Assembly (NCBI GenBank): GCA_051747585.1
Contig: JBNJGH010000054.1
Location: 1 to 22,170 of the forward strand
DNA from: Candidatus Rifleibacteriota bacterium
Lineage (GTDB): Bacteria; Muiribacteriota; Ozemobacteria; Ozemobacterales; Ozemobacteraceae
Reading direction: 5' to 3'
DNA length: 22,170 bases
Shown: positions 1 to 22,170 of the stretch, piece by piece
Numbering within the stretch: position 1 is the first letter of the stretch
Layout of the letters: the number at the start of each line of letters is the position of its first letter
Program-made: the position numbers and the translations under genes
The notes under the pieces: generated by a model
The model's input: the letters and a program-made list of their open reading frames with translations, nothing else
Databases searched by the model: none
Told to the model about the DNA's origin: nothing

Positions 1-712
1 TCATATAGACGCCAGACCAAAATTTATGTGGTATGAATTTGGTGTGCGCACCAAAGATAACGTCGAACTGATACTTGGAGTAACCTTTTTCTGGCAGATT
101 GAAAATGTTGATAAAATGGTAAGAACTACAGACGACGCCCCCGGCGATATTTGCTCACATGCCCGGAGCATGATTATTCAGTCGGTTTCTAAATCGCCAT
201 TGGAAAAGTTTCTCGATAGCTTTAACGATGTTGTAAGAGCGGCTATCATCAATGAAGATGACCCATTTTATCAGCAACGGGGTGTCAAAATTCACTCAGT
301 GGAAGTTCGTTCGGTGACCTGTAAAGAAGCAAGTACCCAACAGATATTGCAGGAAATAATTCAGGAAACTACCAATCGACTCAATCGTTTGCAAAAACAG
401 CAAAGCGAAAATGAAGTCAGCTTGAATCAGGTCAAAGGAAACATAGATATTGAAAAGCAAAAGGCTGATTTGCTTAAAATAAAAAAAGCAAATGCTTTAA
501 AAGAGGCCGAAAGTGCAGGAGAAGCTGAAGCAGCAAAGGTTGCAACATTTTTCGAAAAACTGGGCGGCTCAGTAAAAGAGAAAGAAAAGTTAACCATCTT
601 TAACACCCTTAAAAAGGTTGAGTACATCGACAAGCTTGGCAACAGCAAAGCCAGCATGTTTTTCACACCGCAGGATGTAGACCTCAGAATAGAAGCAAAG
701 CCCGGACAATAA
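1..712 (+). CDS. SPFH/band-7 (stomatin/flotillin-like) domain protein; 5' end truncated by the window edge, since the frame stays open back to nt 2
   Basis: The ORF is open to the left edge. It has a band-7-like core followed by a long Lys/Glu/Ala-rich coiled-coil tail (KQKADLLKIKKANALKEAESAGEAEAAKV), which is typical of SPFH proteins. Stop TAA at 710-712. Confidence 0.55.
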   Translation, partial: HIDARPKFMWYEFGVRTKDNVELILGVTFFWQIENVDKMVRTTDDAPGDICSHARSMIIQSVSKSPLEKFLDSFNDVVRAAIINEDDPFYQQRGVKIHSVEVRSVTCKEASTQQILQEIIQETTNRLNRLQKQQSENEVSLNQVKGNIDIEKQKADLLKIKKANALKEAESAGEAEAAKVATFFEKLGGSVKEKEKLTIFNTLKKVEYIDKLGNSKASMFFTPQDVDLRIEAKPGQ

Positions 713-724
713 AGCCCGGGCTTT
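711..724. terminator. Short GC hairpin (AAAGC-CCGG-GCTTT) overlapping the stop of the SPFH gene, lying between convergent genes; weak, with only a 3-T run
   Basis: Perfect palindrome aaagcccgggcttt at 711-724, sitting between the + gene (ends 712) and the - gene (ends 750). Confidence 0.3.
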
Positions 725-749
725 GTAGCGAACTAATTAAATTATAAAA

Positions 750-2357
750 TTAGAGCTCTTTCATAAGTGATTCGAGAATTTCCCGCTTTTTATCCTCGTC
801 GTCTGTATGACGCATAAAGTCAGCCAGTTTAAGCATGAGTTCGGCATAAAGATTGTGAGAATCTTTTCCGGTGGCTGCTTCTTTTGGAAGCCCTGCTCCG
901 GTAGCTACAGGTTTGATTTCTTTTGGAGCTTCTTTTTTAACAGGTTCAAGCAGGTCAAAGGTTTGCCCTATTTCAGGAATAACAGTATCAAAGCCCTTCT
1001 GTTCTTTAATCAAACGGGCAAACTCTTCTGATGCTTCTTGATCACCATGAACAACAAACACGTTTCCGTTGACTTTTTCGACTTCTTTTATCCAGTTTAA
1101 CAGACCTTTCTGATCTGCATGCCCTGAATAACCATCGATGCGCTCAATTTTGGCTTCAACCGAAACTTCTTCACCATGAATTCGTACGGTTTTATTGCCT
1201 TCGAAAATATAGCGTCCGAGGGTTCCGTGGGCCTGATAGCCAACAAATATTACCGTATTTTCGCTTCCCCAGAGATTATGCTTCAAATGATGCTTGATAC
1301 GCCCTGCAGTACACATGCCTGAAGCAGATAGCAAAACTATGCCTTTCTGACCATTTAGCGCTTTGGATTCTTCAACAGACTCTGTAAATCTAAAGTCAGG
1401 GTGATCGAATAGACCGCCCATACTTTTCATTACATCGCGAGCATCCTGGTCATAGCATTCCTGATGTTTAACAAAAACTTTGGTAATATTGGTGGCAAGT
1501 GGAGAATCGATAACCACTTTAATACCCGGGATTTCTTTACGCTCTTTGAGAATTAAAATGTCATGCAATAAATCTTGAGTTCTTTCAAGGGCAAATGACG
1601 GGATCAAAATATTTCCGCCTCTTTTAATTGCATTCTGAAAAATTTCTGCCAATTTCTGCAAACGCTCTTCTTTTTCTACAATTTCTCTGGATCGATCGCC
1701 ATAGGTAGATTCTACCATCAGATAATCGGTTTCTTTAAATGAGTCAGGATCTTCAACAATTGGATGGTCATCTTCACCAAGATCACCTGAGAAGACGAGT
1801 TTGCGTTCTTCGCCATTCTCTTTTACAAAAATTTCGATAAATGAAGACCCAAGAACATGACCGGCATTATGAAATTTAACTTTGCATCCTTCTGCAGGTT
1901 CAAAAAATTCATAGCGCTTAACCGGGCTCATAAGAGAAACCGCTTTGTCTGCATCTTCAAAATCATAAATGGGGGCAACCTGCGGCAGTCCCTTTCTTTC
2001 GTTACGGCGATTCTTGTGCATAACATCCATTTCCTGAATATGCGCCGAATCAGGAAGCATGTATTGCAATAAATCTATTGTCGGCTCAGTGGTATAAATT
2101 TTGCCGTTAAAGCCGTGCTTAACCAGCTTGGGCAAAAGTCCCGAATGATCGATATGCGCATGAGTGACAAGAACAAAATCAATACTGGCAGGATCGTAGG
2201 CAAAATCTTTATAGTTATTTTCTCTTAAAGTTTTGTTGCCCTGAAACATACCACAATCAACTAGAAATTTAGTTTTATCAGTTTCAATTAAATAATTCGA
2301 ACCGGTCACACAGCCGGCAGCACCGTGAAATGTAATTTGCATAGCTTTCCTTTCCAA
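750..2357 (-). CDS. MBL-fold metallo-hydrolase of the beta-CASP RNA-metabolising family (RNase J/CPSF-like), with a Lys/Pro-rich C-terminal extension
   Basis: HxHxDH motif (VTHAHIDHSG), then Asp/His beta-CASP motifs (GDLGEDDHP ... HGDQ) and the GYSGHAD motif. 535 aa. The start is 4 nt downstream of the preceding 143-aa ORF's stop, so the two are probably translationally coupled. Confidence 0.8.
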   Translation of the reverse strand: MERKAMQITFHGAAGCVTGSNYLIETDKTKFLVDCGMFQGNKTLRENNYKDFAYDPASIDFVLVTHAHIDHSGLLPKLVKHGFNGKIYTTEPTIDLLQYMLPDSAHIQEMDVMHKNRRNERKGLPQVAPIYDFEDADKAVSLMSPVKRYEFFEPAEGCKVKFHNAGHVLGSSFIEIFVKENGEERKLVFSGDLGEDDHPIVEDPDSFKETDYLMVESTYGDRSREIVEKEERLQKLAEIFQNAIKRGGNILIPSFALERTQDLLHDILILKERKEIPGIKVVIDSPLATNITKVFVKHQECYDQDARDVMKSMGGLFDHPDFRFTESVEESKALNGQKGIVLLSASGMCTAGRIKHHLKHNLWGSENTVIFVGYQAHGTLGRYIFEGNKTVRIHGEEVSVEAKIERIDGYSGHADQKGLLNWIKEVEKVNGNVFVVHGDQEASEEFARLIKEQKGFDTVIPEIGQTFDLLEPVKKEAPKEIKPVATGAGLPKEAATGKDSHNLYAELMLKLADFMRHTDDEDKKREILESLMKEL

Positions 2358-2361
2358 TTAT

Positions 2362-2793
2362 TCAGGAAGATATTTTAACTGAATTGGTTATCGGCAGTTT
2401 TTTTCTTTTAGCATAGGCAAGCAATTTATCTCTTCTAATGCTGTGCTCAGTCTCAAATTCGCCGCCTCGATCAGTTTTATAAGCTACACGAACCATTTTA
2501 CCCCAAGCGTTATGAGTGGTAGTTACCTCTGTGGGTTTACCTTTATCAGGGGCTTCAAAGGTTCTTGGCAAAAAACAAATAAGACCATATTGGCCTGGTC
2601 CGATTAGATAAACATGTGCCTGAAGATTCGGCGGCAATTTCTTATATTCATCGGGAAAAAGTGGAATATAAGTTGCTACCGAACCAAAGTCTCCCTGATC
2701 GATAAGTGCGGCGTAGGGTCGCGAAAATCTTTTAAGACCAAGGGTTTCGAGTATTTTTTCTATAATTTCCGGGGATACTGTTTTTACTGCCAT
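2362..2793 (-). CDS. Hypothetical 143-aa protein with no family recognised by eye
   Basis: Clean ORF with an ATG start. It is tightly coupled to the downstream MBL hydrolase gene (4-nt gap) and lies 70 nt downstream of alr on the same strand. Confidence 0.5.
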   Translation of the reverse strand: MAVKTVSPEIIEKILETLGLKRFSRPYAALIDQGDFGSVATYIPLFPDEYKKLPPNLQAHVYLIGPGQYGLICFLPRTFEAPDKGKPTEVTTTHNAWGKMVRVAYKTDRGGEFETEHSIRRDKLLAYAKRKKLPITNSVKISS

Positions 2794-2863
2794 TGCGCGC
2801 CATTCTATTAGTTAATTAATTGTGATTCAAGATATTTTTTTTATGTTTTGAATTTATACTGCT

Positions 2864-3988
2864 TTAAAAAGGGTCAAAATAACGCTTAACCCTGCTGTTA
2901 ATCTGACAGGTAACTTCATAGGTAATAGTATTTAATTTTTCGGCCCATTCATAAGCGCTTATCTCTTCTTCTTTATCATTTCCAATTAAGGTAACCGTAT
3001 CACCAACCTTGACTTCTGTTTCTTTGCCAAGATTACACATGCTCTGATCCATGCATACCCTGCCAACCACAGGATAAGACTTACCATTAATCAAAACTCT
3101 GCCTGAATTGGAAAAAAGTCGATTGAACCCGTCGGCATAACCAGCCGGAAAAGTTGCTACCCAGGTTTCTTCAGGAGCAATCCAGGTTCTGCCATAGCCA
3201 ATAGATGTACCCTTTTCCACCTTCTTAATAAAAGAAACCCTGGTCTTGAAACTCAAACCTGGCTTCAGATCTATGGTCTGGGGGGTCTCATTGGAAGGGT
3301 AAAACCCGTAAATCATAATTCCGGGGCGCACCATATCAAGCCAACCATCAGAGTGGGCCAGAACTGCTCCGGAATTGGCACAATGAACAAGATCAAATTT
3401 AAAATCGAGCTCTTGTTCTATGCCTTTGACAATTTTTTTAAATCTGGAAATCTGGCGGTCGGTAAATGAAGTATTGGCTTCATCACTTACGGGCAAATGA
3501 GTCATTGCAGCGGTCAATTTTAAATGCGGGCAATTTTTTATTATTTCTCTGGTAAGTTCGGTTGCATTTTCAGGCGCTACTCCGATTCGGCCCATACCGG
3601 TTTCAATTTTTATATGAACATCGACTGTTTTTCCCAGTTCTGCTGCTGTTTTCTCGAGAGTTCTTACATTTTCAAGATCTATAACAGTCAATGTAAGTTC
3701 AGAATTAACCGCTTCTGCCATTTCTTCAGGAAAAACAGGGCTGAACTTAAGAACAGGAAGTTTGATGCCGGCCTGACGCAATTGAATGCCTTCCGGGACT
3801 GTTGCTACTCCAAGCCAGTCGATTCCGATTTTTTCTGCCATTTTGGAAACTTCTACAGCGCCATGCCCATAAGCATTAGCTTTTACCGCAATTAAAATTT
3901 TTCTTTCAGAACCAACAGCTTTTCTTATGTTTTCCAGATTATATCTAATGTTATTAAGATGAACCTGTACATGAGTCTGATAAAGCAT
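2864..3988 (-). CDS. alr: Alanine racemase (PLP-dependent). Start placed at the ATG at 3988 rather than the TTG at 4003.
   Basis: PLP-lysine motif AVKANAYGHG, plus GMGRIG, HCANSGA and RVCMDQ signatures. A strong SD (GAAGGTGAG) lies 6 nt upstream of the ATG at 3986-3988. The orr stop lies immediately upstream (gap 1 nt), so the genes are translationally coupled. Confidence 0.8.
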   Translation of the reverse strand: MLYQTHVQVHLNNIRYNLENIRKAVGSERKILIAVKANAYGHGAVEVSKMAEKIGIDWLGVATVPEGIQLRQAGIKLPVLKFSPVFPEEMAEAVNSELTLTVIDLENVRTLEKTAAELGKTVDVHIKIETGMGRIGVAPENATELTREIIKNCPHLKLTAAMTHLPVSDEANTSFTDRQISRFKKIVKGIEQELDFKFDLVHCANSGAVLAHSDGWLDMVRPGIMIYGFYPSNETPQTIDLKPGLSFKTRVSFIKKVEKGTSIGYGRTWIAPEETWVATFPAGYADGFNRLFSNSGRVLINGKSYPVVGRVCMDQSMCNLGKETEVKVGDTVTLIGNDKEEEISAYEWAEKLNTITYEVTCQINSRVKRYFDPF

Positions 3989-3989
3989 A

Positions 3990-5081
3990 TTACTCACCTT
4001 CAATTACAACTTTATGCACATATTCTGAAGTAGAAAGAGCCAGTAAAGCACCATAATCGGGATAAAAGCCAATTTCATCGCCAACCTGATATTCACACCG
4101 GCTGTCATGCACATCCAGTATCAGATGGTCACTCGAACCACCCAGAACAATAATTCCCTCATCGATTGGGGTTATGCCGTCAACTAATACATCCTGACGG
4201 CCTAAATTGCAAATAACTCTTTTTCTGTTTCCGCGGTCGACAAATTCCTGAGTCTCGCCAAAAGCGTCCTGACCTCGATCTCCGATTGGTAACGAAGGTT
4301 TCATTTCTGCCTCTATTACTTCGCCCACAGTAACAAAGGTATCCTGCCTGGTTTCTGGCCAGGGCGAACGATCTGTAACATTACGACCAAGAATTATAGA
4401 TTCTCCGATTCGATATAAATTAATTTCTTCGGGTAATTTGCCCTCACGCATAATTGGCAAACCGGAACTGTTGCCACCGCAAATTACCGGCAGCTCCAGG
4501 CCGCTATACTCTCTGCACTTTTCGACTGTATCTATAAGCAACTTCATGTTTTCAGCCGAAGGTTTAACACCTCCATAACAGGCAAGATTACAGCCAAGTC
4601 CAACAGCTTCCAGACCTTTGAGCTCACCGGCTTTTTTTACCAGCTCAGGAGCTTTGGCTGGCCAGGTACCCTCTCGCAGATCGCCGACATCAATCATTAT
4701 AATTACTCGGTGGAGCAAATTTTTCTGGCAAGCTGCTTCAGATAAGGCTTCTAAAGTTTTAAAGCTGGAATTCAAACTATAATCTGCAAGTTCGACAACC
4801 TCATGAGCCTTTGAAATCGAGGGTAAGCGCAATAAGAGAAACGGCCCTTTAAACCCGGCCTTTCTAAGTTTTTCGATATTTTCAAGCCTGGAATCTGCCA
4901 GCATATCGGCACCGGCTTCTTCAAGAGCTCGGGCAACCCGGGGGTGAGCAGAGACTACTTTTGTAACGCAGGCAACTTTGATTTTATTTTGATGGCATTG
5001 TTTTATTACAGCTTTTGCGTTTTGTTTGATACGCTCGGGATAAATTTCGAGTCTGGGAGTTTTAAACCTTCTGGTTTGCAT
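3990..5081 (-). CDS. orr: Ornithine racemase-like PLP enzyme (alanine-racemase-fold, YhfX/Orr family). Start is uncertain: ATG at 5081 (preferred, 4 nt after the MutL-like stop), or the alternatives at 5099 or the TTG at 5120.
   Basis: VTKVVSAHPRVARALEEAGADMLADSRLENI, LLLRLP, MIDVGDLREGTWP, GLGCNLACYGG and GGNSSGLP match what I recall of Clostridium sticklandii ornithine racemase. Its position downstream of oraSE and the mutL-like gene mirrors the known ornithine-fermentation cluster. Confidence 0.65.
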   Translation of the reverse strand: MQTRRFKTPRLEIYPERIKQNAKAVIKQCHQNKIKVACVTKVVSAHPRVARALEEAGADMLADSRLENIEKLRKAGFKGPFLLLRLPSISKAHEVVELADYSLNSSFKTLEALSEAACQKNLLHRVIIMIDVGDLREGTWPAKAPELVKKAGELKGLEAVGLGCNLACYGGVKPSAENMKLLIDTVEKCREYSGLELPVICGGNSSGLPIMREGKLPEEINLYRIGESIILGRNVTDRSPWPETRQDTFVTVGEVIEAEMKPSLPIGDRGQDAFGETQEFVDRGNRKRVICNLGRQDVLVDGITPIDEGIIVLGGSSDHLILDVHDSRCEYQVGDEIGFYPDYGALLALSTSEYVHKVVIEGE

Positions 5082-5085
5082 ATCT

Positions 5086-6429
5086 TTAAAGCTGTTCATA
5101 TTGCTTAATCCAATCTTCAAAAGTATTTTTTATGAGTTCAGGGTATTCAATGGCTATAGTTCCCAGGGCGGAAAAAAGGTAATCTCGGTCAAGGAATATT
5201 TGAGCATCGGGTTTAGGCAAAAGAGATCTGGCCGGACCGGTGCAAACCGATTCAAGTATTTTTTCGCCTCCATCTACTCTGGTAAGAGCCCCACCTGTTC
5301 CGATAACCCATTTTACTGCGGATAAATCTTTTCCTCTAATAATTTGTTTTTTACCCGAGGGAGTAAAAAGGTCGCCAATTACTCCGGCATGTCTTTTAAC
5401 GCCGGCTTCAACTGCCTTTTTACATAACCACCTGGTAATTTCTTTTTCCTGTTCGGTTGCAGGCATTGCTTTAATGTCATCTACTCTCTGCATCCAGATT
5501 TCGTCATCTGCCAATTCAAGAACATTACGGGCATTGACAAAAACACCGAGATCACCCTCGACGGTACGTTTACATCTTGGTTCAGGATCTATGAGTTTGT
5601 CGGCAAATTCTGTACTGCCTTCGGTTACAGAATGCACATCAGTAGTAGCACCACCCACATCAACTATCAGGCAATCACCGGCTACCTCGGCAAACAATTC
5701 TGCCCCCTTTAGAACAGCTCCTGGCGTCGGAATAATCTGGCGCTCAGTAAGACTTTCGAGTCTGTGCATACCCGGAGCATGAATAATGTTTTTTGAAAAA
5801 AGTTGCTGCATTTTCTTTCGCAGCGGTTCAACTTCAAGCACGTCGACATCAGGAAAAACATTGGGTGTAATTAAAAGCTCTACACCTGTTTTTTTGAAGA
5901 TATTGGCAACCGCTCGCTTCAAAGCGCTATTACCGGCATAAACAACCGGAACATGCAGGTCAAGCGAAGCAATTTTTATGGCATTCTGTAAAACAACTTC
6001 TTTTGCTCCAAAATCAACTCCACCAGCCAGAACGATCATATTAGGCTGAATTTCTTCTATTTCTTCAAGATCAAATTCGCTTAAATCACCGGCAGTAACC
6101 ATTTTTATTATTGCTCCGGCACCGAGACTGGCCTCTCGTGCCGCTCTGGCAGTCATATTATAAGTTAAACCATGAACCGTAACCCTTAGACCGCCGGCAG
6201 CAGAACTATTTGCAAAAATTTCGGCATTATCGCTGTCAGCACCAGACTTTTGTTCAAGGTCATCAATAGCACTTTTGAGTCCAATTCCAACATTGCCCTG
6301 CTCGACAGTTGTCGAAGCAAACCCCTGAGCTACATGCTTCAGAGAGTTGTGATCTGTTTTAACAAAACCATTTGCTTTTGTAATGGTACTGCCGACTTCA
6401 AGCGTTAAAATTTCTATTTTCATGCTCAT
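5086..6429 (-). CDS. MutL/GlmL-like protein (glutamate mutase component L family; ASKHA-type putative reactivating chaperone for B12-dependent mutases). Start placed at the internal ATG (MSMKIEI...).
   Basis: N-terminal LEVGSTITKA, SSAAGGL, GAGA and VDVGGATTDVHSV motifs are typical of MutL/GlmL. The SD GAAGG lies 8 nt upstream of the ATG at 6429. The longer ORF reaching 6492 has no RBS and overlaps a predicted promoter. Confidence 0.7.
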   Translation of the reverse strand: MSMKIEILTLEVGSTITKANGFVKTDHNSLKHVAQGFASTTVEQGNVGIGLKSAIDDLEQKSGADSDNAEIFANSSAAGGLRVTVHGLTYNMTARAAREASLGAGAIIKMVTAGDLSEFDLEEIEEIQPNMIVLAGGVDFGAKEVVLQNAIKIASLDLHVPVVYAGNSALKRAVANIFKKTGVELLITPNVFPDVDVLEVEPLRKKMQQLFSKNIIHAPGMHRLESLTERQIIPTPGAVLKGAELFAEVAGDCLIVDVGGATTDVHSVTEGSTEFADKLIDPEPRCKRTVEGDLGVFVNARNVLELADDEIWMQRVDDIKAMPATEQEKEITRWLCKKAVEAGVKRHAGVIGDLFTPSGKKQIIRGKDLSAVKWVIGTGGALTRVDGGEKILESVCTGPARSLLPKPDAQIFLDRDYLFSALGTIAIEYPELIKNTFEDWIKQYEQL

Positions 6430-6463
6430 TAATTTACCTTCTGCATAAAAAAATTGGAAAACA

Positions 6464-6492
6464 ATACTACCACAGGCCAACTGCTGCCTCAA
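6464..6492 (-). promoter_or_regulatory. Candidate sigma70 promoter for the mutL-like/orr/alr operon: TTGAGG, 17 nt spacer, TAGTAT (read on the minus strand)
   Basis: The -35 and -10 hexamers were seen directly in the sequence at the correct spacing, ~30 nt upstream of the SD/ATG at 6429. Confidence 0.3.
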
Positions 6493-6507
6493 CTATCTCT
6501 CTGAATA

Positions 6508-6521
6508 GTCAGGGCAATTGC
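6508..6521 (-). promoter_or_regulatory. Copy B of the repeated motif GTCAGGGCAATTGC (core CAGGGCAAT), centred ~85 nt upstream of the mutL-like start codon
   Basis: The same 9-11-mer occurs at 9760-9770 (same orientation, ~94 nt upstream of oraS) and inverted at 7026-7040 (just downstream of the oraE terminator). Confidence 0.35.
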
Positions 6522-6709
6522 ATTAAAATCCTGAACCCCACATTAACTCTTGGCAGACAGTTTCATCTAAATAATCAGCAATTTTCAGTGAACCGTTATA
6601 AGCTGGTTTTCAAAAGTTTTGCTTTTATTTCTTTCTGTCAAATATAGAATTTTCACCACCGAGATCACAGAGTGCACCGAGACAATTTTTTAATCTTTTT
6701 CAGCCTATG

Positions 6710-6775
6710 TTCACAATATTACTCAGCATTCAGAAAAGCATTAATGTTTTTCTGAATGCTGAGTAATATTGTGAA
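6710..6775. repeat. 66-bp near-perfect palindrome: 28-nt arms ttcacaatattactcagcattcagaaaa / ttttctgaatgctgagtaatattgtgaa around a 10-nt spacer gcattaatgt that is itself one mismatch from palindromic
   Basis: Verified base by base. The right arm (6748-6775) is the exact reverse complement of the left arm (6710-6737). Confidence 0.9.
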
Positions 6776-6776
6776 A

Positions 6777-6818
6777 GCCGGACGGTGAAACCGCCGGCTG
6801 ATTGTCCAAAGGACAATC
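6777..6818. other. Two further tandem stem-loops immediately after the palindrome. The first is a GC-rich hairpin GCCGG(a)CGG-tgaaa-CCGCCGGC (6777-6798). The second is GATTGTCC-aaa-GGACAATC (6800-6818).
   Basis: Both stems were checked by direct complementarity. On the minus strand the GC hairpin is followed by TTTCAC. Confidence 0.6.
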
Positions 6819-7025
6819 CACGGCTGAAAAAGATTCTCTGTGATTCTCTGAGGGCTCTGTGGTTATTTTCTTTGTGGCTTTGAGGCTTGGTGTGAGGCAA
6901 ATTCTTTTCTGAAATGATTTGATAGTCGCTGACCAAGAATTGCTATACGCAAGCGTTGTTTTTGCTAACAAAAGCGAGCAAACGTAGATTTATGAAAATG
7001 AAATGTCTGCCCGATTTTTTTTGTG

Positions 7026-7040
7026 CGATTGCCCTGTCAG
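7026..7040 (+). promoter_or_regulatory. Copy A (inverted) of the CAGGGCAAT motif: cgattgccctgtcag on the + strand, which reads CTGACAGGGCAATCG on the minus strand
   Basis: Forms a long-range inverted pair with copy B (6508-6521), flanking ~520 bp of structured non-coding DNA. Confidence 0.3.
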
Positions 7041-7085
7041 AATAAGAAAAAGCTCCGGTGCGTCGCCATCAGCAAGCACCGGAGC
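7041..7085 (-). terminator. Rho-independent terminator of the oraS-oraE transcript: stem GCTCCGGTGC / GCACCGGAGC with a 14-nt loop, followed on the minus strand by TTTTTCTTATT
   Basis: 10-bp perfect GC-rich stem at 7052-7061 / 7076-7085. On the minus strand the U-run follows immediately, 14 nt after the oraE stop (7099-7101). Confidence 0.7.
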
Positions 7086-7098
7086 CCTGTTTGTCAGT

Positions 7099-9303
7099 TT
7101 AGATTTTACCTTTTTTCTTAAGGGTTTTAACGATTGAATCTACCACTTGAATTCCTTTGGAACCCCGACCGAATCCGTCATCCATACCGCATTCCTGCGC
7201 TATTTCTCTGGTAACCTGAGTTCCGCCACAGATCAGAATAATATCATCTCTTATTCCTTTTTCGCGACAAAGTTCATCGAGCTTGCGCATGTTTTTACGA
7301 TGAACATCATTATGGCTGATAATTGTACTGATAAGAATGGCCTTGGAACCGGTTTCGATTGCGGCATCAACCATTTTGCTAACCGGAACGGAAGTGCCGA
7401 GATAATGATATTTAGCACCAAATTTTTCAATTCCGGCGTGTTTAATATCAAGTATTTCGCGTAGTCCGACCGAATGCTCGTCTTCGCCTACGGTTCCAGC
7501 AACAACAGTAAGTCCGGCTTTTTTGATTCCTTCGCGTATTTCGTCTTCTGAAAGCATTTGAACTTTAGGAGGAATTTTAAGATTGGTGCGATCAATCGAG
7601 AAATCAACTTTACCCTTCACCTCAAGGAAAGTGCCTTCTGATGGATGGATAACCTGCGCATTGGTAACTTCGGGTTCGAGCAAACCCATCTTTTTAGCAA
7701 TTTCATTGGCCGCTGCTTTGGCTACTTCGAGCTCTTCGGGCAGGAAAATCTGAACAAGAACGGTTCCATCACCCGCCCATTCTACTTCAGGTTTAATTGA
7801 TTTACCTTTACGGTATTCAATTGTTTTTTCGAGCCTCAAATTGCAGTTGTCAGTCTGGTCAATTTCATCTATGTAATGAATTTTTTCTGGTTTGCACAGA
7901 GTGCAACCATCAATAAGGTCACAAGGCTTTTTAATATTTTCCGGCAGTTTGTTATGACCAAAATTGCTGCAAACCGGTGCCATATAGTCTTTTTCTCGTT
8001 CGACTATGGTATCAATACCTACGCCACCCTTACCGCTTCTTGCGATTCCATCACCGTTTCGTTCAGGATATTTGGCCGAATCAACGAAGAAACCTTTTTC
8101 GACGGCAGCAAAGTATCCGCCGCTTTCCAGCATTTCTTCAAGGAAGCAAATCGCTCTGATCTTGAGGTCTCTTACCATTTCGCCCAAGGGGCCTTCGCGA
8201 TCAATTTTAAGCAGTTGCTTGATGCCATCGAGAGCTACCAGGGTCTGCTTTGCGGTTTCCACCCCTCTGACACTGTTATAATGCCATGGCACGTTTCTAC
8301 CTTCATCTGGAGTTATTGTACTTTGAATATCGGAATGGGTTAGAGCAGTTATAAGGGTATCAATAACATGAGTACGAGTTGCTTCTTCAATATCGGATTC
8401 TATATATCTTGTATTTTGCTGAGCTCGGAATTTAAATTCTTTAAAGAGATCTCTTAAAGCAACAGCATAAGGAAGATCATACCAGAGTTTTGGTGAAGGA
8501 GGAGCACATGGTGGAACAGTTGAAAGCCCGATTTGTGACTTTGGCATTCCTACAGCTACAGAGAAAGCACAGTTGATACCATGCTGAACCATAAGTTCAG
8601 GCATGACTGCCCAGCCTTCGCGTGCGGTAGCATTTGCATTATGGGCACCATCAATCTGAAAAATATGAGCATCTGCCATTATTTTTTTCGCATTTGCCGC
8701 ATCAGTAAATGAGCGATACATGTTTACATTGCGATAAAGAACATTATATTGAGGATCCTGGTGCGCACCGTTTATTCCTTCTTCGGCGAATAGAACAGCA
8801 ACTTCGGGACCTGCTACACCGGAAACATAAGAATGAAAGTTAATCGGGCGCCCGACTTCATCTTCAATCATATCGCAGGCTTTTCTTGAGGCTCTGATCT
8901 GCTTTCTGGTTATTGGAACCCCTCCGACTCCTTCGGGTGTTCCTTCGAGTAAGCCATCGATGTGGCTTTGCCCGGTTGTTCTAATAACCATAATATGGTC
9001 AGCGCCGTGCCATGCGGCCATTCTCATACGACGAATATCATCTTCAAAACGACCTGAAGCTATTTCTGTGCTGATAACAGGTTTAGGCTGAGGATCTATG
9101 TTATTAAAATATTTTGCAGCAGGCAGGGGAACCGAATTTTTTAACGGTTCGCTCATGTCTTTAAAATTGAACTTTTCTACCTTATAACCATCTTTTATAT
9201 GGTTGCGCCAGGTCCAACCTTTGCGCCGAGGATGATAATCCTTTAAATTTGTGAGTATTTCTTCTATATCGAGTTTTTTTTCGGGGTTTAATTTTTCTGT
9301 CAT
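7099..9303 (-). CDS. oraE: D-ornithine 4,5-aminomutase large subunit E, B12- and PLP-dependent (a KamD/KamE-like fusion)
   Basis: 734 aa. The motif run PRRKGWTWRN ... IASGRFEDDIRRMRMAAWHGADHIMVIRTTGQSH ... GAHQDPQYNVLYRN matches what I recall of C. sticklandii OraE. The C-terminal B12-binding Rossmann domain carries a DxHxxG motif (EDEHSVG). SD GAAAGG lies upstream of the ATG at 9303. Confidence 0.9.
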   Translation of the reverse strand: MTEKLNPEKKLDIEEILTNLKDYHPRRKGWTWRNHIKDGYKVEKFNFKDMSEPLKNSVPLPAAKYFNNIDPQPKPVISTEIASGRFEDDIRRMRMAAWHGADHIMVIRTTGQSHIDGLLEGTPEGVGGVPITRKQIRASRKACDMIEDEVGRPINFHSYVSGVAGPEVAVLFAEEGINGAHQDPQYNVLYRNVNMYRSFTDAANAKKIMADAHIFQIDGAHNANATAREGWAVMPELMVQHGINCAFSVAVGMPKSQIGLSTVPPCAPPSPKLWYDLPYAVALRDLFKEFKFRAQQNTRYIESDIEEATRTHVIDTLITALTHSDIQSTITPDEGRNVPWHYNSVRGVETAKQTLVALDGIKQLLKIDREGPLGEMVRDLKIRAICFLEEMLESGGYFAAVEKGFFVDSAKYPERNGDGIARSGKGGVGIDTIVEREKDYMAPVCSNFGHNKLPENIKKPCDLIDGCTLCKPEKIHYIDEIDQTDNCNLRLEKTIEYRKGKSIKPEVEWAGDGTVLVQIFLPEELEVAKAAANEIAKKMGLLEPEVTNAQVIHPSEGTFLEVKGKVDFSIDRTNLKIPPKVQMLSEDEIREGIKKAGLTVVAGTVGEDEHSVGLREILDIKHAGIEKFGAKYHYLGTSVPVSKMVDAAIETGSKAILISTIISHNDVHRKNMRKLDELCREKGIRDDIILICGGTQVTREIAQECGMDDGFGRGSKGIQVVDSIVKTLKKKGKI

Positions 9304-9321
9304 TATGCCTAACCTTTCTAC

Positions 9322-9672
9322 TTAAAAAAGATTGTCGAGAGTTGTTTTGTCTTCGGCGATTTTTTGGGCCGCTTCAGGAATTTTGATGTTGTTTTTCTCT
9401 GAAACGCGCAAAACAACATGCCCGGCACCTTTACCAAGCAATCCGGCTTCCTTGACAACATTTACAACTGCTTGAGAGGTCATACTATCTATGCCCATGC
9501 GCAATAATACAGAACGCTCGATTGAAGGCGAAGTAAAATTACGCCCATAATCAACCATGGGTTCAACAACTTTTTCGCATAAACTCCAGAACTTGTCTTT
9601 AAGCTCATCATTGCTCATTTTTTCGAGTTCTTTACGACGAGCTTCAAACTTTTTAATTCTTTCTTCGCTCAT
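9322..9672 (-). CDS. oraS: D-ornithine 4,5-aminomutase small subunit S
   Basis: 116 aa. SPSIERSVLLRMGIDSMTSQAVVNVVKEAGLLGKGAGH matches the conserved OraS core. It lies 18 nt upstream of oraE, with the SD AAAGGA before its ATG. Confidence 0.85.
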   Translation of the reverse strand: MSEERIKKFEARRKELEKMSNDELKDKFWSLCEKVVEPMVDYGRNFTSPSIERSVLLRMGIDSMTSQAVVNVVKEAGLLGKGAGHVVLRVSEKNNIKIPEAAQKIAEDKTTLDNLF

Positions 9673-9759
9673 ACCAATTCCTTTCGAACTAATAATTTCA
9701 TTTTATGCCAAGACTGTAACTCGTTTTGCCCATTTTTACCACCCTAAATTGTAAAATTT

Positions 9760-9770
9760 TCAGGGCAATT
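9760..9770 (-). promoter_or_regulatory. Copy C of the CAGGGCAAT motif (tcagggcaatt), centred ~94 nt upstream of the oraS start, in an A/T-rich context
   Basis: 11/11 identical to copy B in the same orientation relative to the downstream minus-strand operon. Confidence 0.35.
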
Positions 9771-9788
9771 TTTTAAGTATGGCCAAAG

Positions 9789-10289
9789 TCATGAATTCTT
9801 TCTTTCGGCATTTCGAACATAAATATTGAAGGTAAATGCAGGAGTTGTTGCAAAATTTTCGCTCGATACAAGTTTGAATTGTTCAGAAGAAAATTCCGGA
9901 AAATATTTGTCTCCTTCGTAAGCTTTTTCAATAGTAGAAAGATAAATTCTATCTGCAAAAACCAATGCCTGGTGGTAAACACTTTCGCCGCCGGCTATAA
10001 AAACTTCTTGGGAGAAATTCAATTCATCTGCAATTTTTAAAGCCTGTTGCATGCTTTCAGCGGTTAAAGCTTTTTCAAACATTGCATCTGGCTGACGAGT
10101 CAAAACTATTGTCTTTCTTCCCGGCAGAGCTTTACCAATGCCTTCAAAGGTTTTTCGTCCCATTATAAGAGTTTTATTCATGGTAATTTTTTTGAACAGT
10201 GCAAGTTCTTCGGGTATATGCCAGGGCATTTTACCCCGATTACCAATCAAATTGTTCTTATCTCTGGCCGCTATGATTGAAATAATCAT
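9789..10289 (-). CDS. folA: Dihydrofolate reductase
   Basis: MIISIIAA..NLIGNRGKMPWHIPEELALFKKITMNKTLIMGRKTFEGIG..LPGRKTIVLTR is a textbook DHFR N-terminus. 166 aa. Confidence 0.85.
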   Translation of the reverse strand: MIISIIAARDKNNLIGNRGKMPWHIPEELALFKKITMNKTLIMGRKTFEGIGKALPGRKTIVLTRQPDAMFEKALTAESMQQALKIADELNFSQEVFIAGGESVYHQALVFADRIYLSTIEKAYEGDKYFPEFSSEQFKLVSSENFATTPAFTFNIYVRNAERKNS

Positions 10290-10342
10290 TCTTAATTTTT
10301 TCTCCCGCTTGCTGTTTTTATTCTGAAATGGTATTTTAACGG

Positions 10343-10371
10343 ATCTGATATGATTGACAACCTTTAAGCAA
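10343..10371 (+). promoter_or_regulatory. Candidate sigma70 promoter TTGACA, 17 nt spacer, TAACAT, upstream of the PsiE-like gene; divergent from folA
   Basis: The hexamers and spacing were seen directly. The SD GGAGAG at 10388-10393 precedes the TTG start at 10397. Confidence 0.35.
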
Positions 10372-10396
10372 AGTCATAACATAAGATGGAGAGAAC

Positions 10397-10828
10397 TTGG
10401 AGTCAAACGAAATAAAAAAAGAGAACAAAGAGATGCCCAGGGTAACCAGAATATCTAAGTTACTGCATAGAGCGACGTTATGGAGCGAACGTATCTTAGC
10501 TATTTCCATTCTATTGGCAATGGCGGTATTTTTTTATACGATGGTTGCCTCAACCGGTAGCTATGACTGGACAAAAACCGAAGCGCTCTATGACATCATC
10601 AATAGAATACTTCTTCTGGTTATTTGCCTGGAATTGATCAGGACTCTTCTTACCCATGACCTTGAGGCGGTATTGGAGCTACTTGCCTTTGTAGTAGCCA
10701 GAAAAACCATGGTTCCGAACCTGACCGTGATAGATATTCTGTTAAGCGTTATCGCTTTTGTCTTATTAATTCTGGCAAGAAAGTATTGTATACCGACAGA
10801 CTCTCCGCTTAGACTGGCGCGCAAATAA
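10397..10828 (+). CDS. PsiE-like small inner-membrane protein (phosphate-starvation-inducible E family), 3-4 TM helices. Start is either the TTG at 10397 (good SD) or the ATG at 10433.
   Basis: Size, hydrophobicity pattern and the loose pattern DWTKTEALYDIINRILLLVICLELIRTLL resemble PsiE. The start codon at 10397 is TTG. Confidence 0.5.
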   Translation: MESNEIKKENKEMPRVTRISKLLHRATLWSERILAISILLAMAVFFYTMVASTGSYDWTKTEALYDIINRILLLVICLELIRTLLTHDLEAVLELLAFVVARKTMVPNLTVIDILLSVIAFVLLILARKYCIPTDSPLRLARK

Positions 10829-10878
10829 CAATAAAAGTCTTCAAGTTTTCTCAAATTTGTATTTGCACCTGGACTTTT

Positions 10879-11772
10879 ATGTTAAAAAAACAAAATAAAC
10901 TGGCAAGGCTGTTAAAGAACTTTATTTTCAGTGGTCTTGACGAAAACAATACCGACATAGAAACCCTTCGACAAGTTGGGATGCTTAATGCTTTAATTGT
11001 TGTAAGCCTTATAATTCTTTTCCCTTTAAGCATTATCGCTCTAAAGCAACAACTATATCAGCTTTTATTCGTCGAAACACTTGTGTCTATTTCTCTGATT
11101 TCGATTGTCATTTTTATGCGCAAAACCAGCGACTATTGTAAAGTTTCAATTCCCACAGTTGTTATTGCCGGAATCTTTTATGCGTATCTGCTTACTACAG
11201 GAGGGAAAGCCAACACCGGATTCATCTGGATGTTTTCTTATCCATCAATAGCAACCTTTCTTCTCGGAATCAGAAAAGGCATTTTTTTTTCCTTCCTGCT
11301 TTTTATTTACAGCCTGGCTATAATGTTTGCCGAGCAAAATATTGTTCCAACTACTGCAAACTACACATTTAGCTTGAGTGTTAGAATATCTTTTTCTTAC
11401 TTATTGATTTGTCTTTTTGCCTGGGCAGTCGAATCAACCAGAGCAACTGCGCAATTTGAATATCATCAAATAAACGATGAACTACAAGATTCATGTAAAG
11501 AGCTGGAAAAAAGACATCACGCAAAAAAAGAAATTATAACCGAACTACGCGAAGCCATAGTCGAAGCAGAACAATTAAAACGAATTTTGCCCATCTGTTC
11601 CAGTTGTAAAAAAGTTAGAAATGATACAGGCTACTGGGAAAAAGTCGAACGATATTTTAACCAGCATTCCGGAACAAAATTCAGTCACAGTGTTTGCCCG
11701 GACTGTGCAAACATCTATTACAAAGATATTTTAGACGATGAAGAAAACGGCAGTGCCCGAAAGATTGTATGA
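10879..11772 (+). CDS. Membrane sensor-like protein: six predicted TM helices, a coiled-coil linker, and a C-terminal Cys4/His2 (CxxC...H..H...CxxC) zinc-ribbon-like module
   Basis: Six hydrophobic segments in residues ~35-185, the coiled coil ELQDSCKELEKRHHAKKEIITELREAIVEAEQLKR, then ILPICSSCKKVRNDTGYWEKVERYFNQHSGTKFSHSVCPDCANIYY. The stop overlaps the next gene's ATG (ATGA). Confidence 0.7.
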   Translation: MLKKQNKLARLLKNFIFSGLDENNTDIETLRQVGMLNALIVVSLIILFPLSIIALKQQLYQLLFVETLVSISLISIVIFMRKTSDYCKVSIPTVVIAGIFYAYLLTTGGKANTGFIWMFSYPSIATFLLGIRKGIFFSFLLFIYSLAIMFAEQNIVPTTANYTFSLSVRISFSYLLICLFAWAVESTRATAQFEYHQINDELQDSCKELEKRHHAKKEIITELREAIVEAEQLKRILPICSSCKKVRNDTGYWEKVERYFNQHSGTKFSHSVCPDCANIYYKDILDDEENGSARKIV

Positions 11773-12611
11773 AAAATTTCATTAATTTTTTAAAAGGTTT
11801 TCCGGCGCCTGAAGAGGACGATAGATTAAATATCGAGCTCCGGCGAAAAATAACGGTACTGAATCTGTTTTTGCTAATAGGCAGTTTTTTTACCTTTATT
11901 CTCGGCATTATTACATTTAGGAGCGGCAACACTTTCATTACCGCCGTAGATACTCTTGCATTGTTAATCTTCAGCTCGCTTTTTATTTATTTGCGAAACA
12001 ATAGAAACTTTGAACGCTGCGCAACTCTTTCAATTTTTTTTGTCGGACTTTTTTTTGTTTTTCTTTTTGCTACGGGTGGAATAGATAAAACCTCTTTTGT
12101 CTGGGTTTTTCCTTTTCCAATGATTGCAATTTATCTAACCGGAGTTAAAAAAGGAACTTATGCAACTTTAATTATGCTCTTTGCTATGATTATTGTATTT
12201 CTTACCGGTTCCAGCATACCCCAGTTTGCAAATTATGAATTTAATGTCAAAATTCGTACTATTCCAGCATTTATTTTAATAACCCTGTTTTCTTTTACGA
12301 TTGAAAAAATGACTTTGCTTGTCAGTAATAAACTTCTAAGCGCAAGAAAGTTACGAGAGAAAAATTTACACAAGTTAAAACAGATGGACGAAGAGAACGA
12401 AAAGCTTATAAAAGAACTTGAAAGCAAGCTTGGTGAAGTAAGAAGTTTGCAAACTATTTTACCAATTTGCTCAATTTGCAAAAAAATTAGAAACGATGAT
12501 GGCTATTGGGAAAAAGTAGAAAAATATTTTCATCAGCATTCGGGCACCGTTTTCAGCACCAGTCTTTGCCCTGAATGTGAAAAAAAACCTTCTAAAAAAC
12601 CCGACAATTAA
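11769..12611 (+). CDS. Paralogue of the preceding gene, with the same architecture (6 TM, coiled coil, C-terminal Cys4/His2 module)
   Basis: C-terminus ILPICSICKKIRNDDGYWEKVEKYFHQHSGTVFSTSLCPECEKK is near-identical to the upstream paralogue. The membrane domain is divergent but colinear (TGG..GF.W.F..P). Confidence 0.7.
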   Translation: MKNFINFLKGFPAPEEDDRLNIELRRKITVLNLFLLIGSFFTFILGIITFRSGNTFITAVDTLALLIFSSLFIYLRNNRNFERCATLSIFFVGLFFVFLFATGGIDKTSFVWVFPFPMIAIYLTGVKKGTYATLIMLFAMIIVFLTGSSIPQFANYEFNVKIRTIPAFILITLFSFTIEKMTLLVSNKLLSARKLREKNLHKLKQMDEENEKLIKELESKLGEVRSLQTILPICSICKKIRNDDGYWEKVEKYFHQHSGTVFSTSLCPECEKKPSKKPDN

Positions 12612-12613
12612 AA

Positions 12614-15325
12614 CTATTTTTCTTTGTCGCTATTTTCGTCTTCTTCCATGTTGTCTTCTGCAGCGGGAAAAATTCGATAAATAATAATTAAAAGAATCAG
12701 GGTTACTAACCCCATAACAAAATAAAGACCCCAGCCTTTTTCACTGAATGCATCTTTAATGTTCTGTTTCACTGCAGGTTCTGAATAAGTATTTATTTCT
12801 TTAAGTGCTATTTTTCGAGGCTCTTTGGTTAAAAGCTCGTCACGCACCAGCTCAAGATCATATTCCGGTTTTTCGGCGTTGGAATTTCCACCATAAATCA
12901 AATAACTACCGGGCTGAGAGGCTTTAAAAAAGAGATCCTGAGTAGAATAAACCGCATTAACTGCAGTAACAACCACGGGACTGTTTTCGTTATGCATAAC
13001 AACTAATTGAAGCTGATTTTCACCTACAGGTAGATTCTTTAACGATAGTAAAAAGCTGTTATTCGGGTTTTCACCCTTCCATATCATGGTTTTCCATTCA
13101 CGCCAGCCAAGATTCCCGGGTTTGGGCAAATTAACTTTGATCGAGCGCTGAAAAGTTCCCGGAAGATTAAATGAAAGAGATTTATAAAACTTCGATGCAA
13201 CCGGCAGGTGAATATTATAAGTGGTTATATTCTTTTCCCGGTCGTAACTTTGCTCGAAAGACAGAGCAAAAGCTTCATTATAAGGTTTTCCGAGGAAATA
13301 AGGGATCTGATTACCGTTTTTTACAATTCTTATTGAATCGCGATGATTATCTAAAGCAGCCTCATGATTAAGTTTAAGCTGGCATAGACCTGCGACGGGC
13401 ATAGTAAAGCTCCCTACCCAGCGATAACCTTGTCCCTTAAAAGGTGCTCCTTCAGGCTTCATGGCAACTGCCGGCGAAGTTTTTGTTTCGGAGCCATTAA
13501 AATAGATCAGGTCTGAATGAGAAACTTTTTCAGGAAACAATTCCGCTAATTTATCCTGAATCATTTTAAGGTCATAACTTGGCCTTTCAGCGTTTTTATC
13601 ACCACCATAAAGCTGGTATTTTCCCGAGCCTGAAGCTATAAAATAAAGATCACGGACATTGATTTCAGCAACAATCGATTCAAGCGGTAAAGAGTAGTTA
13701 TTACCGTTATCGATTACAATTTTTATTCTTTTCTGGTTTTGCGGAAAATCCTTTAAAGATAAATCAATTACAATCTCTTCGTTCTTTTCATTTCGCAAGT
13801 TTAAGCGTTTAAAAACCTGCCATCCGACTTTGCCGGCAGTATGTTTGTATAAAGTAACATCGCGGTCAAAAATTCCTGAGGTTTTTATTTTGAGCCGATC
13901 GGGGTTTCTTTTGCCCGATGGAAAATCTATATAAAAGATTGAATGATTTTTTTGGGCATCGAATTCCTTTTTATAATTCAACCGATAATCACGCTTATAA
14001 TAACGCCCTCTAAAATAGGGGATCTGTTGTTGGTCTTTAACTATGCGCAGACTGTCTAAATAATTGTCAAAAAAGACTCTTGAAGATAATTCAAGCTGAT
14101 AAAACCCGGGCTTATCTACATTCACATCAGCTTTCCATTTGTATCCATCAGCAGAAAAGGGACCACCGGCAAGAGAAATATCTTTTAACACACTTTCTGC
14201 CTCGTAATCGCTATTATGTTCGACTTCACCGCTTTTCACCTGCATTGGAGCCCGACCTTCGAGCACACTTGCAAATTCAAGAATCTTTTGGTTTTTATTA
14301 AGACCGGTTTCAAGACGATATCTACCGGATATATCTGCAGAAAATACAATGCGGGGTAAGCGAAATCGGGCACTAATTGAAACAATTTTTCCGTAATGGT
14401 CAGCCGGACTTAACTGAAGAATAAGCTTTCGGCTTTTCCAGGTTCGGTTAACAGGAATACCTACATTCTGGGGATCCTGACGCATCGTTTCAAAGCCACC
14501 CGATAAGATTTCATTGAATTCGGGTCTGCCAAGAACAAACTTTTCTGTTCCCACGCGCCATTTCCCTTTAAACATTGCAGAGGTTTCAACTATCAGTTCT
14601 TCAATAAAAATAGATGTTCCGGGCAGGTTTATTCGCAACTCATCGGCATTTTCTCTGTTTATAACGTCGTAAGACAAAAAGTTGGTAAGATTCTTATATC
14701 CTTTTCCGCCTCTTCTTCCCTTTACATAAACGTCAACTGAACTAATTGGCGTTTGGCTGAATTTTTCGTCAAAGCCCGAGAAACGCAATCTGATCTTTTC
14801 TACCACTTTTTCTTCTGTTTCTATTCTGACAATTCCCGTTAATTGCTGTGGACTGGAGCGGAGTATGGCAGCTCCAGTAGCAACACTGTGCCATCTATTA
14901 TCATAAAAGATCTGGAATTCCATTTTTGCAGCCGGTGGAGCATAGGGCAAATTAACTTGAATACCGCTAATCAGGTGATTCTTCGGGACATCTGCCTGCC
15001 ATAAAAGCTGGTTATCTTTTTCCCACTCCGTTTTATCGGCTTTGATTCTTATCAGGCTCTGGTCTCCAGATTCGCGCCAATATAACTCAAGTGCTCTGGG
15101 CTGGCTGTCTGGTCCGAAAAGGCTTAAATCAAGACAATTGTTAACTATTTGTCCATTTTCATCTATAAAACTTTTATGCAATTCCGGTTCAAGAAATGAA
15201 TTTACAGTTCCCGTTGCAACTACATCTAACTCAGCACGACTTAACCATTGTGAAGCAAAAACAATCGGAGAAACAAAGACAAAAATAAAAAGAATTATGA
15301 TTTTATAGTTAAAATTAGCATTCAT
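12614..15325 (-). CDS. DUF3999-like exported protein: signal peptide, internally duplicated large extracytoplasmic region, C-terminal TM anchor and acidic tail
   Basis: N-terminal signal peptide MNANFNYKIIILFIFVFVSPIVFASQ and C-terminal TM GLYFVMGLVTLILLIIIYRIF followed by EDNMEEDENSDKEK. Internal repeats are present (DSLRIVKDQQQIPYF / DSIRIVKNGNQIPYF, and DLYFIASGSGKYQLYGGDKNAERPSYDL / DLFFKASQPGSYLIYGGNSNAEKPEYDL). The ATG at 15325 is preceded by the SD GGAGAAA and lies 4 nt after the upstream gene's stop. Confidence 0.7.
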   Translation of the reverse strand: MNANFNYKIIILFIFVFVSPIVFASQWLSRAELDVVATGTVNSFLEPELHKSFIDENGQIVNNCLDLSLFGPDSQPRALELYWRESGDQSLIRIKADKTEWEKDNQLLWQADVPKNHLISGIQVNLPYAPPAAKMEFQIFYDNRWHSVATGAAILRSSPQQLTGIVRIETEEKVVEKIRLRFSGFDEKFSQTPISSVDVYVKGRRGGKGYKNLTNFLSYDVINRENADELRINLPGTSIFIEELIVETSAMFKGKWRVGTEKFVLGRPEFNEILSGGFETMRQDPQNVGIPVNRTWKSRKLILQLSPADHYGKIVSISARFRLPRIVFSADISGRYRLETGLNKNQKILEFASVLEGRAPMQVKSGEVEHNSDYEAESVLKDISLAGGPFSADGYKWKADVNVDKPGFYQLELSSRVFFDNYLDSLRIVKDQQQIPYFRGRYYKRDYRLNYKKEFDAQKNHSIFYIDFPSGKRNPDRLKIKTSGIFDRDVTLYKHTAGKVGWQVFKRLNLRNEKNEEIVIDLSLKDFPQNQKRIKIVIDNGNNYSLPLESIVAEINVRDLYFIASGSGKYQLYGGDKNAERPSYDLKMIQDKLAELFPEKVSHSDLIYFNGSETKTSPAVAMKPEGAPFKGQGYRWVGSFTMPVAGLCQLKLNHEAALDNHRDSIRIVKNGNQIPYFLGKPYNEAFALSFEQSYDREKNITTYNIHLPVASKFYKSLSFNLPGTFQRSIKVNLPKPGNLGWREWKTMIWKGENPNNSFLLSLKNLPVGENQLQLVVMHNENSPVVVTAVNAVYSTQDLFFKASQPGSYLIYGGNSNAEKPEYDLELVRDELLTKEPRKIALKEINTYSEPAVKQNIKDAFSEKGWGLYFVMGLVTLILLIIIYRIFPAAEDNMEEDENSDKEK

Positions 15326-15329
15326 AGTG

Positions 15330-18300
15330 CTATTTCTCCTTCATATTGGATAAAAATCGTTGATATAAATATGATACAAGCATCAATATAACAGCAAGGC
15401 CAATAAAAGAGGCTACGCGATAAAGCTGTCCGAGTGACCACAAATCTTTAAGGAAAATTTTAACCGAAGTAACAATTATTAAAACAAGAGCAGCCTGTCT
15501 TGCCCTGACTGCGTTCCAGCGGATTCCGGCACCAAGCAGAGCAATGGCGTAAAATAACCAGCCAAGACTATAACTAAGTTGTTGAGCAAATCTTCCGTGG
15601 GTCAACAAGCTGAAGCTTGATCCTTTACTGCCAAAGAAGCTTGCAATCTCTATGTTCAAATAGGCAAAAGATAGCAAAGCCAACGTGACTGACCAGAAGG
15701 GAATCTCGTTAATGCTGTAAAGCGGCCACTCTTCTGCTACTTTTTTGCGGCCAAGTAACCAGAGGGTAATAAAAGTGATCAGCAGATAAAGCGCACTTAC
15801 CTGATTAAACAAAGGAGCCATTTTGCCAAATTCTGCTGCGTATCTGAACGGGAACAATACTGAAGCAAGAATTCCAATGAAAATAAGAATCAGGCCGGCC
15901 AATCTATAAGAATTATCAAGTTTTTTCGGCCATTTATGCATCATAAGACCGTATACAAACCATACCCCTGTTTTTGCCAATGACACATTGTGTTTTACGT
16001 CTGAAAAGATGTCGACAGCCAGCACATTAAAGAAATAAAAGGTAAAACCAAAGGCAATCCATTTAAAATATTTTACGATATTGAACCATGAACAAGGCTT
16101 TTCATCAGGATATCCGGCAAGCTTTACCGCCAGAACACAGGATATGGAGCCTGCCAGGGCAGATAGTACTACAGGATTCAAAACTTTTATGCCACCGGCT
16201 TCTTTTAATTGCGGGAAATAGGAAATAATTAGATAAATACCTATTGGTGACAAAACCGAAGCAACATAGCGTAATCCGGGATGTTCGATTCTTCGGTTAA
16301 GCCAAAGAAGAGCTGTTGCTTCGAAAACAAATACAAGACCAAGCCAGCCAGCTTCAAGCATAAGAGCAGGAACCGCCGAAACATAAAACAACATTGCTCC
16401 ACCATGAAATGCAAGAATACTGTTTCTGGCAGTGTTTTTTTCAAGTTGCCGCAAGAGTATCAAGACCACCGGGATTTTAACAAGAGCAAGAATTAAAGGA
16501 ATCAAGCCTGATATTGATCTGGCCCAGATATGATCGGCGGCATAAACGATAAAAACAGCCTGTAAAAGTTCAAAAACGGGCCAACCCATCCATGACTTTT
16601 TGTATTTTTCGAAATTTTTAAAAGCAACAAATGGAATTATTAAAGCAATTACAAAAAAGGCAATTGACCACAACAATGCGGTAAAGTGGTGCGAAAGTAA
16701 AAGATCGGGGCGCAATACCCAGAAAGCCTGAGCCAGCACGGCCGAAAGCAAAGAAGCAATGCCAAGATAACCATAATTTAATCTTCTTGCCAGAGTTTGG
16801 GCAATGACCAGAAAACAGAACATTGTTACCATTCCCGGGTTGGGATTCAGCGGTTGGCTTTTAAAAAAGGCTGCGGCAAGAATAAAAAACATTCCCATAA
16901 TTGGAGAAGCTGCAGCCCATTCATTAATGGCCGAGAGGTTATTTTTGTTTTCTTTTATCGGGGTTTCGAAATTAAGCTTCTGAGCTATAGCGGCGGCATT
17001 GCGCAAAAAGATAAAGGTAACAATACATATTGCCAGACCGGCCATAAGAATAAAAGCGTAAAAAGCAAGACCAAAAGTAATGACCGAAGCCTTACTGATA
17101 AATATAATTGCAGAAAAAACCAGAATAAGGGTTAAAACAAATAAGGGGGCAAAAGCAGAAAAAACAAGGCTTAATGCTATTCCCATAAGTTGAATCCCAA
17201 TGGTCATGGGCCAGAAGAGAAATGCAGTATCAGGATTGATTAGAAGCGCCATCAAACTTAGCAAAGCCAAAGCTGAGGGAAAAATTTTAAACCACTTCAA
17301 TATCTGCTGATTCAAACCATATTTATGGACAAGCAGAACCGGCCCCAAGCCGCCTGCAATGCCATAGGCAAAAAACAACAAATAGGCCCAGGAGCTGATT
17401 TGAGGATTCAAGCGAAAAAACACCCAGCAAGCTGTTACCAGAAAAGCAAAAACCGACAAGGGAATGACATCTTCAAAAAAGAACCTGATACGATAAGCTA
17501 AAACAACCAGCGCTGCTACAGTGGCAACAATTAAAAGTAATGGTGAGGGGCCTGTTCTATAAATAGCGAGGACAAATGCTGCAAACGGCATGGCAAAAGT
17601 AGATAATCTTACTGCCCAGGCAGCCAGTCGATTGGTGCTGTAATTAAATTCGAGCTTTAAAAAATAAATAGAATACAAAGCAAGGTGAGCAGCAAAGGTA
17701 ATTGCTATATGCGAGGTTATTGGAGAGGGCCTGGAAAACATTGCTACCAAAGCGAGGGTTACCATTGTACCCAATGAAGAAAACAGCAACAAACCACCGG
17801 ACTTAAGTCGTTTTATGACCTGATACAAGCCAAGATTAACTATGACAAGATAAATAAACAGAGTAAGAATATTTCCCTGGCCGGTGTTAACAAGCAGAGG
17901 AGTCAGGTAAGCGCCAAGAGCACCCAGAAAAGCTATAGAAACGCCCCGGTGAAAAAGTGCCAACGAAAGCGCTGCTACCGATACGACGACAAGAGCAGCA
18001 AAACCCGGCATTTTCGCAAGATACTCGTAATAAAGAGTAGCTGCGAAGAAAACCGAATAGAGCACGCCTATACCACCGGCAGAAAAAGTCTGCCGCAATA
18101 TATTGTATCTTTTTCTATCGAAAACGAAAGATGCACCTATAAGTCCAACCCCGATTATTGCAGCAACAACAAGCCTCATAATCGGAGAAATAAGATTATT
18201 ATCTATAGAATATTTGACAAAGAAACCTGCACCGACAAAAAGTGCAAGTCCGCCAAGCCATGCAAATAGCTGAGTGCCGGTAAATCTTTCCCAGTCGATT

Positions 18301-18821
18301 TCTGAAAAGAAATTGGACCAGTCGAATTGATTGTTTTCAGGTGGTCTTGGCGGGGTTGGCGGTGATTTATGGGCAGAAGCAGCAGGCTTGGAAACTTTTT
18401 CAGGTTGTTCATCTAGATGCTTTGCTTCAGGCTCGTCAGGCTGTTTGGCCTGTTTTTCGGCAGACTTGCGTTTAATACTCTCTGCCAGCCATTCATATTC
18501 TTCTTCTTTTGTTACTCCTGTTTTTTGTTCGTCGATAACCTTTTCGGACTCTTCTTTATTAACCGGCTCGTCAGAAAAAGAAAGTTCAGAAAAATCAGCT
18601 ACTTCATCGCTTTGCTTTTCTGTCTTTTTATCTGGTTGAGATTGTGGTTCAGTTTGTTCATATTTATCAAGCCTCTTTTTAAGTATATCCAATCGATCTT
18701 TAAGAAGCTTGACCTGAAACTGAAGGGTTTCTGTAATTTCTTTGTTTTGCTCTTTTAATCTTTTGACGCTCGACCAAAGAGCTGCAAGCAAAATCAGTAT
18801 TAATAAAACCAGAATTTCCAT
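15330..18821 (-). CDS. DUF2339-like giant polytopic membrane protein (1163 aa): N-terminal TM, coiled coil, acidic/Lys-rich and Pro-rich linker, then ~25-30 TM helices
   Basis: The architecture was read from the translation: MEILVLLILILLAALW, then LQFQVKLLKDRLDILKKRLDKYEQ, then PPTPPRPP, then a continuous run of hydrophobic segments to the C-terminus. A strong SD AAGAGGA lies 7 nt before the ATG at 18821. It pairs with a DUF3999-like gene, as in the known DUF2339/DUF3999 gene pair. Confidence 0.7.
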   Translation of the reverse strand: MEILVLLILILLAALWSSVKRLKEQNKEITETLQFQVKLLKDRLDILKKRLDKYEQTEPQSQPDKKTEKQSDEVADFSELSFSDEPVNKEESEKVIDEQKTGVTKEEEYEWLAESIKRKSAEKQAKQPDEPEAKHLDEQPEKVSKPAASAHKSPPTPPRPPENNQFDWSNFFSEIDWERFTGTQLFAWLGGLALFVGAGFFVKYSIDNNLISPIMRLVVAAIIGVGLIGASFVFDRKRYNILRQTFSAGGIGVLYSVFFAATLYYEYLAKMPGFAALVVVSVAALSLALFHRGVSIAFLGALGAYLTPLLVNTGQGNILTLFIYLVIVNLGLYQVIKRLKSGGLLLFSSLGTMVTLALVAMFSRPSPITSHIAITFAAHLALYSIYFLKLEFNYSTNRLAAWAVRLSTFAMPFAAFVLAIYRTGPSPLLLIVATVAALVVLAYRIRFFFEDVIPLSVFAFLVTACWVFFRLNPQISSWAYLLFFAYGIAGGLGPVLLVHKYGLNQQILKWFKIFPSALALLSLMALLINPDTAFLFWPMTIGIQLMGIALSLVFSAFAPLFVLTLILVFSAIIFISKASVITFGLAFYAFILMAGLAICIVTFIFLRNAAAIAQKLNFETPIKENKNNLSAINEWAAASPIMGMFFILAAAFFKSQPLNPNPGMVTMFCFLVIAQTLARRLNYGYLGIASLLSAVLAQAFWVLRPDLLLSHHFTALLWSIAFFVIALIIPFVAFKNFEKYKKSWMGWPVFELLQAVFIVYAADHIWARSISGLIPLILALVKIPVVLILLRQLEKNTARNSILAFHGGAMLFYVSAVPALMLEAGWLGLVFVFEATALLWLNRRIEHPGLRYVASVLSPIGIYLIISYFPQLKEAGGIKVLNPVVLSALAGSISCVLAVKLAGYPDEKPCSWFNIVKYFKWIAFGFTFYFFNVLAVDIFSDVKHNVSLAKTGVWFVYGLMMHKWPKKLDNSYRLAGLILIFIGILASVLFPFRYAAEFGKMAPLFNQVSALYLLITFITLWLLGRKKVAEEWPLYSINEIPFWSVTLALLSFAYLNIEIASFFGSKGSSFSLLTHGRFAQQLSYSLGWLFYAIALLGAGIRWNAVRARQAALVLIIVTSVKIFLKDLWSLGQLYRVASFIGLAVILMLVSYLYQRFLSNMKEK

Positions 18822-18851
18822 TAAATATCCTCTTTAGACCTTCTGACTGTT

Positions 18852-19220
18852 TTAACGATTTATAATTATATCAAAACTTGCCTGATCAGATATTCCATAA
18901 ACAGACTCAAACATTTCTGCGGCTATAGTTGCGGCTTTGTTAATATCATTACCAAGCTCTGCATTGAAAGAAACAAAATTGCCACCAGTTAGATCACCCG
19001 CTTTAATACCATACCTTGCCAATAAAATTTCGGCTTTTTTTACTTCTTCTTTATCCAGGGCAACTACCGGGCAATCAAATATAAGCCCACTACCCTCTTC
19101 AAATGCAAATTGAACAAACTTTTCGCTTTCGGCTTCTTGAATTATTATGTACCAGCCATCTCCGCTGTTACCGCACAAAGTCTCAATTCCTTTAATTATT
19201 CTAGCAAAACCCTTACTCAT
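18852..19220 (-). CDS. Small soluble hypothetical protein (~122 aa counted from the ATG at 19220; the track's TTG at 19241 is unlikely)
   Basis: The ATG at 19218-19220 overlaps the upstream gene's TGA stop (ATGA), which suggests translational coupling. There is no signal peptide or TM segment, and the protein is acidic. Confidence 0.5.
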   Translation of the reverse strand: MSKGFARIIKGIETLCGNSGDGWYIIIQEAESEKFVQFAFEEGSGLIFDCPVVALDKEEVKKAEILLARYGIKAGDLTGGNFVSFNAELGNDINKAATIAAEMFESVYGISDQASFDIIINR

Positions 19221-21004
19221 TGCTTCCTCCAGTCGTTCCAATTACCGGCTTTTATTTGAGGCGACCATGTTTTGGCAATATCAGATATATATAGCACTAT
19301 TCCAACTGTTTTGTATTCATTTTCTGCAGGTTTCTCTTTGAATAGCCCAAATTCTTGAGAATTTTTATCTTTAAAAGCAAGATAACGTAAGTATTTTGCT
19401 ATTTCTGGTTTAAACCAGCTTTTACCCCAATTTGTAACCGCTTCTGATTTAAGAACGCTGAAATTAAAACCTTCTCCTTTTATCTTTGAAAGATTCACCA
19501 GATCTTTGCTTGAGCTATGAGGAAATGCAAAGAATGCAATGTCTTCTACTTTATTCCATATATCTTTTTGATACAATTCTTCTGAGCAGGCCAGCTCTTT
19601 ATCGTTATTCTGGTTTGTAATAAGATAAACCGGCCTGGGCATTTTCAATTGAGGTTGGGTGAGATCAAGCTTAAACATTACCTGGTTGTAATCGGCCCAG
19701 GGTGTTTTTTCTTCTGAACCCGAAAAAAACCAGGTATATGTGCCTTCAAATAAAATAGAACGACCTTGATCAATTTTAAACCAGGGGTGAATCACCGGAT
19801 TATAAAGATTGTAGTCGTTGAATTCGGTTACTGTTTTAGCAAAACCCCAGGGCCCGCTGGGCGTATCTGCGGTTGAAAAAATTATTTGGCCGGGTTTAGC
19901 CCCCTGATTAATTGCTATCCATGATTTTATGAACTTGTTATAAACAATAGAACCGTTGAAATTTTTAATTCTTTTGCCGCTGTCAATTTCGATCGGTGCA
20001 AATAATGCTTCTGAAAGTCTTTTTTGCTTTTGTTGATTAACTATATTTTTTAAATTTGTTCGAACCATTTCCGAAGGGGAAAGCAAAAAGAAGCTTTCTG
20101 AGCCGACTCTTACCGGAAAAGGATGTTTACAGCGATGATGCCTGGTTGAATTCATCCTTTTTACAATCTTAAAATTCTTTGAATTCTGTGTCATCACCGC
20201 AAAGCCTGATTCTATTACTTTATCAAGAGTTTCATGCTGCACGTATTTTGCAAGCAAAGCTTCAGACTGAGGCCGTTTAAAACCAATTTTTACCGGTAAT
20301 ACATATTCTATCCAGGTAAAACCACTTTTACCCGTTTTTATCATGGGTCTGGCAAAACCATTATTATCGACCTTGTATTTTAAAGGCAGGAATTTTTCAG
20401 GATCGTATGACTTGTTTTTTAATGGTAAAGTAGCGCAGCTCGCGGAAAAGTTGTAACTGTTCAAGCCAAGGGTATCACCATAAAAGCACCAGAGCTTGTC
20501 TTTCCAGGGGATTGCGATCAAAGAATCCTGACCTATAACATTTCCCGGAAGAAGATTTTTTACAGGAATGCCTTTGGTAAGGCCTGCCAGAATACTATGA
20601 TTATAACGTCCTGCCCCGGTAATTCTATAAAGTCTTTGGGCAAGCTGCTTACGCTTTATTTTCAGGCTAAATGTTTTGCCGGGTTTTATCTGGCACGAAA
20701 TTGATTCCTGCCCCCAGAAATCTGTTTTGCCGATATTATACCCATGACCTTCGACCAGAAAGCGAACCGTCCTGCCGTTTAAATCAGGGGCTATAATGCT
20801 TATTATTCCTTGATTATCTGAAATAAAGCGAGCTCTATTTTCTAATTCGAGCTCAATCAACGGTACAGGTTTACCTGAATCTTGTTCTGTAATTCTAATA
20901 ACAAATGGCTGGAACTCAGCTGATACGGCAGAAACACATTCTGCAACAAGTAACAAAAATGGAACAATTAAAACTATCAGTGTTTTGCCTTCGCGTAATT
21001 TCAT
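19217..21004 (-). CDS. Secreted 595-aa protein: signal peptide, carboxypeptidase-regulatory-like beta-sandwich domain, then a large domain of unknown function (possibly beta-propeller or glycoside-hydrolase-like)
   Basis: Signal peptide MKLREGKTLIVLIVPFLLLVAECVSAVSA. The segment FVIRITEQDSGKPVPLIELELENRARFISDNQGIISI matches the CarbopepD_reg-like pattern. W/G-rich motifs (STADTPSGPWG, FEGTYTW) follow. First gene of the putative four-gene operon. Confidence 0.6.
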   Translation of the reverse strand: MKLREGKTLIVLIVPFLLLVAECVSAVSAEFQPFVIRITEQDSGKPVPLIELELENRARFISDNQGIISIIAPDLNGRTVRFLVEGHGYNIGKTDFWGQESISCQIKPGKTFSLKIKRKQLAQRLYRITGAGRYNHSILAGLTKGIPVKNLLPGNVIGQDSLIAIPWKDKLWCFYGDTLGLNSYNFSASCATLPLKNKSYDPEKFLPLKYKVDNNGFARPMIKTGKSGFTWIEYVLPVKIGFKRPQSEALLAKYVQHETLDKVIESGFAVMTQNSKNFKIVKRMNSTRHHRCKHPFPVRVGSESFFLLSPSEMVRTNLKNIVNQQKQKRLSEALFAPIEIDSGKRIKNFNGSIVYNKFIKSWIAINQGAKPGQIIFSTADTPSGPWGFAKTVTEFNDYNLYNPVIHPWFKIDQGRSILFEGTYTWFFSGSEEKTPWADYNQVMFKLDLTQPQLKMPRPVYLITNQNNDKELACSEELYQKDIWNKVEDIAFFAFPHSSSKDLVNLSKIKGEGFNFSVLKSEAVTNWGKSWFKPEIAKYLRYLAFKDKNSQEFGLFKEKPAENEYKTVGIVLYISDIAKTWSPQIKAGNWNDWRKQ

Positions 21005-21029
21005 ACTTATACCTTACAACAACCTGACA

Positions 21030-21062
21030 AAAAAAAACTACCATCGCCTGTGGCGATGGTAG
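21030..21062 (-). terminator. Rho-independent terminator of the RRM gene: stem CTACCATCGCC / GGCGATGGTAG with loop tgt, followed on the minus strand by 8 U's
   Basis: Perfect 11-bp stem at 21038-21048 / 21052-21062, with the A-run at 21030-21037 on the + strand. It ends only ~27 nt upstream of the ATG of the 595-aa gene. Confidence 0.75.
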
Positions 21063-21076
21063 TGTTAAAAAGCTAA

Positions 21077-21346
21077 TTAATAGCGAGGCCTTCTTGGTCT
21101 GTCAACCCTTGGTTTCGCTTCGTTAACTTTGATGGCTCGACCACTGAATTCTTTACCGTTAAGCTGGCTCATTGCTTCTTGAGCATCTTCATCAGATGCC
21201 ATTTCAACAAAGCCAAAGCCTTTAGAACGGTTAGTGTCACGTTCAATGATCACATTTGCACTGAGAACTTCACCATAAGCGGTGAACATTTCTTCGAGTT
21301 CAGCGTCACGAACACTGTAAGGGAGGTTACCAACATAGAGTTTCAT
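21077..21346 (-). CDS. RRM-domain RNA-binding protein. Start placed at the ATG at 21346 (MKLYVGNLPY...), giving 89 aa, with a Gly/Arg/Pro-rich C-terminal tail.
   Basis: RNP2 (KLYVGNL) and RNP1 (KGFGFVEM) motifs. The SD AGGAGA lies 8 nt upstream of the ATG at 21346. The longer ORF reaching 21385 has no RBS. Confidence 0.8.
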   Translation of the reverse strand: MKLYVGNLPYSVRDAELEEMFTAYGEVLSANVIIERDTNRSKGFGFVEMASDEDAQEAMSQLNGKEFSGRAIKVNEAKPRVDRPRRPRY

Positions 21347-21578
21347 ACCAACATTCTCCTGGAATATAATCGCACACTTACTCACTATATTCCGGGGGAA
21401 TATCGTTCATAAATTGCGTCAGTCTGAATAATATCATATTTTTTAAAAGCAAACAACTTTTTTGAAAAAAAAAATTTCTCTTTCTCATCCCTGCTATGAG
21501 CGTCTTATGAGCAAGAACCTTTGCCGTTATTCACTCTTATATTTTCTATTTTAAATAATATTAAAACCAGTAATTTCT

Positions 21579-21637
21579 AAAAAAACTGTCTCAGCATAAA
21601 CCATAAGCGGCTTTAAGTGCTGAGACAGCATTTTTTT
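21579..21637. terminator. Bidirectional rho-independent terminator: stem CTGTCTCAGCA / TGCTGAGACAG (11 bp) with a 21-nt loop, flanked by A7 on the left and T7 on the right
   Basis: Stems at 21586-21596 / 21618-21628. The T-run at 21631-21637 serves the + strand, and the A-run at 21579-21585 gives a U-run on the minus strand directly after the stop of the 21654.. gene. Confidence 0.65.
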
Positions 21638-21653
21638 AACAATCTGCTAAAAA

Positions 21654-22170
21654 TTAAATATTTTGTTTAACCCAGTCAACCGATTGTTTTACGTCAGTGG
21701 CAACAAATTTTATATCGTTTTCTGACCACTCACTGGCAGGGCTAAGCTTTTGGGCATTCTTAAGATAAGAAAGACGCAGCTTATTCATATTTTGCCTGGA
21801 ACCTCTTATATGCTCGATTGTATTGGGAATAATTATACTTTTACCATTTACAGACTCTTCGGGATCACCAATTTTCACTTCCACACCCATATTGCGGGCA
21901 AAGTCAAGCTGAGCGTTATGATGCTTTCCTGCGCCTGTATATTCGGTTTCCTGAACTACTATAATCTGGTCCTGGTCCATTTCACGGGCAAGCTTTACTG
22001 CGCCTGTAACTGAAGTATTACCCGCAGGCCCACGCTCTATGCCTTCAATTTTGGCAAGAAGTTCGGTAATGTAAAAGACTTCTCCCTGTTTTACCAGGAG
22101 GTAGTCATCCATGTATCTAAGGCTTCTTGCCGCATTGCGTGGTACATCGACCCTGTCAGGCCAGGTGGCA
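21654..22170 (-). CDS. 3' portion (C-terminal ~170 aa) of a gene whose frame stays open to the right window edge; possibly a PLP-dependent fold-type-II (Trp-synthase-beta-like) enzyme with a C-terminal extension
   Basis: The frame is open upstream of the annotated Met to nt 22170. The segment EGIERGPAGNTSVTGAVKLAREMDQDQIIVVQETEYTGAGK resembles the C-terminal 'EGIxxEPssAaaxAgxxKLaxE....vVvvlTGnGlK' region of threonine-synthase/cysteine-synthase-like enzymes. This is a weak assignment. Confidence 0.4.
   Translation of the reverse strand, partial: ATWPDRVDVPRNAARSLRYMDDYLLVKQGEVFYITELLAKIEGIERGPAGNTSVTGAVKLAREMDQDQIIVVQETEYTGAGKHHNAQLDFARNMGVEVKIGDPEESVNGKSIIIPNTIEHIRGSRQNMNKLRLSYLKNAQKLSPASEWSENDIKFVATDVKQSVDWVKQNI

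Follow-up and report, generated by a model that had tools for sequence, protein, structure and literature searches.

A probable canonical L-ornithine degradation cluster, interrupted between ortB and oraS, in a Riflebacteria bacterium

The stretch of 22,170 nucleotides analysed here (the window, at its full length) very probably carries the canonical pathway of oxidative L-ornithine degradation of a Riflebacteria (Ozemobacteraceae-like) bacterium, in a gene cluster that has been interrupted. The identities of the genes, a fragment of ortB, the collinearity of the window with relatives that bear ord-ortA-ortB and the conserved active site of OraE were established directly, and we infer that this very genome has ortA and ord, along with the activities of the enzymes and the transcription units. 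A split canonical pathway had been raised in the initial annotation and this was essentially right, except that the two parts are just 12 kb apart on one strand and that ortB lies partly within the window.

Following the steps given for this pathway in PMC8803604 and PMC13397332, L-ornithine would be racemised to D-ornithine by Orr, after which OraS/OraE, aided by the GlmL-like Or-4, would move the amino group, yielding 2,4-diaminopentanoate; this product would be oxidised by Ord to 2-amino-4-oxopentanoate, OrtA/OrtB would cleave the latter with CoA into acetyl-CoA and D-alanine, and Alr would convert D-alanine to L-alanine. The earlier explanation of alr by the D-alanine that the thiolase releases fits the data, since, of 43 loci in other phyla, 34 have alr next after orr. 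This Riflebacteria lineage probably ferments ornithine via the standard B12- and PLP-dependent route, and the importance of the analysis lies mainly in correct annotation; mildly new are the interruption, across the Riflebacteria phylum, of a cluster that is rigidly contiguous elsewhere and a small, putatively mobile insertion between oraE and or-4.

The aminomutase and its partner genes

Five genes of the pathway are complete in the window:

9322-9672, minus strand: oraS, D-ornithine 4,5-aminomutase S subunit (PF16552, 140 bits, cut-off 29.7)
7099-9303, minus strand: oraE, D-ornithine 4,5-aminomutase E subunit, adenosylcobalamin- and PLP-dependent (NF040743, 1322 bits, cut-off 800)
5086-6429, minus strand: or-4, GlmL/MutL-like, putative aminomutase reactivase or chaperone (PF13941, 479 bits)
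3990-5099, minus strand: orr, putative ornithine racemase (NF040742, 398 bits, under the cut-off of 480)
2864-4003 (probable start 3988), minus strand: alr, alanine racemase (TIGR00492, 382 bits, cut-off 168)

The gene content first described for this DNA is borne out, namely oraS, oraE, the GlmL/MutL-like or-4, orr, alr, the upstream folA and the downstream genes for a 143-aa protein and an MBL/beta-CASP hydrolase. OraS and OraE are predicted, from their sequences, to form a D-ornithine 4,5-aminomutase: OraS matches chain E of PDB 3KOW (E = 4e-29) and OraE is 64% identical to chain A of this Clostridium sticklandii crystal structure. The numbering of residues was mapped against the SEQRES index of 3KOW_A, with an offset of 0 up to residue 187 and of -3 from residue 225 on, and all 11 cofactor and substrate residues checked (E81, Y160, S162, H182, Y187, H225, R297, Q299, E338, H618 and K629) are those of the C. 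sticklandii enzyme, so that the proposal of an aminomutase with a new substrate is unsupported, such identity being the very finding that the initial annotation had named as speaking against it. Tyr187 is a residue that we take to be among the key residues of OraE. PMC3958899, from which Tyr187 is absent, describes H618 as the histidine ligand of cobalamin, K629 as the lysine that binds PLP, E338 as ribose-binding, and E81, Y160, S162, H182, H225, R297 and Q299 as substrate contacts.

D-lysine 5,6-aminomutase (KamDE) shares the fold of OraE and likewise uses adenosylcobalamin and PLP, and the window OraE has weak secondary matches to it (NF052384 and NF052385, ~145 bits; PDB 1XRS), but these scores are about ten times lower than that for OraE. 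The window protein also differs from KamDE in having His225, an OAM-specific contact whose equivalent in the lysine enzyme is an aspartate (PMC3958899).

The best match of Or-4 is NF040744, at 548 bits for a cut-off of 600; its ATG at 6429 agrees with the gene call in L001, the closest relative, and or-4 occupies the orthologous position in 52 of the 53 canonical loci whose sequence runs 1.5 kb or more past oraE, the exception being L053. Ornithine racemases are fold-III PLP enzymes in which a cysteine, paired with the catalytic lysine, stands where alanine racemase has a tyrosine. Orr carries K47 (in VTK) and N171-L-A-C174-Y; read from the sequence unaligned, this lysine and cysteine are 127 residues apart, against 128 in Salmonella OrnR, a spacing like that of the Lys-36/Cys-164 pair of the characterised OrnR. 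Both domains of alanine racemase, PF01168 and PF00842, are found in Alr.

The ortB fragment and the probable genes past the right edge

The initial annotation held that ord, ortA and ortB were all absent from the window, which is wrong for ortB:

21654-22170, minus strand: 3' end of ortB, 2-amino-4-oxopentanoate thiolase beta subunit (NF040741 match, frame open to the window edge)

This fragment, which shares its strand with oraS and lies 12 kb upstream of it, encodes the 171 C-terminal residues of OrtB, and it matches only NF040741, the OrtB equivalog (250 bits, E = 3e-74, profile positions 291-460 of 464). The nearest full-length OrtB, P0288, has 92% identity to the fragment and itself reaches 799 bits with this profile (cut-off 550); identity to the OrtB C-termini of 80 loci is 60-72%. 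The premise of missing genes was thus mistaken, since ortB is partly inside the window; such apparent absences can arise as an edge artefact of a fixed window. In the program-made list of open reading frames the fragment figured as an ORF of 152 aa without a name.

The first ~293 codons of ortB (the N-terminal two thirds), ortA and ord are outside the window, and we therefore infer their presence and integrity in this genome from its relatives; ortA and ord would lie just past the right edge. The contig that bears P0288 (L122) has the order ord-ortA-ortB-RRM-DUF4185-122aa-DUF2339-899aa-MASE, with an Ord of 542 bits (cut-off 400) and an OrtA of 123 bits (cut-off 70); from ortB through the MASE genes this contig and the window are collinear. 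L122 overlaps L001, whose OraE is 97% identical to that of the window, over 7373 nt at 99.99% identity, and together they tile as ord-ortA-ortB-RRM-DUF4185-122aa-DUF2339-899aa-MASE-MASE-143aa-folA-oraS-oraE-or4-orr-alr. Both ord and ortA are directly upstream of ortB in L122, L123, L012 and L014. Another Rifleibacteriota contig from NCBI, BAAHFH010000012.1, has ortB at 67738-69141 and oraE at 87461-89659, ~18 kb apart. A comparison of the regions upstream of ord and of oraS revealed no shared regulatory motif.

The enzymes are the same as those of the clusters of Acetoanaerobium (Clostridium) sticklandii and Clostridioides difficile (orr, oraS, oraE, ord, ortA, ortB, or-4), with which the window shares OraS, a GlmL-like Or-4, a putative Orr with the Lys/Cys motif and OrtB, and the logic of the pathway is the same (PMC8803604, PMC13397332). 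Unlike these systems, the window comes from a candidate phylum (Riflebacteria) and not from Firmicutes, has alr appended after orr and shows an interruption of ~12 kb that parts ortB from oraS. Contiguous clusters are found in MAGs of Anaerolineae, Holophagales and Spirochaetota and in Candidatus Ozemobacter sibiricus (OraE 72-81% identical); each half is identical there in content and order, terminal alr included, but less than 400 nt separate ortB from oraS.

The interruption between ortB and oraS

The ancestral cluster would have had the contiguous order ord-ortA-ortB-oraS-oraE-or4-orr-alr. Among loci from other phyla oraS directly follows ortB in 61 of 61, with a gap of less than 400 nt, and the cluster of Candidatus Ozemobacter sibiricus is uninterrupted. 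In this clade ~12 kb of unrelated genes (a block of RRM, DUF4185, DUF2339 and 900-aa genes, then the MASE genes and folA) have very probably come to stand between ortB and oraS, and the right edge of the window therefore cuts ortB, leaving just its 3' end inside. The intervening features are:

9673-9788, minus strand: 5' region of oraS (clade alignment)
9789-10289, minus strand: folA, dihydrofolate reductase (PF00186, 176 bits)
10290-21653, mixed strands: non-pathway intervening block (Pfam matches), comprising the genes below
10397-10828, plus strand: 143-aa gene
10879-12611, plus strand: two MASE6/11 genes
12614-15325, minus strand: 903-aa gene
15330-18821, minus strand: DUF2339 gene
18852-19241, minus strand: 129-aa gene
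19217-21004, minus strand: DUF4185-like gene
21077-21385, minus strand: RRM protein gene

With the two halves so separated, one could suppose that a recruitment has taken place and that the aminomutase half (oraSE-or4-orr-alr) serves another D-amino-acid substrate or pathway, independently of ord and ortAB. The clade of the window has the halves 12-18 kb apart; for 13 further Riflebacteria genomes the distance exceeds the 6.5-10 kb over which the sequence continues downstream of ortB. Both Orr and Or-4 score under their curated NCBIfam cut-offs. We nevertheless consider such a recruitment extremely unlikely: the active site and the profile score of OraE are those of the D-ornithine enzyme, Orr retains the Lys/Cys motif of OrnR, ortB is on the same DNA as the aminomutase genes, ord-ortAB is kept in every relative examined, and these five genes stand directly behind ortB in 61 of 61 loci from other phyla.

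Nor do we give more than a minimal chance to a functional tie between ornithine catabolism, for example uptake or sensing, and the block of RRM, DUF4185, DUF2339 and 900-aa genes. This block is co-oriented with the ornithine genes and is found at the ortB/oraS position in several Riflebacteria (the window, L122/L001, L009, L011/L123 and L012), the order of the intervening genes being the same in L122, L001, L009, L011 and L012. But the pair of DUF2339 and 900-aa genes, preceded in some cases by the RRM gene, is also present in 12 metagenome loci where no ornithine genes are seen (and in one more, L113, with an ortB 3' end upstream), the block is missing from the O. sibiricus cluster, the L007 cluster and all of the 61 canonical loci, and a strong terminator lies 3' of the RRM gene (21037-21063).

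The position of folA directly upstream of oraS was correctly described, but folA was rejected as a conserved neighbour of the cluster: it is lineage-specific, standing there in the window and L001-L004 alone and missing from that position in L005, L007, L009 and L011. Within the oraS 5' region, which includes a promoter-like site (9776-9748), ~90 nt are kept throughout the clade irrespective of the upstream gene, and 9673-9788 is therefore probably the promoter and leader of oraS itself.

The ortB/oraS junction has been broken repeatedly in Riflebacteria, with inserts that differ between lineages; in L007, a gap of 6 kb that contains an IS110 transposase separates oraS from ord-ortAB upstream.

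The oraE/or-4 spacer and the genes after alr

The spacer from oraE to or-4 is 669 nt long (6430-7098) and contains two features:

7051-7086 and 7040-7050, minus strand: terminator-like hairpin and T-tract directly 3' of oraE (RNA fold)
6510-7036, no strand: MITE-like non-coding insertion of 527 bp (repeats; absence in L001)

The terminator followed by a 550-bp structured spacer of the initial annotation stands as to the hairpin with its T-run and the strong structure, the length being in fact 669 nt, of which 527 are inserted. A 69-nt segment holding the hairpin folds at -28.7 kcal/mol; its sequence is identical in L001, and analogous hairpins are found in L005, L007 and L011, with none in L009.

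The insertion has imperfect terminal inverted repeats of 19 nt and, at its centre, a palindrome whose arms measure 33 nt (6710-6775), folds end to end (z = -10.3), contains no ORF of more than 76 aa and is not present in L001, where the spacer is 129 nt. We therefore rejected the spacer as a designed regulatory element in favour of a lineage-specific MITE-like insertion. Like MITEs, it is short and non-coding, with terminal inverted repeats, a strong fold and presence/absence polymorphism between close relatives; unlike MITEs, it has no second full copy, clear target-site duplication (the candidate duplication is ambiguous) or cognate transposase in the sequence examined. A 60-nt mini version with similar ends is found in L007 and L008, in the same oraE/or-4 spacer of a more distant relative. 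That the ortB/oraS and oraE/or-4 junctions are preferred landing sites, perhaps via terminator hairpins, with halves that are independently regulated, is a proposal that we regard as unlikely.

The insertion could lower the expression of or-4, orr and alr. A scan for consensus promoters between it and or-4 found none, although such scans are weak evidence for a candidate phylum. A pathway decaying in this genome, with or-4, orr and alr cut from their promoter by this strongly folding insertion that the closest relative lacks and with an upstream half that may be damaged as well, is nonetheless very unlikely: the reading frames of the cluster are all intact and 88-97% identical to those of L001, no stop codon interrupts ortB as far as it extends into the window, and the insertion lies within non-coding DNA.

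Two further genes lie downstream of alr:

2362-2793, minus strand: 143-aa hypothetical protein (ORF)
750-2357, minus strand: MBL/beta-CASP hydrolase (Pfam Beta-Casp, RMMBL and Lactamase_B)

These had been taken as the tail of the operon and are indeed there, but the pair (750-2793) is a separate two-gene module outside the pathway and was seen only in Riflebacteria loci. It is not behind alr in L007 or in any non-Riflebacteria locus, and in L005 the pair is kept at a distance of 4 kb from alr.

Ornithine genes of the window and its right-hand edge

All genes named in the initial annotation were recovered on the minus strand, and a non-coding insertion was delimited between two of them.

Ornithine genes, their neighbours and the spacer insertion (bit scores against model cut-offs)
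750-2357, minus strand: MBL/beta-CASP hydrolase (MBL/beta-CASP/RMMBL)
2362-2793, minus strand: 143-aa ORF, no family match
2864-4003, minus strand: alr (TIGR00492, 382 against 168)
3990-5099, minus strand: Orr-like racemase (NF040742, 398 against 480)
5086-6429, minus strand: or-4, GlmL/MutL-like (PF13941; NF040744, 548 against 600)
6510-7036: spacer insertion, 527 bp, non-coding, with terminal inverted repeats, absent from L001
7099-9303, minus strand: oraE (NF040743, 1322 against 800)
9322-9672, minus strand: oraS (PF16552)
9789-10289, minus strand: folA, upstream of oraS

The minus strand also encodes 903-aa, 1163-aa DUF2339, 129-aa, DUF4185-like and RRM proteins, and the plus strand two MASE6/11 membrane proteins and one 143-aa gene. 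An exact look-up of the window OraE found no record.

The initial annotation placed ord, ortA and ortB all outside the window; for ortB this is wrong, and the main point built on it comes from overlooking what lies at the end of the window. The ORF listing gave the sequence concerned as an anonymous 152-aa ORF (21654-22112), the frame of which stays open for 171 residues to the right edge. This fragment matches the OrtB equivalog NF040741 only (250 bits, E = 3e-74, profile positions 291-460 of 464), is 60-72% identical to the OrtB C-termini of 80 genome loci and is 92% identical to P0288, a full-length OrtB encoded on contig L122 of the closest relative. The last ORF of the window is therefore the C-terminus of OrtB, and ortB lies on the same strand as oraS, 12 kb upstream of it. 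Used as a protein query, the 171-aa fragment returned short fragments only and missed P0288, which turned up later, when a full-length OrtB served as query.

The closest OraE proteins (79-97% identity) belong to Candidatus Riflebacteria / Ozemobacteraceae MAGs. Loci L001-L004, from the closest relative, have the gene order of the window from DUF2339 through folA-oraS-oraE-or-4-orr-alr-143-aa-MBL, and L122 carries ord-ortA-ortB-RRM-DUF4185-122aa-DUF2339-899aa-MASE, with Ord (542 bits against a cut-off of 400) and OrtA (123 against 70) both above their equivalog cut-offs. L122 and L001 overlap by 7373 nt at 99.99% identity and therefore tile into one continuous arrangement from ord to MBL; between ortB and the MASE genes, both included, the window and L122 are collinear and share 78-83% of their nucleotides. 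Independently of this tiling, a single NCBI contig, BAAHFH010000012.1 (GCA_054681895.1), carries ord-ortA-ortB together with oraE, ortB at 67738-69141 and oraE at 87461-89659, roughly 18 kb downstream.

Interruption of the cluster in Riflebacteria

Candidatus Ozemobacter sibiricus (OraE 81% identical) has an uninterrupted ord-ortA-ortB-oraS-oraE-or4-orr-alr cluster. In another relative, L007 (OraE 83% identical), 6 kb separate ord-ortAB from oraS downstream of it, a stretch that holds four other genes, one of them for an IS110 transposase. In other phyla, oraS follows ortB within less than 400 nt in every one of the 61 loci with enough flank (Anaerolineae, Holophagales, Spirochaetota and others). 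Within the available flank, oraSE was found at none of 17 Riflebacteria ortB loci, 13 of which have 6.5-10 kb of downstream flank. Since O. sibiricus and the loci of other phyla are contiguous and the Riflebacteria variously interrupted, the ancestral state is a contiguous cluster, of which the Riflebacteria have broken the ortB/oraS junction, not always in the same way. At L015, L016 and L018-L021, and at L017, L022 and L023, ortA-ortB occurs without ord in the flank (up to 10 kb upstream) or with a divergent ord on the other strand, and the ord half has therefore also been rearranged in Riflebacteria. Two Ord types are seen, one about 49% identical to the Ord of L007 and the other about 65-73%.

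Much of the block between ortB and oraS is occupied by a DUF2339/900-aa module (window 12614-21385, minus strand; L092-L114), comprising a large DUF2339 membrane protein and a protein of about 900 aa without known family, preceded in closer relatives by DUF4185 and a 129-aa gene. A first metagenome scan with the window DUF2339 protein as query gave no matches, and a second, with an alignment as query, gave relatives at about 40% identity only. The pair was found in 12 metagenome loci showing no ornithine genes, with an RRM gene before it in some, and in a thirteenth, L113, it lies downstream of an ortB 3' end; the pair is a module independent of the ornithine genes. A strong terminator is predicted after the RRM gene. 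The MASE6/MASE11 sensor-domain proteins (10879-12611, plus strand) are tandem membrane paralogues of 297 and 280 aa, in neither of which an output domain was detected; full-length copies occur only in the window and the closest relative (L001-L004, L122).

Substrate and pathway

The initial annotation had left a choice between a split pathway and recruitment of the aminomutase to a different substrate. The window OraE shares 64% identity with the C. sticklandii enzyme of known crystal structure (PDB 3KOW). We take Y187 to be a further key OraE residue, beside those of the published set; PMC3958899 does not mention it. The residues reported to contact D-ornithine, PLP or cobalamin are E81, Y160, S162, H182, H225, R297, Q299, E338, H618 and K629 (PMC3958899). 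All ten, and Y187, are identical in the window OraE when aligned to 3KOW (offset to the SEQRES index 0 for the first five mapped, including Y187, and -3 for the rest), and this identity of active-site residues, which the initial annotation had named as evidence against a new substrate, does not support one. In Orr, a VTK lysine and an N-x-x-C-Y motif, read from the sequence, have a spacing that fits the catalytic pair of ornithine racemase, Lys-36/Cys-164 (PMC13397332); a sequence search of the PDB with Orr gave no match. For the pathway steps we follow PMC8803604 and PMC13397332. The thiolase products are acetyl-CoA and D-alanine (PMC13397332), with which the conserved terminal position of alr, following orr in 34 of 43 non-Riflebacteria loci, agrees, as had been proposed. 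We are highly confident that the pathway is canonical and already well understood, that the host lineage is new, and that the cluster is interrupted and not incomplete.

Spacer, control regions and operon tail

The spacer between oraE and or-4, earlier described as structured, is indeed so, and it is long because of the 527-bp insertion, which folds end to end (z = -10.3); L001, with 97% OraE identity, lacks the insertion and has a spacer of 129 nt. The insertion ends in 19-nt imperfect inverted repeats (CAGGGCAATCGCA... / ...TGCAATTGCCCTG; termini CAGGGCAATYGCA), has a central palindrome with 33-nt arms, contains no ORF above 76 aa and matches no Rfam family; it looks like a MITE. No second full copy was found in the sequence examined, and a scan of viral contigs for the palindrome found nothing. 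In L007 (12285-12344) and L008, the oraE/or-4 spacer holds a 60-nt element with similar termini. The hairpin after oraE (7051-7086, with a T-run at 7040-7050) recurs unchanged in L001. The hairpins that other relatives have at this place are not homologous to it, and one relative has none. Hairpin and insertion together may set or-4, orr and alr apart from oraSE as a second transcription unit.

The gene folA adjoins oraS only in the window and L001-L004, the preceding gene being a 922-aa one in L009 and a divergent 134-aa one in L011. Some 90 nt before oraS are conserved across these relatives despite the differing upstream genes, which suggests that oraS may have its own 5' control region. 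A sigma-54 site in the oraS leader was rejected, its GG-to-GC spacing being, by eye, 9 nt against 10. The upstream regions of ord and oraS share no 8-mers, and Rfam gave no match at gathering thresholds, to riboswitches or to other known RNAs; in permissive searching the long hairpin matched miRNA models and a cobalamin match, below threshold, fell inside folA, with nothing else. Upstream of ord, L122 (about 8860-8905), L123, L012 and L014 have in common a clear predicted promoter, CTTGCCCTTTGA...AAGTGaTATAATACCGC, followed in L122, L123 and L014, not L012, by a palindrome, GGCAA-N2-3-TTGCC, that could be an operator; the resemblance of its GGCAAT core to the ends of the spacer insertion is probably coincidence.

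The 143-aa/MBL-beta-CASP pair accompanies the cluster in Riflebacteria only. O. sibiricus keeps it, with a transposase and two PmbA/TldD genes between alr and the pair, but in L007 and all other phyla alr is not followed by it; because of this distribution it is a neighbouring module and not a pathway component. A Pfam search of the 143-aa protein at a permissive E-value gave no family match. The NCBIfam model that the hydrolase matches best is type VII CRISPR Cas14, but its 393 bits fall far short of the cut-off of 800; aCPSF1 comes next. At the left edge, a gene cut by the window end (26-712, plus strand) encodes the C-terminal portion of a Band_7/SPFH protein. Its full 465-aa form in relatives also matches the major vault protein domains Vault_3 and MVP_shoulder, which are unusual in this combination in a bacterium.

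Follow-up and report, generated by a model that had tools for sequence, protein, structure and literature searches.

The 22,170-nt stretch of Candidatus Rifleibacteriota DNA analysed here (referred to below as the window) contains an ornithine-fermentation cluster in which the short sequence CAGGGCAAT occurs repeatedly, and the question is whether these copies represent an operator shared by two operons of one pathway or have some other origin. Exact copies of the 9-mer are found at 6510 (plus strand, copy B), 7028-7036 (minus strand, copy A), 9761-9769 (plus strand, copy C) and 6292-6300 (minus strand, copy D). The first three had been recognised in the first-pass annotation and all of them are present, but the fourth, which lies within the mutL-like coding sequence, had been overlooked. 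The arrangement described there was otherwise accurate: an identical stretch of 11 nt is common to copies B and C (TCAGGGCAATT at both 6509-6519 and 9760-9770), they are oriented alike relative to the minus-strand genes, and they lie at nearly equal distances from the start codons, i.e. 81 nt upstream of the ATG of the mutL-like gene (6429, by ORF translation) and 89 nt upstream of the ATG of oraS (9672). Meanwhile copy A, inverted and read as ATTGCCCTG at 7028-7036, is located past the hairpin of the oraE terminator (7052-7061/7076-7085).

The chance expectation of about 0.2 copies of a given 9-mer, on which the proposal of a common regulator had been based, agrees with the recomputed value of 0.22 (whole window, both strands, Markov-1 model). 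According to 2000 simulations, the probability of encountering at least one, two or three copies in the window is 0.20, 0.02 and 0.0025, respectively. Four copies exceed naive chance, yet they are not independent, because a single element supplies both A and B as its ends and D is fixed by conserved codons. With A and B belonging to a single element, D being coding and C alone having a window-wide P of 0.2, there is no excess over chance that is independent of the repeat, as would be expected of the operator of a regulon. Nor is the 11-nt identity between B and C significant by itself, since 1.8 11-mers common to different spacers are expected by chance in intergenic DNA totalling 1,475 nt (P(≥1) = 0.67).

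The origin of copies A and B became apparent from a comparison of the spacer between oraE and the mutL-like gene with that of related genomes. This spacer is 669 nt long in the window, 129 nt long in L001-L007 (97% OraE identity; seven contigs among the matches listed, with 14 more similar places) and 64 nt long in L008-L013 (88% identity; six contigs), and both groups of relatives lack the segment 6510-7036. When this segment and one adjacent 10-mer are subtracted from the spacer of the window, the remaining 132 nt are collinear with the spacer of L001 and 86.4% identical to it, a value equal to that of the flanking coding sequences (85-88%). The junctions were derived by hand (the large gap had been misplaced by MAFFT), and a global alignment performed after removal of the element agreed with them. 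The segment is flanked by the 10-mers TCTGAATAGT (6500-6509) and TCAGAATAAG (7037-7046), which match each other in register at 7 of 10 positions (p ~0.005 by a binomial estimate), while the empty site of L001 contains the target 10-mer once (TTAAAATAGT in the orientation of the window). Judging from the sequence, the flanking 10-mers are to be read as a 10-bp target duplication, which is imperfect and appears to have decayed.

The host signals on either side of the insertion are preserved. The intrinsic terminator of oraE (7047-7085, minus strand; pair I14), which consists of a 10-bp G+C stem and a T-run, is unbroken by the insertion, and its hairpin is identical in L001. The predicted promoter of the mutL-like operon (6464-6492, minus strand; TTGAGG, 17 nt, TGG-TAGTAT), which was read from the sequence and scores below the threshold of the promoter-prediction tool, begins 17 nt downstream of the element; it is kept in L001 (TTGAGG..TGTTAGTAT), and its -10 is kept in L177.

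The segment 6510-7036 is bounded by terminal inverted repeats of 19 nt, the arms of which are 84% complementary (pair I2). The left repeat, CAGGGCAATTGCATTAAAA (6510-6528, plus strand), contains copy B, and the right one, CAGGGCAATCGCACAAAAA (7018-7036, minus strand), contains copy A. Compared with the 18-nt partner-end consensus CAGGGCAATCGCATTAAA, the outermost 18 nt agree at 17 positions in the left terminus and at 16 in the right. Such ends closely resemble those of insertion sequences of the ISAs1 family (ISAs1, ISArsp11, ISMae35, ISAsp2), which have terminal repeats of 14-22 bp with CAGGG at the start and an accompanying 10-bp direct repeat (PMC11946415); in ISArsp11, for instance, the terminal repeat is CAGGGCTAATGCAAAGTCG and the direct repeat measures 10 bp (PMC6305408). 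The 19-nt repeats of the window conform to this description in both length and starting sequence, as does the 10-bp direct duplication, though the latter is decayed (7/10).

The same assignment follows from the occurrence of these termini elsewhere. The terminus pattern CAGGGCAATYGCAYWAAAAW was found at no fewer than 120 loci in metagenomes, and paired termini of the window type bound elements of 1250-1577 bp. In the elements whose ORFs were scanned (L056, L070, L085 and L127), these termini surround genes for DDE transposases of 376-382 aa which match NCBIfam NF033564 ("ISAs1 family transposase") with E-values of 1e-118 to 1e-133, as well as Pfam PF13808 and PF01609. L151, judged by its termini, is the 1335-bp element of L070 and displays a perfect 10-bp duplication. 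Non-coding elements of 49-636 bp end in the same termini as well; in at least 12 of them the 10-bp duplication is perfect, and similar elements occur in genomes of Chloroflexota and Acidobacteriota. Among viral contigs, the terminal pattern yielded two irrelevant matches and a 20-mer of the central palindrome yielded none.

Unlike the full-length elements of the ISAs1 family, which measure 1.2-1.6 kb and whose termini, identical to those of the window, enclose NF033564 transposases, the element studied here is 527 bp long and there is no transposase gene anywhere in the window. Lacking a transposase of its own, it is a derivative rather than an insertion sequence, and it would be mobile only with a transposase provided in trans. 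Its interior is, moreover, unrelated to that of the fetched full-length elements. Miniature elements of this sort are familiar from other bacteria, the Correia elements of Neisseria being one example, and many bacterial MITEs have been assigned to the IS630 or IS5 families. With bacterial MITEs, e.g. the MaeMITEs of Microcystis, the element shares a length below the limit of ~600 bp (PMC2779907), terminal inverted repeats, a target duplication, the non-coding character, the intergenic position, the ability to fold back and the polymorphism of presence and absence among relatives, the latter being evident from the empty site in their genomes. It differs from them in that at 527 bp it stands at the large end of the size range and in that its ends are of the ISAs1 type, not of the IS630 or IS5 type.

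Inside the element, behind the termini, there is an inverted pair of subterminal repeats (I13), GGCAGACAGTTTCAT on the left (6552-6566, plus strand) and GGCAGACATTTCAT on the right (6998-7011, minus strand), and the block GACATTTCA was also found behind the termini in L105, L053, L115, L171 and L129. Further inwards, the left arm carries an array of three 9-nt units, CACCGAGAT CACAGAGTG CACCGAG (6657-6681, plus strand), which is inverted with respect to a matching 9-nt array of the CACAGAG type in the right arm (6835-6862, minus strand; pair I6); arrays of like kind are carried by L152 and L134. The core is surrounded by a perfect 14-nt inverted repeat, AATCTTTTTCAGCC/GGCTGAAAAAGATT (6692-6835; pair I3, 100% complementary), and comprises a central palindrome of 66 nt (6710-6775; pair I1, 36-nt arms, 97% complementary) followed by two short G+C-rich hairpins, AGCCGGACGG..CCGCCGGCT and GATTGTCC..GGACAATC (6776-6818, predicted folds). 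As a whole, the element forms a fold-back structure (z = -13.9 for the DNA fold), and its GC content is 0.39 compared with 0.40 for the window.

Database searches revealed no annotated protein family for the internal ORFs, the longest of which is 76 aa and another 68 aa, and the only addition made by a HMMER search with the 76-aa ORF was an unrelated repeat protein. At the protein level, the interior of the element is matched by spurious ORFs at two different loci, ACQETH_15550 (protein MGM0601224.1) and ACQETH_07765, which belong to a single Candidatus Rifleibacteriota MAG; the runs of identical residues measure 28 and 18, and the identities of the interior-matching ORFs are 75% for P0121 and 47% for P0122, the latter with an 18-residue identical run. 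At the DNA level, where one copy of the 527-bp element was examined, no sibling of the interior was detected by blastn among 174 fetched loci, the matches being limited to the termini and one CACAGAG-array, and a search of metagenomes with the pattern CAGGGCAATYGCAN{10,40}GGCAGACAN{0,1}TTTCAT gave no match.

Given its strong predicted structure, the region 6657-6862 might be taken for the gene of a small RNA or for a riboswitch-like leader belonging to the mutL-like operon. This reading is barely credible, however, since the conserved promoter is downstream of the region, which places the latter outside the 5' UTR, and since the closest relatives do not have it. A scan of the window against Rfam at permissive E-values returned only sub-threshold matches to the central palindrome (24.6-34.5 bits versus gathering scores of 63-100), namely to miRNA precursor families and an archaeal sRNA, the best of which was a generic hairpin (34.5 bits versus a gathering score of 71), and both the riboswitch and the small RNA were rejected on these grounds.

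We regard 6510-7036, with a probability of roughly 0.9, as a 527-bp non-autonomous, MITE-like element of the ISAs1 family, with copies B and A as its termini, copy D as coding sequence and copy C as a chance occurrence. A second possibility raised in the first-pass annotation, namely an insert of ~530 bp which carries the big palindrome and has A and B as its terminal inverted repeats, has thus been borne out by the length of 527 bp, the empty sites and the ISAs1-type termini. Copies B and A are the outermost 9 nt of the two terminal inverted repeats, and the termini would be the sites recognised and cut by an ISAs1-family DDE transposase, presumably acting in trans from a full-length copy elsewhere in the genome. 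On this view the element entered a 10-bp target which directly follows the T-run at the end of oraE and lies 17 nt upstream of the -35 in the promoter of the mutL-like operon, the target being duplicated in the process; the spacer thereby grew from ~130 to 669 nt and gained a long fold-back structure. Since the terminator and the promoter are both intact, the insertion was most likely neutral or nearly so.

The element might subsequently have been co-opted, with the fold-back core serving as an additional bidirectional terminator or insulator between oraE and the mutL-like operon, or with the outward end modulating the adjacent promoter. As RNA, the spacer folds much more stably than shuffled sequence does (z = -8.3), and the 66-nt palindrome has remained 97% perfect whereas the outer arms have decayed. 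Hybrid promoters in which an outward -35 is supplied by the terminal repeat are known for IS1, IS2 and IS257, and the outward end in the window, ATTGCCCTG, includes the -35-like hexamer TTGCCC. Its equivalent in the mini-element of L177, TTGCTC, is correctly spaced from a -10, lying 18 nt upstream of TGn-TAGAAT in the geometry of a hybrid promoter. In the window, by contrast, the native -35 (TTGAGG) is situated 17 nt past the end of the element and is conserved without it, so that no hybrid promoter is needed there. Co-option seems unlikely, given that a full terminator and promoter already flank the empty site of L001 and are unchanged in the window, and that folding back is a generic property of MITEs.

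The remaining two copies of the 9-mer lie outside the ISAs1-type element. Copy D corresponds to the codons GAG-CAG-GGC-AAT of the mutL-like coding sequence, which encode the residues E-Q-G-N of the conserved motif VEQGNVG; the 9-mer is also present in L001, and its equivalent in L008 is CAGGGCAAC. Copy C, in the fast-evolving spacer upstream of oraS, agrees with the family consensus at positions 1-9 only (11/18 overall), and the near-invariant YGCA at positions 10-13 is missing. It is not conserved either: in L001, the relative with 97% OraE identity, 5-6 of 9 bases match at this site, and upstream of oraS no 9-mer with at most one mismatch was found in L008, L175, L176, L177 or L179. A composite transposon ending at copy C was rejected, as there is no inverted partner beyond 9769. 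Once the look-elsewhere effect is counted, copy C is most likely a chance 9-mer, as far as can be read from the sequence. Within the intergenic DNA alone (~1.5 kb), no more than ~0.015 further copies of the terminal 9-mer would be expected, as derived from the window simulation, and this makes the attribution of copy C to chance a judgement rather than a proof.

Copy C might instead derive from another ISAs1-type element, as a decayed relic or a pseudo-end, for relics of such ends occur in spacers of this clade: the oraE-mutL spacer of L177 and L178 has an element of ~61 bp with an 18/20 terminal match, and an 87-nt insertion upstream of DHFR in L001 includes a 15/20 match. This explanation is nevertheless improbable in view of the fit confined to the first nine positions, without YGCA. 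In addition, the spacer that holds copy C measures 116 nt versus 110 nt in L001, a difference of 6 nt, with no window-specific extra sequence at copy C, and no inverted partner is present nearby.

The reading of CAGGGCAAT as a site, either operator or activator, for a host transcription factor that would co-regulate the oraSE and mutL-like/racemase operons from about -57 draws on the 11-nt likeness, common orientation and similar start-codon distances of B and C, and on the low intergenic expectation given above. Relative to the start point that the conserved promoter implies, the centre of copy B does lie ~57 nt upstream; copy C, too, precedes a conserved promoter-like block, at a similar spacing. 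Nonetheless, copy B is owed to the insertion and has no counterpart upstream of mutL in the 97% and 88% relatives, copy C is not conserved, shared 11-mers are expected among the spacers by chance, and the same sequence ends hundreds of mobile elements in unrelated phyla. Footprinting of the orthologous spacers, the check that had been recommended for this idea, disclosed no copy of the 9-mer, even with one mismatch allowed, in front of oraS or mutL in L001, L008, L175, L176, L177 or L179, the lone exception being the terminus of the transposon-type mini-element of L177. A common regulator site for both operons, as favoured in the first-pass annotation, is accordingly not supported and highly improbable.

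ISAs1-type ends are found in the same spacer of two diverged lineages, that of the window and that of L177, and in the latter the end represents a correctly spaced -35. The product of the mutL-like gene is a putative aminomutase reactivase. It could be imagined that such ends have repeatedly acquired a cis-regulatory role ahead of the mutL-like/racemase operon in Riflebacteria, copy C being a convergent site for the same DNA-binding protein (e.g. a transposase-derived regulator), but we consider this very doubtful.

The 527-bp element is ordinary mobile DNA between two ornithine-fermentation genes, not a shared regulatory site, and constitutes a further example of the already known ISAs1-type mobile DNA. 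What appeared to be a shared operator consists of the ends of mobile DNA and one likely chance match, and for this ornithine-fermentation cluster, which belongs to an uncultivated phylum, a false regulatory lead is thereby removed; the oraE terminator and the mutL-like promoter came through the insertion unharmed. At the level of the family, ISAs1-type termini of the form CAGGGCAATCGCATTAAA are documented in environmental genomes, among them those of Chloroflexota, Acidobacteriota and probably Riflebacteria, around many miniature derivatives that are non-coding and show clean 10-bp duplications, and this information can be used for the annotation of repeats and for explaining contig breaks in MAGs.

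Homologues of OraE place the window among the Riflebacteria (Candidatus Rifleibacteriota/Ozemobacteraceae). The genes next to the repeated 9-mer motif are all encoded on the minus strand and include DHFR (9789-10289), oraS (9322-9672), oraE (7099-9303) and a mutL-like gene (PF13941; 5086-6429), with two racemase-fold genes downstream of the latter; the spacer between oraE and the mutL-like gene is 669 nt long. The cluster (750-10289) comprises oraS, oraE, the mutL-like gene, the two racemase-fold genes, a 143-aa ORF and a beta-CASP metallo-beta-lactamase gene, while ord, ortA and ortB were not found within the 22 kb of the window. In the Ozemobacter relative L179 (1774-4506), DapB_N/DAP_DH_C, OrtA and PALP genes lie directly upstream of oraS, whereas this position is taken by the DHFR gene in the window and in its closest relative, L001.

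The first-pass annotation had proposed a shared regulator site for three copies of the motif. All three were found where it had placed them, namely TCAGGGCAATT at 6509-6519 (copy B) and 9760-9770 (copy C) and ATTGCCCTG at 7028-7036 (copy A), and its chance estimate was right (0.22 occurrences of the 9-mer expected in the window on both strands). A fourth exact copy (D; 6292-6300, minus strand) had been overlooked. According to the repeat finder, copies A and B form the outer ends of an inverted repeat of 19 nt (6510-6528 versus 7018-7036, 84% complementary). It encloses another inverted pair, GGCAGACA(G)TTTCAT, as well as additional nested repeats and a palindrome of 66 nt. As judged from arm-to-arm alignment and DNA folding, the fold-back of this 527-bp segment is far stronger than in shuffled sequence (z = -13.9). 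Each of its two arms holds an array in which a 9-nt unit of the type CACAGAGNN occurs three times, the two arrays being inverted to each other (6657-6681 and 6835-6862). Similar 9-nt CACAGAG arrays occur in or beside further miniature elements with ISAs1 ends in unrelated metagenomes (L152, 449-522 and about 790-816; L134, about 2370-2393; L128, 2423); the array may be a nested repeat module.

Comparison with related genomes bears out the alternative that the annotation had also named, an inserted segment bounded by copies A and B. The closest relative (OraE 97%; L001-L007 and 14 further similar places) has the same gene order with an oraE-mutL spacer of 129 nt, and in the next relative (OraE 88%; L008-L013) the spacer is 64 nt. 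Without 6510-7036 and one of the flanking 10-mers, the window spacer shrinks to 132 nt and becomes collinear with that of L001 at 86.4% identity, a divergence equal to that of the flanking coding DNA (85-88% identity). The two loci form a classical filled-site/empty-site pair. The 10-mers flanking the element, TCTGAATAGT (6500-6509) and TCAGAATAAG (7037-7046), match in register at 7 of 10 positions (p about 0.005 for at least 7/10 at this base composition, by our binomial estimate), the target 10-mer is present once in L001, and the pair is a decayed 10-bp target-site duplication.

The terminus and subterminal block matched 39 loci in a scan of species-representative genomes, among them elements of 110-220 bp that recur in Anaerolineae, Dehalococcoidia and Acidobacteriota with CAGGGCAATCGCAT...ATGCGATTGCCCTG as their ends; in several of them the 10-bp duplication is exact or nearly so. 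In metagenomes, CAGGGCAATYGCAYWAAAAW matched at least 120 loci; among the matches listed, many sit about 100 nt from contig ends, as is typical of repeats. Paired termini fell into two classes, full-length elements of 1250-1577 bp (L056, L070/L151, L085, L100, L127, L168; the duplication of L151, AGCTTTGCAG, is perfect) and non-coding elements of 49-636 bp, with perfect 10-bp duplications in at least 12. The transposase scan covered the ORFs of four full-length elements, and the 376-382 aa proteins of L056, L070, L085 and L127 match NF033564 'ISAs1 family transposase' (E = 1e-118 to 1e-133) as well as Pfam PF13808 and PF01609. These features agree with the published diagnostic ones of ISAs1, namely terminal repeats of 14-22 bp that begin with CAGGG, accompanied by a 10-bp direct repeat (PMC11946415). 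In ISArsp11 the repeat is CAGGGCTAATGCAAAGTCG and the direct repeat has 10 bp (PMC6305408). The terminal consensus CAGGGCAATCGCATTAAA, built from partner ends outside the search-pattern selection, is matched at 17/18 positions by the left end of the window element and at 16/18 by the right end.

Since its longest ORF has 76 aa and no transposase gene was detected in it or elsewhere in the window, the element is a non-autonomous, MITE-like derivative of the ISAs1 family, working in the manner of bacterial MITEs and differing from an IS by the missing transposase. Rfam returned nothing useful for the element. MITEs are a familiar class of element; among the papers searched, none explicitly describing ISAs1-derived ones was found. 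The smallest derivative seen (L126, 6930-6978) is a 49-bp element, hardly more than two back-to-back termini. On the Dehalococcoidia chromosome OY761558.1 (L027, 4436-4828; L040, 5080-6407), ISAs1-ended miniature elements of 186-198 bp stand in tandem upstream of an MFS-transporter-like ORF, parted only by the 10-bp target, with several more copies within a few kb.

The remaining two copies of the motif lie outside the element. Copy D reads GAG-CAG-GGC-AAT and encodes E-Q-G-N of VEQGNVG, a conserved motif that the MutL-like proteins of L001 (identical 9-mer) and L008 (CAGGGCAAC) share; it is ordinary coding sequence. Several points argue that copy C, in the DHFR-oraS spacer, is a chance match. 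At the orthologous position L001 matches only 5-6 of the 9 bases, and no match was found in L008, L175, L176, L177 or L179. The P-value for one extra 9-mer copy anywhere in the window is about 0.2, and 1.8 11-mers common to different spacers are expected by chance (P(≥1) = 0.67). Under the strictest view, that of the terminal 9-mer recurring in 1.5 kb of intergenic DNA, the expectation falls to about 0.015, and some probability is therefore left to two other readings. A decayed relic is unlikely: the copy fits the family terminus over positions 1-9 only, without the near-invariant YGCA at positions 10-13, and the spacer (116 nt versus 110 nt in L001, a 6-nt difference) has nothing extra that is peculiar to the window where the motif lies, which argues against an insertion remnant. 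A true regulatory site is more improbable still. A block upstream of oraS (9690-9745, minus strand; L001 9560-9625), GGGTAGC.AAAA..GGCAAAACGAGTTAAAGTCTTGGCATAAAAT, recurs in L008, L175, L176 and L177 and is conserved far better than the position of copy C; it is a better candidate than that position for the true promoter or operator of oraS.

The element lies between the oraE terminator and the promoter-like sequence of the mutL-like side. The terminator is intact (stem 7052-7061/7076-7085 and T-run, with a hairpin identical in L001), and the target 10-mer starts directly after its T-run. On the other side, downstream of the element and 17 nt from its end, begins the -35 of a promoter-like TTGAGG-17 nt-TGG-TAGTAT (6492-6464), which is conserved in L001 and, as to its -10, in L177. 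An ISAs1-family DDE transposase acting in trans would have mobilised the element by binding its ~18-nt termini; repair of cuts staggered by 10 bp would then have produced the target duplication. Because both flanking signals pre-exist unchanged in the empty site, the insertion was probably neutral or nearly so. In view of the RNA fold of the spacer (z = -8.3), co-option of the element as an extra terminator/insulator or as upstream promoter context is conceivable but unlikely.

Other ISAs1-type ends were noticed at this cluster. In the Riflebacteria relative L177 (OraE 83%; 7283-7344, identical in L178), the same oraE-mutL spacer holds a ~61-bp element with ends TAGGCAATTGCAC...TTAATGCGATTGCTCTG (18/20 to the ISAs1 terminal consensus), positioned differently relative to the promoter than the window element; 18 nt separate its outer TTGCTC from a TGn-TAGAAT -10 further downstream, a possible hybrid promoter geometry. 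An IS110-family transposase gene (PF01548/PF02371; 3440-4465) directly upstream of oraS in L177 is missing from the otherwise identical L178, and represents a second insertion polymorphism at this cluster. Relative to the window, L001 (about 8925-9011; also L007) carries an 87-nt insertion upstream of DHFR that holds CAGGGCAATATCATTTAAC (15/20 to the consensus) and a 10-nt inverted repeat TCAGCAATTC/GAATTGCTGA, and may be a decayed micro-element.

Among the fetched loci, none held a DNA sibling of the element interior. Two database proteins do match ORFs within it: P0121 (ACQETH_15550) is 75% identical to the 76-aa ORF with an identical run of 28 residues, and is partial, which suggests a contig end, while P0122 (ACQETH_07765) shares an identical run of 18 residues with a 68-aa ORF in another frame. 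Both are spurious ORFs called by gene callers on related copies of the interior. As they come from different loci of one Candidatus Rifleibacteriota MAG, the interior of the element appears, from these protein-level matches, to be repeated within the phylum.

Follow-up and report, generated by a model that had tools for sequence, protein, structure and literature searches.

The window analysed here is an entire contig of 22,170 bp from a Candidatus Rifleibacteriota metagenome bin. Its minus strand carries oraS (9322–9672), oraE (7099–9303) and a gene for a MutL-fold protein, along with two racemase-type genes, a gene for a 143-aa protein and one for a beta-CASP nuclease. The MutL-fold protein is nearest to the NCBIfam model "GlmL-related ornithine degradation protein" (548 bits, model cut-off 600) and is called GlmL-like below. 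Its gene starts at ATG 6427–6429, following a GAAGG ribosome-binding site, rather than at TTG 6492, and the spacer between oraE and the glmL-like gene therefore spans 6430–7098 (669 bp). A mechanical call of the open reading frame begins at TTG 6492, which in fact forms the front half of TTGAGG, a conserved promoter-like hexamer. The preliminary description correctly placed a long palindrome between oraE and the mutL-like gene, where it lies between two host signals:

6464–6492, minus strand: TTGAGG-17 nt-TAGTAT, a promoter-like site of the host, ahead of the glmL-like gene and 7 bp past the target-site duplication described below
6710–6775, no strand assigned: the palindrome, apical hairpin (H1) of a larger fold (repeat search, folding, simulations)
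7041–7088, minus strand: intrinsic-terminator-like hairpin with T-tract after oraE (−28.5 kcal/mol, z −5.8; kept in the relatives L006 and L013)

Each of the two promoter-like hexamers has the same sequence in the window, L006 and L013, and the spacer separating them differs. The site scores below the threshold of our consensus scan, and we infer from the sequence that it may serve as the promoter of the glmL-like gene. The same scan found no promoter-like site on the plus strand around the inserted segment described below. The oraE terminator hairpin is host sequence as well and lies just outside that segment.

Several other features of the window are recorded here as observations in their own right. 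Tandem paralogous genes for MASE6/MASE11 membrane sensors (10879–11772 and 11769–12611) overlap by 4 nt, share a 128-nt stretch at 76% identity (11584–11711 versus 12456–12583) and are among the genes most diverged from the sister species (75–80% amino acid identity). Near the contig end, a eukaryote-type RNA recognition motif (RRM_1, E = 2e-24) is found in a 102-aa protein encoded by positions 21077–21385 on the minus strand.

The palindrome itself is as regular as the preliminary description had it: positions 6710–6737 are perfectly complementary to 6748–6775, forming a 28-bp stem, and the 10-nt centre, GCATTAATGT, is one change short of palindromic. Taken whole, the dyad consists of 33-nt arms that are 97% complementary in the repeat search, with no spacer and a single mismatch (G6738/T6747). 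No other perfect stem in the window reaches these 28 bp; when the window was simulated 200 times with a first-order Markov model, the longest one had a mean length of 9.6 bp and a maximum of 15 bp. A very stable RNA hairpin of about 28 bp had been proposed, and folding bears this out (−45.7 kcal/mol on the plus strand and −41.4 kcal/mol on the minus strand, z ~ −13 on both), with the plus strand stronger because the sole arm mismatch is a G:U pair there and a C.A mismatch on the minus strand, the strand of the flanking genes. The corresponding DNA hairpin has a predicted energy of −30.5 kcal/mol. AT-rich in composition, the palindrome runs into AGCCGG on the plus strand and into CATAGG on the minus strand. 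A terminator scan of 6300–7250 found no short GC-rich stem with a direct U-tract.

The palindrome is the tip of a nested fold in which a 14-bp perfect stem encloses three hairpins, all within 6510–7036. The parts of this fold, apart from the palindrome, are as follows:

6657–6681, plus strand: three direct CACNGAG repeats with 9-nt spacing, left side of the outer stem (motif scan)
6692–6705, no strand assigned: left arm of the 14-bp stem, AATCTTTTTCAGCC (repeat search, folding)
6776–6799, no strand assigned: hairpin H2 (AGCCGG-A-CGGT GAA ACCG CCGGCT), 10 bp with one bulge (folding)
6800–6818, no strand assigned: hairpin H3 (GATTGTCC AAA GGACAATC), 8 bp (folding)
6822–6835, no strand assigned: right arm of the 14-bp stem, GGCTGAAAAAGATT (repeat search, folding)
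6836–6861, minus strand: inverted CACNGAG counterpart, right side of the outer stem (CACAGAG at 6836–6842 and 6855–6861, variant CTCAGAG at 6846–6852)
6900–6911, plus strand: fifth, unpaired copy of the 12-mer AATNYTTTTCWG (motif scan)

An imperfect outer stem, composed of CACNGAG repeats that are direct on the left and inverted on the right, extends the pairing to ~6652–6870, and the nested fold is very stable on both strands (z ~ −14 to −16). Five of the 13 CACNGAG matches in the window fall within the 205 bp from 6657 to 6861. All five window copies of the 12-mer lie in 6692–6911, against 0.31 expected for a pattern that was chosen post hoc; four of these copies make up the arms of the 14-bp stem and of the centre of the palindrome. 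On a larger scale, the whole of 6510–7036 folds end to end into a single rod with the palindrome at its tip; its arms are only ~80% alike, with many indels, and its core is nearly perfect. The 66 bp can thus no longer be treated as a self-contained site, given the enclosing 14-bp stem, the two neighbouring hairpins and segment ends that lie ~200 bp away on each side. The idea of a second, nested MITE bounded by the 14-bp stem or by the palindrome was rejected, as neither has a flanking direct repeat.

Comparison with relatives bears on the origin of the segment. The GlmL-like protein falls in a 90% cluster with three other members, one of which (P0121, 94% identical) occurs on many sister-species contigs that keep the same gene order over >16 kb. 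In a blastn comparison with the syntenic sister-species contig L006, window positions 1–6495 and 7045–10295 align at ~86% nucleotide identity, and window 6496–7044 faces only 11 bp. The spacer between oraE and the glmL-like gene measures 129 bp in L006–L012, L013 and L015, against 669 bp in the window. L015 is a strain variant, and L013 represents an independent third lineage, also with 94% GlmL-like identity; a more distant relative, L002, has a 150-bp spacer. The segment is absent from the orthologous position in all of these (L006–L012, L013, L015 and L002). The preliminary description had named absence or variability in close relatives as an argument for a neutral remnant, and absence is what we found.

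The ends of the segment were set from its inverted repeats and the duplication around it:

6510–7036, no strand assigned: the whole insertion, 527 bp, non-coding, MITE-like and non-autonomous (blastn gap against L006, empty sites)
6510–6523, plus strand: left terminal inverted repeat, CAGGGCAATTGCAT (12/14 against the reverse complement of 7023–7036)
7023–7036, minus strand: right terminal inverted repeat, CAGGGCAATCGCAC as read on the minus strand (12/14 match to the left repeat)
6500–6509, no strand assigned: target-site duplication on the glmL-like side, TCTGAATAGT on the plus strand and ACTATTCAGA on the minus strand
7037–7046, no strand assigned: target-site duplication on the oraE side, TCAGAATAAG on the plus strand and CTTATTCTGA on the minus strand

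Both terminal inverted repeats start CAGGGCAAT, exactly at the segment boundaries. The two duplication copies are imperfect, matching at 7 of 10 positions; against the 10-mer of the L013 empty site, ACTATTTTGA, the copy at 6500–6509 matches at 8/10 and the copy at 7037–7046 at 7/10, and both window copies have a derived C at position 7. L006, L013 and L015 each have a single copy of this 10-mer, whereas the window has two. Read on the minus strand, the window junctions are GCACCGGAGCTTTTT-CTTATTCTGA-CAGGGCAATCGCAC ... ATGCAATTGCCCTG-ACTATTCAGA-GAGATAGTTGAGG, and the relatives' empty site is GCACCGGAGCTTTT-ACTATTTT(A/G)A-(TCTC/TAGC)TAGTTGAGG; by lineage, the empty sites read GAGCTTTT-ACTATTTTAA/ACTATTTTGA-...TAGTTGAGG. 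Colinearity with the relatives returns when the element and one of the two 10-mers are taken out, and the difference in spacer length is accounted for (527 + 10 + 3 nt of small indels = 540). The gap in the alignment, the single versus double 10-mer and the spacers of 129 versus 669 bp together indicate a transposon insertion with target-site duplication. Among the Rifleibacteriota sequences scanned (the 22-kb window and ~190 kb of relatives' loci), this is the only CAGGG...CCCTG pair with at least 12/14 matching ends; the same scan returned one chance pair in an E. coli control locus.

We searched widely for further copies, coding content and known RNA families. Neither the 22-kb contig nor ~190 kb of loci from relatives yielded a second copy of the element, and an exact look-up of five window proteins found no same-species contig on record; most window proteins are singletons in their own 90% clusters. 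Exact words from the palindrome arms (a 22-mer and a 20-mer) had no matches in either the genome or the viral collection. A sole metagenome match, on a TARA contig (L005), lies in coding sequence that has no palindrome and was dismissed as chance. The viral collection also held no match to the end-plus-subterminal pattern of the element or to hairpin H2, and a blastn search of the spacer against phages and plasmids found nothing. The preliminary description saw no convincing open reading frame here, and this judgement holds: those overlapping the palindrome have TTG starts only (68 and 76 aa) and no Pfam match, and the consecutive NCBI accessions of GlmL and OraE mean that no coding sequence is annotated between them. 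Six-frame pieces of the element joined as one query likewise had no match at E ≤ 10 among 5.8 billion proteins. An Rfam scan of the whole window gave no matches at the gathering threshold; a permissive scan of 6400–7200 gave only microRNA-type hairpins far below cut-off, the best being a plant microRNA hairpin at 34.5 bits (cut-off 71).

Other sequences at these loci resemble parts of the element or vary in the same spacer. Solo copies of TCAGGGCAAT at window position 9760 and at L006 position 6635 were set aside as chance, having either no insertion relative to the other genome or no inverted partner. Window 9760–9771, between oraS and the gene for DHFR, reads TCAGGGCAATTT, of which the opening 11 bases, TCAGGGCAATT, correspond to the left end of the element together with the base before it; with no inverted partner and no conservation in L006, this likeness is probably also chance. 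Upstream of the DHFR gene, L006 6577–6674 and window 10296–10306 form a reciprocal indel in which the sister species has ~90 extra bases that are bounded by a 10-bp perfect inverted repeat (TCAGCAATTC ... GAATTGCTGA) and contain TCAGGGCAAT, possibly a further small insertion of mobile or palindromic type. For the sister species, the independent short-read assemblies L007 and L008 both break at locus position 18484, directly after a MazE/PemK toxin–antitoxin pair that is followed in L006 by a 410-aa open reading frame with no family match. There may be a repeat at this point; no inverted-repeat ends or transposase similarity were seen there. In two more distant relatives (~82% GlmL-like identity), the spacer between oraE and the glmL-like gene holds a DUF6901 gene (221–242 aa, Pfam E = 1e-63; L001 2941–3606, L004 5186–5914), which is missing from the window, the sister lineages and L002. 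This pattern suggests repeated loss of an accessory gene of the ornithine aminomutase cluster. The window spacer was also considered as a decayed DUF6901 gene and rejected, as tblastn of DUF6901 against it gave nothing better than E = 1.6.

We conclude, with a probability of about 0.75, that a non-coding transposable element of 527 bp was inserted in the spacer between oraE and the GlmL-like gene and that the palindrome forms its central hairpin. Because this insertion is absent from the closest relatives, the palindrome is most probably a relic of a transposon rather than a site that regulates the genes of ornithine fermentation. Of the three roles first proposed for it, that of a mobile-element remnant stands, since the segment has inverted repeats and a 10-bp duplication and is missing at this site in the closest relatives; a locus-specific RNA attenuator or processing site and a DNA operator for these genes are disfavoured by the same absence. 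Together with the 14-bp stem and the two small hairpins, the palindrome would make up the internal fold-back of the element. Since the element sits between transcription units, its presence would be tolerated, and landing between the oraE terminator and the next promoter-like site would have disrupted nothing. The element is probably little transcribed: it follows the oraE terminator and precedes the promoter-like site, so minus-strand transcription of the palindrome needs read-through, which is probably the only route by which the element is transcribed. Were read-through to occur, the 28-bp perfect RNA helix would be long enough to serve as an RNase III substrate, presumably as a by-product and not a designed function.

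One observation is not predicted by a purely neutral relic: the core is better kept than the duplication, with one non-Watson–Crick pair in 65 across four core helices against three mismatches in 10 (Fisher p = 0.007). The nearly perfect core, a 14-bp stem around hairpins of 31, 10 and 8 bp flanked by inverted CACNGAG arrays, might accordingly be functional cargo of the mobile element, kept by selection while the arms and the duplication decayed and acting either as a ~210-nt structured plus-strand RNA or as a docking platform for protein at multiple sites; we consider this unlikely. An RNA role, which we hold to be just as doubtful, would make the folded core (~6652–6870 or 6692–6835) a functional structured RNA carried by, or captured from, a mobile element, in the form of a plus-strand small RNA antisense to the operon or of a minus-strand element for processing or stability of read-through transcripts. 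The extreme stability of the fold on both strands and the good preservation of the core hairpins relative to the duplication are consistent with such a role, as is a plus-strand bias: transition mismatches between the arms form G:U pairs 10 times on the plus strand and once on the minus strand (binomial p = 0.012), the plus-strand fold of the element is 23 kcal/mol more stable, and TTATTTTCTTT follows the outer stem on the plus strand only. However, the G:U bias falls to 5–7 versus 1 when restricted to securely aligned helices (p = 0.07–0.2, not significant), and no promoter-like site was found on the plus strand. Nor does any Rfam family match above the gathering threshold, and microRNA-type hairpins below it arise from any long stem. 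The element is, moreover, absent in all relatives, and the host pathway can therefore do without it.

A perfect dyad with an AT-rich centre could also be a DNA site, either an operator bound by a dimeric regulator of the ornithine operon or a cruciform with a local role, and the five copies of the 12-mer in the element and the inverted CACNGAG arrays flanking the core, whose 9–10 nt spacing fits protein on one helix face, are compatible with this. We nonetheless regard it as very unlikely: the site is missing from the orthologous spacer of every relative examined, the palindrome lies upstream of the conserved promoter-like site and not over it, no regulator gene adjoins it, and the motifs were defined post hoc, with four of the five 12-mers being the arms of two stems. 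That only a single genome carries the segment might instead mean that it is ancestral and the relatives have lost it, or that it is an artefact from the assembly of the metagenome bin. Two independent close lineages and the more distant L002 lack it, however, and a loss so exact, with one 10-mer left next to inverted-repeat ends, marks an insertion rather than a random deletion. The segment is also internal to the contig with unique sequence on both sides, and the palindrome is shorter than common assembler k-mers, all of which makes deletion or artefact highly improbable. Retron RNAs combine an a1/a2 pairing, small msr hairpins, a long msd hairpin and a G right after a1, a scheme that the minus-strand layout of 6835–6692 fits, with its 14-bp a1/a2, two small hairpins, one long hairpin and G after a1. 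As no open reading frame in the contig encodes a reverse transcriptase (RVT domain), the next gene downstream being the GlmL-like one, and Rfam gave no match, the reading of the core as an orphan retron-type non-coding RNA is close to refuted.

A transposable element thus remains our preferred reading of the segment, and the insertion itself is much more secure than the family to which we would assign it. ISAs1 elements have terminal repeats of 14–22 bp that start with CAGGG and a 10-bp direct repeat (PMC11946415), and ISArsp11 of this family has CAGGGCTGATGCAAAGTCG ends with a 10-bp repeat (PMC6305408). Read directly from sequence, the YhhI element of E. coli K-12 is 1291 bp long with ends CAGGGAAAGATCATC / CAGGGCAAGATTACG, and its protein has the Pfam domains DDE_Tnp_1_assoc and DDE_Tnp_1. 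Like these members of the family (E. coli H-repeat/YhhI, ISArsp11), the element described here has inverted repeats that start with CAGGG, at a length within the ISAs1 range, and a 10-bp target duplication, shown against the empty site and within the 8–10 bp known for the family; it shares its first 8 bases, CAGGGCAA, with the right end of YhhI. On the basis of CAGGG-start ends and 8–10 bp duplications, we suggest that an ISAs1-family DDE transposase may have mobilised the element in trans. We place the ISAs1 link, which draws on 5–9 terminal bases and the duplication length, at about even odds. A tblastn search with E. coli YhhI found no ISAs1 transposase, with matching ends or otherwise, in the element or in any of the loci compared. 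Unlike ISAs1 elements of 1.2–1.5 kb, the element is 527 bp long and has no transposase gene or remnant; it is therefore non-autonomous (MITE-like) and not an autonomous IS. Its large internal fold-back is not reported for ISAs1 elements in the literature examined, and of the nine papers in the literature searched that mention ISAs1 together with MITEs, none names ISAs1 in its title or abstract. On sequence grounds, the segment is best described as a non-autonomous MITE-like element with ISAs1-type ends.

Mobile elements of Candidatus Rifleibacteriota are essentially undescribed, and the present case documents an ISAs1-type non-autonomous insertion in this group with empty-site controls. It also serves as a correction: a palindrome as striking as this one, next to the genes of B12-dependent ornithine aminomutase, could be taken for an operator or something like a riboswitch, when it is most likely a passenger insertion. 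The well-kept core will deserve attention if the full genome has more copies.

Among known systems, intrinsic terminators and REP-type palindromes likewise place a stable intergenic stem between the convergent signals of two genes, but their stems measure 5–14 bp against 28–31 bp here. Unlike an intrinsic terminator, the palindrome has no U-tract directly after it on either strand, and the actual oraE terminator is the separate conserved hairpin listed above. Other parallels are the hairpin MITEs of bacteria, which include the Correia elements of Neisseria, ERIC/IRU of enterobacteria and RUP/BOX of pneumococci. What defines these families is a copy number of tens to hundreds per genome, whereas the element is known from one copy; multi-copy status defines a MITE family, and on this count its membership in one is unproven. 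Compared with them, it also has arms that are only ~80% alike around a nearly perfect core. In its overall design the element corresponds to them: it is small, non-coding and intergenic, has terminal inverted repeats and a target duplication at its borders, and as either DNA or RNA can fold into a long, stable hairpin.

Follow-up and report, generated by a model that had tools for sequence, protein, structure and literature searches.

The window analysed in this study, a stretch of 22,170 nucleotides from Candidatus Rifleibacteriota bacterium (assembly GCA_051747585.1, contig JBNJGH010000054.1), contains two overlapping genes, ORF-A and ORF-B, each encoding a six-helix membrane domain, a coiled coil, and a C-terminal domain with four cysteines (referred to as the block). 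The features of the locus are as follows:

10354..10382, + strand: sigma-70-like promoter match, TTGACA-17-TAACAT (10/12), in the divergent intergenic region; a weak consensus match
10397..10828, + strand: small membrane ORF, 143 aa, 51 nt upstream of ORF-A and possibly co-transcribed
10879..11772, + strand: ORF-A, 297 aa (NCBI tag ACQETH_08850, 'hypothetical protein'); MASE6/MASE11 six-TM sensor, coiled coil, Cys4 block
10978..11451, + strand: MASE6/MASE11 domain of ORF-A, residues 34-191, six TM helices
11431..11586, + strand: cytoplasmic coiled-coil linker of ORF-A, from conserved Glu185 (end of TM6) to the block, with a heptad pattern
11584..11715, + strand: Cys4 block of ORF-A, ILPICSSCKKVRNDTGYWEKVERYFNQHSGTKFSHSVCPDCANI; C240, C243, C273, C276
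11769..11772, + strand: ATGA stop/start overlap of ORF-A and ORF-B; putative translational coupling
11769..12611, + strand: ORF-B, 280 aa (NCBI tag ACQETH_08855, 'hypothetical protein'); MASE6/MASE11 six-TM sensor, coiled coil, Cys4 block
11850..12308, + strand: MASE6/MASE11 domain of ORF-B, residues 28-180, six TM helices
12303..12458, + strand: coiled-coil linker of ORF-B, from conserved Glu179, equal in length to the ORF-A linker
12456..12587, + strand: Cys4 block of ORF-B, ILPICSICKKIRNDDGYWEKVEKYFHQHSGTVFSTSLCPECEKK; C234, C237, C267, C270; without the nearly invariant His at +30 and without the YP tail

A preceding sequence-only reading had described a tandem pair of paralogues overlapping by ATGA, and this was borne out, both ORFs having exactly the boundaries that it had proposed. 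The two proteins were colinear, with 33% identity over 271 aa (BLASTP, E 6e-54), a sequence similarity that is far above chance.

The N-terminal region of both proteins matched MASE6 (PF20966; 48.6 bits, E 1.2e-12 for ORF-B and 34.8 bits, E 2.2e-08 for ORF-A), the match spanning positions 9-166 of the 170 of the profile, and also MASE11 (PF20969; 36.5 bits for ORF-A and 33.5 bits for ORF-B). All four scores exceeded the Pfam gathering thresholds (27.4 bits for MASE6 and 27.3 bits for MASE11); since the matches cover the same residues, these two related models were not separable here. The "6-TM sensor-like" domains of the earlier reading thus belong to a known family rather than being anonymous. 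In a hydropathy scan, each ORF had six TM segments joined by outer loops of just 2-9 residues, and the K/R-rich termini placed both the N- and C-terminus of both proteins inside the cell (positive-inside rule). The signature TGG(K/I)..T(G/S)F.W.F..P was found between TM3 and TM4, where it had been reported; among the six segments, these two helices were linked by the TGGxxxT loop alone and may be read as a hairpin. MASE11 has been described with seven predicted TM segments, two of which form an intramembrane hairpin, and with HD-GYP, PAS, GAF, GGDEF-EAL, and histidine kinases as partners (bioRxiv 10.1101/2021.11.05.467447), whereas six segments were found in ORF-A and ORF-B and the uncurated Cys4 block was the sole other domain. 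Both proteins are otherwise typical of MASE domains, a promiscuous sensor class with minimal periplasmic loops that is joined to varied outputs (bioRxiv 10.1101/2021.11.05.467447), and a sensor of this type, almost without periplasmic loops, probably perceives its signal within or at the membrane. As had been claimed, the pair carries no kinase, cyclase, or HTH domain: Pfam and NCBIfam scans returned no HisKA/HATPase_c, no DNA-binding HTH, and no Guanylate_cyc (PF00211).

The linker between these two domains followed a heptad register. From the conserved Glu to the first cysteine (Cys1), ORF-A, ORF-B, and five relatives had 55 residues, whereas P0006 had 62 and P0113 had 34; linker lengths differed by whole heptads, and 50 of 57 halves of fused homologues (see below) were congruent modulo 7 with ORF-A and ORF-B. 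Hydrophobic residues recurred at positions -24, -21, -17, -14, -10, -7, and -3 relative to Cys1. In the AlphaFold model of one fused homologue (P0053; pTM 0.75), TM6 ran on as one long helix; pLDDT was >90 in the TM regions and only 53-72 in the blocks.

The blocks of ORF-A and ORF-B shared 32 of 44 residues (73%), so that the strong conservation noticed earlier stood, whereas "almost identical" did not. Among the identical residues, 14 of 31 codons capable of variation differed synonymously and no stretch of identical nucleotides exceeded 11 nt, indicating that the likeness stems from purifying selection; recent gene conversion as its source was ruled out by the same synonymous differences. 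The ~45-aa block had the form CxxC-29-CxxC with zero indels in all of the first 42 homologues, and the four Cys columns were invariant in every homologue examined (alignments A1, A3, and A5), so that the loss of cysteines named beforehand as a refutation of the earlier reading did not occur. Invariant residues in alignment A1 were L, P, I, C, S, C, K, W, F, C, and C, and among 280 copies K+4, R+7, D+9, G+11, and E+17 were each at least 93% conserved. The earlier suggestion of a site made of two CxxC pairs and conserved histidines held for the cysteines and not for the histidines as ligands, which were conserved at 81% and 87% (280 copies), the second being replaced by Thr in ORF-B. The four invariant cysteines probably hold one metal ion, most likely Zn(II).

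In the AlphaFold model of the block (pLDDT 81), a knuckle is followed by a beta-hairpin and two helices, the latter of which (H47-53) begins at the second CxxC. A zinc-ribbon-like site had been proposed; its Cys4 nature was retained, but the predicted position of the second CxxC at a helix N-terminus would make the fold treble-clef-like rather than a ribbon. A classical zinc ribbon was rejected on the basis of this helix and because no Pfam zinc-ribbon model exceeded its threshold (best scores, both below it: Ribosomal_L32p, E 0.079; Zn_ribbon_HMPTM, E 2.3). Searches of Pfam-A (E <= 10), NCBIfam, PADLOC, and PDB sequences with single and profile queries yielded noise only, and no description of the block was found in the literature, in agreement with the initial impression that it lacks a characterised function; a match to a characterised domain, which would have overturned that reading, was thus not obtained. 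Foldseek gave no significant PDB neighbour for the model, so that nothing could be transferred from a known fold.

Several small Cys4 metal domains resemble the block. The CxxC-29-CxxC spacing is identical to that of papillomavirus E7 CR3, an obligate dimer and protein-interaction platform in which a hairpin with a knuckle, a helix, and a second CxxC starting the last helix follow in a similar order. Homology with E7 CR3 (PF00527) was nevertheless rejected (top Foldseek match 2f8b, E 5.3 and TM 0.18; hhalign 1.9%; no Pfam match), and the likeness is almost certainly convergence or coincidence. The ClpX ZBD, a dimeric protein-interaction module, together with DksA/TraR, L32, and BFD-like proteins, differs from the block in spacing and in the conserved non-Cys residues, and Pfam searched down to E <= 10 gave no accepted match to any of these families. 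Homology with the ClpX ZBD (zf-C4_ClpX) was rejected (hhalign probability 10% with two gaps; no Pfam match at E <= 10), as was that with BFD-like [2Fe-2S] proteins (PF04324), whose pattern is C-x-C...C-x2-C: the first motif of the block is CxxC, not CxC, and no Pfam match was obtained at E <= 10.

The sequence-only reading had placed the block behind PAS, GAF, and receiver domains in delta-proteobacteria and had proposed an HMM search to catalogue its partners. In an exhaustive HMM search, 24,067 representative proteins (clusters at 50% identity) from many bacterial phyla matched the block, and for 19,863 the E-value was 1e-10 or lower; the partners named earlier were right, but the distribution is far wider than the delta-proteobacteria. 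In the best 150 of the 24,067 matches, a biased sample, the partners were input or transmitter domains: PAS (46), MASE6 (24), and REC (15), followed by HAMP, GAF, PocR, dCache, CHASE, and Reg_prop. MASE8, CHASE3, Reg_prop/Y_Y_Y, and DUF3365 were further partners, and no kinase, cyclase, or HTH output was found beside the block by Pfam in these best 150. In all 147 genomic copies, the block ended no more than 45 aa from the stop codon. The block is thus a common C-terminal module, without a curated family, of one- and two-component signalling proteins in bacteria. A link to mobile elements or phages was discarded, since 2.9 million viral contigs contained only 4 loci and plasmids gave a single match.

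These partners bear on whether the block is a second input rather than an output, sensing redox state or metal through a labile Zn(Cys)4 thiol switch, rubredoxin-like Fe, or [2Fe-2S]. Such a role would suit the four invariant cysteines and two often conserved histidines, the resemblance of the second knuckle (CPxC) to rubredoxin-type knuckles, the many anaerobic host lineages, and one JGI record that names a stand-alone copy 'bacterioferritin-associated ferredoxin'. On the other hand, it would leave the REC-block, PAS-block, and MASE-block proteins without any output, and the C-terminal position behind a coil of fixed register is the site of the transmitter or output in histidine kinases and cyclases. 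Furthermore, the ORF-B lineage can dispense with the histidines, neither an Fe-S nor a rubredoxin model of Pfam matched at E <= 10, and aerobic lineages such as Verrucomicrobiota, Gemmatimonas, and Acidobacteriota carry the block as well. We consider a sensory function of the block quite unlikely.

If the block is an output, its target may be sought among proteins or nucleic acids. As a dimeric DNA- or RNA-binding zinc finger, it would make its host proteins one-component regulators of transcription or RNA, with ORF-A and ORF-B as membrane-tethered members. Its knuckle-plus-helix form, the basic residues K+4, K+5, and R+7, a conserved triad directly past the first knuckle, and the pairing of blocks on a coiled coil, as in many dimeric DNA binders, are consistent with this. 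HalOD2, an output domain known from halobacterial response regulators, combines a helical N-terminal region with two highly conserved C-terminal CXXC motifs and has been predicted to be a Zn finger that binds DNA or RNA (PMC5847659). By its published description, HalOD2 differs from the block: its CXXC motifs are 20-25 residues apart versus a fixed 29, and it is confined to a few halobacteria, whereas the block is bacterial and very widespread. Two rare proteins carry a DNA-binding domain (RHH or HTH_17) after the block, which places the block in DNA-binding proteins; as these domains lie downstream of it, however, the block would be a hinge and not the final output in these two cases. Taken together, nucleic-acid binding appears unlikely, although it deserves more weight than a sensory role, and the target is more probably a protein. 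On average, the block had a net charge of -1.3.

Proteins of 66-74 aa, consisting of a coil and the block without any sensor, also exist. P0211 lies behind a divergent upstream gene and P0273 after a 129-bp gap, while the stand-alone status of P0229 and P0200 was judged from Met starts alone; apparent stand-alone copies at two other loci (L171 and L172) were artefacts, in which a frame change splits a multi-TM gene from its block.

The order ORF-A then ORF-B was shared by relatives with 74% and 45% identity (L001/L002 and L003/L004), the orthologous genes overlapping by 8 nt in L003, and other tandems occurred at L087 and L096. Tandem pairing was not a general rule for membrane-type block genes, however: it was seen in 1 of 17 loci, the other 16 being single genes. 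Tandem pairs are thus clade-specific, and because single genes dominate, the family as such does not depend on heterodimers, and ORF-A and ORF-B could each homodimerise. On the other hand, approximately 30 representative clusters were single-chain fusions of two units, each with 5-6 TM helices, a coil, and a block; the linkers of both halves were equal in 24 of 28 fusions, and the fused halves had similar bit scores against ORF-A and ORF-B. Chains with two blocks were also found with REC, PocR, PAS, and Reg_prop sensors. These natural fusions suggest that the blocks probably work in pairs, and together with the conserved order they lend independent support, at the level of sequence, to the earlier idea that the two proteins may act as a heteromer.

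The neighbourhood of the genes did not point to a dedicated partner. Clustering of the genes within three genes of the block at 66 genome loci gave no recurrent family but generic HK/REC/PAS proteins, and a Pfam census of the 82 operon-like neighbours gave the same, with GGDEF, EAL, and cyclase domains not enriched. This result bears on two further functions. One is that of a receptor which binds a second-messenger nucleotide, e.g., c-di-GMP or a cyclic mononucleotide, or some other small ligand and would tie the sensors to a global messenger pool. The residues K-K-I-R-D-D-x-G-Y-W and E..Y of the block offer the Arg/Asp/aromatic chemistry of small c-di-GMP-binding motifs, and in L003/L004 the pair lies directly downstream of a HAMP-nucleotide cyclase gene (adjacent at coordinates 1312/1313). 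This neighbour is restricted to one lineage, however, and the census showed no cyclase enrichment; moreover, PilZ, MshEN, and other known receptor models of Pfam did not match, and so small a domain with one metal site leaves little room for a pocket. A receptor is accordingly very unlikely. The other is a mere metal-stabilised cap for dimerisation or stability, with no part in signalling, in which case the sensors would act alone, e.g., by sequestering ligands. Small Zn domains are frequently structural clamps, dimerisation is already implied by the coiled coil, and the 66 loci and 82 neighbours revealed no target; a cap would not, however, need >90% conservation of the surface-type polar residues K+4, R+7, D+9, and E+17 across phyla, nor would it explain the sensor-less mini-proteins, and REC domains with a cap alone would be unusual in a family of this size. 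It was the least probable of the functions considered here.

We favour, with modest confidence, an A·B heterodimer of intramembrane sensors in which a coiled coil repositions two metal-stabilised, target-binding heads. The MASE6-type six-helix sensors would pick up a signal inside or at the membrane; TM6 would be prolonged as a parallel coiled coil of fixed heptad register that ends directly in the Cys4 domain, and the heterodimer would comprise a 12-TM bundle, a two-helix coiled coil, and paired Cys4 heads. A membrane signal may then rotate or shift the coiled coil and change the relative position of the two heads, and the output would be their signal-gated binding to a conserved target whose gene lies elsewhere in the genome. 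The layout is like that of membrane adenylyl cyclases (AC9/AC5 and Rv1625c/Cya), in which each half has six TM helices, TM6 continues into a cytoplasmic coiled coil, and the small output domain functions only when paired. Rv1625c is a homodimer and AC9 a one-chain pseudo-heterodimer, while block proteins occur as two genes or one fused chain. ORF-A and ORF-B differ in bearing a 45-aa Cys4 output and no cyclase catalytic domain. The best PDB analogues of the P0053 model found by Foldseek were indeed cyclases (9u3v, 9u3r, 6r3q, 8sl4, and 7yzk, from AC9, AC5, and Rv1625c; probability 0.89-1.00); these matches were not significant (E 0.06-0.8, rmsd 14-19 Å) and indicate a resemblance of layout, not homology.

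Signalling censuses sort bacterial proteins by output domain, so that proteins with input domains only are effectively invisible to them. The block comprises at least 24,000 clusters at 50% identity without a Pfam or NCBIfam model, solved structure, or known function, and its definition would give an output to many entries named 'PAS domain S-box protein', 'response regulator', or 'hypothetical protein' in anaerobes of environmental importance and in phyla of soils and sediments. That the block is so highly conserved while no partner gene is linked to it suggests one target common to all copies. A bolder and rather doubtful extension is that the block represents an unrecognised major class of bacterial signal output, with a reach like that of PilZ or HPt, and that the A/B pair is its two-input heterodimeric version. 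In that case, thousands of PAS, REC, GAF, and MASE sensors in Desulfobacterota, the PVC and FCB groups, Acidobacteriota, Nitrospirota, and Spirochaetes would converge, via signal-gated zinc heads, on one conserved target, e.g., a part of the machinery for transcription, translation, proteolysis, or motility, and through ORF-A and ORF-B a single output would respond to two membrane signals. With its tandem and fused forms, MASE6 provides a naturally occurring case in which the joining of two membrane sensors to a single output can be studied, comparable to the pseudo-heterodimeric membrane adenylyl cyclases.

The 143-aa ORF upstream of the pair resembled PsiE only at E 0.02, below the Pfam cut-off. 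It was kept only in a close relative (the same gene in L001/L002), and in L003 the HAMP-cyclase gene stands in its place. The divergent intergenic region held 9 promoter-like sites versus 7.4 expected by shuffling, and the TTGACA-17-TAACAT site is a possible promoter of a three-gene unit formed by this ORF, ORF-A, and ORF-B.

Re-reading of the DNA, a complete contig (22,170 bp) from a Candidatus Rifleibacteriota MAG, reproduced exactly the gene boundaries and the ATGA overlap proposed in the sequence-only reading for two paralogous genes (referred to as ORF-A and ORF-B), each ending in a block of ~45 residues with four cysteines:

10879-11772, + strand: ORF-A, 297 aa, NCBI tag ACQETH_08850, "hypothetical protein"
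11584-11715, + strand: C-terminal block of ORF-A
11769-12611, + strand: ORF-B, 280 aa, NCBI tag ACQETH_08855, "hypothetical protein"
12456-12587, + strand: C-terminal block of ORF-B

The two proteins were colinear over 271 residues (33% identity, E 6e-54), in agreement with the tandem paralogy claimed. A hydropathy scan revealed six hydrophobic segments per ORF with outer loops of only 2-9 residues, and the K/R-rich N- and C-terminal regions suggested that both termini, and therefore the C-terminal block, are cytoplasmic. The signature TGGxxxT(G/S)FxWxFxxP between TM3 and TM4 was common to both ORFs, as noted previously. Pfam MASE6 scored 34.8 bits for ORF-A and 48.6 bits for ORF-B (curated threshold, 27.4), and the overlapping MASE11 model exceeded its curated threshold in both, assigning them by sequence to MASE6/MASE11, an already known family of membrane domain. 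MASE domains are promiscuous integral-membrane sensor domains, and the description of MASE11 drew on HD-GYP, GGDEF-EAL, and kinase proteins (bioRxiv 10.1101/2021.11.05.467447). Nothing is unusual about the sensor domain, and the notable part is the output module: ORF-A and ORF-B are read as signal-transduction proteins with a new output domain. Overall, the earlier observation was confirmed and its interpretation was largely right.

The two blocks had 32 of 44 residues in common, with a DNA identity of 74%. Among the codons for identical residues that are able to vary, 14 of 31 differed synonymously, and the longest identical run was 11 nt; recent gene conversion was therefore rejected as the cause of the likeness, which, for the same reason, is kept by selection on the protein. 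The arrangement CxxC-29-CxxC was without indel in all 42 proteins matched by a full-length ORF-B search. The four Cys were invariant over 280 block copies, which owes partly to how these copies were chosen, and also in A1, A3, and A5, which are alignments built independently, so that a loss of Cys conservation, named beforehand as a ground for refutation, was not found. Numbered from the first Cys (Cys1), P-2 (99%), G+11 (96%), K+4, R+7, and D+9 (95% each), E+17 (93%), Y+19 (89%), and P+34 (85%) were highly conserved in the 280 copies; W+13 reached 100% as a selection criterion for that set, and the W column was invariant in A1, A3, and A5. The two His proposed as ligands were conserved at 81% and 87%, and the second was replaced by Thr or Gln in the ORF-B lineage (FSTS, FSQS), while the ORF-A lineage retained FSH(S/G). 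Therefore, the proposed Cys4/His2 module was right in Cys4, and His2 is no conserved feature. Gly at -5, just ahead of LLPIC, was found in 91% of the family, but the A lineage carries Arg at this position and the B lineage Thr, a clade-specific change where the coiled coil meets the block.

In the AlphaFold model, the block comprised, in order, a first CxxC knuckle, a short beta-hairpin, a helix, and a last helix opened by the second CxxC. This predicted order was treble-clef-like, unlike a two-hairpin zinc ribbon, and the model was without structural neighbour; the suggested zinc-ribbon-like module retained its four-Cys site, a ribbon fold was not seen in this model, and a Pfam scan placed the block in no zinc-ribbon family. 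Pfam-A contained no model for the block even at E <= 10 (a characterised domain, the other ground for refutation, was looked for there and not found), nor did NCBIfam or PADLOC, and neither its single sequence nor its profile matched any PDB sequence. In full-text literature mainly from outside subscription journals, no description was found, also by the motif strings, and an earlier account may exist. Papillomavirus E7 CR3, with the same 29-residue spacing, was rejected (hhalign 1.9%, TM 0.18), as was the ClpX ZBD (hhalign only 10%), and membership of DksA/TraR or BFD-like proteins was not matched. Among described items, HalOD2 came closest in concept: this output of halobacterial response regulators has two CXXC motifs and an unknown function (PMC5847659). 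A 91-aa stand-alone block protein (P0228) was named "bacterioferritin-associated ferredoxin" by JGI, the only source name hinting at an Fe-S reading and probably an automatic label.

An exhaustive search of 1.84 billion representative proteins with the 57-column block profile (A1) matched 24,067 proteins at E <= 0.001, of which 19,863 reached E <= 1e-10. In the 42 proteins from the ORF-B search, the block followed PAS, GAF, REC, HAMP, CHASE3, MASE8, DUF3365, and other inputs. The HMM search proposed earlier likewise gave input domains as partners in the best 150 of the 24,067: PAS (46), MASE6 (24), REC (15), together with HAMP, GAF, PocR, Reg_prop/Y_Y_Y, dCache, and CHASE; in these 150, the block fell under no Pfam family, and outputs of the kinase, cyclase, phosphodiesterase, or HTH type were not present. 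At least 588 block loci were confirmed (one genome per species), and host groups among the loci listed included Desulfobacterota, Verrucomicrobiota, Lentisphaerota, Acidobacteriota, Nitrospirota, Ignavibacteria/Kapaibacteria, Calditrichota, Latescibacterota, KSB1, Spirochaetes, Gemmatimonadota, Hydrogenedentota, and others. The earlier statement that this block occurs on PAS/GAF/receiver proteins was correct, but its spread is far wider than the delta-proteobacteria. Viral contigs (4 loci) and plasmids (1 match) were almost devoid of the block. The latter (NZ_CP028898.1 36166-36303, - strand; 56% identity) was on a plasmid of the gammaproteobacterium Dongshaea marina, with no annotated feature beneath it. 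As an output module, the block is uncurated, present in very large numbers, and conserved to an extreme degree. Its end lay <=45 residues from the stop codon in 147 genomic copies (<=20 in 92%), suggesting a strictly C-terminal module of signalling proteins. A few proteins of 66-74 aa in which nothing but a short coiled coil precedes the block look genuine: the gene upstream of P0211 was divergent, and P0273 followed an unrelated gene after a 129-bp gap, while P0229 and P0200 were judged by Met starts only. Other stand-alone block proteins were dismissed as split or partial genes. In two independent samples (L171 4337-5207 and L172 3122-3992), an identical arrangement of a 217-aa multi-TM gene, a stop codon with frame change, and a 68-aa coil-plus-block ORF was found; this is a genuinely split gene or else a frameshift or pseudogene that recurs.

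Hydrophobic residues preceded Cys1 at -24, -21, -17, -14, -10, -7, and -3, a pattern that reads as a canonical a/d heptad running straight into LLPIC. The distance from a conserved Glu at the TM6 end to Cys1 was 55 residues in ORF-A, ORF-B, and five relatives, 62 (+7) in P0006, and 34 (-21) in P0113; only the MASE8-type P0033 was out of phase. Of 57 half-linkers from 29 fused homologues, 50 were congruent modulo 7 with ORF-A/B, and the linkers of the two halves were equal in 24 of 28. In the AlphaFold model of one fused homologue (P0053; pTM 0.75, pLDDT > 90 in TM regions), TM6 and TM12 each extend as a ~50-residue helix up to the block. This register pattern appears to be the signature of a signalling helix whose register links the sensor with a dimeric output.

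The A-then-B tandem was retained in a 74%-identical relative (L001/L002) with the same DHFR and 143-aa-ORF context (see below), and a 45%-identical relative (L003/L004) had clear A and B orthologues with an 8-nt overlap; L087 and L096 were further tandems. In this 45%-identical relative, the pair directly followed, without intergenic gap, a gene for a membrane HAMP-Guanylate_cyc protein, a nucleotide cyclase (L003 8-1312 and L004 31-1314), and may be linked to cyclic-nucleotide signalling. The 42 top-scoring A1 matches were all two-block proteins, most of 490-560 aa with the layout [5-6 TM - coil - block] x 2, and both halves were homologous to ORF-A/B across the membrane domain (23-31% identity). 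By sequence, these are natural single-chain forms of the pair, which the window presents as a heterodimer-style tandem. Since double-block chains also occurred with REC, PocR, PAS, and Reg_prop/Y_Y_Y sensors, besides the tandems and fusions, a block pair fed by two sensor units appears to be a recurrent design. The best PDB analogues of P0053 by Foldseek were membrane adenylyl cyclases (AC9 TM domain, AC9, AC5, and Rv1625c), with a probability of 0.9-1.0 but E 0.06-0.8 and a large rmsd; the layout [6TM - helical domain - paired output] x 2 is shared, with no homology shown, whereas the catalytic domain is absent in ORF-A/ORF-B. Tandem pairing was rejected as a general rule because 16 of 17 other membrane-type block loci were single genes, as were P0008 and P0033; the default is probably a homodimer, with the heterodimer, tandem or fused, as an elaboration specific to some clades.

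We propose that an ORF-A·ORF-B heterodimer would sense within the membrane, that the coiled coil would pass on a change in register or rotation, and that the affinity of the two metal-stabilised heads for a conserved partner in the cytoplasm, more probably a protein than nucleic acid, would then rise or fall. We lean slightly toward this model as a whole, with high confidence in the architecture and modest confidence in the output step. Clustering of neighbours within three genes at 66 genome loci revealed no conserved partner gene; the sole recurrent cluster comprised generic signalling proteins (23 loci), and among 82 neighbours lying close by on the same strand, the Pfam census listed HATPase_c/HisKA, REC, and PAS alone, <=9 each. 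Since surface residues are near-identical across thousands of paralogues and no partner is linked, one shared target encoded elsewhere best explains these results. A nucleic-acid-binding zinc finger would suit the K-K-x-R patch, the mounting as a dimer, and the precedent of HalOD2 (PMC5847659); however, the block is slightly acidic (mean net charge -1.3) and without variation that could confer specificity, making this reading unlikely. A redox or metal sensor is a still weaker candidate, leaving REC-, PAS-, and MASE-block proteins without output. It is very doubtful that the block is a small-ligand receptor, and least probable that it is a purely structural cap. Two rare response regulators (P0036 and P0038), REC-block-RHH (PF20605) and REC-block-HTH_17 (PF12728), carry a DNA-binding domain after the block, showing, as far as their domain order indicates, that the block can sit between a receiver and such a domain; this order would suit a hinge or dimeriser and counts against the proposed model.

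The window neighbours were unrelated to the pair:

2864-9672, - strand: D-ornithine 4,5-aminomutase gene set, upstream of the pair
3990-5120, - strand: alanine-racemase-fold protein
5086-6492, - strand: MutL-type protein
7099-9303, - strand: Lys-AminoMut_A/OAM_dimer/B12-binding protein
9322-9672, - strand: OAM_alpha
9789-10289, - strand: DHFR, after the aminomutase set, upstream of the pair
10354-10382: weak match to a sigma-70-like site
10397-10828, + strand: small multi-TM ORF, 143 aa, TTG start, 51 nt upstream of ORF-A
12614-18821, - strand: two very large adjacent genes converging on ORF-B from downstream

The aminomutase set points to an ornithine fermentation pathway in this MAG. The 143-aa ORF matched no family above threshold (PsiE-like at E 0.02), and its position was kept in L001/L002 and not in L003; the weak sigma-70-like site could drive this ORF, ORF-A, and ORF-B together. 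The two convergent genes encode a 903-aa protein without Pfam match and a 1163-aa DUF2339 membrane protein, and the AT skew of the 16-18 kb stretch was strikingly high, up to +0.385.
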